Source: Setoptus koraiensis
Taxonomy: Eukaryota; Animalia; Arthropoda
Reading direction: 5' to 3'
DNA: 64,000 nucleotides
Assembly (NCBI GenBank): GCA_048013815.1
Contig: CM106585.1
Coordinates: 22,072,001 to 22,136,000 of the forward strand
Shown here piece after piece: positions 1-64,000 of this stretch. Each line of letters starts with the position of its first letter. Within the stretch, counting starts at the first letter, position 1. The translations under genes and the position numbers were made by a program. A model generated the notes under the pieces. It was not told the origin of the DNA, did not search any database, and was given only the letters and a program-made list of their open reading frames with translations.

Positions 1-312
1 AGGGTTCTTCACCACTGGCATAGGATCAGCAATCGAATTAGTAAATGAATTAGATGTCGATGGTTGATCTTCTTTGTTTTGCAGGTCGAAATGAGCTTTG
101 ATAGTGTCGGCTCGCTGACCTGCGAATTGCCACCAAGCACCATAGTTATCGAGTTTGGTTTGTTTCCAAACCGCCGATGCCTTTGTTGAAGACGATCTTA
201 CTCTTTTGTTGGTTTTATTTCGTCTGAAATATTCTCCATCGTCATCTGCCCTTTTTAAGGTAGGATCATCTACGAGGCGTATAGTGCTATCTTTTACATC
301 AGAATAATACAT
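1..312 (-). CDS. Open reading frame running off the left window edge, product unknown
   Basis: ATG at 312-310 opens 104 stop-free codons (MYYSDVKDSTIRLVDDPTLKR...PMPVVKNP) to position 1. An in-frame TAG lies 3 codons upstream. No recognisable domain; it could be an internal exon or a TE remnant. Confidence 0.3.
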   Translation of the reverse strand, partial: MYYSDVKDSTIRLVDDPTLKRADDDGEYFRRNKTNKRVRSSSTKASAVWKQTKLDNYGAWWQFAGQRADTIKAHFDLQNKEDQPSTSNSFTNSIADPMPVVKNP

Positions 313-1860
313 CTCAAGCTACTTGATTGCAATTAATTTAATGTATCGAAAATGCGGTGATAGTATCTCTGGTACAAGGTTAATTAATTCTAATCTTCTT
401 CAGGGTAACGAGGCGAAATTTATATCGATGATTATATAGAGTGCAATAACTAATTTATATATCTATATTACGTAAACTAAACTCAATTCTTTTTATTCCT
501 AAAGTGCATTGAAGTTCTATTACGATTTCAGTTGTGCAATGGCATAGTGAAACACCTTCACCGAGATTCCTCTCAATCTGTCGAGTTGCATAGAAAGCGG
601 AAATGAGATCGAATCTCAGAGAAAAAGTTCGGTCCGGGGCGCCACACTCATCAACCGTTACGGTGGAATGGCGCGAATTTTCAGTACAATTTGAATATCG
701 TTACGCAAGATGCGCAATGGACCAATCTTCGAGTGGAGCTGATGCGCAATTAAAAATGTACTTGCCAATGTATGAAATTACATAGCTGCATATACAGTTT
801 GTTCTCGCTACTCGTACAATAAATTTCCATCAGGTCGACACTATTATTTCTTTGTACTGCAGTATTAGGTGCGATTTGGTTATTTGTATAACAACCAACT
901 ATCGAGCGTAGTGCTTCTTTTGTATAATGAAAAGAATCCATTGCTTGTTAACTAATCTCTTATCATGAGACAACTCAAGAGAGTTGAAACATTCGACAAA
1001 ACACTCAAGGTTCGACCGTGCAATTTTGGAGCGAAGCCAGCGCCTCTCAGGGCAAATTAATTAAACTGCTGTAAGTCTTCGGGAGGAAACTGTTGGAGGC
1101 AAAAAATCCGCACATGGCGGAGCACGCCCATGCTGTGAATCCGCTCATGATTACGCGGAATGCCCACATTCGATTCGTAATAGATTAGAGTCAAGCAGAT
1201 ATAGATCAGAATGATTACAAAAATCCGTTTATCTTTTTGCAGGTCAGATTTTCGTCGGCTGTTTGATTCATCTCAGAGCGATCCAGTAATCAGTTTGATC
1301 TAGATGTTACTACCTGCGATCATTACTGCTTAATGATATTTTGAAGTTTATCAGATTGAAGAACGGTATCTCATCAGCACGGGGTCATTGCTGTCGGCTT
1401 ATGAAGAAGTAAACAGCAAGGTAAAGAGTGTATGATCAAATTTTGTAATAAACAATCTGAAACCGCTTGCCCTTTCATTTCGGAAACCATCGGCATACAC
1501 AGAAAAGAGGGTCTGCCCTACTCACGCATCGACTTATGAGCATGACGCAAAAACCGCACAACCGCTCGGATCGAAATTTGGGGCAGCACCCTTGCCCGTA
1601 CCATTAAAAAAAACAATCATGATGCTGCAGCATATGCAGGACACCTCGCATCTTGCAACGGCGTGAAATGTGTACACAAACAATCACATATTCAATATAG
1701 ACTCGCTCTCGTTAGGACGATCCATTTATAAAACATATGACTAATCTCAGTTGGACCGAAGGATTCTCATGATTAATCATATCTATCTTTGAATATATTT
1801 TATTTCTTATATTCTACCATCGTACTAGTGTAAATTATTATTTTCTAGGCAGAGGAAAAC

Positions 1861-2988
1861 ATGGAGCACGCTCTGTTCAAGGAGATAGACCGTTGTATAG
1901 AAACTCTGGGTTCGTCTAGGCTTCTAAATAAATTGAAGCAGACATTTGTCAACAAGCAATATTATGAAGCCCATCAAATATTCAAAACTATGTTCTTTCG
2001 TTTTGCCACATCCGAGGAAAAATTAATTGTTTTAGAGTCTCTATTATTTGAGGGATCATTACTGCTGCTACGACTAAATGAACATCAGTCAGGCCAAGAT
2101 GTTGCCAATCTGTATATTGAGGCCTGTGCAAAAATTTTATCGAATGATAGGAGACAATCAAATGATAGGACTAAAGATGTTTGTATAAGTAAAAATGTTA
2201 CCATTATTGCCAAGGAACTTCCAACAAATACAGAACTAGGACTACAGAGGTTTATTTCCGACTTGTTCAAAACTCTAACGCCTAAACACATTAACAATGA
2301 TATATTGCACCAATATCTGGCTATTTTCTTCTGGAAAGACAAAAGAGACTACGTCAACAGCAGATATCATTTTATGCATTCAGCCGATATAAAGGAGAAA
2401 AATCAGGCACCCATTTGCACCGATATGTTGATAGAATATCATCTCAGTCTCGGATATTTATCAGAATCAGATTTATTTATTGCACAATTCATTCTTCAGC
2501 TGTTGTGCCTTCGTCAATCCACTAATGCCAAGAAAACAAATCACAGTATGGCCTCTATACCTGGAACAAGCACTGACTTCAAGAATTATGCCGAAAGAAT
2601 ATTCTACACCTATACTAAAGATCACCCGGATATCAGGCGGACCGAGAGTCCGTTTTCACAGCCTCTATTGAATTTCGTATCTTTCTTGCTTTCAATTTTA
2701 GACACTAAAGACGCACAGACATTTAAGGCTTTGCGCGATATTTACGTGGTTAGTTTAAACAGGGATCCCAACTATTTCGACTATCTAACGCGCATTGGAA
2801 CGATTTATTTCGATATTGCTGATCGTGCGCAACAACGTCAAGGAGGTTTGTTCGGTAACTTGTTACAATCATTATTAGATGATAACGATGATGAAAGTGT
2901 CGACTCCAGTGATAATCCCGATCTTCAATCCGATTCACGCTCAATAGACACCACATGTCTCCAATCTCAGGATGATGAATTAGATTGA
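1861..2988 (+). CDS. GET4: Golgi-to-ER traffic protein 4 (GET4/TRC35) homolog, single exon
   Basis: 375-aa ORF with family motifs YYEAHQIFKTMFFRF, SRYHF, ESDLFIAQFILQLLCL, PLLNFVSFLL and SLNRDPNYFDYLTRIGTIYF, and an acidic C-terminal tail. Confidence 0.92.
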   Translation: MEHALFKEIDRCIETLGSSRLLNKLKQTFVNKQYYEAHQIFKTMFFRFATSEEKLIVLESLLFEGSLLLLRLNEHQSGQDVANLYIEACAKILSNDRRQSNDRTKDVCISKNVTIIAKELPTNTELGLQRFISDLFKTLTPKHINNDILHQYLAIFFWKDKRDYVNSRYHFMHSADIKEKNQAPICTDMLIEYHLSLGYLSESDLFIAQFILQLLCLRQSTNAKKTNHSMASIPGTSTDFKNYAERIFYTYTKDHPDIRRTESPFSQPLLNFVSFLLSILDTKDAQTFKALRDIYVVSLNRDPNYFDYLTRIGTIYFDIADRAQQRQGGLFGNLLQSLLDDNDDESVDSSDNPDLQSDSRSIDTTCLQSQDDELD

Positions 2989-3968
2989 TTTATTCCACAA
3001 TGAGCTATCATCAAAATCGACACGTTAAGCGCAAGCAACTTGTGTGTAACAATCCCTTCATTATTGATAGATTTTGTTAAAATTGTTACAAATGCAGAAG
3101 TTTGATAAATAGTCGACTGAAGGATTCAATAAAAAAAAGACTCGAATTTTCTTTAGCTAGCTATTCACGAAAGCCACTCAAACTATGTTTCAAGTTTTCA
3201 TAAGATTCTCACAACTAGTGCACAATTCTTACCTTCTTACCAACGACAATATCGCATTATATTCTTATTACCACGATAACCATGATGTTGACGTAAGAGT
3301 TGAATATGCATGTTGCAAGTGACTGAGGTTTTCAGTGACGATCGAATCATTTACACATCTATATCGAGTATCAACTCAGTATTCTCTGAGTAGTGCATAG
3401 GTAATCTAGGAGACAAAATGTAGATCTCACAATTCAAAAGAAATTAACAAGAGGTAGGTGATTGATTACATAGTAATCAGTAGATCTTAATGATTGGAAG
3501 AGGCCGAAATTTCGATCGAGAGGTGGGAGAATCACCTGCCCCGATCGCTAGCAAAGTTTGAAGAGAGCGCGTGTGTTGCAGCTCACGTTTTGCGCATCCT
3601 GACAGCGCATGAGGATAGGATTCGTTTAAAAGGAACTAGCATGTCGTATAAAAAGGTTCATGCATTACAGTCGCTCTGGTCACTGCTGCCGGTCAGTGTC
3701 TTCATCCGGATTGGTTCCGTTGAATAATAAAAACTGGACCTAAATATGTAGCTAGATACAATATATGGGCCTCTTCTGGTCAACAAAAGCATACACAAGT
3801 TTAAAACAGCATGAGAGGCAAGACAATAATAGGCGCTAATAATAAGCCACTTGTAACAATCACAAGATGAAAGAAAAGTGAAACCCTCCCATACACCGTG
3901 CTAATCTCGCATCCCCTAGCATGGAACCTCGATGTCTTCAACCTATCGAAATCAATAGTCCAGATCGG

Positions 3969-3976
3969 TATCGATA
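3969..3976. promoter_or_regulatory. DRE-like palindrome TATCGATA
   Basis: Exact match to the arthropod DRE octamer, about 900 nt upstream of the 4881 gene. Could be a chance match. Confidence 0.2.
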
Positions 3977-4207
3977 GAAAATTATCTGAAGCCTCTGATG
4001 AAATGATGAACCTAGGATTTTGATAGGAATTGCCGTCTGATAATTGCTGACGAATAATCCTCTTAGACTGATCATCAAGCTTCAAAGATATTTTCCTATC
4101 TTATCCTGGAATATACAAATGATCGCGCGAATTCTATCTTCTTCATTATGACTCTTGCCCTGTAATGACCTTCCATTTCATCGTATGACCCAAAGCTTCG
4201 TTCAATA

Positions 4208-4618
4208 GTAAATATCGGAATTAGTGACCAGATTGGTCGAGCCATTACATGCTCGTATATTAAGAATATCTCGTTTGGTCAATATATTGGTGAGCTTTCT
4301 CGGCACATTAATTTCCGACTCTAGCCACTCATTCATTATATCAAGGGTCAATGATCTCGATGTTTTCAGAACTTGTTGCTACAGATATTCAATATCTGAT
4401 CCAAGTTCATCAGCGAGGTTGCATCTTCTGTGGACATGTACACTGATGGCAATGCACCTTGTACTGAAGCACGTTAGGGGATAGATTTCGAGATTGTTGT
4501 TTCAAGGCCTGGAAAGTTGTTCGTTTAGTTTTTTTGCGGTTTCTCTGTTGCTTCTATGACCATAGTGAACAAATAATTGATGTAAGAGTTCAAGACCACT
4601 ATTCATTTGGATAAAGGG
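4208..4618 (-). pseudogene. Decayed coding remnant, possibly integrase/TE derived
   Basis: Hand translation gives about 137 codons of protein-like sequence with only two internal stops (PFIQMNSGLELLHQLFVHYGHRSNRETAKKLNEQLSRP*...EYL*QQVLK...). The H..GH....T...L spacing loosely recalls integrase H2C2 zinc-binding regions. Confidence 0.25.
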
Positions 4619-4880
4619 TTGAACTCTCGTGACTCAGCCCCCAAAGGAAATGTCGTCCATGTTCGCTCCTTTTGTGTCTTATAAATATGTATATCTTAAC
4701 GAATTATGAAATATTCTGCTCTGTTCTAATCTAGCAGTCTACTTGAGTGTTGATCAGTGAATCATCAAGAAGATATCCGAAACTTTGATGAAAGTCACAG
4801 AGTTTCAATTGTCATTCAAGCAACATCGAAGCCAGTCCATTCAATCATATCGTAATATGAATCAAAACACTTCTAGAAGA

Positions 4881-5846
4881 ATGTCTGCAAACAGATTATT
4901 CGTACTATCTATCATATCTGGTAAGTTTTTATCTTTTCAGAAGAGTCACAGAAAGAAAGACTGTTATTAATACCTGAATAACTCTAATCTGTGATGTCGA
5001 ACATTAGCGCTTTTCTTTCTATATATAAGCGCACAAAATCAGCAAATATTAGCAGCAAATGTGACTCCAAAATCAGCGGCAAGTGATAACAAAACTTCAG
5101 AGCCATCATGCCACTTAAGGGAGATGGATTTGTGCTTGGCTTCAGTGGCTATATTCACTCAAAATCAAAATGGGCACCCAATTAACGAGGCCGAAATCAA
5201 TAGGCAGTGTAAGATTCTAAATGAAACAGAAAGTTGTATATCTAATTTCACTAGTCGTTGCTTGACAGACCACCAAGCGCAATTAGTGGACATGTTTGCG
5301 CACGGAAGTCTAGATAGTATCAGAGAGTTTTGCAAGCCACACTCAAAATTGAGAACTCTTTATCTCAAACACGGCACCTGTGTCAATGCTCAAAACAAAG
5401 CTCAGAAGTTGTGCATCAGAGATTTCCAGTCATCATTGGAAAAAATGTCCGACATGAAAGAGTGGACAGATAGACCGAAGCTAAGCTGTTGGTAAGTTTT
5501 TTTTTTATGAAACTATCACCAAATTTTGTAAACCATGGCTTTTCGCATCTATGGTGTTAACCATATTTTTCTTTGATTTAACGATTTATCCAAATACAGT
5601 GCCTACAATAGACTACAAGCTTGTATTCACGATGCTGTCGAACCAAAATGTGGCGCCGAAGCCATGGAAGTGGCTCAATCATTCACGAAGGCGACATTTT
5701 CTCGCATACCGAAAGTTATTTGTGCAAAATACGAGCACAACGGGAAGCAATGTGCATCCTTGCTACCACCAGCAGGAACCGTGCCAAAGGGTGCCAAATC
5801 ACATTCAGTAATGTCAAAGATATTCTCTACTTACTCAAACAGTTGA
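4881..5846 (+). CDS. Cys-rich secreted protein of a chelicerate-type uncharacterised family (about 241 aa, 3 exons)
   Basis: Exons 4881-4920, 5053-5491 (NAGNAG alternative start at 5056) and 5600-5846, with GTAAGT donors and matching phases (726 nt total). Hydrophobic N-terminus MSANRLFVLSIISAA, then CHLREMDLCLAS...C...C...YLKHGTCVN...CC.Y..L..C.......C. Confidence 0.75.
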
Positions 5847-6919
5847 GCATCTGAGAACTAACCACCATATCTGGTATAATTAGTGAGTATTGTCTACATT
5901 TAAGATTGCTCGCTAACAATGCATAAAGAAATTGACCAATAAATATATCATATTGTAAATTCAGTTGAATTTAGTCAGTTGTTGGGCCCGTCCTCGTTAT
6001 GGCTGTATTAATAGTTTAGTCCGCTGCTGAATTTTCTCTTTTTAGCTATTGTGCAATAGACGCGACGAATAGCATCTAGTATCGAGCAATTGATCGCATG
6101 ATCTAGATTCTAGATGGCGCCAAATGTAATCCTGTCGTAAATGCAAAGTTGTCCTATCGGATTGTTCTATCATTTAGTGCGCGGGTATGCATCATCGAAC
6201 ATGAGATGTAATTCGACACCCACCAACCACTAATTAATATGGTACGATGAAACGGGCTTAACTTTATACAATTTGCGATTTGTCTAGGAATTTGAGGAGT
6301 GAAGCGCGAGAGTATGTGTTTCGCAATGAATGTGAGAGCTGTGCTCATTTTATCGAATCACAGATTATTCTTCTCTTATCCAATTTGACTTGCCGCAGCT
6401 CATATTATATGGCGAGGGCATGAAGCTACAAGACACACAGTGCGTTCTACAAACTTCATGAGCGCGGTGTGCGTAATTATTAGCCTATAATAGTGCTATG
6501 CGCTGCAGTGTATTATACATGAACAAGTGTGGCCTATAATAATAGAATAATTGGACCATTGTGCGCAGGGGCAAAAGCGCTTCAACAAGGATTTGTGCGC
6601 GCGTGTGTGCAGTGTTGAAGTTCAGACAAAAAGAAAAACAGACAGTTGCAGAAAATCGACTACCCAAAAGGCATGGCAACCATTTCAAGGATCGAATTTA
6701 TGCGCAGTAAGTGTTGAAATATAAATTCTAGCCATGATATAATAGTGCACTGTGCAAGATTGTGGTATTCGTTCAACGTATCGTAATGAGTGTCCAGTTT
6801 TTATCGTATTATTTCTGTACACAATTCAGATGAGATCCAGATAGAACCGATCAGTTATTGTTGTTTATATTATCATTATTATTATTATTACTAGAAAATT
6901 ATTATCGTTCGTGTTGAGC

Positions 6920-9148
6920 ATGGAGCACAAAATGTACAATCAGCATCACCAGCAAGTGCTGGCGCACACCCAACAAGCCGCACAACTCCAGCAACACCAA
7001 CAACAGCAATATCAACAAATTGACCAGATTAGTTTTGAAGAACAATCGGTGAACATTATGGATACGAGTCACATTCACGATTCAACAGCAACGGCCACAG
7101 CAACAACAACAACAACAACCGAGCAATATCAAGTGGAGCACACGGTGCCAAACGGTCAAGTCAACCAGCCAATATCCTATCATATGGAATCAGCCCGTCA
7201 TCAGATAGTGGCGCCTCACACAACCGCCGCACCGCCAGCCCAACAACAGTATCATCAGTATGCCAACCATCAACAAAGTAACAACACTAACCAAATCTTA
7301 CGAGTTGCGGTCAATCAAATTCCGCCCGATGCGGTAGATCACGATGAGGAGCTCGTCGCTAGAGATTTTGGGCCCGATTTTAATTTATTAGAGTTTCATC
7401 TAAATTATGACCCCAGTAAAAACAGCACAAGCGCCAACGGCTTACCGGTTACAGCACCCGAAAACCATTACACAGAATACTCTAATTATCTACCTAATCA
7501 AACTAGCCACCATCAGCATCTTCAATTTAGATCACCGGTAACCAATGAACGATTCGCCAGCAACGACATTCATAACAGTCATCTAGACCATCACTACGCC
7601 AGCCATCACAATCACTATAGTCAGCACGACCATCATCATCACAATAATCAACACAATCATCATCTCGGACAGCAGCAACAGCAGCAGCTGTATTGTAATG
7701 ATCGCCATCAGCATCATCATCAACAACAACAGGTGCCTCTATTGAATTCACAACAAGATCAACATCAATATCAATCACACAATCAGTTTGCTGAACCAGA
7801 TCTTGCCAACATAGATTCAACGAATGCTCAACTATTGCAACAACATCATCATTATCCACACCATATTGACCAGCATGATCAAGGCGAACAGTTGTGTCAA
7901 GCGTCACAACAAGTTTTGTATAATAGCTGCCATCAGCAAACCACAACAACCACAGCAATTTTGTCACAACCTCACCAAGTAATGATGCACCCTGATTCTC
8001 ATTATATGCAACAACAGCAACAAAGAGCATACAATCAAGAGCAATCAGCAACACTTCAATCTGCCCCTAATATCACTATTGATTCTCTAGATACCGATGA
8101 AAAAATACCAATTGTTGGCGACACTATCACATCGACAGAGTTAATATCCTCCTGGCCAACAGACCATCATCAACATCATGACCACCGTCATCATATGACA
8201 CCAACTAATCAATCACAGAATAGTACGAGTAATCATAATGGTAATGCTCACAATGTTGTTGAAATGAAACCAGCAACCCAGGCCAATAATACCAATAATA
8301 GTAGAGATAGTTGTTCAACAACAGTAAACTCAAATAGTCACAATTACCATTATATTCATCAACATCATTTTAATAGTGCTAATCAAAAGCCACCATTCTC
8401 ATACATAGCCTTGATTGCATTAGCTATACAAAGCACTGAGGATAAGAAGATCACGTTGAGTGGCATCTATAAATTTATCATGGATAAATTTCCCTATTTC
8501 AGAGAACAAAAACAAGGCTGGCAAAACAGTATAAGGCACAATCTATCATTGAATGAGTGCTTCATAAAAGTGGTCCGCAACGACAAGACCAAATCCGGCA
8601 AGGGTGAGTAGTTGAATATCTTCTACTGAATATTCAAGTATCTATATGATGGGTGTTGGATTTCTAGAAACAGACTACTTTTGTAGATTTGAAGCACATT
8701 TTCGCAGACAGTATCCATGCTTGCGGGAGTATCTATGAGAGCCCTTTCTCCTCTAACTCCTTCAACTTATTCGACTCCTCTTGAAATCCTCATTTCTACT
8801 AGTGCTAAGAATCTGCTCTCTTTATTCTCCGTTGTGAACCATTATCTGGACTTGAATTAATGGTGCACAACCCGTTCACTCGTCATAGATGATTCATTTT
8901 TCATTTTATTGCTGTTGCTGCTTCATCACAGTCAATGTAAAGTGCACACCAAATGTATACTGTGCACTACTGTTTGATGGTACATGTAGCTTATAATAAT
9001 TGGTTGTCGTGGCATCGAGAATAGAATCAAATTGTTTTTCATGGAACAATGCAAGCAATCGTAATTATTATTATCACATATCAAATTGTTCATTAACCAA
9101 CTAACTAACTGACTGCAACACTCACTAACTAACCAACCAACTAACCAT

Positions 9149-9223
<75 letters not shown>

Positions 9224-10896
9224 TGCAGAGAGAAAGTTTTATAATTAATTTGTCTGAGCGCTTCTGAGAGAAAAGAGAGCTGCAGAAAGAGCTAACGAAG
9301 CCAACAATTTTAAGTTTTTCTTTCAACGTCAGCTCCAGTTGAGCTAAGTTACTTTAAATCATCAAGTTCACTAGCTTATACATCGGGTTAATCTAATGAT
9401 ACGCTCCCTGATTCTGATGATCATCGAGTTGTCGGTATTGTTTGTGTAGAAGTAAGCGTTTTTCTAGAGCGAATGGGTAATAAGAGGAGAAAGAATATTA
9501 ATTTATCGCTGTTTCAAATAACCTGTGCTTGTCACTAGGCTACTGTTTGACGCACGGTGTCGATTCGTTGCACATTCAATGGTGGCTTCAAAAGATCCAC
9601 ACATGTTCAGTCACAAGGTCAACATTTGTTCAATTGTAATGTGACTTTTAATAAATCACCATTTTATACACTTCATCCATGTGGTTATAAAGAAACACTA
9701 AGCGAAAACAATGAAACAACACTCGAGTTTTTCAATTGAAATCGCTCGCTGAATGCCCCTGACTCTTTTACTCAATACGTAAGAGCATTACAAATCCTTC
9801 GTTCAGCATGTACTTGTTTTTGTTATTGCATTTCATTTGTTTCAGACTGCAATCTTAACACTTATTAATAGCTACATAGACACTTACATTATTGTCCAAT
9901 GAAGATGATGGGGTAATATTTGAGGTTTATAGCGAGGCAAAGAGGAGCTCGAGGCAAAACAATCAAATGAATTCCTCCCTAAGGTGGTCGATAAAGGTCG
10001 CTCCTCTTAGTAATGACACCATCGCCATTGGAGGGCCAAATGTGTGATACATTCTATGATTCCCGATCAGATTGTTGGATCAGTCGGTAGTATTTTTAAT
10101 TTCCTGTTCCTGTTCGTGTTGTGTGTATAGATGGCATATCTGAAAAATATTGCAATGCCGTTGTCATACGACAGACCTATCAGATCTATAATTATAAGTG
10201 GCAAACGCATACCTGTTATTTTCGGCCGGTATTACGGGCATCAAATAGATCTCTAGATGGCTCAATTCTATCAATAGTTGTTTCTCCCAAGTGACCTATA
10301 ACGGTCTTTGAAATGAATCTGCTCTTGCCCTGCTCCAATAATCAGGTAGCTCTTCTTATGAATCCTATTAGATATATATAATATATGCTGACTAGTGCCT
10401 CGTCATTTGTTTAATTTTCTTCACACAACCAACTATAGGTGCCTATTGGACACTGGAACCAAGTAGCCTGGACATGTTTGATAATGGTAGCTTCTTGCGC
10501 CGAAGACGACGATTTAAAAAGAAAGAACCAATTATAGGCGCCACAACAAAACTAACTGATGCCCTTAAATGTTTGACTCAACTTGAGGTGACACAAACAA
10601 AAACTCAATCACCACCTCCTACACTACCATTACCACCTCCACCACCATTGGCTCCATACACAAATGCAAACACTAATAATAGCAAAAAAACTAATCATTT
10701 GTCAAATGGTAGTTGTAATAGTAATAGCAACAGTAGTAGCAACAACAGCAATAGTAGTATTAGTAGTAGTAGCAATGGCAGCGGAGGTGTTAGTAGGAGC
10801 AGTAGAAATAGTAGGAATATAAGGAATAGTTGTCAAGGCAATATCGGCAACGCCAATTTACATCGTATGTCCAATTGCTCACTACCGATGACATAA
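6920..10896 (+). CDS. FoxC: Forkhead box transcription factor, FoxC (crocodile) type, about 713 aa, 2 exons
   Basis: Exon 1 6920-8603 ends KSGK-G|GTGAGT; exon 2 10439-10896 starts after TAG (phase 1). The joined domain [16 protein letters not shown]...[18 protein letters not shown]...[30 protein letters not shown] matches FoxC-class signatures. Long Q/H-rich N-terminus. Confidence 0.85.
9151..9220. repeat. (AG)35 microsatellite in the FoxC intron
   Basis: Perfect AG dinucleotide run read directly from the sequence. Confidence 0.95.
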
Positions 10897-13800
10897 TGAG
10901 ATTATAAAAAAATTGATGATAATAAACAATATAGCTCTATACTCGTATAAAACTATACAGTGTTGTTTATATCAATGAGTATTAGTCTATTCATATTGGG
11001 CCAACTAATTATATATAGTGGGGGCAACGCACACAAACGATCAATTCAATTGCCCCACAACCATCATGTATTGCACACACGAATCTCTTGTTACACACTC
11101 ATAACTTGAGCATCAAATGTCAACGAGGCAATTATTGACAGATATCGATGATGATCTGTTAAATGGTACGACAGCTAAATTTAAAATCAATTCTTAAGCC
11201 TCTGCCATTTCGTAGTGGAGTCTCTCATCGTGTCGGTTTGAGCTTCACTAGCACCGAGAAATTTGGATCTGCTTAGTATCTCAAACAAGGATGTTGGTTG
11301 AAGCTGTTGAGTAATTGGAATGATGATAATGTGTGGTAGATTACATGCATTTATATCAAGTGTCAAGTTGTTTGTTCTATGGCTTGTTTATATCAAGATC
11401 TTGACGCGCGTTTTCCGTCATTACGACGACGGCGGAAAACGCTCAATTGTAAATGGATTTGTCGCTGTGGCTCTACTAAATCCTGCTAGTTATACATCAT
11501 CAAAGAAGAAAGAAGACAAGTTCAAGAGAAGATGGCTATATAAAATGATAGCAGAGATGACAAATGATTAAAACATTGCTCGTAAAACAAATTGTTAGCA
11601 GCATTGCTCCTTATGTGTCATATGAGTGTGGCACCACAATTTGCATAAAAGCGCTCTCTTTAGCTAGCAAAGAGCCAACTTTTCTAGGCCGCTCGAGCTT
11701 CATATATGAATGGTTATATCATGAAATAGATTATCGAACCAAAGAGAGGACATACGAGACATGATTCAACACATGATGTCTATTTCTGCTAATTATATCG
11801 GAAAATTTCATGATGTGTGTCCATAGACGTCGCGCGTCACAAAAGTAGTCATTGTCGTCATATCGTAAACATTATTCTTGAAGAGAGAATTATAAGAATT
11901 ATCCACTTACACTCAACATCTCTTACAAGCAATATAAGCTAGCATACCACCAGCATAGTGGTCCTCGAAGAAAACTAAATGCAAATTATCATTCATTCCA
12001 GCGGCTGGATTGCATTGATAGGCGCACATTGAGATATCGCATAATGCAAATACCACATTGGGCATCCTGGCCGCTCGCATTAAATTGTTGCCGGGATCGA
12101 GCAATAGATAGTTGAGCTGGTATGAGAGAGCGAGAGAGAGAGGCAAGTGAAGTAGTACATTATTTAACTTGTGGAAACAGTTTATTGGTTCATTGTGCCT
12201 AACAAGAGCACAGATAATTACTGAGATAGTGTAGGTTGTGATTGATAGTTGGCATGTGTGTGTGTGTATAATGCTCGATTGTGCAATGTTAGACATTGCA
12301 CAACGAATAATGATATTTTCGATGATTCCAACAAATAGGATAGAGTACAACTAGCCGGTTACTGGCAATAGTTAAGGCAGTAGGACAAGTAAAAGGCAGC
12401 AAGACGCCAGAAGGAGAAGGAGACAAAAAGATCGCGCGAGGCAGTGCTCTTGTCGATTGCGGTCTCGTTTATTGCCCGTCTGTCACTTGGTCGTGTGTCT
12501 GCTATTTGCACGGATCGGATTGTTGGCCACTACAATGGCATCATGCAAATTGCAATCTTTTTGCAATTCTCTGTCATGGGGTATAAATATAATGAAAAAC
12601 AGACAACAATTGAGCTACTTGACTCACATGAGACGTGGATACGTTACGTCACAGTTGTTCGTTTTGGCTTTGTTCACTCGCTAAGCATCTGATCAACATC
12701 ATCGTGATGCGATGCTGTCTAGAGTAATTGTTGTTATAATTGCTGCAATCACCATTGGGCTGGCAAATAGTGTGAGCATGGCCCGATTCGTCGTTTGCCG
12801 ATTGTTCTAACAATGTCGTTGTTGTGCTTGGCTTGTCAAAAACTCACTGGTCTCGTGCAATAGTCACTTGAATAGGGTTGACATGGTGTTGTTGTTGCTG
12901 CTGCTGTTGTTGTTATTGTTGAGAGACCGGCCAGCGTTGTTGACTTGTTAGCTCTTTACGAAGATGCTAAATGCATCATGTTGTCAAGATGAGAACATCT
13001 TCAACAACGCTTGCAGACTGCATGAAAATGATATATATCACTTTCATCTCTTATAGACTCACCGAGGCACCTCGGTCGGTCGCATCTCGGATCGCATCGA
13101 GTCATCGATTATAATCCCGTTTTGGTCACATACTGGCAGACACACACACACACTCACGCCCACGCAGCTTGACTGACCTTTTGAAGCTCACTTGCACATT
13201 ATAGGTCTGGCGCTGGCGGTGTGTTTGTTGCGCTCATCACAAGTGTATATCACAGAGAATATATCGCGGCTGCTAATGTAGATATCGGCTGATGTTTGTA
13301 TGTTGTTCCCATTACATAAAACACCAACTTTGGCAACAATGCCACGTTACTAGCTTGTCTCTCATGCTGAACAACACAACAATAAAGGCCATAATGTCAC
13401 GAAATTACGTAAGTTTGCACATTAGTTCACACTACTGATAGTGGAATTGGTGCGCATTTTGACAATTGTTCAGCAAATGTAAATACTACAACTACCACTA
13501 CTTTGCACTTATTGTATACACTTACGACCCAATGTACGATCAATCTGTCTGTCGAATAGTGTCGGCATCGCACATCGTCGGCGACATTTTATTGTAGCTT
13601 TATGGAAGCCAGTTCCGATGAGTGTCGAGGGAACTCACACATCTTTGACTGGCATCTAGAGACCGCTTATATTCTCACAATGTGCAGATATAGTAATTAG
13701 TGTTAATGGCTGCGATGGCAACAATCAAAATCTTGCCGAATCTTGATGATTCTTGCTAGCATCAGAAGACTGCATTGTCGGCGAGCAATCGCCGGCACAA

Positions 13801-16800
13801 TGCAATTGCATCGTCGGCAATTGCATCACTTTATAATCTATATAATGTCTGTATCATGAGAGCTGCAGCGGAAAAGAGAGACAGACAGGGAGAGAGAGGG
13901 AGAAGTCAAGAGACATTATAAGATAAGGTGCGTGTGAGAATTGGATCAGCGCAACTGTAAGCAGGCTCACTTAATCGAGTCTATAGTTGTTTATAGTTGT
14001 TTATAGTTGTGTGTAGCGGGTTACCCGTACGGTTACGAGGCGAACGTGACCCTATTAGGCAATGCGCTATTTGAGACCTATAGATTATTTTTTGATATGT
14101 GTGTGCTTCTGACTGGCTGCTGCTCACTCCTCCGTCGGTTCACTTTGGGGCTCCTTTGTCAATTCGCTCCGAGGCTCCTCGGTGCGTTTGCGGAGTCGCT
14201 GCATGTCAGAGTGGCTGGCCCATGTCACAGTCGCTGCTGCGTGTCACAGTATCAGCTGGTGTGGATGGCAGACATTGTACAAATGGTTGGGCCCATTGGT
14301 TTGGTGCGAGCAGACCGATGGGGCCAGTCGAGAACAGAATTTATTGTCGACACACGAGAATTTATGGGTGGTTTATCCAATTGAGCGCGTATCAGAGGCC
14401 AATCGGCATTGATCAATTCCAGTTGAACAGTGATTATACATAATACATTGCACACATAACAGCCACTATTGCTGCTCTCCGTAATATCGTGTGCTCATCT
14501 TATCCGCAACCACAAGCGACCACACGGAGGTGCTGATATCGTTATTAACGGAGCGACGACATAGCGACATGTTATGTCATGTCAGAGTGAGTATGTGTCA
14601 GCCAACACAATACGGCGCCCTCTCGTCTACTCCCTCCAGCCTCCATTGCCTCCAGAAGTGTGTGTGTGTGTGTGTCAGTAAAAAACTAACAACCTATTAT
14701 ATAAACTGGCTAGAATATCATGATAATGCTAAACTGAGTGAGCGCTATGTTGATCGCTCTTATTTTCTTGTATTAGCGCTATCGAATAGCCGACTTTGAG
14801 CCTATGCTCGCAACGACGGCAACAACAACAACATCTAGCCGCTTTGTATATAGCACAACAACTATGTGCTGTCTGGTATACGAAGCAAGCAGTTCAACAA
14901 CACGATTACACTAGTCACATTATACGTGATTCAATATCAAAGTCGTCAGTTTTGTTTGTTTAAGGAATTAGTATTAGAATATAGCCAGTTGAGCAGCTAT
15001 AGCAGCTTTTTGGCAAATCTCTCTACCAAACGGCAATGCCGCCTATCCCCACAATCACGACCACAACCACAACTACAACCACACAACAACTGCAACTACT
15101 ACCGCCACTACCACTACTACTAGTGCCATTACTTCTACCACGTCTATGCCTATACCGCTCATTCGCTTATAATGCTCATTTCAAGACATGAGAAACCCAG
15201 ACGACGACAACAGCAACAACAACTCATCTACTGAACATTGTCGATCGTTGGATGCGACTAGCGGCTCGCCCCTGAGCAGCCCCAAACTTGCAAACTACTA
15301 AACCTGCCAACTGGCAAACTTGCAAACGCTTTCCATTCTTTTGTGTGCCTCTTCTTGCCCACCTATACAAATCTTATCGGACCACTGTGATGGGCTCTTT
15401 TAGTCACATTGTCTGTCTGTGTCTGTCATTGTCATTGGTAGCTTGCCGTCGATGATCTTATCTTAATTATGGTCACACTAATTGTAAATTAACTTAGATA
15501 ACATCGCTATAGTGCTATGTCGCTCGCCTGTCAGCAATTGTGATGCCGACAATCCTGATCTTGTCGAAACTGGTCGTCACAGGCTCAATATAACATGTGT
15601 GCAGGCAGCGGTCAAGCTCGTGGGTATAATTAATGTTGTATCTTGGCTCAGATTGATTTCATGCATGATGTGGCCCTGTCAGATGTATAATGTTGCCTAT
15701 TTGTCAGCGCCATTTGTCGACACCGCCATTGAGCCGTAATGTCAGTTCGACACACTTAGTATCTCAAAGGAAATCCTCAATTCTTTATCGCGCTTGTGGT
15801 CTGGCGTCTGGCCTATTGTGCTCTATCATGGGCTCTACTGACCATAGTGACCATGTTGATCACATTGACTGAACAGTGTGCGAAACAGGCCAGTATGAAT
15901 TATGCTCACAATAAGAATTCAAATTCAAAGAAATGCAAACTAACCATGAAGAGAGACAGAGAGCCGTAATATGCAAATTGAATTCTTGTGACCGACACAA
16001 GCCAAATGTCTGGCATGGGGGGGCATTGTAGTAGGTAGTGGGCTATTGGTTGCACTAGTTATATACAAATGCATTGAACACATGATTAAGTCAGACACAC
16101 AACAGTCCATCAAGTGGTGTAGATGATACACCGACAGTGTTGACACTCCATCAAATTCAAATCAAATTTGTTTGTTCAATTGGGCCATTTTTTCCATTAT
16201 CATTCTATTGTATATCGCTCAAAACGGACAATGCGGACAAATTTGTTGGAAAGTATAAATTAGAAGCAGCAGAGAGAAGAAAAAAATGCACCAATTCCTT
16301 CACCATTGTGCATGTGAGTGTGTGTGGGCATAATTCAATTATTTAAAAGTTGTTGATCAATAAGCATTTCATTTGAACACTTTTTTTCATGTCCATCCAA
16401 CAGACCGTCCACCATTGTGACAGTGAATCAATATAGAGCACTTGAACAAAATATGAAGAAGCTCAAGTATGCCATTGAAGAGCCAGGCTTCTTTATAATT
16501 CATTTACACCTTGAATGAATCAGTATGAACAAATCTCAATCAGATTTGCTTCATTTAACAACAAAGAGAATGCCCAATTCTAATACCTCCTTGATTGACG
16601 CATTCAATCGCATATAATCGCTTCATTCTTCCTACTTTTTTCTCTTCATCTTAGCCCATTCAAATTTGCTAGATCGGCCAACACCACAATCACCTTAGAC
16701 AGTAACGTCGTGCGACGTACTTCGTTACCATGCCTCTCAGATAATGACAGAACGACAAGAATTCCCTGATTCACATATCTCGCCGACTAAATCGTCAGTC

Positions 16801-17503
16801 CCTGTTCTTGCTCTCTTTGCGAGAGATTATCTCAGAGCATTCCTTATTTTGGAAAATAGCGCATCACAACTTCACTCATCAGATAGAATGACCAGTTGAC
16901 ACGAATGACCACAAGCCAGCGGACAGCGACAATCCACCATTGTGAAAGTAAATCAAGATAGCAAAAAATTTAAAACAAATATATCTTATTTTATTATTTC
17001 TTAATCTCTCAATACTATATTCTCAATTTTGTGATGTTCAAACATAATAGGTATTATTCTAAATATTCTTCCTATATCTTCTTTCTTCGCATAATTTATA
17101 TCAATTGATAGCATTTTCGACTCACGCAATTCTTTTGTCGTATGATTTAACTTGGTGCTTTGTAATTAATAGGTTAAGGTCACATTCACTAAGTTCGTTT
17201 CTCGGTATTATATCGACAATTTACGTACAAGTATTAGTAGTATTATTAATTATACAAGTAAATTGTCTGACGTAGACATAATTCACCTTATCACGATTCA
17301 TTTGAAGTATTATGATTTAAAAATCTGAGCTGACATTGACTACACTCTACTCTCTGGTCACACTTATGCGAAGAGCTAAAACATTTCATATTTTCACTTG
17401 TCTGTGGAAGTAGATTTTGTACTTGTTTTTAATCAGCAGTCTAATACAGCTGATTTGCGAAACGCCATCAATAGAACTTGAAATTTTGTCTCGAGCTTTG
17501 GTC

Positions 17504-20500
17504 TCATGATAAGAATCGCATAGTATGATACAACTGCAAGAGATTTTGCATATGTACTGGCAAGCAAGATTGTCGATCGTGCGTTTTGGGATCCAAGGCT
17601 AACCAAGATAGCGAATTGTAACCTTCAAGGACGTATCTCAATACATCTGTTGTCAAATGGGAATCAAGTCTGTGGTTTTTGCTTCTATTGGTTGAGCCTG
17701 AGTGAAGTAAGTCGTCGGAGTGTTGAACTGAAGGCAAGTGAATGAGAAGTGCAGATTTCAAAAATACTGGAAGAGTTTCACGTAACTGTGGGCTTCGAGC
17801 CCAAAACCAATTAGGAAGTGGTCCCATTTTAGCCGTCGATACATAATATCCCAAAGCTAGAGGTTGTTGCAGCAATTGAAAAGATTCATCCTGACTGAAC
17901 TGTCCTCCCATATCTTGACCACCAAGATTACCTCCACTAGAGCCTGTCAAAATGTTTGAATTTCCGTTGCCCATGAGTGGATCATTGTTGGTCAAATTGT
18001 CAACAACGATGGGATTAGTGTTTCCCCAAAGAAGATCGTCTGCAGAGAACAGATCATCTGTATCTAGTCCATCTATGCCATCTCCAATCGGAAAGTCTAA
18101 ATCTTCTTCATCTAGACCAGCACTGCCTTGATCCTCCAGATTATTTTGAGCGGATTGCATAGATGCTGAAGTAGGAAACACTAGGATATGAGTGGCTGAG
18201 GTGTCCTCAGGCGTACTCAGAGGGCATTTGTTGAATGACGCTAACCTGTCATCATTAGTGAATTGATCTGGCATAACACGCATTTGAGAGTCGGGTTCCA
18301 GAGATACTAAACAGGCAGACAAAATTGAGATTGTCTCTGATGTTGGCATGATCATACATTGGTTACACATCTTTGTCAAACGACGACTATATTCTTGTAA
18401 AGAACGCTTACTCAATAAACTACCCCAATCCTTTAGCTCTCCGTGTCCAAGTCTTCCTAGGCGTCCAATCACTAACCTCCAAGGATTAAACCATTCGGAC
18501 ATAACAGAGACAATGAACTCCATCAGCTTGCAAAGTGCGAATCTTCGTACAGAAGCAGTACGTCTCTTCGAGCGTTGCAATAGGTTGATATTGATGACGG
18601 TTGTCTCAGATATCTCTCCCTTATCATTTGTACACGATGCAACCAACCATTTTTGATCCTCTGTTACACAATAGGAACAATAGAGCACTGATGACTTCTC
18701 ACGACGATCGCCAAACATTTCACTTAGCTCTGTCTGTTTATCTTTCATAGGTGCAAGTATGAAAGGAGGTGTATACATTTTAGTGGTGCAAAGCTGTGGA
18801 TTTTTCTTCTTGAAGAATGAATCTAAGGCTGCAGCTGGTCCAAAACCTGTCAAAGACTTCGCAGTGGATTGATTGGTGAGTACTTTACGACTTTGGGAGA
18901 ACACATTTAGTGCCAATGATTTCAATTGATCCACTCGTGAACTATTATCAACGGGCCTCGAGTGATTTAATACTGAGTCTAATGATATTAACTGAAGCTG
19001 GGTTATCTGCCGCAGATTCTCAGGGAGTAATTGTAACATCTGCGAGAAACATCTCATTAATCCCACTGTAGCAAGAGTGCGCCTGTTTTGATCTGTTGAT
19101 GGCAGAGAAAATGGATCAACAATGTAAACGACAATACTGACTTGGCGACTAGAGTCTTCGTCATTGCCTGCATCATCGTTAGGTCCTGAGGTACCATGAG
19201 GATTTATTAATGTGTGAGATCGTGGATTGTTGTGACTCGGATCGTTAGGGTTGTAGTCAGTTTTTGTAGGTTCTTGGTTGGTCATGTGATTTGATGGTGG
19301 CGCCACACTAGAAGATTGGAAAGGTTTGTTCGTTTGTTGTTGAGCGTTTTCACTAAGATTTGTAGAATTAAATCTTGACGCATGAGGATCGTATTGAGAC
19401 ATCTTTTCGGCGAAATTTTCGGTTATTATTTTCGCTAAGAGGAGTCGACAGGCTAATGAGTACTGCCTTAGTTTTGTCAAAACTTCAGCGTTCTTTTCAT
19501 CTTCACAAGAGGAGTCAAAAGTTTCAAACCATTCATCTTGCTTTTCGTTGCTCAACTTGTCCACAGTGCTTTTACCCACTCTCAAAACACCGTCGTTGAT
19601 AATATGAGTGATTGGGTTATGTTTCCCTAGTTTCAACAGTTCGTAAGTATTGCTTAGTTCTTTGAATAAATACTTTGTGTGGCTGAGTATGTAGGGGTTC
19701 TCAGGAGCAACTACAACGTATGAAATATTAGGAGCAGGAGCATACGGTTCCAACAGAAGTTTTTCCCAAAACTTTAGTGCAAACGGCGATATTGCGACTA
19801 AATTCCTTTCAACGTGATGTCCAATCAATAAAGAGGGAATAGGTTGGGGCTCGCATTGATCTTCAGTGCCTCTTCCAGCGAACCTATGAAATTGCCTCCA
19901 TGTAAGTGGACCTTGACAAGGAGGTGTTGGTGGAGGTACATCCCTAGTAGAATAGTGATTTTGCTGCTGCGGGTGCAGAAATTCATTGTATTTCTTGTTA
20001 TGGCTACCAATAGACTCGTCTAATAATGGTTGGATGAGACGAAGTAAATTAGCTGTGTTGAAGTTGTTTTCTGGTATGGGAGCATACCTGTATTGCCATT
20101 CATGGAGAGGTGATGAAAATATCTGCAGTGCTTTGCTGATAGCAGGTAAGTGATCTTTACACTTTTGTTGCTTGAACTGATTCATCAGTTGAATAGCTCC
20201 TTTAGGGTCGACGGATAGACTAGGGGCTAAAAGGGCTTGCAAACCAAGGAACAAAAGATTATTTCGGTTGGGAAGTTTCTGGTCAGCCGTCAAGCCATTG
20301 GATGCACGTTGGTCACAAAGAGTTCTCAGGGCAACGAAATTGCTAGGGCTGGATCCTGGGGCTTGCTGATTGAGAAGGACAGTGATTATGCTCTTGGTCA
20401 ATTCACAATAATCACTAAACATCAAAGAGAGGGGGTTTCTGTCAGTGACTCTAGTCAAAAACAGATTGTTTTTATGGCCAGTAACAGAAGAAGGTATCAA

Positions 20501-23500
20501 TGATGTGGATTTCTTTGCGTAATAGTTTTGGCAACCTAATGGTAATTTGTTGTTCCTAAAGTACTCGATCAAAAGTATTCTATTAAGTGATGAACTTGAG
20601 TGGAAAGCCGTGGAACAATGCTGCCGGATCTGGTCAATAACGAAAAGTTTTGTAGCGGTAAGGGTATCTGAAAATTGTTGAGGACTAGATGTTGCAAGTT
20701 CGTCGTGCTTGATATTATTTTTCGCTTGCGATGTTGGCCTATCATTCTCTTCGGAGATTGGTTCTACTTTCTCAGCGTTCGAGAGAGAATCTTGTGGGGT
20801 CTTAGGAGTCTTTTCCTTCTTTTCGGGATAGGTAGAGAGACGAGTATGCCTGAATGCTTTTGATGATTCTAGGCCATCACATGGTTCATATAAAATACCA
20901 GTCAGCTCTAGCTCATCCTCGTAAAATAGTCCTGTCAAATGACTAAAGTGACGGTTTATTGTGGCGCTAAATCCGCAGGTGCAGTCGTTTGTATTTTCTT
21001 CAACTTGAGTAGTGCTGGATTCGACTTGCGGTTGTGGTTGAAAGTTGAAAGATTTAATGTTGGAAATATTTGGTATCGCGTCGGAGGAGGTACCCCTTAC
21101 TGTCATGTTGCAAACACATATTGTGCAACTTTCAAAATTGTGATCTCTGAACATATTGAGTACTGTGTCGGATAGTATGAGATTCAAATGAATTGAACTG
21201 ATTTCGCTCAAATTATTGAAGAGCCTCTGATGAGGTAAGGTTAAAGGCATGACGGTTGAAGTGCACATAGTTGTGGGGACGTCCGGACTGTCGAGAGATG
21301 GTTTGTTTGTGGCAACATTAGTACTAGCTCCAGACGATATCGGGCGAGCTGCAGGTGAACCCACAGACCCTGTAGTTATGTTAGAATTGAGTAAAGGTCT
21401 AGTCATACGATTTCTATCTAACGACGTAAGATTAGCCTGACCAGATGAGACAAATGACGCTATTCCTGGGGATCTTATGGGGGTCTGACCACCTAAAACA
21501 GATCGAGGATTACCGGAGGCGGGTGAGTTGGCAATAAAACTGGACGCGCTAGGTGAGGCAGCATCGGCTTGTGATGGTATATTTCTGAAGACAGTGTTTG
21601 GTTCAATGTGCAAATAACCAGTAGGTTTTATCACCGATTTGCTATCCTTTTTCGTACTAACGCTGTTGCTAGTCGTCGTTTCATTGGTGGCGAACTTGGT
21701 GAGCTTCGCGTGAAGACTTCCATTCTTGTTTGTTTGGTCCATCAATGGCAATTGTAGTTGTGCTTTACTATTTGAGTTACTAGATCCAAGCCAGCCTTTC
21801 GTACCGGAGGAGCTCCTGTATACACATTCTGGTGGCAATTGTTTTGTCGGAGACGATGGCATATTTGGCAGTGGCGCCCATTTAATTGTAGGCACAACAT
21901 AAGATAACACTTCAGGTTTGTATACGTAACCGCTGTTATCTTTGGAAGACTCTAGTTGACTTAAATTCACGGGACTCAACACGGATTTAGGATCCCTGAT
22001 ACCAATCTCTTCAATTAATGTAGCAGGCGATTGTGCTATTTGCTCCAAAGAAGGTGGTGTAGGGAATAACCTTACGAGATCTGTCACTCCTAGACTGATG
22101 CTATTTGCACCGGTCGAGGAGCTTGTGGGTTTTAATCCAAACCGCGAAAGTGCAATGCCGGGTGCATTTATAACATTATTGTCCATATCAATAAATCCAT
22201 TTTGATCTGTGTCAGGTTTATCTGTTGGTTGTTTAGTCTGATTATACGAAACTGATGACCCAGTCTTCGTATTTTCAATCGAATTAGTCTGTTTGATCGA
22301 ATCAATCTCCGATTTAATTTTAGGGGTATCAATCTTGTGTTCCTCTTTAATTGGTGATTTGAGAGCAGTGGAAGTTTGGAAATTCTTATTTGTTATAAGT
22401 TCATTTTTGATAGTTGATTGCAATTTCATGTCAGGCTTGGAATTCGGATCATTATGGCTTCGTTTACTTGACAATTCACTGCAGTTATCACCGGTTGATT
22501 GGAGAGGGTAATCACACTTTTGTCCTATGAACACACATTCGGATGGATAACGCATTCTCACTCCAGCTACAAGTACCTCCACGACTGGTGGAACTTCATC
22601 TACGTCATGATTTAAATAAAAGCCTGATTGGTGACTGTTGGAGCCACTAAGAATGGGAAGACCGGGATAAAAGGAAGGTGGTCCAGAATGAGGGTCACCG
22701 GACAAAAATGGATTGCTTGGATGTATATTATTCATTGGCGTAGGTATTGCACCGGTCTTTGGGGTGGTTTTAACTAATCTTGATAAAGTATGAGGTAGAG
22801 GATAAAATCTAGACCACTGCTGAACAAACATCGTAGTTGGCGATCCATTGTCACTATCCTTATGACTAATTCCATTTAGAATTCCATTCAATCCATAGGG
22901 GCTCAATATTACACGAACAATTGCACCATCTTGTGCTGCTTGTAAGTCAGCTTTAGTTAAAGGGTATATTAGAGGATGTTGTCTGACATCAACACTGGCA
23001 CAAATGGTACTGTCTCCATGAATGAAGAAACTGAAGGCAAAGGATAGGCTGGACTTGGAACCGTCTACAGCTGATGTAAAACAGCTACTGGAGGACCTTA
23101 TGCTATTATGTCTCAATCCTTCTGACTTATCTGTGTAATTATTTGATACAAAAATGTTGATAATCCTGCTTAAGGTGCTTGTAACAGACGTAGATTTCCT
23201 ACTATCAATGGGAGTACGATCATTTTTAGAGCGTTTGTGATTATCAGGCTGATCTTGGTGTTGTTTTTCTTGTTCAATTAATGTGGCATTATCCGATGAT
23301 GGTTGAACAAACCACCTACCCACTCTGGTGAATCCTTTTGATAAAAAACAACGCTCAATAGAATTGTGTAGGGCCTTAAATAATAATGTCCTACATTCGT
23401 ATGAAAGCCCCAAATCCCAAGAACCATCTTCAACTTCGATCAAATCATCACCAATAATACCTTCTAGCTTAAATTGATTGCTATAACCAAATATCCATAA

Positions 23501-23830
23501 TTCATAATTTGTTTGCTGTTGTCTATTGTTGACAGCTGGTGGGGGTGGCGGGGGTAAATTTGAGCTGTTGTGATTTTGGTCTTGTTGATCGTGATTGTTA
23601 TTGGTCTGGTGCCTAAGTTGAAATTTTTGAGGCTCCTGACGCCACACGCACAATAGATCCGCGGATAAACATTTAGCATAGCTTATGGTGGCCGGGTGAG
23701 TATCGATAGGATTATATAAATAGTTTTCTTTAGCTTTGAAACGTTTCCATCTGATTCCATTAAGATCAATCAAGGAGAATATGTTTGTGTGACAATCTTC
23801 AAGACTGGCACCATTTGTAGATGATGACAT
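17504..23830 (-). CDS. MED13: Mediator of RNA polymerase II transcription subunit 13 (kohtalo/skuld), single exon, 2108 aa
   Basis: N-terminal SLEDCHTNIFSLIDLNGIRWK, SYECRTLLFKALHNSIERC, central FRDHNFESCTICVCNM, GPLTWRQFHRFAGRG, PFALKFWEKLLLEPY, and C-terminal LQQPLALGYYVSTA and DVLRYVLEGYNSLSWL...RQSCLPVHMQ are Med13 family motifs. Confidence 0.96.
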   Translation of the reverse strand: MSSSTNGASLEDCHTNIFSLIDLNGIRWKRFKAKENYLYNPIDTHPATISYAKCLSADLLCVWRQEPQKFQLRHQTNNNHDQQDQNHNSSNLPPPPPPAVNNRQQQTNYELWIFGYSNQFKLEGIIGDDLIEVEDGSWDLGLSYECRTLLFKALHNSIERCFLSKGFTRVGRWFVQPSSDNATLIEQEKQHQDQPDNHKRSKNDRTPIDSRKSTSVTSTLSRIINIFVSNNYTDKSEGLRHNSIRSSSSCFTSAVDGSKSSLSFAFSFFIHGDSTICASVDVRQHPLIYPLTKADLQAAQDGAIVRVILSPYGLNGILNGISHKDSDNGSPTTMFVQQWSRFYPLPHTLSRLVKTTPKTGAIPTPMNNIHPSNPFLSGDPHSGPPSFYPGLPILSGSNSHQSGFYLNHDVDEVPPVVEVLVAGVRMRYPSECVFIGQKCDYPLQSTGDNCSELSSKRSHNDPNSKPDMKLQSTIKNELITNKNFQTSTALKSPIKEEHKIDTPKIKSEIDSIKQTNSIENTKTGSSVSYNQTKQPTDKPDTDQNGFIDMDNNVINAPGIALSRFGLKPTSSSTGANSISLGVTDLVRLFPTPPSLEQIAQSPATLIEEIGIRDPKSVLSPVNLSQLESSKDNSGYVYKPEVLSYVVPTIKWAPLPNMPSSPTKQLPPECVYRSSSGTKGWLGSSNSNSKAQLQLPLMDQTNKNGSLHAKLTKFATNETTTSNSVSTKKDSKSVIKPTGYLHIEPNTVFRNIPSQADAASPSASSFIANSPASGNPRSVLGGQTPIRSPGIASFVSSGQANLTSLDRNRMTRPLLNSNITTGSVGSPAARPISSGASTNVATNKPSLDSPDVPTTMCTSTVMPLTLPHQRLFNNLSEISSIHLNLILSDTVLNMFRDHNFESCTICVCNMTVRGTSSDAIPNISNIKSFNFQPQPQVESSTTQVEENTNDCTCGFSATINRHFSHLTGLFYEDELELTGILYEPCDGLESSKAFRHTRLSTYPEKKEKTPKTPQDSLSNAEKVEPISEENDRPTSQAKNNIKHDELATSSPQQFSDTLTATKLFVIDQIRQHCSTAFHSSSSLNRILLIEYFRNNKLPLGCQNYYAKKSTSLIPSSVTGHKNNLFLTRVTDRNPLSLMFSDYCELTKSIITVLLNQQAPGSSPSNFVALRTLCDQRASNGLTADQKLPNRNNLLFLGLQALLAPSLSVDPKGAIQLMNQFKQQKCKDHLPAISKALQIFSSPLHEWQYRYAPIPENNFNTANLLRLIQPLLDESIGSHNKKYNEFLHPQQQNHYSTRDVPPPTPPCQGPLTWRQFHRFAGRGTEDQCEPQPIPSLLIGHHVERNLVAISPFALKFWEKLLLEPYAPAPNISYVVVAPENPYILSHTKYLFKELSNTYELLKLGKHNPITHIINDGVLRVGKSTVDKLSNEKQDEWFETFDSSCEDEKNAEVLTKLRQYSLACRLLLAKIITENFAEKMSQYDPHASRFNSTNLSENAQQQTNKPFQSSSVAPPSNHMTNQEPTKTDYNPNDPSHNNPRSHTLINPHGTSGPNDDAGNDEDSSRQVSIVVYIVDPFSLPSTDQNRRTLATVGLMRCFSQMLQLLPENLRQITQLQLISLDSVLNHSRPVDNSSRVDQLKSLALNVFSQSRKVLTNQSTAKSLTGFGPAAALDSFFKKKNPQLCTTKMYTPPFILAPMKDKQTELSEMFGDRREKSSVLYCSYCVTEDQKWLVASCTNDKGEISETTVININLLQRSKRRTASVRRFALCKLMEFIVSVMSEWFNPWRLVIGRLGRLGHGELKDWGSLLSKRSLQEYSRRLTKMCNQCMIMPTSETISILSACLVSLEPDSQMRVMPDQFTNDDRLASFNKCPLSTPEDTSATHILVFPTSASMQSAQNNLEDQGSAGLDEEDLDFPIGDGIDGLDTDDLFSADDLLWGNTNPIVVDNLTNNDPLMGNGNSNILTGSSGGNLGGQDMGGQFSQDESFQLLQQPLALGYYVSTAKMGPLPNWFWARSPQLRETLPVFLKSALLIHLPSVQHSDDLLHSGSTNRSKNHRLDSHLTTDVLRYVLEGYNSLSWLALDPKTHDRQSCLPVHMQNLLQLYHTMRFLS

Positions 23831-23919
23831 GATTATGGTGTCAGTATTCCAATGGTTGAATATTATTAATAATCATAGCAGCAGTAATTATGTTGTTTAT
23901 TAGAGTAGAAGTAGTGTAA

Positions 23920-24301
23920 TGATAAAGTAGTATTAATAATGATAATGATTATTAAATCGATATGATGATAGTATAATAATAATAGTAATAATAGTAATAA
24001 TAATAATAATAGTGATGATTGAGCCCCTTCCTCAAGCTTTTACTGATATAACAATAATAGCTCATGATAATATCGCTAGTCGGCGCTTGAATGTCAAAAA
24101 ATGTCTGCTTTTACTAGAATTCTGTGTGTCTGAGTCAGTGTGTGTGTGTCTGTGTACGTGTGTGTGTGTGTGAGTGTGTGTGTGTGTGTTTTGTGTGTGT
24201 GTGTAAATTTCAAAGACAGTTTGTGTGAGTTTGTGTGTGTGTGTGTGCGTTTGTGTGTGTGTCTGTGTGCGTGTGTGTGTCTGTGTGCGTGTGTGTGTCT
24301 G
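23920..24301. repeat. Compound (TAA/TAG)n and (TG)n simple repeats upstream of MED13
   Basis: AAT/AGT-rich run at about 23920-24020 and interrupted TG tract at 24121-24301, visible directly. Confidence 0.85.
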
Positions 24302-26011
24302 TGGAAGCAACAATCTTATCTTTTATATTGTTTGGTTGAGGATAGTTTAAAGCTACTACACCACTAGTTCTACCAGCACTACAGCTACCCTACCACCATA
24401 TTAAACATTACTACACAGCAACTGTGGAACCAGCCGTAAGTAGTGCTCTTGTTGCCCTCGCTTATTGCTGCTCATGTTGTTGTTGGCATCACATAGTTGT
24501 GGTGCAGTTCAATTCCCATTCAATTCAATCTAGGCCAAGTTCTATTAGGTAAGCAAGGTGTCCGAATGAGAGAGCGAGCGAGCGATAGTCAGAGACAGAG
24601 ACAGAGAAGAGGATCATTCCTCTCTGATTGGCGGTAATTGTGTGTATGAAGATGGCACAGTGTTAATGGTAATGGCAAAGGTAAATGGTAGTAGTGACAG
24701 AGAGATGATGATGATGATGGTGACCGAGATGATGATGATGTCTATCGACGGTGGCCCTTGTGCGTTATACTCTTGGCTCATTGGGCCGTCTGTGTTCACT
24801 GGCTCTCTGCTATATGACATCGAACAGAAACGAACCAATGGAAAACGAACGATAGAACGAACGAGCGAACGAACGAACGAACGAGAGAACGAACGAGCGA
24901 ACGTTCGATGCTAGTGAACTACGGTAGCTATCTGCCTACTTGACTATGATCCCGTCTGTCCAACTTTGCTACACTGTGCGTTTGTTTGTGTGTGCAATAA
25001 ACGACTTGTTTTTCGCTGCAGTCTGCAGACCGTGTGCGTCCATACATCTGTGTGTGTGTTTTCTACTCTTTTCATGTTTGTCTGTCTGTTTGTGTGTGTG
25101 AGTGTATGTATGTGTGCGTGTGTGTGTGTGTGTGCGTGTGTGTGTGTGCATACATATGTATATATTGTATTGCGCCGACGACGAGTTGCAGAGAGAGATG
25201 ATTATGATGATGATGTTCGCCAGTATTCGTTGGCTACCACCGCTCTATCACCGCTGCATACACCTATAGAATCTATAGTATAGAATAATGTGTGCTGCAT
25301 GCAATAATCTGGTAGTGTAAAGTAAACGGCATAAGCCGATCCTAATCTTTTGCATTCTATTTCTCATCATCTTCTCAAAAATCAAATCAACAATATGTGT
25401 GAATGAGCGCGTCCGAGAACAATAATAACGATAATATATGATTGCAACCATGAGACACGTAGCTGTTTATACAACTCGCTCTTTATACAAATCGGGCCAG
25501 CTCGCATTACTATTCATGTAAAGGTGCTCAAAGCGTCGTCGTCTTCGTCTCCTAATCAATCGTGTCAGTCCACAGTGCAAGCATTTCATCACGCTTTGTG
25601 AAGCAGTAAGATTGTGCACAGCTCGTAAGTAGAGCAACAAAAGTTGGCTTTGTGACTAACAGTTGCCGTTCGCCATTATAACTGTTAAGAATGGCGTCAA
25701 TTTGGGGCGCAATTAGAGACTTTGGCACGAAAAGTAAACTTGCGCCGCACAGTGGACACACACACAATTCCGTAGCAAATCATCATTTGCAATCACAGTG
25801 TTCACTTCTTCACAGTGCGAGTGACTGCACTCACACAATATAAATGTACTGTAGCGTACCGTGTTGAAATGTCTGCCAATGTCTGCTTGGCTGTAGTTTG
25901 GAAAAAAGGCGCGAGGGGCGCCTGCATCAGCCTTAAAAGGCTTCGAAGAGCTTGAGGTGTCTCGATAAATGTTGTGTTTTTTCTTCTTTTTTTCTAGTTG
26001 ATTTGTTTTTC

Positions 26012-26019
26012 TATCGATA
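26012..26019. promoter_or_regulatory. DRE element TATCGATA in the divergent MED13/KCTD intergenic region
   Basis: Exact octamer about 750 nt upstream of the KCTD ATG. DREs mark arthropod housekeeping promoters. Confidence 0.3.
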
Positions 26020-26764
26020 TCAACCACACAACATACTGCTAGTACACGCACAAAAAAGCGACCTCGAACGGTTCTTAGTTGAACTACGGCTAAAGACATT
26101 TACACACGGTATTATGACGGTGAAATCAGCCATCAGCCAGCACACAAACGCAATCTCGCAAAGTTGGCTACAGGGTGCTAAAGATTGATTGCTTTGCGCG
26201 GCAACTTCACAAATATGAATATACTCGCACAGAGTATGCTGTTGTGCAGAATCAAGCATAGATTGTTGTGTTGTGAAAATAACATTGTTCAAGCGCAGTC
26301 GCTCATTTCAAACACACAGTGTGCTGCGCAATCATGGGAAACGTGCTGCACTCTGAATTATCTGCTCGTGCAAACATCATTCATGTGAAAATACAACTCT
26401 AATATATCACGACATGCACTAGTATATTAATTCAAGCTTCAATTCCTATTATCATTACATTATTACTATTATTATACTTACTAGCATTACTTACTGCTAA
26501 TTATTGTTGCTAACAATAATAGCATTAATTCATTTACTAATAAATAGGTGCCGTACAATATATTATTTATTTTATTGATGCAGAGCATTAGTAAATCCTC
26601 AACTATCGCACATCGGGCGTATTTATTATTATTACTATTATTAGTAACATCATCATCACACTGACTTAAATTATTTTACAAGCTAACGCTAGCCAATATA
26701 CAATACAGACAAAATATATTATTGACTAAATATATTAATATTATTACTATTAATAACAAACACG

Positions 26765-27391
26765 ATGGATCAATCAGCATCTCCAGATAGCGCAAAGTGG
26801 ATAACGCTCAATGTTGGTGGAAAATACTTCACTACAACTCGCGTCACATTATCCAAAGCTCCAAATTCTTTTCTACATAGATTATCGCTAAAATCATACG
26901 ACCGGGGCTTGGAATCAGACAAAGATGAAAAGGGTGCCTTTCTGATAGATAGGGACCCACTATATTTCCAGCCAATTCTAAATTATCTTAGACATGGAAA
27001 ATTAATATTAAACAAAGGGTTAGTTGAAGAGGGTGTCTTAGAGGAAGCAGAATTTTATAACATAACAGAGCTAATTAGACTAGTGAAGCAACGTATTGTT
27101 GAAAGAGACCAACAAAATACTGCTAATGAGAACAAGAAACACGTGTACAGAGTTATACAGTGTCATGAGGACGAACTTACTCAAATGGTTTCTACCATGA
27201 GCGACGGATGGAAATTCGAACAAATGATCAACATAAAACCTTTGTCCAACTACTCAAATGAACAGGCAGAGTTCCTTTGTGTTGTTTCAAGGGAATGCAA
27301 CGCTCCTCTAATGAATGGCAATAGAAAGCCAGAGTCTAATGATAGAGCTAAAATTATCCAGCAAAAAGCTTCAAGTTCTGTATTAAAATAA
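26765..27391 (+). CDS. KCTD5: BTB/POZ domain protein of KCTD2/5/17 (insomniac) type, single exon
   Basis: [60 protein letters not shown], and the C-terminal [27 protein letters not shown] signature. Confidence 0.92.
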
Positions 27392-27501
27392 CTAGTCAAC
27401 AAGCTCACAGCACTCTTTTTGTATATAAAAAACATGCCCTAAAAATTTTGACTTTTTTACTTATAAATTTAATCAGCTCAGAAAATCTATCATATGTAAC
27501 T

Positions 27502-30190
27502 TTACACTTCTGATTGATTATTTACACGATGACTTGTATGATTGTGGGCATAGTAGTTATTGCTTTGAGATTGCATGTATAACTCTTTATGAGAATTGTT
27601 GTCATAAAGGTAACTCTGTTTACTAACTTGTTGTCTCTGAGAGTAAACTGGGGCACGATCTTGAAGCTGTTGCTGATTTATGTAGGAATGTTGATGATCG
27701 TTTGGACTTCTTGTTTTTTCACGTGCTAGAGAAGAACATTGGTTGTCTTGTTCGTTCTCTTGTTGCTCGAAAATAGTTGAAGGTATTGGAAATGGTTTGG
27801 TCTGAGAAATTGGCATCAACTGAGGAGGCCCCACCAACGAGGCCACTAAAGTCTTCTCAATAGGTGTGCTGGCTGATGTGGAACTAGTTGTGCCTGAGAT
27901 AATGGTTACTTTGAGTGCTTCGATCTCTTTGCGTAGCACCTCTACCAGTGCTCTCCAGGCATTTCCTTCGGCTTTTTGTTGGGTTTCTAATTTGGCTAGT
28001 TTTTCTTTTGTCTCTTTGAGCTGGTCATTAATTTTGTTAGCCTGCAATTGTTCGTTTAATCTTCTCTTGATTGAATCGTTTTCTTTCTTTAACTCTAAAA
28101 TTAAGTCTCGTGCCTCTTCATTTTGTTTGTACATGTCATCTAGTTTGATTGTTACACTATCTAATTGACTTTTAAGACTAGTAGTTTCGAGGTCCAAATC
28201 TTTCATGATGGCTATAATATCAGTGATTCTGTTTTTCTTGCTTGCAAACATGTTATCATTGATTATATGTCTTAGTAATAAATCAATGTGGAATTCCCAG
28301 TTATTTTCATGTTCGCAACACTCTTCTTTAGTGCCCTATATATATAATATGATAATCAACGGTGTAGAAAGTGGAACAAGATTTACAAAAGTTAGCCATA
28401 CTACTTCAGTGGTAATACAGTAGTATTAGAACAACTCAATTACAGCTTGTGCTTACGGCAAAGGGACACACTGGATTGAACCGGCATGGTCGAGACTTTT
28501 TGTCACAAATCTCATAATGTTCCTCCAGTTCTTCCTGGATAAGATTATCTGATTGGCAATATTGACAGCTAACAGGCCTTTTTAGACAGACCCTTTTGTG
28601 TTCGGCCAAGGCATTCATAGCTATCTCTTCGTCGCAGAAATCACAATTTATAGGCCTGCAGTTTTGATGGTGAAATTGTAGAACTTGTCATCAATATCGG
28701 TGATTAACACTAGTCGAGAAATTTAAATGATTACCCATATTTCAATTTACCTTCTCGGACAGCTTGTCAAGTGGCCCATGGCCAGCGACTTGACAGTGAG
28801 ATCCTCTCCACAATTGAGCGGGCATTGCGCTCGGGCGTAGAGACAATCTTTTGTGTGCGCCTATTTAGTTGTTGTTGTTGTTGAAATACAAGTGACACAA
28901 TTGCATAAGATAAAATAAGTAATTATCATCATTAATATCATCTATTTCAATCAAATGAGATAAGATGAGTGAATTATCAAGATTGCTTACTTCGAGATCG
29001 TTTAGAGGCATACTCTTCTTGCAGCCCTGTGGCTTGTTCAAGCAAAATACTAGTTCTTTCGCCAGGTTAACAGTAGTAGATAAGTCACCTACGCTTTCAA
29101 GTTGCAATTGGGAAATCTGACAAGAGAAAGAGACGAATAAATTTCGTTAGTTGCTTTACTTGCATAGTTGAAATTTGAGGAATCATCATCTATTTAAACT
29201 GAACTTGACACATTTAACACAAAACATACAAACGCTGAAACTAACCTGATTGCTCAACATAAGCATACCATCATAGGGGCACTTTGCAGTGGTGATGTTT
29301 TGCTGATTTTGTTGTTGAAATCCTTCCTCAGTTTGTGTATTGAAAAATGCTAGTTTGCTTAAACTAGTTGAAGATCTTATATTATTAGTATTATTGTTGG
29401 TTGTTGTTACGCAATTGTTATTGTTGCTGAATAGACAGTTAGTGCACAATCTATGTTGACAACCAAATCGGTTATCGTGTAACTTTTTCGATTTGTCTGT
29501 ATTTGTGATTGTATCAAAGTAGGATATGGTACTATTATTGCCAATAGATCCGTGAGTATTAATATTAGACTTTTGTTGATGACGTTGCTGTTGTTGGTGA
29601 TGTTGCTGTTGCTGTTTCAATTGTTGCTGTTGCACGCTATTATTGTTGCTGCTACTGCTGGATCTCCATAAAACGAATGGCACTGAATGACAGTTATTGC
29701 ATGTCCAACAAATTTTATCTAGTAGATAATTTTGTATGACATCATTGACAAATTCCAAACTTCTCATCAAATGCTCTTTATTCCTAAAATTGTTGCTGGC
29801 TCCGCCGCCGCCGCTTGCATCGCCACTGCCAGTAGTAGTGGTGCTGTTGTTGTTTATATCGTTCAGTGAACTTCTTTTGCTTGCTTCGATGAAATTGCAA
29901 TCGGTTGCTAGTGGTAACCTTGATGGCGTTTCGGTTGTTATTTCAGTCAATCCTTCTCTGTTAGTGGCTTCCAGTATCAATCCACCATTGTCGCTACTCT
30001 GTTGTTGTCGTTTAAAAGTTGTTGCCAGAGGTAGTGTTGTCGTTGAGTTACTTCCCTCCTCTCCAGTGCCATTGTTTCTCGTTTTAGTTATAGTGGTTAT
30101 TGTGGTAGTCGTAATAGTATTTTCTGCTGTTTGTTGTTGCTGTTTTGTCGATTCAAAGTTCACTCGCTGTTGTTTGCTTGCAATGCTCAT
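27502..30190 (-). CDS. TRAF-like RING + TRAF zinc-finger + coiled-coil protein without MATH domain (about 737 aa, 5 exons)
   Basis: Exons 30190-29246, 29116-28991, 28860-28751, 28655-28457 and 28335-27502, all GT-AG and phase-consistent (2214 nt). RING ligands CNNC...CQHRLCTNC...CPYD; zinc fingers CLNKPQGC..L..LEAHTKDC, CPLNCG..HLTSC, CDFC..HKRVC, CQYC..HYEIC, CRFNPVCPFAG; then a heptad coiled coil. Confidence 0.78.
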
Positions 30191-32755
30191 CTTAGAGCAC
30201 GATAATGACTTCTCTCTGTCTCTCTCTCCCTCAGTCGTATTCTATTCCTTTTTACGTATGTCGTTATCTTTTTTTAAAAATTAACATTTTCATAAATGTG
30301 TGCATATTGTTGTTGATGATTCATTCAGATAGAAAAAATGCCAGAGTGTGTTGGCGCAATTGTTAATTGTCTTACACTCTTTATGACACATTCCAGGCAC
30401 GCACACACACCAATAAATTATGTGACCGCTTGAGCAGTTATCTCATTAATTAGAGGCTCTGTTATTGCTGGTCATTCATTGTATTCTGTCATAATGATGA
30501 GTTGCTACTACTGGTTGGTTAGTGGTTGAATTTGTTTGCTTTCATACAGAGTTCATGCAAAATTGTCTGCGGCAATCATTTGCATTCTTGCTAGATGCGC
30601 ATCGAATGTCCAATCACTAGTAGCCAGCAACAATATTGGTGATATAACAAGTAATTATGTCTCTGGTTCGTCGTGGTAAGCTAGACAAATATTATTATTA
30701 TTACTATGGTGTTTGCTCCTGAATGTGGAGTCTAGATATCAATTACGCTTGTGGTAGCTAATTGATGTTTGCTATAACTAAGGCATGCCCTTAATAATGA
30801 AAATAATAAAACAGTGATTTGCCAAATGAAACTAACTAATGTTTGTTTACGTTCAATGATGTCGATAGATCTCTCTATTGTGTGTGCGCCAAATTGCTAG
30901 TGTGTGTTGCTGTTGTGGTTGCACAATTAAATCTTTATTCCAGACACCATTTACTCATAATCTTGCTACAAATGTTCGCTATCTGAATAAAATACACACA
31001 CATTCCAGGATAGTTAGATATTTATCAAAACTATGCGAACCTTGCAAGTGGCTTCTCTCTCATACACGGACGTATATATATGTTGACTTACTTTGATCGG
31101 CTGTATTCTGAGCGACAACGATGCTGTTTTGAAATGATGATTCAATCACAAATACCATAAACTAATACAATGGTTAACTACTGCCACCACTAAATACACT
31201 AGTGAGCTTTTACCTACATCTTTTGGCTCTGGAAAATATAAGCGTTCATGTTGCTGGTTGTCGGTTTGTGTTCGCGTAAATTGATGTCTCTGTTTCTTTC
31301 TCTCTCGTTACGTTTTATCAAATGTGGAATGATGAAATCAGATCAGCAGAGACAATCGCACCTCGGTCAGTTGCGGCTATCTGATTTTGTGTGGCTCCGC
31401 AGTCATGAGTTTACACTGTACACGTAAACATATCTGTTCTTTTTCTTCTCTCTCTCTCGCTCGCTTAACACTTCTGCCTTTTTGTTGTTGACCAACTGGT
31501 CAAGCCTTCGCCTTCTTCTTTTTCATAGTGCTAGTAATAGTATATCCTTCTGCTTCTTCTTTTTACTCAATGATTACCGTTTATTCAGTTATAAGCTAAC
31601 ATATTCGTGTGTGTGTGTGTGTGAGAGAGAGAACCACTGCAGTCCACTCTATGTGAGAATAATCTGCCAAGCTAACGGGGCAACAATGGGCGAGCTGGCG
31701 AGTTGGACGCAGCCTGGCCACAGGTGGTAGTAGTTGCTCTGACCAAGCCTTTGCCTTACAATTATTAGATCGTGGATTCCGTGCGGCCATACTCACACAA
31801 GCATAGACAGCCTTGCTCATGTAGCCAAACAGCAACATCAACAACAGCGGCAACAACAACAACAAATGAAACTACAAAAAGCCAACAGCAACAACTCCGC
31901 CGGACGGAAGGTTATTGTTGCTTTGATTATTATTTCTCTCCCTCTTGTGCTGCTGTGAAGCGTTTCCACTGCTGCTGATGCAATCGTCTATGAAAATCTC
32001 GTCCGCATTAATGTAGCACTAGCAGTGGTAGTAGTGGTAATGTTGCTTTAACATAGTGTAGTGGCTAAACCATGTTCCTAATAGAGCGACAGGTTGAAAT
32101 TTGACCGACAACGACACGAAGACTGTTCGCTCGGCCATCTACCAACAAATAACACTGACTGCAAGGTGACCGAATCCATGTCCAGATTTTTTTTTCATGT
32201 TATGCCTTGTGGGTGCTTTGTGGGAGTTGCGGCTCACATCTAACTCACTGTCCGATGTTCTTCAATCAATTGCGAAATGACCGGCACGGCAATAATGGCT
32301 ATTTTTTTCAGTTGTTGTAAGTGATGCCAGCAATTATTGGACTAAAAGTTCAGTTTGAAATTTAGTTAAGTTTAGCAAGGGAAGAGATATCTGTTTAGTC
32401 AATTTGTTTCCGCAGTTTTTATTGTTCAATTATCATTCAGCAAAAAAAAATTCTTGCTTCAATGCAAATTGGGTTGATCGATTGAGTAACCGGTCTTCAA
32501 ATTCGGGTGAATTATTTATGGGTAATAAAATTTGACTTGCTAGTTATCATGGAAAGCGGTAAACCCATTCCAATTCATGTCAAGTTATTTTAAGATTGTT
32601 CGTCTTAAACAGCAACAATAGGATGAGCAAAACGTCGAACTATGCAAATTAAAATCAATTCTCGAAATGAAAACATAACCGAGACAATTTGTTGCGAGCA
32701 GTAAATCATGATTCTCGCATGGAGGTTTATTGGAAATAAAATTTTATCATTAAGC

Positions 32756-35013
32756 TTAATTTAATGGAGCTTGCTGAGTAATCTCTATTCTTTGCACGGT
32801 CATATTTGGATCCATCATTGTAGCCTCCTGAATTGCTTCAGCCAGAGCTAATTCGTGATCGACAGGATCGCCATCACTCTTTATAGTAATTTTGTGCTCG
32901 ACACGCGTTTCAACCATGCCATCTTTTTCCATCTTATACTGTTTATCGTGTTTGGTGAAGGAAGATAAATTGAGATTGTTACTATCATATATGTGAACCA
33001 ACATGGAGCCTGATCACGACTTCGCTAAGTGTATTGATCTTTTTTTGATTGATGTTACTTACTGTTAACGTTTCCACAGTATGAGTTTTACTAGATATAG
33101 TTTGAGACCTAACCATATCATCCTCATCATCTGGAGAAGGTGACTTGAGTGAAGCCACTGATGAGTTGGCAAACGATTGCGGCGGGGCTAAACAACTATC
33201 TGAATGCTTTGTTTCACCTCTTGAGTAAGAGTAGGACGGCTGTGGTATATGAATGTAAAAAAAAAGTGGGATGTCATTAGATTTTTACGAAAAATTTCAT
33301 GAGCAAAACCATTACTGGATCGTGGAGATCTTTAAATGTTTATCACGCACGCACCTTTTTCTCCATGAATGCTGCTTTCTTCGTCTCAGAGGTAGTTGCT
33401 GGCATGGAGGTTCTGTCAGTGGTATATTGTTGCTGGACTCTCTGAGGTCCTATGGATGATACAGGGGCAGCACCATATCTAACCATCTCACTGTAAATGA
33501 CAGGGGCGATATCATCGTAGTTACCACTGATAATCATATCTGACTTTCGATTATTATTTTCATAAACAGATTGTCTAGATAGTGATTCTTTGCTCTTAAA
33601 TCGATGGATGGGACTTTTTCTTTGCTCTTCTATCTTTTTCATTTCCATAGGTGGTAGAACAGCAACACCGCCTACAGGTCTTCTGTAAATAGGTTTGTCT
33701 TTCTTATCACTAAGTGATTCGTCTGTCAAGGACGGTGAAACACTATCATGAGTAGTAATGGAATTATAAGATATTGCATTGCCAGAGAGTGTTCTATCTG
33801 TTGCTTGACGACTGAGCCTGCCAGTGGCATTGTCTTCGTCATATTCAGGAAACTTTCGTTGACTTTTCACACTGTTGATATCCATTTCCGCAGATCGTCG
33901 CCCATTGTGTTGTCTCTCTAAAGTTTGATTGGCATTGTCGGCAGCGTGGTCGGTCCAGTTTCTGTTGCTGAACGTCCTCTGGAAATCAGGATGGGGTCGT
34001 TTAATTTGCATGCTGGCTTGTTTCGATTGGTGTTGTGTGCGGCCGGAGTATCTAAATTTTGATCCGAATTTGGGTAATAGAATTCTAGTTTTATTTGGTT
34101 CGTCTGGTGTTGTCAATCTGAAAAAGGTGTGATGTTCGACGCAGGTCTTCCACAATCGTTTAGCGGCAGCCAGATTGGCCAGCTTGAAGCCTATTGTGCT
34201 CTCGTATTGATCGAATTCGCCCGGCCTTATTCTAATATAGAAACTGTTTCTCTTATAGGATATCTTCAATATCTTAGGCCAGGCAAATCTATTTATTCTC
34301 AATCGGTCAATGTAAACAAATAGACCTGATGCACACACGCCTATGAGTATATCCGCTCCGGCTGAGTCGCTGGCCGAATGTAGATGCACACCGTACATGG
34401 CCAATCTGCGTGCATTCTCTAAATAGTGTATATCTGCCTCGGCCGATGTTTGTCCCTTATGTTGCTGATGCAATTCGGCCACTCTCACAACAAGCTCTTG
34501 AGTTTGGTGAGGTGCAAATTGAAAATCGTTGAGATAATCCGGACAATGGTGTTGCTGAGGATTGTAGTCGCCCAATTCTGATTGCACCATATAGGAGCCT
34601 AAGGCGGCGTAAGTAACTAGAGAGCATGGCAGCTGGCCGGTGAGTATATCCCGGCGAACCTGTAGACAGACAAAATATCTGGTGATGTCCTCGTGCAACT
34701 GTGATGGGTCCGGCGGGTAAAATTTGAGTTCGAAATACAATTGCACTGGCTTGCTGTTGTTGCGGTTGTTGTTTTGGTGACTCTTGAGCTGTCTGCCGAT
34801 GGGCTTTTCGTTGTTGAGCCAATCTTTGCCCTCGTTGGGGCACGACGACGACGACGCTTGACCAAACGACAATCCAAAATAGTCTTTCTCCAACAGGTTG
34901 ACATGGTCGCACACCTTGTCGAACAGCAGTTGACCCCTGGATTTTTTTATTTTGTCGATATGCACCTCTACGTCTGTGTTGTCCAGCAATACGACTTTGA
35001 TTGTTTTCTTCAT
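32756..35013 (-). CDS. cora: Protein 4.1 / coracle homolog (FERM, FA, 4.1 C-terminal domain), about 672 aa, 3 exons
   Basis: Exons 35013-33355, 33239-33063 and 32938-32756, all phase 0. FERM ([65 protein letters not shown]), FA ([11 protein letters not shown]) and CTD ([55 protein letters not shown]). The true start is uncertain. Confidence 0.92.
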
Positions 35014-35040
35014 GACTCTTGCTCAGATGCGGCTGGTGCT

Positions 35041-35120
35041 GTCGATGTTGTTGCCGTCGATGTTGTCGTCGATGTGGCCGTCGATGTTGTCGTCGGTGTT
35101 GTCGTCGATGTTGTTGTTGT
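35041..35120. repeat. Imperfect 12-bp tandem repeat (GTCGATGTTGTC)n just upstream of cora
   Basis: About 6 imperfect copies; they encode TTTS/TTTP/TATS on the minus strand. Confidence 0.8.
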
Positions 35121-35412
35121 GAACTGGTGCGCTCCAAAGTTGCAACCGAACCGCCGAGTTGTAGTCGCTTCGATGCGCAAAACCCAACTGAATTGTGTGC
35201 TCGCCATTTTCGCTTCGATGCGCACATTCTTTCGCTCATACGCTCACTTGTGCGCCACTGCGCAAGGTGGGCGTACATGGGCATTGTATGAGAAACACCG
35301 CCCAACAAGAAAACCCGCAACGTGTCCGCCCACCAATTTGCTACCACGCTCTAGTGCGTATTCACATCCCGTATCCCGACTGAACATAACCGCCGGCCCG
35401 TGCAATGCAGAT

Positions 35413-35435
35413 CCGCCGCCGCCGCCGCCGCCGCC
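35413..35435. repeat. (CCG)7 trinucleotide run in a GC-rich probable promoter/5' region
   Basis: Read directly; lies about 400 nt upstream of the cora ATG. Confidence 0.85.
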
Positions 35436-36870
35436 CCGGACCGCATTGCTGATAGCGGCACAAACGGTAGTGCGTCTGCCGCGGGAAATCAGTCTCGCCA
35501 AAATGTCGGTGAGTCACTGATTACTAATCACTGACGATGCTACAGTAAATACATTTATGAATGAGTAACTAATTGTCAATCGCACCACAATAATAACAGT
35601 TAGCCAATTAAAGTTGGGGCGCAAAACTTGAAACTTTTCATGCCTCAAAACGCGATTATCCTGGCACGAATCCCTGTCACAACAATTCACTATGTACACA
35701 TCGATTCACGTTATAATTTAGAAAGCGTGTTAGCTTTCAGTTTTTTATTATCAGTCATTTAATCGTTTGTTTGTGTGGAATTAGGACGCGCCACATATCC
35801 GTCCATCGGTTGTGGAATCAATTTAAGATATACATGACTAGCATGGCAGACCAATCTTGGAGTCGCAGTCCTAAAATGAGTAACGTACATGTCAATAATG
35901 ATTAGCACATTTCAAGTCAATCATGTCGTATTTTGTCGTTGCTAACAATAGTAAGTAAGTTGTAGGCTCGAAAAATACGAATTGGTCCCACATATTATAC
36001 GCTTTTAACACTGAGCAAACAAAAACGTGTTTACCTAAGACAATATTTACTATCTAGCGAGTGTCTAATAATTGGCTAGATATGCGCCGTTGATGCTGTC
36101 GATCGGATACAACTGTTTCTCTCATCTCTCATCTTGTGTATTGACTCGACTAGCACAGTAATCATAACAACTATTATTATCATGTTAGTGATGTAATCAG
36201 ATAACATCCTAATGTTAGCTGATAAAACAAAGTTATGTAATAATATTATGTCAGTTATTCGTCGTGTCAACTTGGATTGGCTAGCAATAAGAGCTAGCTT
36301 ATGCTCAACTACCATTAACCACCAACTTTGAGAGCCATGTATTTTGACTCACACATATACATACATACATACATACATATATAAATATATGTATAGATGT
36401 AAACTAAAATATGTGTGCCAAGTTTGGTAATTCCATCATCGACATCTTGTTTTTGATCGCCAACATTAACAGCAACAACAAACAGACAGCAATTGTCATT
36501 ATTACTATTATTATTGTTTTTACATCCTCTGTGTGGAACCATAAGCTATTTGCACTATACTTGTAATGATGTAATGACGATTTCAACTTTTCTGTCATAT
36601 AACCAGCATACGTTGGGTTTGTTTATGTGATAATTATTGTATAATGCAATGGATTGTTGCGTCACTAACAAGAGATTTAGTTATGTGAGTGAGTTCATCT
36701 AAACTTTAGTTTAAGTGAACAGTTTTATGAGCAGTAGTGGTGATGTTGGTTTTTTGTGTGTGACCATACCAGTTGACTATAGTGACATAATAATACTTTT
36801 TACTTTACACATCGCATATATGTGACGAAGATGATTATTATTATTATTATTATTATATTGAGCCCATTGA

Positions 36871-37813
36871 TTATTTAAAACTATTATTATCTATTTGAGC
36901 TTGTCGTGCTAGAGCATCTGCATAATTGGGAGGACTCGGCTCTTCGACATTCACCACAACGCTAAATTTTTGGCAGTTATATTCACTTTGATCTTTGAGT
37001 AATGGTCCATTTGAAGTTGGCATAGAACCATTGACGACGGCGCTGGTCAAATGACGCTGATCCTCTAACTTTGTCTCGTCATCCAATCTGCCAAGACGCG
37101 CCACCACAGCCACTTGAGTGTCATCGAAACTTTTTGTGGTCTTCTCTAGCGAACAACAATCGATACTGTTGCAACTGCAATCATTGGCTTTTAAAACAAG
37201 CACAGGCTTAGAATTTGTGAGGGCCGTGTAGTAATCTGGCGGTGGTGCTGACAATTCTGACACATTGTCACTCGATGTTTGATCTTGGGCACGAGTAGCA
37301 GTGGATGTAGTAGTGATGGTGAAGATGTCATTAATATTATTAGAATTATTAGTTGAATAATCTGCATTTGCACTATGGTGGTGGGGTTCATCGAGGTGAT
37401 GATTTTTAATTAGCCATCCAATGGTGGACCTGTTGTTATATTGTTATTGTTATGAACGATTATATTATATTTTAATACCAGGCAACTCAACGATAGGCAT
37501 TGTCTGCAAGGAGTATAGTATAAATACCGCCACTAGTATGAACCACTTACAATAGTATGAGAGAGGTCAATATAAATACCACAAACAATAGTATGGTTGC
37601 TTCGTTCATCAGTAGCATGCTCAATTGGCGACAACAAATACCAATCAGAAATAGTATACAACCTAAAACAAGTGGAGTGATACAATTCTGCCAAATAGTG
37701 TGAGTTTTAGTTGCAGATGATATTGAGGTCCGATGAGAGGAGCCAGCCTCCACCGATTCAAAAGAATGTCTGCCCAAGTGTTGAATGGCCATCACGGAAA
37801 ATCCCGTCGCCAT
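36871..37813 (-). CDS. Orphan two-pass membrane protein with two PPxY motifs (about 273 aa, 2 exons)
   Basis: Exon 1 37813-37551 ends TT|GTAAGT. Exon 2 37429-36871 follows CAG, and phase 2 joins both ORF-track fragments in frame (822 nt). Two hydrophobic helices, then a tail with APPPDY and PSPPNY. Confidence 0.7.
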
Positions 37814-40571
37814 ATCAGACAACAAAGATAGATGAGTGGCGTGCTAAAACAAGTCAACCTGAACCAATCTAAACTGGTGATGTGCCTGGCCTAGCTAGTT
37901 TGAGGATTGTTACAACAGACGGTAGTCCAAATATATAAGCCGGATGTTTCTGATTAATGGCTGGCTAGTTGTTGGCTTTGTTTTATTCAGTTCAAACGAA
38001 TTCTATCTATTCTTGAATTCAATACACTAAGTGTACCGGTGTACAAGTCACACCAACACAATCGACAATCATAGGAAGGGAGTGAGACCTATAGTCATGA
38101 TTAATGTGAAATGATTATGATGATATGCAGAGAATATGCATTTATAATTCGGCTTGGTCGACGATTAATAATCAGCCAACTTCCTTTCCAAGTGCTCTGT
38201 CTCTTATCTTTTGCAACTGGCTTATAGCTTAAGAGAATAACATTTATGAAGGCGAGACTTACGCAAGTAGTTGGCTTCCAATTTCACTCGGCCACTACTA
38301 TCTTTCTTGTCCAACTAGCCAACCAAGTGGTGGCAGGTGCTCGCTTAAGCGCGCCAAGCAACCTAATCGTGATTTGTTAAGCTAACTTTGGTTTGTATTT
38401 TCTCATTTGCAGGAGTTTTGTCATTATTTTTTGTTTTCTTTTCTCATCTGCCGATGGCACACTGTTGATATAATTCCACAATTGTTACTTGAATTCTCTG
38501 TTTTTATTCCTCTCTAGTCTAGGTTGTTCTCGTTGTTGTTATTGTCTTTTCATCATGGCTACTACATAACAAATGTTGACGCACCATCTGGTGTAAATAT
38601 TCACAAAAGTCAACAAACTAATCATACTATTGATTCATGTTCGCATCTCAATTGAAAAGTGATCTTATCTAGATATAATTGAGATTGTCTAATATGATTC
38701 TTGTCTTGCCAATTGTTGGTTTGTTGTTCATGACATACTATACTATGCTATGTGCGACACAAGTCAACTCTGTGATGACCAAAAAGTGTTTTGCGTGTAT
38801 ACGTGATGCTACAATGAATATCAATGGCAGATTAATCAATTAATAAATTGATTGATTAATTGTGCGTGTGTGTGTTTGAATCGAGTTTGATTAAGTCAAC
38901 AAAGTCAACCAGTCATCATGACAAACAATGCGAATAACTAAACTATAACCATCACTATATAAGTGATGTCATGTCATTTGCATCCAATCACACCGCATCT
39001 AATTTCATCTCATCGTCGACATCATCGCAACCGATCGTTCCAAATATAGATTGTATATTCTATTTCTATCACGGCATTAATAGTTATAAGTGTATCGGGT
39101 TTAGGAAGTTGACACACAATTTATTGGAACAGACGACTGAATGTTGCATGATGGTGATTATGCGTAGACTGGCCCAGCAAATAACTGTCAGCGCTACACT
39201 TTCATGTCATGCTTTCATCGGTTGACTGTGTGTGTTATTGTTTCATAATAATGTATATTTATTTGGTGTTTTATTTTTGTGTGTGATCTATGGCTCACGC
39301 TTGTCAACGACAGACCTTTGTTACCTTTGTCGACGCCTGACAAATGAGTTTACCTCTATGAATGTTTCTCCGGTTAACAACAACTAATGGAACAAACGGA
39401 TAATAATAATATACTATCGCTATCAATGTTGTTGTGGTTGTTGGCGAGTATCATCATCGATGATGATACTCGCCAAAGTTTAGTTCGGCCCGATTGCTGT
39501 TGAATCACTTGTTGTGCGCCACACATGAGACACAAACGTGGCAAGCTAACTCGCATATCCATGATTACAGGCAAGAGAATTATTTAATTATGGCATCAAG
39601 TGCTCTACTCTTAATCCTTGTTAGTGGTAGTAGTTGGCAAACGAAACGACAATGTGCAATGTAGTTGTGCAGCTTAGTTTACAATGAACTAGTGTTGGCT
39701 CGATCGAAATAAAACCACAAGCAAGTGTGTGGTCAACACTACGATGGATCTAACATTTGTCATCACATGACAGTACGTGACTTGTTGCATGAGGCGAAGC
39801 AAACATTACCCTTTGAACTCTGGCTTGTTTCGTCGAGTTACACGACAGGGTTCATGAGTGGCCCCTCTGTGGCCACCATCGGTCGGCCATATGAACAATT
39901 GCGGCTGTGGCAGTGGCACGCTACTTTCACAGGTTGCACATGTCGATATCATGAGTGAACGATATTATTAGTGAACGATATCATTAGTGATGGAGATTGT
40001 CAAAATAAATTATCCAATATTTTCGATGTATTTTGTGTGGCGCCCTGTGTGGCCCAGAGTGTCGATGGCCCGACGTGGTGGGGCCACAAAGAGCGACTCA
40101 CAACTACTCTCACCTCTTGTCAACTACTCTCATCTGGCCCTCTACCGGTGCACGTATGTCGACCAGGCTGCATCGAGTGTCGCAAGCGTAATTAGTAGCG
40201 ATTTTTACTCACTCGCTAATTAATTATTCAGCTGTTTCTTAATTAGCGAGTGTGTTGTTGTCAACTGTTGCTCTGTAAGCAAGCGGGCGCAGGGCATAAC
40301 TCACGTTCGTGAGTCACTTTGTTACTGTTGCGCAACGCGCACAGATTATTGTGCCACGAACAATGCGTTTGGTATTTAGTGCAGAAAGCATGTGCGAATG
40401 CATTGCGTGTCGTGACTAGAAACCATGTGGTCACTAATGTGAATTTTCTAGTTTTTATCTTCAATTTATTCATTATTTATTGTACATAATCTCTACATAA
40501 CACGCACGCTACAAGACAATTAATTCATCTCCCCCCAATATAATATTTTACAATATCACACGAGTAACAAA

Positions 40572-41861
40572 ATGGCCCTCAATCTAGCTCTGTTGAGCTT
40601 TCAAGTCAACGAACACAAGGGACTGACATTCGACCCAGAGCACGCTAAGATTATAAACAACCAAGACCCATTATCTAATCCCATACAGCCGGTAGTGCTG
40701 GCTTGCCAGAGAACAGTTAAGACTTGCTTTTTGGATACAATGTACGACACCTTCTTTTGTGCCAAAGAATCTATCAAGAATTTCAATAATAAGGTTATTC
40801 TAGCATATTTGGTCAGTTCTAACACTATCGCTGGCGGCGGCATAGTAGATGGAGCCACCACTACTGTGGCCACCATAAAATATTATCAGCTTTGCCCGGA
40901 CACTAGCTACAAAGTCAGTATTGAATTAGAGCAATTGTATGACACTAGGCTACCCTCTACAGATCCAAACAGCTTTAAGATTGGTTTGACTAATAAGCGC
41001 GTCGAAAAACTCGTAGAATCTCTTGACAAAGCCTTCCGACTGGATGGCAAAATTGAGCATATACCCCTACTTAAGAGAGGCCGACTAGATAAGCCTCACT
41101 ATCTAGTATCAAGCGACGAGCGAGTTCTAGAGTATGACTTTGATAAAGTTGTCTACGATCAAAAGAGCGATTTTCAGGATATTAAAATTTTACACTCGCC
41201 AAGTCTAGGAAATGTCTTACTATTGGACAAGCTACAAAACTTAGCCGAAAAAGATCTACCCTATACGTTGGCTCTAATGAATTATGGCAAAGTCAGCTAT
41301 ACTGGCAAAGAAATACTCATACTAGGCGGCGGAGATGGAGGCCTGCTGCACGAGTTGCTCAAAGAAAATCCCAAAATGGTAACCATGATTGACATAGACA
41401 AGGGCGTTGTCGACTCGTGTCGTGAACATATGAAACCATGCGGCGACAGTATGAAAGAATTGGAGGGGCCTCGGCACAAAATTATTATTGGCGATTGCTT
41501 GAAATATCTTAGGGAGTACGTTAAATCAGAGCGCAAATTTGATGTAATCTTCAGCGATCTAACGGACATACCTATAAGTGAGAGACCCGAATTATTAACA
41601 TGCTTCTCTCCTACGTACGCTAGCGACAATCCTTGGCACTTTATTGAAGTTATATTTTCGCTGTCACTTCGCTGCCTCAAACCCGATGGTCTATATATGA
41701 ATCATGCAATAGGTTCGGGGTCTATAGATGCACTTAAAGCCTATGAAGAGTTCCTAGATAAATCACCCATCAAGGTCAAATATGAGCGTCACTCCGCGTA
41801 CGTTCCATCATTCATGGAGGATTGGGTCTTTTATCAAATTAGCAAGCTGCCTACAAAGTAG
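40572..41861 (+). CDS. SMS: Spermine synthase, single exon
   Basis: SSDERVLEYDFD, SDFQDIKILHSPSLGNVLLLDKLQNLAEKDLPY, ILILGGGDGGLLHELLK, FDVIFSDLTDIPIS and YVPSFMEDWVF. The extended N-terminal domain and LTDIPIS motif indicate spermine rather than spermidine synthase. Confidence 0.92.
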   Translation: MALNLALLSFQVNEHKGLTFDPEHAKIINNQDPLSNPIQPVVLACQRTVKTCFLDTMYDTFFCAKESIKNFNNKVILAYLVSSNTIAGGGIVDGATTTVATIKYYQLCPDTSYKVSIELEQLYDTRLPSTDPNSFKIGLTNKRVEKLVESLDKAFRLDGKIEHIPLLKRGRLDKPHYLVSSDERVLEYDFDKVVYDQKSDFQDIKILHSPSLGNVLLLDKLQNLAEKDLPYTLALMNYGKVSYTGKEILILGGGDGGLLHELLKENPKMVTMIDIDKGVVDSCREHMKPCGDSMKELEGPRHKIIIGDCLKYLREYVKSERKFDVIFSDLTDIPISERPELLTCFSPTYASDNPWHFIEVIFSLSLRCLKPDGLYMNHAIGSGSIDALKAYEEFLDKSPIKVKYERHSAYVPSFMEDWVFYQISKLPTK

Positions 41862-41876
41862 ACTGGATAAAGTTTA

Positions 41877-42713
41877 TCATTCTGACACAGTTACCTGTAG
41901 AGTCAAATGTGTCAATTTCAAACAGATGTTTGGTTTCAACCATAATAAAGAAGAGAAAAATGATTTGATTTTTCTACGTTCGATAATTATATTCAATAAT
42001 ACCGTCAATACGCAAAACTTGTATATCGAGCTATCGGCAAATCGATTAGATAGCCTCTGCGCCTCCTTGGCTTCCTTTTCGTCTAACGTTTGCCGAAACA
42101 CAAGCGTTTTAATCACCACATTTGTATGGGATATCATGACCTTGAAAAGCAGTTCGAGCTCGCTCATTTGAGAATCCTCGACTTCAATATTCTTTGGCTC
42201 GGACATAGCAATCACTGGGTCCAGGCTCGCTGCTAACTCATTGATTTCTTCTGCTGACTGTATCAATAATTTCTTACAATTGAGAGCAACTTGACTTTCG
42301 AGCAGTCTGAAGGAGCGAGCCAATCCGTTCTCATGTTTAAGGTTGAGAATCATACTCCGGCTGGCATTTTTCCTCAATTGTTGCTCAAGTTGCAACAATT
42401 TATCTGTAAAGTCAGGCTCGCACAACGAATGAACCGTGCCAGCTTGCTCGACCAAATCCTTCAACGCCCGGATATCATCGATTCCATTTGTGCTGTGGAT
42501 ACACTTGTTGAGCATATCATTTTTCTTCACAGTCAATTCATAGGTGCGATCGTTTCGGAGCGCTATCTCTGCGAATTTTAAGAACGCAGGAATTGTGTCC
42601 ATTGTTTTTACCAAGGAAATGCATCGCTTTTTGGTGATTGCTAGGGCGTCGGAAGAGTCAGTTAAACAAACACAAACGATGGAGACAAAAGCGACTAGTT
42701 TCAAACGAGCCAT
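41877..42713 (-). CDS. Tandem family copy A: signal-peptide protein, truncated/divergent (278 aa)
   Basis: Signal peptide MARLKLVAFVSIVCVCLTDSSDA. Shares the ALKDLVEQAGTVHSLCEPDF.DKL and F..QVAL.CK..L motifs with copies B and C but lacks their C-terminal half. Confidence 0.8.
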   Translation of the reverse strand: MARLKLVAFVSIVCVCLTDSSDALAITKKRCISLVKTMDTIPAFLKFAEIALRNDRTYELTVKKNDMLNKCIHSTNGIDDIRALKDLVEQAGTVHSLCEPDFTDKLLQLEQQLRKNASRSMILNLKHENGLARSFRLLESQVALNCKKLLIQSAEEINELAASLDPVIAMSEPKNIEVEDSQMSELELLFKVMISHTNVVIKTLVFRQTLDEKEAKEAQRLSNRFADSSIYKFCVLTVLLNIIIERRKIKSFFSSLLWLKPNICLKLTHLTLQVTVSE

Positions 42714-42865
42714 TTTGCTCTTCTCCTTTCGGAACCTTTAATTTTTGTTTTCGATGCAATCAATTTTTCGTATTGATTAGAAAGAAATCGGGAGGAATAT
42801 TCACTGCGACGCAAATGTGTTTGTGCTGGCAAAATCATTATCGTCCACATAAATTTTACACACAT

Positions 42866-42975
42866 AAAATAACTAAGCTTTCGAAGCTTCATACCTATCG
42901 CTATTTATACTAGAGGTAGAGAAGCTCGTTTCACTTTAGGACTGGAATCGGCATTTGGTTGTCTATTTTTAAAAG
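42866..42975 (-). promoter_or_regulatory. TATA + Inr promoter cassette of copy A
   Basis: On the minus strand, CTAGTATAAATAG (42913-42901) is followed about 35 nt later by the Inr-like TTAGTT. The same cassette precedes the other copies. Confidence 0.6.
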
Positions 42976-43177
42976 CGGTCATGACTCATGATTCATGAGG
43001 CTGCACAACAGTCGATCTTGACCGATCTTGTTGTGAGTTAGTAAGTTCGTCAGTTTGTCAGTTTAGTTATACTAAATGAATTTGGGAATATTCGCGATTG
43101 TTGTCGCAAACGATCGCATGAATTTGACAGATTTTTATTCTTATATAATGATAGACGGGATAACTTTGCTCTTCTCA

Positions 43178-44605
43178 CTAGTACTTGGGCTTTCGCCGGA
43201 GTAAATAAGCAGTAAGATAGCCCAACAGCACTCCAACAAGCACAGATACTGCAATATGCCAGCCAACGTGGGCCGCATGATGAGAATGGGCCGCAATGTG
43301 ACTAGTTACGTGACTTGCGACACCATGACCAGTCGAGGTCACTTCAGTACCACCGAATTGGACGTCACCCTCGGGATCCTCTTGATTTTCCAATATTGAT
43401 CGCTTAATTGATTCGTCAAGAATGTTCACTTTGACATATTTCGACACTACAAGCTCTGCCTGACTACCCAAGCGTCTCTGCAGGAATCCGTTGACGCCAT
43501 CAGTTTGTGTGTAACATTCGAGATTGGGGTCAAACGAGTTGAAATTGTCGGCTTGCTCAAATTTATGGGCCGACTCTCTTAGATGGTTCTCTTTGTCGAC
43601 ATTGACGGTGAATAGACTTTCGTCGTACTGCTGCTCCGTTTTCATTTTATCAATAACATCGCTCTCTAAATCTAGCTTAACATCCGCAAGAAGGACACCC
43701 TGACAGAATTGCACGGCTTTGATCCATTTCTGGACCGTTGGATCGGCGCTCAGCTTGTCATCTAAAGTGTCAAAATCCTTTCGTGCAAAATATCCTTTCC
43801 AGGCCAACCGAGCTATTGTGTATATCGAGCTTTGGGCGAATCGATCAATCAGCTTGCACGCCCTCTTGGCTTTCAAAAAATCATCTACCATGCCCTGCGA
43901 ACTCAATGTCAGACCTATCGAAAACTCAGAATCTGGTGTGGGTTTCAGCGATTCAGTAAGGAGGAGATTTTCTACTCTTGTGAACACATTGGGAGTAAAT
44001 TTCTTGGCGAAATTCAGCAGGAGGTTGCCTTTTGGAAGATTCTTAGCCTGGTTTTCATCAGCTTTTGTGTTTTTCTCCTCCAACATAGCAGTCACTGTGT
44101 TGATACTGGCGGCTACATCAGCATTACTATTTTCTGCTGATTGTAGTTTTTGCACCAATGATTCCTTACAAGTGAGGACGACTTGACCAGCAAATAATCG
44201 GAAGAAGTGAGCCAACCTGTGCTTTTGTAAGCGTTTGAGATATTTACTCTGGCTCGCATTGGCCTTCAATTGCTTGTTGAATTTCACCAGTTTATCCGCA
44301 AAGTCAGGCTCGCACACAGAATGAACCGTGCCAGCTTGTTCGACCAATTCTTTCAGCGCCAAGATGTCAGCGAAACCATTTTTACTGTGAACACACCTGT
44401 TGAGAATGGCGCTTTTCTCATCGCTCATTGCTTCTGTGCGATCATATTCAAGGGTTATCTCCGCAAAGTCGACAAATTCAGGAATCGTTTTCATTTTTTT
44501 AACCAAAAAACTACACCATTCTTTGCTGACAGCTTGAGCGTCGGAAGTGTAAGCTAAGCAAAAAAACGCTATAGAGACTATAGCGAGCACTTTCAATTGA
44601 GCCAT
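43178..44605 (-). CDS. Tandem family copy B: signal peptide, helical Cys-containing ectodomain, His-rich stalk, C-terminal TM (475 aa)
   Basis: The real start is most likely ATG 44605 (MAQLKVLAIVSIAFFCLAYTSDAQA), which aligns with the paralog starts, rather than the ORF-track start at 44722. It ends ...HSHHAAHVGWHIAVSVLVGVLLGYLTAYLLRRKPKY. Confidence 0.85.
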   Translation of the reverse strand: MAQLKVLAIVSIAFFCLAYTSDAQAVSKEWCSFLVKKMKTIPEFVDFAEITLEYDRTEAMSDEKSAILNRCVHSKNGFADILALKELVEQAGTVHSVCEPDFADKLVKFNKQLKANASQSKYLKRLQKHRLAHFFRLFAGQVVLTCKESLVQKLQSAENSNADVAASINTVTAMLEEKNTKADENQAKNLPKGNLLLNFAKKFTPNVFTRVENLLLTESLKPTPDSEFSIGLTLSSQGMVDDFLKAKRACKLIDRFAQSSIYTIARLAWKGYFARKDFDTLDDKLSADPTVQKWIKAVQFCQGVLLADVKLDLESDVIDKMKTEQQYDESLFTVNVDKENHLRESAHKFEQADNFNSFDPNLECYTQTDGVNGFLQRRLGSQAELVVSKYVKVNILDESIKRSILENQEDPEGDVQFGGTEVTSTGHGVASHVTSHIAAHSHHAAHVGWHIAVSVLVGVLLGYLTAYLLRRKPKY

Positions 44606-44740
44606 TATGCTGTTCTTTTTTTCAATCTTTGGATTTTTATGCTTGATGGAATAATGTTTTTGAATTAGCATACACGGAGCTTTCTCTAGGATAAAAATTT
44701 TGTTAGATTTGCCGGAAAACACTCGGTTCCTTTCTAGTTA

Positions 44741-44830
44741 CAATAACTGAGGCATCAAAGCTTCATACCCGTCACTATTTATACTAGAGATTGGAAAGCT
44801 GGCTACATTTTGGAGTTGCTTGGGAGTTTA
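44741..44830 (-). promoter_or_regulatory. TATA + Inr promoter cassette of copy B
   Basis: Minus strand: CTAGTATAAATAGTGAC (44787-44771), then TCAGTTATTG (44750-44741), the arthropod initiator. Confidence 0.65.
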
Positions 44831-45613
44831 TTTATAAATGCTTCAAAGATAGACATAGTTCCGAATGTCTGCCTGGACCCACATACTTTCACCTTTGCAC
44901 AAAATGAACCTGCCTTCATACCCGTCACTATTTACACTGGAGCTCGAGAGGCTTGTTTCTTTTTCGGATCGGAGTTGACGTTTGGGTGTCTATTTTTACA
45001 CGCAATCATGAGGCTGCAAGATGCTCACACTTCCAACTGGACCCACATTCCAATTCTATAGAACTGATATTTTTGTAGTTTTGTTTATCGATTCTCTCTC
45101 CAGCTATAACTTACAAGCAAAGCGCCTGCTGAATTCATGTAAACAAACCATGAGGGCCAAATTCGTTCACATAGGCCATGAACAGTTTAACGCTGCAGAA
45201 GCGATCGAGAAAGTTATGCAAGTCTTTGGACTTGCCAAATTAACCAGTATTAGTTGCCAACCAGTAGTAGTTAACAAGTACAATCGCCTTCATAAACATT
45301 GTGGAAGGGGAAAAAATGGGTATTGTATGGAACAGCGCCACACTTTGATTTTGATGAAACTTCATACGTGGGGCCCGCAGGGCCCCCTGACAACAGTTTG
45401 AGTGGTCCGGAAGTGCGGAAACTTCCGGTTCCTGTCTTGCTAGAGGCAATTGTAATTGTACTATAAAAACTATAAATAATTGTAATTGTACTATGGCAGA
45501 ATGACACAATTGTTACGAGACTGTCTAGCTTTATATATTTTTGGGATTTTGATTGAAATTGAGCTGAACGAAGGAAATGTTTATTGCATTGTAGCATGAA
45601 TAGGACAGACGTT

Positions 45614-47092
45614 TTATCGGATAGACAGTTGATAAGCCCGATGCTCTTCCCATACTCTCTTTCCATGCTTGAAATGGACGAAAATCAAGAAAGCCAAAAA
45701 AGCAACTGCACCAGCAATCAAACCTATCAAAGCACCTTTGCTAAGATTCAGAAATTGATGAGAATGGGCTGCCACGTGACTGGTTGCATGACCTGTCATT
45801 GCATGACCAGTGGAGGTCACTTCTGCACCACCGAATTGAACCGCATTTTCGGGATCATCATGATCTTCCGCCAGCGATCGCTCAATCGATTCGTCGAGAA
45901 CATTTACTTTGAAATACTTGGACATAGCAAGTTCAGCCTTGCTACCCAAGCGTCTCTGTAGCCATCCGTTGACTCCGCTTGTTTGTGTGTAACATTTGAG
46001 ATCGGTGTCAAACGAATCGAAATTATCAGCTTGCTCGAATTTGTGCACCGGTTTCCTCGATTTATTTTGTTTGTCCAGGTTTACAGTGAATAAACTTTCG
46101 TCGCTCAGTACCTCTTGGTCCAGTTTTTCTCTTACATCTTCCTCTAAATCGACATGGGCTTTTATGAGCAGAACCCCCTGACAGAATTGAACGGCTCTGA
46201 TCCATTTCTGGACTGCGGGATCGCTGCTCAGGCTTCTATCTAAACTTTCAGCATCGTTTCGTGCCAAATATCCTTTCCAGGCCAAACGAGAGATTGTGTA
46301 TAGCGAGCTCTGGGCGAATTCATCAATGAGGTTGCAAGCCTTCCTGGCTTTTACAAACTCATCTACCATGCTCTGCGAGTTCAATGTTATACCCATGGAA
46401 AACTCGGACTCTGGCGTGGGTTTCAGCGATTCCGTCAAAATGAGATTCTCGACCTTTGTGAACTCATTGGGGTTGTATTTCATAGCAAGACTCAACATAA
46501 TGCGCGAGCTCTTTGATAGATTCTTCTTGGCCCAATCTTCATCGCGTTGGGCCTTTTGCGCTTCCGACATGCCAATCACTGTATCAATGCTGGCTGCTAG
46601 GTCAGCATTACTATTTTCTGCTGATTGTAGTTTTTGTGCCAAAGATTTCTTACAGGTGAGAGCAACTTGACTAGCAAATATTCGGAAGAAGCGAGTCAAT
46701 CTATTCGTTTGTGTGCGTTTGAGATATCTACCATGGCTGGCATTATCTTTTAATTGTTTGTGGAATTTCACCAATTTATCCGCAAAGTCAGGCTCGCACA
46801 CTGAATGAACCGTGCCAGCTTGCTCGACCAATTCTTTCAGCGCCAAGATATCAGCAAAACCATTTTTACTGTGAACACACCTGTTGAGAATGGCGCTTTT
46901 CTCATCGCTCATTGCTTCTGTGCGATCGTTTTCGAGCGTCATCTTCGCAAAGTCTTTGAATAAAGGAATCGTATCCATTTTTCTTACGAAAGGACCACAC
47001 CATTCTTTGCTGATAACGTAAGCGTCAGAAGTGTAAGTTAAACAAACACAAACCATGATGACAATAGCGAGCACTTTCAATTGAGTCATCAT
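45614..47092 (-). CDS. Tandem family copy C: signal peptide, helical ectodomain, His-rich stalk, C-terminal TM (492 aa)
   Basis: Signal MMTQLKVLAIVIMVCVCLTYTSDA. Colinear with copy B over its whole length with 7 mature Cys conserved; TM GALIGLIAGAVAFLAFLIFVHF. Confidence 0.88.
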   Translation of the reverse strand: MMTQLKVLAIVIMVCVCLTYTSDAYVISKEWCGPFVRKMDTIPLFKDFAKMTLENDRTEAMSDEKSAILNRCVHSKNGFADILALKELVEQAGTVHSVCEPDFADKLVKFHKQLKDNASHGRYLKRTQTNRLTRFFRIFASQVALTCKKSLAQKLQSAENSNADLAASIDTVIGMSEAQKAQRDEDWAKKNLSKSSRIMLSLAMKYNPNEFTKVENLILTESLKPTPESEFSMGITLNSQSMVDEFVKARKACNLIDEFAQSSLYTISRLAWKGYLARNDAESLDRSLSSDPAVQKWIRAVQFCQGVLLIKAHVDLEEDVREKLDQEVLSDESLFTVNLDKQNKSRKPVHKFEQADNFDSFDTDLKCYTQTSGVNGWLQRRLGSKAELAMSKYFKVNVLDESIERSLAEDHDDPENAVQFGGAEVTSTGHAMTGHATSHVAAHSHQFLNLSKGALIGLIAGAVAFLAFLIFVHFKHGKRVWEEHRAYQLSIR

Positions 47093-47240
47093 GCTGTCCT
47101 CTTTCCTGGGCGTCTAATTGTTGTGTTCGATGCAATGAATGTTTTCAAATTTGCAGAAAAGGAGCTTTCACTACGACCTAAATTCTGTTAGATTTGCAGA
47201 AAAAACACTTATCGTTCCTAGAACTTTACCTTTCAAGTTA

Positions 47241-47345
47241 CAATAACTGAGGCCTCGAGACTTCATACCTGTCACTATTTTTACTAGAGATTGGGAAGCT
47301 CGCTCACATTTTTTTGAAGTTGATTGGGAGTCTATTTTTAAATGC
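47241..47345 (-). promoter_or_regulatory. Promoter cassette of copy C
   Basis: Minus strand: CTAGTAAAAATAGTGAC (TATA variant), then TCAGTTATTG (47250-47241), identical to the copy B Inr. Confidence 0.6.
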
Positions 47346-47387
47346 TATAAAGAGACTGTCAGACACACATAGTTTCGAATGTCTGCA

Positions 47388-47477
47388 TTAGTCTTTGCTG
47401 ATAGCTACAGAGTCGGAGGAGTAAATTAAACAAACGCAAACGACAGAGACGATAGCGAGCAGTTTCAATTGGGCCAT
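47388..47477 (-). pseudogene. Tandem family copy D: pseudogene fragment (signal peptide then stop)
   Basis: ATG 47477 encodes MAQLKLLAIVSVVCVCLIYSSDSVAISKD*C. TAA replaces the Trp of the paralog ISKEWC and the rest of the gene is deleted. It has its own cassette upstream at about 47631-47730. Confidence 0.8.
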
Positions 47478-48024
47478 TATGCTGTTATTCTTTCCGAGCT
47501 TTTAAAATTCGTATCCGGACCAATCAATGTTTTCGAATTGATAAGAAAAAAATATGCGGCATCGCAAATTCGTTTGGATTTGCTGGAAAAACGCTCATAG
47601 TCGACATAAGGCCCACCTTTCTAATGAGCTAACTGACCTCGCGAGCCTCTCACCTGTCGCTATTCATACTGGAAGTCGAGAAGCTGTTTCATTTTCGAAT
47701 TGGAATTGGCATTCGCGTGTCTATTTTTAAACGCATTCTCTCTAGAGTCTAGAAAACAATTTTGAATCAAATGGAAAAGGTGCAATTGTGGCAGCGCTTA
47801 GAAATAGACTCAACGTAAGTGTGATAGATTTTGTTTATTTCTTATTTGCACATATTGTGCGTTGAGTAGGGACCAATGAGCAATAGGTATAGTGGACAAA
47901 ACAAGCGGCCACCAATAAAATTTATTGGCCGATGACGGACACTGATCTACTGAGTGAATTGATTAGATTAAATTATTTAGAATAATGAGGCCAATAATGA
48001 CCGACAAGCACAACCATAGACTGT

Positions 48025-49662
48025 CTAATCAATCTTCTTGTACTGGCTTCTTTTGCCTGTGAGATGGGACGCAGAGTCTGTATCACAGGTCAGTATGTTG
48101 CCTCTCTTATCCGTCAATTGTCTTGTTCTCAATGGCGCGTCAATTCTGTCTTTGACAGTCATGATGGCCTGACGAGCGCCCGACCATTTGTTGGGTCCCT
48201 CCAATCGATATTGATAGGGCAGGCAGGGTCCGAAGACCATGTGAAACCAGAGAGCGGGATCCTTGAATAGATATTTGTAGACTTGGGGCCTGCAGCCAAC
48301 TTGTTGCGCCAATTCGTCCATGTAATTAATCCAGTCCACCTGTAATGTGTTGCGCGGTCCGCCATAGTAACGAGATTCTAGATATTTGTGTTTCTTTTCA
48401 ATGTCCTTGAGCATCTTTTGCTGGCTGGGCAATTTTAATTGGCCCGACATCAACAGCGAATACCAGCGTGCATGCATTTCGGCAATGGGAAACAGGGCGC
48501 CAATTGGTTGGGCCAGCGCAATGAAGCCCAGCGTGTGCGAATGCGGCCCCAAATTGGGACTGAACACATATTTGAATAGGTCGACCTTGTTGTCTTGCAC
48601 GGGCACAATTGATTGATCGATGAAGGGAAAACAAACCTTGTAACCGGTGGCCATAATGATGGTGTCACATTTGACCTCTTGACAGGGCTCGTTTGGTGCG
48701 CCCTCGAATATGACGCCATCTTCCGTTATTTCCTTGATGTTGTTTGTCAGCTCAATGGTGCCGGACAATATACGATTTGGCAGGGCGTCGTTCACCATGA
48801 CATGCTGCTCGAATATCCTGTGTTTTGGCTTCAGACGGTACCGTTTGTGATCGACGCGCTGATTAATGTAAGCCTCGCTAGTGGCACACACAATCTTGTA
48901 GGGCACATAATTGAATAATTGATTCATGAATCGGCGCAAAAACAACTGATCGAACGGCTTTCCGTCGGGGCCCACTCTGTGCACAACCCAAGCGCCTCTT
49001 CTGGTCGACAAATACACCTTCTTGGACACCATACTCAGCTCAACGGCCACATCGCCGCCAGAGTTGCCTATTCCGACCACGACAACGGTTTTGTTCTCGA
49101 AACCGGCCGGCTTCTTGTACGAATGCGTGTGCATGATCTGTCCCTTGAATTTGTCCTGGCCCGGAAACGAGGCCCACGACGGGGTCACGTGATGTCCGGT
49201 GCACACCATAACACCGTCGAATGTTTCGGTGAATTGTTGCTTTGTCAGCATGTTCAGCACGTCCACTGACCAGCGCCCGTCCAAATCGAAAGTGTCCGCC
49301 TTGTTGCATTGCAGCACCTTGTGCTGAAACAGCATCTTGTCCACACAACCCACCTCGGTTGCGTAATCCTCCAAATATTGAATCATCTTGCTGTTGTGCA
49401 TATAATTGGGATATTCCGCTTTTGGGGGGAAATCGCTGAAGGCGGACATTTCTTTCGACGAATTGATGATGGTCGCTTGGGCCACCGAGGCCAGACCGTC
49501 GATGTCGTCGTCGCGGTACCGCCATAAGCCGCCGAATGATGTGCTCATTTCGTATATGACATAATCTAAATTTTGTTCCTTGCACGCCTTGGCCGCAGTT
49601 ATGCCGCTAGCGCCGCCACCTATGATACAGATGCGTTTTTGTTGTTGACTGAACGACGTCAT
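48025..49662 (-). CDS. Flavin-containing monooxygenase (dimethylaniline monooxygenase, FMO5-like), single exon
   Basis: FAD motif IIGGGASG, FMO fingerprint FKGQIMHTHSYK, NADPH motif VVGIGNSGGD, ATGY, and GPCLPYQYRLEGP.KWSGARQAI. Confidence 0.95.
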   Translation of the reverse strand: MTSFSQQQKRICIIGGGASGITAAKACKEQNLDYVIYEMSTSFGGLWRYRDDDIDGLASVAQATIINSSKEMSAFSDFPPKAEYPNYMHNSKMIQYLEDYATEVGCVDKMLFQHKVLQCNKADTFDLDGRWSVDVLNMLTKQQFTETFDGVMVCTGHHVTPSWASFPGQDKFKGQIMHTHSYKKPAGFENKTVVVVGIGNSGGDVAVELSMVSKKVYLSTRRGAWVVHRVGPDGKPFDQLFLRRFMNQLFNYVPYKIVCATSEAYINQRVDHKRYRLKPKHRIFEQHVMVNDALPNRILSGTIELTNNIKEITEDGVIFEGAPNEPCQEVKCDTIIMATGYKVCFPFIDQSIVPVQDNKVDLFKYVFSPNLGPHSHTLGFIALAQPIGALFPIAEMHARWYSLLMSGQLKLPSQQKMLKDIEKKHKYLESRYYGGPRNTLQVDWINYMDELAQQVGCRPQVYKYLFKDPALWFHMVFGPCLPYQYRLEGPNKWSGARQAIMTVKDRIDAPLRTRQLTDKRGNILTCDTDSASHLTGKRSQYKKID

Positions 49663-52600
49663 CTTGCGTATGGTTTCAATATGTTGCGTTATTGTGTAAC
49701 TTTATCTGTTTATATCTAATGTCTACTATGTGTGCCGATGCGGCCCCACTCGAATGCTGCCGACACTGTCAGAGGGATCGGGTATTAATAGTGATAATTA
49801 GGCTGATATTTGAGCTGATATTTGAGGTGCTGGCGAGACAGGTGAGCCAGATATTTCGTTTGGTGGCTGTTGCTGGCGTGTAACACGATGATGTGAGTGG
49901 TTTGCACTGACAACTGTCAGTGAGCGACTCTGAGCGATTGTTTGATTGTTCAGACTAAATCGATTGTCCCGATGCGCCGACAACGATGTTGTGTGTAAGC
50001 CTGTTGTTGTTGCTTGTGTTGTTGTTGTTGCTGTTGTCGTAGCTACTGTTGTTGTCGTAGCAGCTGTTGTTGTCGTTGCTGCTGTCGTTGTTGTTGTTGT
50101 TGTTGCGAGATGGCGAGTTCGGTTGTACCCAGAGAACCGATTGAGAATATTCGCAATTATTGTCTTGTTGACTCTCTTCTCCTCTCGACTGTTTGTTTGT
50201 GTGTCACTTTAGGTGGGCGTACTCACTACCTATCGCTCTATCAGCGCCAGCAACAACGACAACAACACTACGGGGGAAAACAATAAATCGGTCGGTCTTG
50301 CCAACAGATGATGTGGACAGAACAATGAACAAAAGACGCCGTTGCTGCGACGCTGTTTGCTTCGGATCCGTTCAGTTCGGTTCGGTTCGGCTCACAACTT
50401 TACTCTTGCTGACTTGTGACTGACTGACTCTCGAATGATGCTGACTGACTGTCTAACCAACAACAACGACAGCAACAAGTGATTCACAAACAATGCTGAG
50501 CTAACTGGTAGTAAAAGTTTGTCAATGGGCTGGCTTGTATGTCGACTAACTTGACCCGTTGTGACGTAACATTGGCTGCGTGTGTGTGTGTGTGTGTTGC
50601 CTTGTTATTATTCTTCTGTTATGGCTGCTGGTGCCGCCGATTATTACAACGCATAAATAAACAACAGACAATGTCTGTTGTCGTGTGTAAGTGGACTGCT
50701 TTCCTTGGGCTGTTCGTTGCCTTGACGACCACTAGCTAACCGAGATTGTCTTGCGATTCACTGGCTGAGTCGATTTGAAGAATACCCTTGTGCCAATGTG
50801 ACGTCGTTAACTGCTGCCGACACAACTGCAAACACTGCAACTACCGTCGCAACAACTGCACTTGTTGCAACTACCGTCACAAGTAGTGACCATAAACTCG
50901 CTGGCTCGTCCCACTAGCCAATTAATTGAACAACTTTTGTACGCGAACGCACAGCTTGTGTTGGCAAGTAGGTAAGCTCAAGACTCAACTGGCAAAAGAA
51001 AGTAAGAGGCAGGGAGAGAGAGGGAGCGAGAGAGGGAGAGGAAGGCAAAACAAACTTTCACTAGTCGGCACTGCCAGCCAAGGCTAATCTAAACGACGCC
51101 ATCTAGCTTGCCAAAATTAACACCCAAATCTTGGCAAGCTCAATAGGAAGCTACTGCTACTTTTTGGGGCGTCCGTCCGACGCTGAAATCACCTTCGAAC
51201 ACTTCTTAAGGTGAACAGCAATCTAAGCGAGTGAGTTATTTGTTGGTACAAACACACAAACACATTGATGCCAACACAAGATTCTCGTATCTCTCGTCAT
51301 GTTGGCATCGATGCAAAAAACTCAGGCAGAATGCGGATACTAATTATGGGATTGATAGCAACACCGACTGACGGATTCAATGTTCATCCAAAATTGTTGC
51401 TTTGTGTTATTTGCCAACACTTGTTGTTGGTGGTGCTGTCGTCGCTTTTGCTGTTGATGTAGTTGTTGCTGTTGTTGATGCTAGTGTCTCTGTCGCTGCG
51501 ATAATACAATTATCCGATCATATTGCCTCGGCGCCAACGAAAGACGGATAAGCGATTGTATGCAATTGAGACTGGCAATTTTAGAGACAGTCGACATGTC
51601 TTTGTTGCTAACAACGACACTCTACTTAATACAATCTCTTGTTATCATCATGTTTCATTTCGTTTCGTCTATCACCCATTCATACAGTGGTTGCTTTCGC
51701 CGACTTCAAGTCGACAACAACCATACATTACAAACAAACATTGATAATCAATCATTGGCTGCCGGGAGCTCGCATGATCTATGCCAAAATCATGGCTAAT
51801 TACATTGATCAATGTCATGAGCCCAAGTGATTTATTACTTTTATTGGCGTTGATTGTAACTCATTCATTTCATGAAGTTTTACAAATAAGCTCGACTTGA
51901 GCATCATCTCAAGCTGCGAGACTTTTGAAGATTTATTCTCTATCTCTAGAATCTGGAATCTAGACTGGTTTATTGCTAGCACCCTCCATGACAAATGAAG
52001 GCGACCAAAAGTGAGCCTATTCAACATACTTACTCATGCGATTTTCGCTTCGCGAAAATGCATTTCCAGACGCTTTACCTCTAGACTCTAGAGTCTAGAG
52101 ACACTTCACTTCTAGAATACTATATTACGTGAGGAGTACACCCACTCGGACAACTTGACAGTGGTGATATTTTGCGACAAAGAGCTGCTACATCACGTTG
52201 ACATTGATACAACAAATGTGCTCATATGTGACAAGTTGCTATCATATAGCTCTCACTATATGATAGCAACTTGCACTTAGCATACACTAGTTTGAGTAAT
52301 CGCTCGTAATTGCTGTGACGTCGCAACACCAACTTTGCACTTTGTGTTTCTTATCTCTTATAACGACTAACTCATATACTACAAGATAATATCAAAATTA
52401 TCACCATTCCGCACTATTATCATCACTCTTTGACCCCTGTGACCAGGCCCCTGCGCTGACTTAAGTCACATGCAAACGCTACCCGGACAGTAAATGATGA
52501 TTTCGCTAGCATAATTGAAATTATCAACTACTGGGAGTGCGGAAAATAAATTGCCAGTCGAGCTGGCGATGTGGAAGGTGAGCAAAGGTGTTAAAGAAAA

Positions 52601-52917
52601 GATATGATGTCTTTATTATAATTACTTAAATTACTCGCGTCGCGGCATTCAGTCTATGCTCAGAATGAATGCAGCCAAGATAGAATAAACGAAGGATTGC
52701 CGCTTTTATGTTGTTTTTCGCATTTAAATGACAGATGACAAATGAACAGATAAACCAACAATTAGCGAGAGATAATGTGATGTGTATAAGCTTGATTGGC
52801 TTTTCGTCGTGACAAAACTACAATTGTTTCACACACAGTTGTATTTGCATTGTTTATTGTTTCCGTAGCAGACCGTAGCGCTCCGACGAGATTCTCTCTA
52901 AAGAACGGTTAGCGATC

Positions 52918-55900
52918 TCAAGCTAACCCTTGAACATCTAGAGCCCATGAGCATTGTATGGAACAGGTCTTGTCAGCTAGTATTGTGTTTAGTTGATTGG
53001 ATTTCATCGCTTGCAGGCAGTTTATTTTGATGGTCCGGCAAACAGGCTACGTGTGTTCCGATGGACAATTCCAGAGAATAGAAAAGAAGAGCAAAAGTGG
53101 AGGAAATTGAAGTTGTTAAATTACGTGATCAAGTTCTACGTGATACAAAATAAATATCATTCTTGAGTTGTTAAGGCAGTTCCTGTCACTAATAATAAAT
53201 ATTTTAGATAGGCAGTACTATAATTAAACAAAGTTACAATTCAACTGCAAAGATGAAGCCTATCGACAACAAGCCAGGTATCCATTTCAGTAGAGACAAG
53301 TGATAGTGTAAAGGAATGTTCCCAAGTTGACTTGTTTGTATTGCTTCACTCTGTACCGCTCAATACCAGTTTGACCTTGCGACTCAGTCTGCACACTAGC
53401 TAGCGACAAACGCTAGCTATTTGTTGGTCAAGGTTGATCTGTTTCAGTTGCGAGTGCGATCTCTTATGGCCTGAAATCGGATCAAGCTGAAATCACTGAG
53501 TTAAAAACGCTACTTGGGGTGAAAAGAAAAACTTGTTTGCGAAGTTAAAATTTCGAAACAAGAAGTGAAGACGATCTCGCTCGAGCGCCATCTTTCTCAA
53601 CGAATTCCAGCTATCGATGTGTCTTGTAACCTGAATTAGATTATCACTACTTACGCCCTCAAGTGTACAAGTACAGCTCCTGCATGGACTAATACGCTTC
53701 GATTGGCCGAGATCGAGTTTTTGCTTATCCACTTGACAAGATTTTGTATTTTCACGCCAAGCACTCAAATCCATAGTAGGTAGACTGCTGCAAGGAATTC
53801 TCGGATTTCTGCAAATGACAATCCCATGAGGGATATCATCAAATTTGTTGAGTTATTGGAAGAGAAGTTGCGACAAACGATTAGTTAATTTTTCGTGCGA
53901 AGTCAGACAACAAATGTTAATACAGAACAATTTCTTACAGGTAATGATCGCTTATGTCCATGGCGTTCTTTTGTATGGCGTCTATAGAGTCTGATTGTTC
54001 GCAAAACACTTTTGCCAGAGTCATCTTTCTTATTTCGGCCAATTGGGCAGGAGTGAATCTTATCCAAGGATTGTTTGTCTCATGCCAGAATCTATCACAG
54101 CGCTTCAATCTTGAGAATTGCATACCAATAATGCATCCGAAAGTCGGTCCTGTTCATAGTTTTGTAGAGACATTTTATTTTTGTTAGTCAATGAGTTCAA
54201 GTTATTACATCATACTATGATGATCATAGTGAGAACCTAAACAGGTTATGGTGGGGTCAATATTTCAACTTACCAATTATACCACCGTGTACAGGTGTCT
54301 CACTCATACCTGCGCATATGGGAAGATGAACGATGTTGTAGATGGAGGAAATAATTAGCAAAGAATATTCAGAATTAATTAGTCTTTTTGCACTATGTTA
54401 CAAGGCATTATAGAGAGAAAAAGTTTTGTATACTAACCTCCGGGGAAAAGGTCTATGTCGTCGACAGATCTGAACAGGTAAAAAGCAGCAATTAGAGGGA
54501 TGTTATTTGGTGGTTAGTTTTATAGCTCTTGAGTCCAGAGTCTTAACACTCGGTGACAATTTAAATATCCATCAAGTACTTACTCATATAGCGATGCAAG
54601 ACGTTTAACCAGTTTCACAGGTATCTCGGTGGTGAGATCGTCGAAAGTTTTCGCTTTCGTTAAATTGCATTTTACTCTGTAGCTGTTATAACTGGCTATG
54701 CCGTGATCACGCGCTCGTTGTATGTTCAAAGATATAAGATCCATGCCGGAAAATGGTTGTTTTGGCTTCTCGAACAGGTGATTTGTTAGCTCTTCTGTGA
54801 TGGCATTGTCCAGAGTCTCAATGGGTGCAGAAACGATTCCTCTCAGTATAGAGTCTATCAAATTGGCTGTGTACAATTATTGTAATAATTAAAAGTCAAA
54901 ATAGAGTTAAAACTTAGAACTTCAAGTGAGAAGGACGATTTTCTTCACGACTACTGATTGTACATAGACTTACGTTCTGTAAGGATCCTTTGTGAATTGA
55001 AAAAGGCCTTTCTCAGTTGGAATGGCTTGCTAACAGGCTTGTATTGTCTGTCTAGCAACGGGAAGGCACTCCTAATTAAACTGTGGCCCATTCGGAAAGC
55101 GGCTGCCGCGAACTCGGTAAATATGCTTGGACTGCAAGATTCGTCGTACCCGTCATAGTATCCAACTGTCGGGTATTTTGTTAAGTGAGAGACACATCAG
55201 GCGTTATTATCCATAGACAACAACATATATGCAGAATAGATACGAGTTTAAGGCGAATTTGTTACAATACTTACCGTTCTTTAGTATGAGATCATACTTG
55301 CTCATATAATCCAATCCCAATAGACGGGGCGCAAATTCATTGTAGGTGATTCGTTGATTTATCGCAGCGACAATACGCCTGCCATGTTGATACAACCTCT
55401 CGTCGCTCCAATGTTTATTGATTGCTTTCAAGCGGTCAACAATGGAGTTGTGCAGCCTCAAGAATACCGTATGTATGGCTGTTAAGCCGGGTTGTTCACT
55501 GGCCCGCTGATCGCCAGCATGAAAACATAATCCGTTTGGTGTGACACATTCAGGATTGGCGCGTGTTGTTGGCAAGATCTCTCTGTAGATAAGCGCTCCT
55601 TGATTCGACATGGGATGCTGCGAAGAATTGAGTCGACCGCCCGAGAAAGCTCGCAATGACTTAGCCTCACAATTGTCCGAGCCGTAGATGTTAGAGGCAT
55701 CGACGTAAGCTGTCAAAGCATTGAATTGTTGTCGTGGCCCGAGACCCGTTTGACCGTTCATACTGCGTACAAAATGCAAACATTTGGCCCCTTGCCCTGT
55801 CAATTCTTTGGCTCTTGCAGATTGAAAATAATAATCATTGTCGGGTATTCTAATAGGCAGACAATCTCTATGTACTGACCTCTGTGAGTCGCATGGGCTA

Positions 55901-58900
55901 CAATCTAACAATGTGCCATCTAGCGCCACTGAGAAAGGTGTCCGTGTTAAATCGTGATCTACACCAAATTGTCCAAATTGCATCAGAGCCAGTGAATATC
56001 TAACGTGAAAATGACTCTTGTCCTCGTGCATGGTTGTTGAAATAGCACGAGCTGATGGTAGCAGAATTCTTTGCGGTACATCTTGATTATTGGGTCCGGT
56101 TAATAGTAAAACGCTATGTTTTCTTGGCACACTTAGACCATCATCATAGGCATTTGGCAATATTCTGTCCAAGGGTGTAAAGCTTTGGCCAAATTTAGGA
56201 TTATTTAAATTATTGCACCAACCGGTAATAGTTCTAAATGGCGTTGTATGATCACATGGATAGACATTGTCGTCGTCCTGACAATCGGACGACACGCTGC
56301 TAGTTGGCTGGCCCCCGAACACTGTGGATGACGACGAGGGTCTGACACGATCCGAATCTGATCCGTCAGAGTTATTGTCCAAATCGGTTCGGCCTCTCAC
56401 TGACGTGGGTCGCCTTCTTGAGCTGGATCGTTGTTCGGGGGGCAAGAAAACTTCTCCGGCTGTTGCTATAAATTTGTTGAGACGCACACTCTCGCCGGCA
56501 TTCTCCAGTAGATTGTCCAGTTGAATGGTCTCCAATGATGACAAGAAATCTTTGATATCCGATTGAATGGATTGTGCAGCTTCGCGATCTCTGCCCTGTC
56601 TCACAAGCGATCGCACAACATCATTGGTGGCCAATTCAAATATCAACGATTGATTGTTGAGGCGCAACGCTTGTCTCTTTGGTCTCGGCAGGTACCTGTA
56701 GCCTGCATGGCCCCTACTGAATGTATGGTCTTTTGTGGTGCCCTCTAGAGCGGATCGTTTTGCTCTATCTTGATGTTCTTGGCGCTGCCTTCTCATGCTC
56801 ACTGTATCGCTGTAGGCCAATTCGTCTAATTGTCTCTTTGCTCTGCTTATGCTGCTCGATATTAATTGTGCATTATTAAGCCAAATCTTATGAGCATTTG
56901 CAATGGACGACTCTTGAATGTCGAGATCGCCAAGAAGAGCATCGTCAAACTGAAACTGTTGCGCGGAAGTGATGGGCTCTCTCCATTTGCTCAGATCGAG
57001 ATTGTTCATTGCCTTATTTGTGCAATATTGATAAGCATTGAGATATGGATCACTAGTTAACATTGGCAATGGTTGTATAAAGCTTATGCTGGCCTGACTA
57101 TTTCGGCATATCACCTTGGCCAATGAGGTCTGTCTTATTTGTTCCAATTGTTTCACTGTGAAGGCCGTTTCGGGCAAGTCATTCTCGAACCAATATCTGT
57201 CTCCGAATTTGATATGATAAAATTGTCTCGATAGTAGACAGGTGAATGTGGGGCCAATTGTTGCGCCGGGCAATGGATCTTCCATAATGGCCAAATAAAG
57301 ATCTATGTCGTGCACACTTTGATAGACCCTGCTTAAATGTTTGACCAGGTTGCCTGGCATCACTTGTGTGAGATCTTGCCATGTTTTGATTTGGGGCCTC
57401 AATTGGCACAATTGTCTCCATTGTGTGTATGATTTAAGTCCGTGATCTCTGCCCTGTTGGATGGTGAGCGCCACCATGTCGAGCAGCGGTGGCATTGTTG
57501 TTGCTGATGCATTGGCTTGTTGCTGTATCTTTGGCATATTTGTGGTCATGGTCATGGTGCCGTCTACCGGTTCCATGGCATTCTGTGACATCATGCCCAT
57601 GAGATACTGGCTGAATTTGTTCTTTTTGTACAGATCCGAGGCGTCCATGAATGTGTCCGCCAGCGACGTCATGCCCAGCATCTCCAATCTGTCGCTGTAT
57701 TTCTCCAATGCCATGGGTATAGTGGAGTAAATAAGCGGCAGCACGGCAGTGGCCACCTCGTTGCTCATGGCCGCGTTCAATTGAGGATCATACAATTGAT
57801 TGTATCCCTGTGATAAAACGGTTAAATTAAAACGTTGCATAATGTCGTCGCCGATAATAGAGGGCAAGAATTCCTGGTACGTGATGTGTTGCAATTGCGC
57901 AACAACAATCCTACGCGCCTCCTCGAATATCCTCTCGTCTGTCCAGTGTTTGTTTAATTGCGACAATTTGTCCGCTATCTGGTTGTGCTCTCTGAACCAG
58001 ATGGTGTGCATCATGGCCAGGCCTATATTTTCGTTGACTCTGTCATCGCCGGATAAAAAACATTTAGACGGCGCATTTTGACCGTTGCCCGAATTGCCGG
58101 TCACGCTGCCAGAGGACGCCACCTTCATCTTGGCCATAGAGCGACAGTCACGTTCCATTGTCATTATATCTGCAGAATTTGTCACTGTCTGCTGCTCGCC
58201 GCCGCTCGCCGATCCTGCGCCCGCAGTTCCAAACAATTCCGGCGCCTCATTGGCGCTTGAGTGCGACCAGCTAACTGCAGGCAACAACTCAACAAACTGC
58301 TGCTGCTGTTGAGCTGAATTAGCCTGTTGCTGCTGCTGGTGTTGCTGTTGCGAAAGGGATAATCGCTGGCTTCTCAGGCGGCCCCCAACGAACGTACGCA
58401 ACCTATTCATCTGTTGCTCACTGGAACCATATATCACCGATCCGTCCAAATAACTGGTCACCTGATTCAGCTGGTCGCGCTGGCCCAGATTGCAGCCCAA
58501 GCGAATGGCCGGCATGGAGCGCACGTAATCCAGACAATAATAGCCGTTGTTATTGATGTCTGCGTACTCAATGGGATAACACTCAGGATGTGAGGCCACC
58601 TCATTGCGTTCGTTATCATTGGACAGCGGACAGCAACGGAGGCGCGACTTGGCGTAGCCCGTATATTGACCAATTTGGGCCAAATCGTGGAATATAAATT
58701 GACCAAAGAAGCTCGTCATTGTGGTCATATGTGAATGCTGGTTTCCAATCAATTGATCGCCGCCATTTGGCGATTGTGTTCTGGTGCCCAAGCCACCGCC
58801 CGTCGATTGGTAAATGGCCAATGACACCGCTCTACTGGAGGGCAATTGATGCAACGATTGAGCACTGACCGATATCGGTGTCTTTGAGGCGCCCGCGGGC

Positions 58901-60282
58901 CGGCTCACGTGATCCTCGTATTTGGCAGGGGTAAATCTCACTAATGGACCGAATGCTGAGCCCCAATCGGGATTTTGGACATTGTTGCAGTGACCACTCA
59001 ATGAACGGTAACGACCCGCCGAGCAGGTGTGTATTTTGGAGGCCTTTTGGCACGTCTTGCCCAAGCTGGTTTGTTCCACGCTAATTAGGGGCAGACCGCG
59101 CAATATCTGGGCCCGTTTTAATTTAAATTGTTTGCTCAGTATGCGCGTTGTCTCCTCGCTTATAAGAGCCTGATTTGATTGATTTAAAGCTATGGGATTC
59201 AATGATGGCTTGTGAAACATTGAACTCACTAACCAGGCAGTGCTACCGGGAACCTGAATGTGTCTGTTGTCGTACAATTTCATCTCTAGAGTGTCCCTTC
59301 TTGTATTAATGTTTGCCGTTGCTTGCTTGATAGAGTTGGCCAATTCCCTTTTAGTTATAACAGGCATACTTGAATGGTAATCAAACGGTTGTTGCAACAA
59401 TAATGAATCGTCGTCCAACTGATCACTGTGGCCAGCGCCGGTACTGTCCGCCAGAGCGGCCAGGTCCGAGCTCGCCGGTTCGGAGCTGGCAACAAGTGAA
59501 GTCGATTCAATTGATGTGGACGATGCCGAGGTTAGGAGGTCATCCGAGTTGCTATTGGGCGTATTCTCAGGATTCAGTCTTGAGGGAAAATTAAATATAT
59601 CATGCAAAGATGTAGGATTGTCACCATTTAACACTAGATGATTATTTCTGTTTGTGTGGGTCTGTTGGTTGTGTTGTTGTTGCGTTGATGGCAGTATTGT
59701 ATCACATTGGACACCAACAGAGCCAGTAACAACAGCAACAACAATGGGCACTATTATTACGGCGGCCAAAATGTTTGCGAAAATTGACGCTGATGATGTA
59801 ATTTTTTTGCCGCACTTATTATTAGTGATGCTGTTGTTGTTGTTGTTATCATGCTGTCCGTTAATGTTGGGCATTATTGTTGTTCCAATAACAGGAATAG
59901 ACTCATCGTGTTGGCAACAATTGAGAGATATGTCTGACTTGATTCTTCGAGTTTCGTCTCGATTGACCCGCATCATCATGCTGAGCAAGTGGCGACCAGC
60001 GTCGGCCACTTGTTGTCGATGCTGTCGTTGGCGTATTTGTTGTGACACTGTTTTAACGCCAGCAGCAATTGCAGAAACATTTGTACTATTGGTTTGTGTG
60101 TGAGAACTTGTTCGAGAGATAGTATTTCGCGGGAGCCTTCGGAGACCGTTGGCGCGGTTGGCCCGAGCGGGCCGTATATTTGAATTTAACTTTGGCGACT
60201 TGATCAATCTTGACATAGCGTCATTGCTTATTTGGCAGCTATTAGTTAAGCAATGGTAGGGATAAATATCATCGGGTAGCAT
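52918..60282 (-). CDS. Double-domain animal heme peroxidase with Cys-rich C-terminus (about 2014 aa, 8 exons)
   Basis: Exons 60282(first ATG)-55275, 55165-54974, 54866-54584, 54469-54438, 54309-54274, 54149-53939, 53808-53655 and 53046-52918, all GT-AG and phase-consistent (6045 nt). Two complete peroxidase repeats (CNNVQNPDWG/CNNLNNPKFG; GDDRVNE/GDQRASE; QQGRDHG/QRARDHG); tail SPCRSCTCTLEGPVCRTIKINC...CSIQCSW. The ORF-track start at 60387 is a TTG. Confidence 0.9.
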
Positions 60283-62894
60283 GATTACGACTGAAGCATC
60301 GTTTGTATGGCTCGTTGGTGCACACGAAGCTGAATGCGTACGTCGGATGTTGATGATTTCTGTTGATGTTTCACAATGGTTCACCAATGATGATCACACA
60401 ACTCTTAGCTCTTGGTGGCTTCGCTTAAATCAATTGAGCGTCTCAATTAATACTTATCGACTTATTGATGATCAATTTGGTGTGTGGCTCGTGTGTCGCG
60501 GTTAAATCTTATTGATAAACTTTCAGTGGCAACGATCAAAACACATGGCGCCGGGCTGAGCTGCCGACTGCGTCGATGACAAATTATCAGACGCTTTTTT
60601 CTTCTTCTTCTTCTAAAAGAATTCCAATCATTCACCTGTTGTCTGCCTATTGAATGGATCACGCCAACGAGACCTTGATGAGCGAGTGTCGGAATAAAAG
60701 TATAAAGTTTACACAACAACGACGACGAGCAACAGCAACAGCAACGGCAGCAACAACAACAACAACAGCAACAGCAGCAGCGTCAATAACGACGTCGAAT
60801 GCACGCAAGAACCTCAGAGTCGTTGCTGTCTGGAAAAATTGAGTGTGTCTAGTCAGTTTGAACGGATTGGATGATTGTTGCAATGTTAGATCAGTATTGC
60901 AGGTGTTTCTGTCATTACTGGTACAATAAAATAAATTAGGTGTGTCGGTTGTTGACTAATGCTGACTATCACTGCCGTATTAGCTTGATGTTTTAGCCAA
61001 ATTGAAAACCGCTGAATGCTAACTATGGTTCAGCGCCGGTGTTTGTGTGGTCGTTTAGCGGCTTCTCATCAGCTCTTTGGGATGTTATGGGATATCGGAT
61101 ATTAGCTTGATATTAGCTGGATATGTTTGTTTGTTTGTTTATTTGTAGTTATTATTAGTATTTCGATTCTGTGTGTGATTTCAGTCGACGACGATGAAGA
61201 TAGCGCGAAGAAATGATGATATGATAGGCATCTGGTGCTATCAAAGTAGACGTTTGTGTGTATGTGCGGCACTTTTATTAATTTGACATTGAAATTTTTG
61301 TTCTTGTAACCTGACTGACTGAAACAACAACAACAGCGGCAGCAGCAACAACAACGACGACGACGACGACGGCATCATCACCATCAGCGCCAGCAACAAC
61401 AGCAACAATAGTGGTACTTATGATGATGATGATGGTGGTGGTGGTGCTGGTGGTTGCGAATAACAACTTGTTGTTGCCGAGCTAGCTTGATAATAAGCGC
61501 ATGCAACACTATCTGGTTGTGCGACGCCAACTGCTAATTATACCGCTTCTTCTTCTTCTTCTTCCACTTCTTTGCCTGGCATAACTTTGACTTTCGTGTT
61601 CGTTTTCGCTCTCACTTTCACTTTCACTGGCTCAGTTTGAGTTTAAATCTCTGAGTTTTAAGTCTCTCGCTCTGAGTTTGTTTGTGTATCCAAATATCCA
61701 CTCTCAACATTCTTACTGTGCATTCGACAACTGAGCTGCTGCCCTCTATCATGCTCGCCACTAGATAAGCGAGTCGACAGGTGAATTGCAACGCGCCTCT
61801 GTCAGTGTATCCAGTGAGCGATGATCTAACTTCGCAGCGGCACATCTCCTCGACTGTTGGCACCAGCCAGCAGATTAAAATTCCTATTACCGCTGCTGCT
61901 GGCTATGCCCGACCATCTCCGACTGTGCCTGCCCATACCTAGATATACCTAGACATACCTAGCCTTACATTGGCTCGCCATGATGGCCGAGCAGCATGAT
62001 AGCTGCCGGATTATTGCCCGCTGCCGGGGACCCTACAAACAAACAGACAAACGAACGAACGACGAACGAGCGAGCGAGCGAACGACGAACGAGCGAGCGA
62101 ACGAAACAAAATAACGCAAGCCAGCCAACCAAATTATATCTGGTTACGAGCCAAGTCGCTATCAGGGGAGATCCGCTGAGAAGCTACTGCCTGCGAGACA
62201 ATAATATCTCTTGTTGCGTTAGACGTTGTTGGTGGAGGCGCAATGGACACACTGCGCGCTGTCTACGAGACTCTGCCGCTGTTGTTGCTGCGCCCTCCTT
62301 GGGGGTGGCGCCCAGCTCGATGGGAGTCGCCCCGTCGGCAAGCCGGCTGCCACTTGTTGCCAGTGCTGAGAAACAATCGCTAATGTTTGTTTTAAGCGGC
62401 CACTGGCGCGAATAATCAGCAAACAACAAGCGAATTCGCACCACGATCGAGAAGAACGAGCGTCTATTCTGCGAGCACGAGCTACGCTATCTCTCTCGCA
62501 ATCTCGGCTCTCAATCTCGCAATCTCAGCGCTCACATCGTACCAGTGTCTCGCTCTTGCATCGCTCAGCCTGACTATACTCAAACTGTGGGCCGCGAAAG
62601 AACGAGCAGCCTCGAAGCCGAGTATTATCCGAGGCTTGCAAGCTGCAACAAACACCGTGTGTAGGCTTGCCGGGCCGCGCAATACGCGCCCTGGCTCGTC
62701 TCAGAACGCGAGACGCCCGCGTACCTGAGCCAACCACTTCCTTTTACGTTCTGTCGACGTTATGGGGACATGCTCGCAGAAGACAAACGCTTGCGATATC
62801 GCAGTGTCTCGCTCGACTCAGCGGGGGCGACAAACCCGCCACCGGCCGACACACAGGTGAGCTGAGACGAGAATAACAATGGAGCGCGAAAATA

Positions 62895-62944
62895 CTTTTG
62901 TGCGATGCTTTTGTGCGATACTTTTGTGCGATACTTTTGTGAGA
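62895..62944. repeat. 13-bp tandem repeat (CTTTTGTGCGATA) x3.8
   Basis: Units at 62895, 62908 and 62921, plus a partial unit at 62934, read directly. Confidence 0.9.
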
Positions 62945-64000
62945 CAGGGCCAACAAGACACGCAGACAGTTGTTTCAGTCTGACTTTTGATCGTTCGTTC
63001 GGGTCATTTCGACAACGGCCGCGCAGATACTGCGACAAGTTGGCGAAACAATTGCCGACAATTGTAATTATTGTGTTATTCTAATTCCAATAATTCCGCG
63101 TCGTTGTTTGTCTGTCCGACCGTCGAGTCGGCTCACGATTACATATTCGGCTTGTATGCTATTTATCATATTGGCACTTATATAACTTTATATCAGTCTC
63201 GCTTCTGATTAGCTCTTGTGGGCGCTCATTAAGTTTAAGTGAGCAAGTTGTTGTTGCTGCCGCCGCCACCATCATCATCATCTAGAATCATCGTCGTAAA
63301 CGGCGCCCTGTAAGTGCCGGCCGGCGAGATAATGAGAAAGTTGTCAGTGCCAATTGCATTATAGATCAAGAGAGACTGTTGGCAGCGGCCAATCAGCTGG
63401 TGTTGGCCGGCGCTTAAAATTGAGAATTGGTTCGTTGATTAGTCTGCAGTTACGTTATCATTACGTCACTTGTGACTGTTGTATTGAACGAACACAGAAA
63501 CTCTTAAAACGAATGAATTCATTTATATTTCAAACTGACACTACAGTTAAACTAACGGACGTGCTCTATCTCATCATGCAAAAGCATAACGTTCGCCCAT
63601 GACGTTTGCCCAGCTCACCTGTGTGTGCTCGCTTGTATTTGCGGATAGTTGAGAATGCAATCAACATTGTCCATGGCTCACTCATCTCGCTCTGTTGTGT
63701 TGGTATAAAATATAAAATAAGCCAGTTTGAGTTTATCTCTTTCTTCTTCGTCTTCACCTGCGACTCTCGTGTTGCTCTATCCTGAGCGCTTATTCCAGCT
63801 TGGCCAGCGACCAGCAGCGTGCAGTATGAATTGTTCTCACCACAGTCTGTGCATATTGTATATGTGGTTGGATAAAAAGAGACAGATCAAGCGAGAGAGA
63901 GAGAGAGATCAAGTTTATTGCATAATGAGAATAATAATAATCACACACATACACACACTAAACAGTGCGCTGATTAGGCCTGTCGCATGTCAATGATGCA

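Follow-up and report, generated by a model that had tools for sequence, protein, structure and literature searches.

Three paralogous genes and the stub of a fourth were found in tandem on the minus strand of the window, the 64-kb stretch of DNA analyzed here. They belong to a protein family that is real, previously undescribed and unnamed. The explanation that we favour, and regard as rather probable, is a lineage-specific tandem expansion of a mite family in which copies B and C encode membrane-held binding modules, copy A is truncated and the neighbouring genes are irrelevant to the array.

Gene copies and history of the array

The three paralogs and the pseudogene fragment named in the original prediction were all found, in a single orientation (Table 1). 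B and C are 67-68% identical to each other, and A shows 43-45% identity with either of them in pairwise comparison. The tblastn E-values among A, B and C range from 1e-52 to 0, which chance cannot account for, and the stub matches them with an E-value of about 2e-6; beyond the stop of the stub no coding homology was found and the promoter block of C follows directly. The open reading frame listing extends B to an upstream GTG at 44722, which was disregarded because the genome is eukaryotic. The coding regions are intronless, as had been claimed, since full-length relatives can be aligned to B and C over their whole length. The window is filled by very long single-exon genes, and Rfam and tRNA scans of its 64 kb found nothing. 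A further tblastn match at 9635-9793 (E 0.005) was full of stops and unrelated on inspection.

Table 1. Positions of the array, its elements and its neighbours in the window
Feature	Position	Strand	Remark
Spermine synthase	40572-41861	plus	flanks array
Lineage-specific insert	41862-47942		between spermine synthase and FMO, by synteny
Copy A	41877-42713	minus	278-aa ORF, truncated, probably degenerating
Promoter block of A	42855-42984	minus	TATA-like starts 42909; TTAGTT, A at 42874
Poly(A) signal hexamer of B	43134-43139	minus	39 nt downstream of stop
Copy B	43178-44605	minus	475-aa intact ORF from ATG
Promoter block of B	44729-44804	minus	TATA-like starts 44783; TCAGTT, A at 44748
Relic upstream of B	44847-45011	minus	second promoter-block copy (44914-45011) and junction (44847-44872)
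Poly(A) signal hexamer of C	45580-45585	minus	29 nt downstream of stop
Copy C	45614-47092	minus	492-aa intact ORF
Promoter block of C	47229-47346	minus	TATA-like starts 47283; TCAGTT, A at 47248
Gene stub	47388-47477	minus	29 codons of signal-peptide region, then in-frame stop
Promoter block of stub	47560-47740	minus	TCAGTT kept, TATA-like element altered
FMO	48025-49662	minus	flanks array

An upstream block of approximately 300 bp is common to A, B, C and the stub. In the three longer copies it holds the TATA-like element TATAAATAG, followed 35 nt later by an Inr-like motif that reads TCAGTT in B and C and TTAGTT, with one mismatch, in A. The block of A is still about 70% identical to that of B though synonymous sites between the two genes are near saturation. 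Among the upstream regions of close-subfamily members in the relative, the TATA and Inr pair was observed in one of eleven (L005b), and in none of the four distant members checked. The promoters read from the sequence are thus present upstream of A, B and C, but they are a weak sign of the strong tissue-specific expression that had been attached to them, because the copies in the window are recent duplicates and the pair is rare in relatives.

The relic upstream of B records an earlier step in the growth of the array. Its junction matches 47361-47386, which is the junction after the stub upstream of C, and repeats are spaced 2478-2484 nt apart between the B and C units; therefore the partial duplication of promoter plus stub predates the duplication of approximately 2.48 kb that separated B and C. 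A partial duplication of promoter and 5' end would accordingly have come first in the proposed order of events, with the expansion then giving rise to A and afterwards to B and C. Birth-and-death evolution, as originally proposed, is well borne out by the tandem copies, the stub, the relic promoter blocks and the decaying copy A.

At the syntenic locus of the closest relative (L009), the FMO and spermine synthase genes are 87% and 80% identical to those of the window and are direct neighbours, 725 bp apart, with no homology to the family between them; about 650 bp of this family-free spacer correspond to the insert of the window. A, B and C are monophyletic (support 100/99) and the dS between B and C (0.67) is lower than that of the orthologous neighbours (1.3-1.9). 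As the copies in the window form one clade, the array is a lineage-specific insertion in which duplication took place afterwards. It would have been inserted between the two neighbours once this lineage had separated from its nearest sequenced relative, and this order of events would make the neighbours irrelevant to its function. The position beside a detoxifying FMO had been taken as a functional clue; since the family is missing from this position in the closest relative, the adjacency carries no functional signal. We looked for hallmarks of mobile elements around the insert and found neither terminal repeats nor meaningful inverted repeats.

Purifying selection dominates in the comparison of B and C, with a dN/dS of 0.31 (0.21/0.67). 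By region, the core was found at a dN of 0-0.04, and a single 30-codon segment has dN above dS, which is not significant. The protein core is 100% identical between B and C, and gene conversion was rejected as the sole cause of this identity because dS in the core is 0.2-0.55 and not 0; the low and patchy dS there nevertheless allows for some conversion between the two copies. Together with the nearby poly(A) signals and the conserved promoter block, this selection regime suggests that B and C are functional genes.

Copy A behaves differently from the other two. Its C-terminal third evolves at dN close to dS and is unconstrained, and family-conserved columns have been lost at 23 of 32 positions in residues 181-320 compared with 9 of 36 in residues 26-180. 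The branch leading to A in the tree is 1.23 long, against 0.21-0.29 for B and C. No frameshifted remnants of its missing C-terminal half were found in any frame, and no AATAAA or ATTAAA occurs before position +232 downstream of its stop; only 15 bp separate this stop from that of the convergent spermine synthase gene. These features point to a 3'-truncated copy that is decaying, or at most to a soluble form consisting of the N-terminal subdomain.

Between species, dN amounts to 0.41-0.46 for the family and to 0.07-0.12 for the neighbouring genes (dS being saturated), so that the protein sequence of the family evolves 4-6 times faster than that of its neighbours.

Protein architecture and predicted fold

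Signal peptide, transmembrane (TM) helix and glycosylation were assigned from hydropathy, motif rules and AF2 models. Copy C has a putative signal peptide at residues 1-24 or so, a Cys-braced helical ectodomain at about 26-320, a stalk, a TM segment at about 447-477 and a tail of approximately 20 residues. The stalk is conserved and carries the seventh Cys and a His-rich stretch. B has the same architecture, with only six residues following its C-terminal hydrophobic segment (about 444-470), whereas A keeps the N-terminal subdomain with Cys1-4 and the NAS sequon and has neither Cys5-7 nor the stalk and TM segment. The Cys scaffold corresponds to the one originally described, with four positions common to A, B and C (32, 72, 99 and 147 in C numbering) and three found only in B and C (253, 304 and 367).

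The N-terminal 23-25 residues are hydrophobic in all four copies and are followed by S-D-A in A, B and C and by S-D-S in the stub; a 19-aa hydropathy window at residues 1-10 gives Kyte-Doolittle values of 1.7-2.2, with S-D-A after it. A similar hydrophobic N-terminus is thus shared, but the signal peptides described as near-identical are only about 60-65% identical across the four copies. Nearly all of the full-length family members listed have such a segment, although its sequence varies. An N-A-S sequon was found at residue 116/117 in A, B and C, and its N is nearly invariant in the subfamily alignment. The signal-like N-terminal segment, this conserved N-glycosylation sequon and the Cys scaffold of extracellular type agree in supporting entry into the secretory pathway, in line with the original prediction.

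By hydropathy, a C-terminal TM segment is present in B (444-470; Kyte-Doolittle 2.25) and C (447-477; 2.83) and absent from A. The AF2 model of full-length C (pLDDT 67.7) places the TM helix at 452-491. In both proteins, a single C-terminal TM helix leaves the bulk of the chain predicted to be luminal or extracellular. We therefore interpret B and C as probable type-I membrane glycoproteins with an all-helical ectodomain of approximately 290 residues. Their signal peptide would be cleaved and the helical domain would face the extracellular or luminal side, held by the stalk and the His-rich juxtamembrane stretch on the TM helix, with a short and unconserved tail. The six invariant Cys would form three disulfide pairs, and one conserved site may carry an N-glycan.

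Searches for known folds returned no counterpart for this domain. Since the full-length model of C drew no match in Foldseek, the ectodomain was re-modelled alone with a 58-sequence alignment, which gave a confident model (pLDDT 92.3, pTM 0.87) that is all-helical with small strands. It has no significant Foldseek match in either PDB (best E 0.39, TM-score at most 0.2) or BFVD (best E 0.4). At the sequence level, the best PDB similarity had an E-value of 0.21 in phmmer and 0.29 with the broad family profile. Nothing near the gathering threshold was found in Pfam-A for A, B, C or ten distant members, and among the 58 members only weak Pfam matches occur, each in one single member. The statement that no domain is recognised thus holds for both Pfam and PDB, and the model suggests a previously undescribed, disulfide-braced, all-alpha fold without counterpart in PDB or BFVD. 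Even if its role proves mundane, the family is a new domain to define in Pfam/InterPro.

Apart from the Cys and hydrophobic positions, only a K after Cys4, one G and one Q before Cys6 are nearly invariant. As there is no conserved polar catalytic constellation, our working model has the ectodomain acting as a binding module and not as an enzyme. A rigid core (C residues of about 57-160 and 250-310) would be kept, whereas surface segments (about 160-245 and 310-350) and the mode of anchoring would diverge quickly between paralogs, and this divergence may yield membrane-bound, extreme-C-terminal-hydrophobic and anchor-less soluble variants.

Relatives and comparison with known families

The profile search returned 58 matches, all of them unnamed proteins of intron-poor animal genomes, taken from raw assemblies or metagenomes. 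The thirty members whose sources were looked up came from Logan, JGI or ENA, either unnamed or as 'hypothetical protein', and none came from NCBI/UniProt, which hold T. urticae and other annotated arthropods. Homologs in annotated arthropods were searched for by a full HMMER scan with the subfamily profile and, for the broader profile, by a word-indexed search, the latter returning nine unnamed proteins. A metagenome scan found no relative with the subfamily profile (A2) and one locus with profile A5. As to the proposed restriction to one lineage, the family extends beyond a single species, and its matches occur only in unnamed, intron-poor animal assemblies.

The closest relative contains at least twelve dispersed paralogs on at least nine contigs of one sample, several of them in tandem pairs. 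Among close members the C-terminal anchor is absent in about eight of some twenty, and three members of 161-167 residues consist of signal peptide and N-subdomain only. A more conserved group of 515-583-aa relatives (the P0024 group) occurs in several other intron-poor genomes, as a single copy where the contig was read. HMMER E-values for this group range from 3e-23 to 1e-9, its profile aligns with that of the subfamily over 291 columns (hhalign probability 99.6%, E 1.6e-24), and all 27 diverse members compared keep the six Cys, so the sequence comparisons mark the window family as a side branch of a larger superfamily that has conserved members. The TM segment of the 515-583-aa branch is almost invariant, and in most members the tail ends in Y-K-P-x at the extreme C-terminus, which we take to resemble a YxxPhi sorting signal; the window subfamily has neither this tail nor the motif.

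The best named matches of the FMO in the window are from mites and then from other chelicerates. Intronless genes make up more than 80% of the genes in A. lycopersici as against 18-25% in three other tabulated mite species (PMC7738191), and 75% in the eriophyoid F. perrepae (bioRxiv 10.64898/2026.08.24.746826). The long single-exon genes of the window match this intron poverty, which supports an eriophyoid assignment. The family is probably mite-restricted and eriophyoid, and literature searches on eriophyoid effectors returned no description of it.

Four groups of known proteins resemble the family in some respects. Salivary effector families (Tetranychus Tu28/Tu84 and SHOT; aphid and Hessian-fly arrays) are likewise restricted, tandem, fast-evolving and domainless and carry a signal peptide, a comparison drawn in part from PMC7738191. 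They are mostly small and soluble, however, and salivary expression or secretion has been demonstrated for the named Tetranychus and aphid examples, whereas the intact copies in the window are anchored proteins of about 480 residues whose fold is large and conserved and whose family includes an older branch that is likewise conserved. The insect Osiris (DUF1676) cluster shares with the family lineage restriction, signal peptide, Cys, a hydrophobic anchor and tandem arrays. The two differ in size, in the pattern of Cys and in predicted fold, and none of the 58 members match DUF1676. Osiris, whose function was long unknown, is also insect-specific, whereas the present family appears to come from mites.

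The ClyA/Hbl/Nhe alpha-pore-forming toxins are likewise helical bundles of elongated shape that include a small beta element, and NheA, XaxB, PaxB, MakA, AhlB and SmhA recur in the top Foldseek rows, all of them non-significant (E 0.3-2, rmsd above 25 A). This fold was rejected (TM-score 0.11-0.19, rmsd 25-33 A, E 0.3-1.8), the recurrent ClyA/Nhe/Xax rows being generic long-helix noise with TM-scores of at most 0.2. Unlike the window family, these toxins have no disulfides or TM anchors; the Pfam family Bacillus_HBL matched weakly in one of 58 members (E 0.027). Odorant-binding and chemosensory proteins offer a functional analogy, as they are secreted, helical and tandem-diversified, have fixed Cys and serve binding and not catalysis. 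They are nevertheless soluble proteins of about 110-150 residues, and neither Pfam nor Foldseek links them to the ectodomain.

Competing explanations and significance

That the array encodes salivary effectors manipulating the host plant, with anchored members acting after shedding or as precursors, appears rather unlikely, and a salivary or effector role of these copies is speculation. Such a role would agree with the secretory signal and fast protein evolution, with the lineage-specific expansion and relocation, and with the numerous anchor-less members, including the three made up of signal peptide and N-subdomain; the probable organism is moreover a plant-feeding eriophyoid, and effectors of such mites are unreported (PMC7738191). 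On the other hand, the TM helix makes B and C membrane proteins and not classical soluble effectors, and in the array only the degenerating A is anchor-less. The dN/dS of about 0.3 gives no sign of diversifying selection, the older branches are conserved membrane proteins with a conserved TM segment and cytosolic tail, which fits cell-autonomous roles better, and the position next to FMO, which had prompted the idea, is not a conserved one. As many close relatives lack the anchor, soluble secretion and an effector-like role are possible for part of the family. The almost invariant TM segment and Y-K-P-x tail of the 515-583-aa branch suggest instead an organelle-resident handler of cargo or lipids (in ER, Golgi, endolysosome or secretory granule), where the His-rich stretch next to the membrane could serve as a sensor of pH or metal and the array would be a redundant duplication of housekeeping type. 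We consider this quite unlikely for the window subfamily, which has lost both tail and motif and whose fast evolution, free expansion and loss of anchors are unusual for housekeeping organelle proteins.

Fast-evolving recognition proteins at the cell surface that serve reproduction or immunity, for instance on gametes or in pathogen recognition, would combine lineage-specific copy number, accelerated evolution and anchored as well as soluble forms in much the same way; with no structural match to a known gamete or immune fold, this specific assignment is very unlikely, and it is a sub-case of the favoured explanation and no true alternative. It is hardly credible that the array is non-functional, either as decaying pseudogenes or as a domesticated or viral envelope-like gene on a mobile element. 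Decay is visible in A, the stubs and the relic promoters across the array, yet the long frames of B and C are subject to purifying selection and are followed by poly(A) signals. Their type-I helical glycoprotein architecture is superficially like that of viral fusion proteins, but BFVD holds no structural match, terminal repeats are absent around the insert and the conserved relatives sit in ordinary host-gene contexts.

Eriophyoid mites rank among the major pests of crops and also transmit viruses. They induce galls or suppress the defences of the plant, and no effector or host-interaction protein is known from them (PMC7738191). Most of the conventional genes for chemoreceptors and detoxification have been lost in their lineage. 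A multigene, fast-evolving, copy-variable and anchor-switching family offers candidates for a role in host interaction, sensing or reproduction; for now it ranks as an ordinary orphan family. A bolder proposal, which we consider unlikely, is that a new all-alpha fold of approximately 290 residues with three putative disulfides is confined to or arose in eriophyoid-type mites, with the fast-evolving, copy-variable offshoot, in which the membrane anchor was lost repeatedly, serving as the long-sought protein toolkit for sensing or manipulating the host plant. If true, soluble members would be secreted effectors and anchored members surface receptors or precursors. The locus is also a clean example of gene-array growth in a compact, intron-poor genome, built by partial promoter-plus-5' duplications, duplications of a 2.5-kb unit and decay at the edge.

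Organisation of the array and its upstream blocks

A total of three paralogs (A, B and C) and a 29-codon remnant, here called the stub, were found on the minus strand between the convergent spermine synthase and FMO genes. This set of copies, as given in the original prediction, is borne out by the ORFs, by pairwise alignment (identity is 67-68% between B and C and 43-45% between A and either of them) and by tblastn, with E values from 1e-52 down to 0 among the copies and about 2e-6 for the stub. The predicted Cys scaffold was recovered in the alignment, with four Cys common to all three copies and three more in B and C only. The signal peptides do resemble one another, but they are merely similar across the copies and not near-identical as first described. 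A promoter region for each copy had also been proposed, and a block of about 300 bp is indeed repeated upstream of each of the three copies and of the stub (alignment A3; repeat families D2, D6, D7).

Coordinates of the array, other genes and ORFs of the window, and family loci read on contigs
Feature	Location	Strand	Description
Copy A	window 41877-42713	-	ORF, 278 aa
Copy B	window 43178-44605	-	ORF, 475 aa counted from its ATG
Copy C	window 45614-47092	-	ORF, 492 aa
Stub	window 47388-47477	-	29-codon ORF, N-terminal signal-peptide region, then stop
Spermine synthase	window 40572-41861	+	flanking gene
FMO	window 48025-49662	-	flanking gene, 545 aa, single ORF
FMO/spermine synthase pair	L009 445-2163 and 2889-4187		locus in the relative, convergent as in the window
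Family member in relative	L002 7065-8445		one of three loci beside unrelated genes
Family member in relative	L001 6826-8466		one of three loci beside unrelated genes
Family member in relative	L012 3681-6077		one of three loci beside unrelated genes
Conserved-branch member	L006 10001-11587		515-583-aa type-I branch
Conserved-branch member	L007 10001-11578		515-583-aa type-I branch
Conserved-branch member	L010 8001-9533		515-583-aa type-I branch
Forkhead ORF	window 6911-8611	+	
ORF	window 27502-28251	-	249 aa
ORF	window 29186-30190	-	334 aa
FERM/4.1-type gene	window 33343-35013	-	
ORF at FERM/4.1-type locus	window 34457-35347	-	long, same strand
ORF at FERM/4.1-type locus	window 34741-35520	+	overlapping
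Haem peroxidase	window 55207-60387	-	animal type, 1726 aa, one ORF

The B and C units repeat with a period of 2478-2484 nt. Upstream of C, a promoter block is followed by the stub, a junction (47361-47386) and then C's own promoter. On B's upstream side the same junction (44847-44872) recurs with a second, relic promoter block (44914-45011), and the stub is missing. The occurrence of relic block and junction at B, with the stub only at C, argues that a partial duplication of the promoter and 5' end came first. The unit of about 2.5 kb was duplicated afterwards, with the stub subsequently lost on B's side.

Within the blocks, a TATAAATAG box with a TCAGTT-type element 35 nt downstream is present in A, B and C (TTAGTT in A); the stub's block has an altered box. 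The persistence of the pair in the three copies points to some constraint, given that A and B are near saturation at synonymous sites. Among 11 close-subfamily upstream regions in the closest relative (Logan assembly SRR33593474), the pair was found at locus L005b only, and none of four distant members checked carries it. The pair therefore characterises this array and is not family-wide.

Selection, decay and history of the locus

Calculation of dN/dS by region, a check suggested by the original prediction, separated the copies. Between B and C, dN is 0.21 and dS 0.67 (ratio 0.31), and in the core (alignment columns 61-120) dN is 0-0.04 with dS of 0.2-0.55, which therefore indicates purifying selection beyond mere recent conversion. 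In both B and C a poly(A) hexamer lies 29-39 nt beyond the stop. The first ~180 residues of A are 43-46% identical to outgroup paralogs (B and C, 45-50%); across residues 181-320 identity has fallen to about 20%, 23 of the 32 family-conserved columns are lost and dN is about equal to dS. Copy A also lacks Cys5-7, the stalk and the anchor, and no missing part was found in other frames. Its stop lies 15 bp from that of the convergent spermine synthase (41861-41877), and its first poly(A) hexamer is 232 nt downstream, within the spermine synthase gene. On these grounds A is a truncated, degenerating edge copy, which at most may persist as a soluble protein consisting of the N-subdomain only. The spermine synthase poly(A) hexamer is located 83 nt downstream of its stop, inside A's coding region; with stops so close, transcription of both genes would necessarily give antisense overlap at their 3' ends.

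Position beside a detoxifying FMO had been taken as a hint of function, but this linkage is not conserved. The orthologs in SRR33593474 (FMO 87% identical, spermine synthase 80%) lie side by side with 725 bp between them and no homology to the family in that interval, and 6.1 kb of the window (41862-47942) replaces about 650 bp of the relative. In the ML tree, A, B and C form one clade (100/99) nested within the relative's paralogs, and their nearest neighbours (P0002, P0009 and P0001) are all at other loci. For the orthologous neighbours dS is 1.3 (spermine synthase) and 1.9 (FMO); the corresponding values are 0.67 between B and C and 0.85-1.2 for A compared with B or C. The simplest history is that one family member would have relocated into the FMO/spermine synthase spacer after the species split and then duplicated locally; as two genomes are compared, a deletion in the relative instead of an insertion in the window is also conceivable.

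Between species, dN is 0.07 for FMO, 0.12 for spermine synthase and 0.41-0.46 for the nearest pairs of the family, so that the family proteins evolve 4-6 times faster than the neighbours with dN/dS near 0.3. Between-species dS is saturated. The rate signature is fast and relaxed, and diversifying selection is not demonstrable.

Protein architecture, relatives and possible roles

Copies B and C share an N-terminal hydrophobic stretch followed by S-D-A, a helical region of ~290 aa, an N-A-S sequon conserved at residue 116/117, a conserved stalk carrying the seventh Cys (uncertain in AF2), a His-rich juxtamembrane stretch and a C-terminal helix of strong hydrophobicity (Kyte-Doolittle 2.25 in B, 2.83 in C), beyond which the tail has 6 residues in B and about 20 in C. 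This layout is that of a predicted type-I membrane glycoprotein, in agreement with one of the two alternatives in the original prediction. With 13 aligned sequences the full-length AF2 model reached pLDDT 67.7, and with 58 sequences the ectodomain alone reached pLDDT 92.3 and pTM 0.87, modelled as an all-alpha domain plus two short strands. Foldseek with this ectodomain model found no match in the PDB (E 0.39 for the top row, TM-scores no higher than 0.2) or BFVD, Pfam returned nothing for any of 58 family members and PDB sequence and profile searches were likewise empty, so the earlier failure to recognise a domain stands. A role as an enzyme was considered and is unlikely because one Lys and one Gln are the only near-invariant polar residues besides Cys.

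Seven proteins, 34-46% identical to C, were all that a word-indexed search recovered; the five whose contigs were read are from SRR33593474, as are the later matches P0002 and P0009. A full HMMER scan of a 13-member profile against 1.84 billion representatives gave 58 matches, 17 at 1e-30 or better; 30 were looked up, and every one is a Logan, JGI or ENA entry, nameless or labelled 'hypothetical protein'. In the relative, 12 or more paralogs are spread over nine or more contigs, several as tandem pairs. At L002, L001 and L012 the neighbours are cathepsin-L-like peptidase C1, RINT1/TIP1 and dymeclin; with no recurring neighbour, the family is therefore dispersed and not one conserved cluster. 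Six Cys are invariant across 27 diverse members, and hhalign joins the window subfamily to a conserved branch of 515-583 aa (99.6%, E 1.6e-24, 291 columns). In that branch, all three contigs read, from three different samples, hold one detected family member each. Its TM segment is near-invariant, and most members have Y-K-P-x as the very last residues of the cytosolic tail, which recalls a tyrosine-based sorting signal; this motif has been lost in the window subfamily. Distant matches include a further branch of 580-606 aa, and C-terminally anchored proteins of 583-589 aa occur on a metagenome contig beside ILK, eIF3j and other animal genes. The contigs read for six of these samples and loci show dense gene packing and long uninterrupted ORFs, partly an ascertainment effect because gene callers on raw assemblies recover intronless genes only.

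The evidence as a whole points to what is probably a multigene family confined to one lineage, encoding secretory-pathway glycoproteins with a new disulfide-braced helical domain of putative binding function, in which B and C would be functional and membrane-anchored beside the decaying A and duplication debris. Recognition in reproduction or immunity falls within this reading and, taken by itself, is improbable. The salivary effectors originally proposed are unlikely. The likely organism manipulates plants, the anchor is missing in about 8 of about 20 close members, and P0019, P0020 and P0021 (161-167 aa), with a signal peptide, the Cys1-4 N-subdomain and their own common C-terminal motif, would be small soluble secreted proteins and the most effector-like members; however, effectors of this kind would be soluble, and the intact copies B and C are predicted to be membrane-anchored. 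An organelle-resident role is still less likely, and non-functional or mobile-element DNA is very improbable.

Gene content of the window

The window carries animal genes (GET4, a forkhead protein, Med13, a BTB protein, a FERM/4.1 protein, spermine synthase, FMO and haem peroxidase), nearly all as uninterrupted ORFs, including Med13 with 2108 aa. FMO is a chelicerate FMO5-type enzyme. Its best named matches are mites (Tetranychus 59%, Brevipalpus 57%, also Halotydeus and Oppia), followed by spiders and horseshoe crabs, and dozens of assembly or metagenome proteins are closer (70-87%). Eriophyoidea are the only mites reported to show extreme intron loss, with 75% intronless genes in Floracarus perrepae and more than 80% in Aculops lycopersici against 18-25% in three other tabulated mite species (PMC7738191; bioRxiv 10.64898/2026.08.24.746826). 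Together with the FMO matches, the uninterrupted genes of the window thus suggest that the source is probably an eriophyoid mite.

The haem peroxidase domain has three matching stretches (E 7e-248), the best-scoring at 769-1106, and Pfam reported no other family in the ~760 residues ahead of it. No Pfam family matches the 249-aa and 334-aa ORFs at an E value of 0.001 or lower, and both are possible additional orphan genes. At the FERM/4.1-type locus, the long same-strand ORF overlaps the 5' part of the gene and could represent an upstream exon in a different frame or a change of frame. No tRNA or Rfam families were found in the 64-kb window. Microsatellites of the (AG)n, (TG)n and (TGT)n types occur at 9151-9233, 24123-24303, 25075-25148 and 50002-50105, the last creating a spurious poly-Val/Ala ORF (49946-50212). 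The forkhead ORF stops at position 74 of 88 of the domain profile, and the gene probably continues over an intron or frame change as one of the few interrupted genes here. Beside it, ~9 kb (8612-17503) without an ORF of at least 150 aa, unusually long for a compact genome, may be a regulatory desert of this developmental gene.
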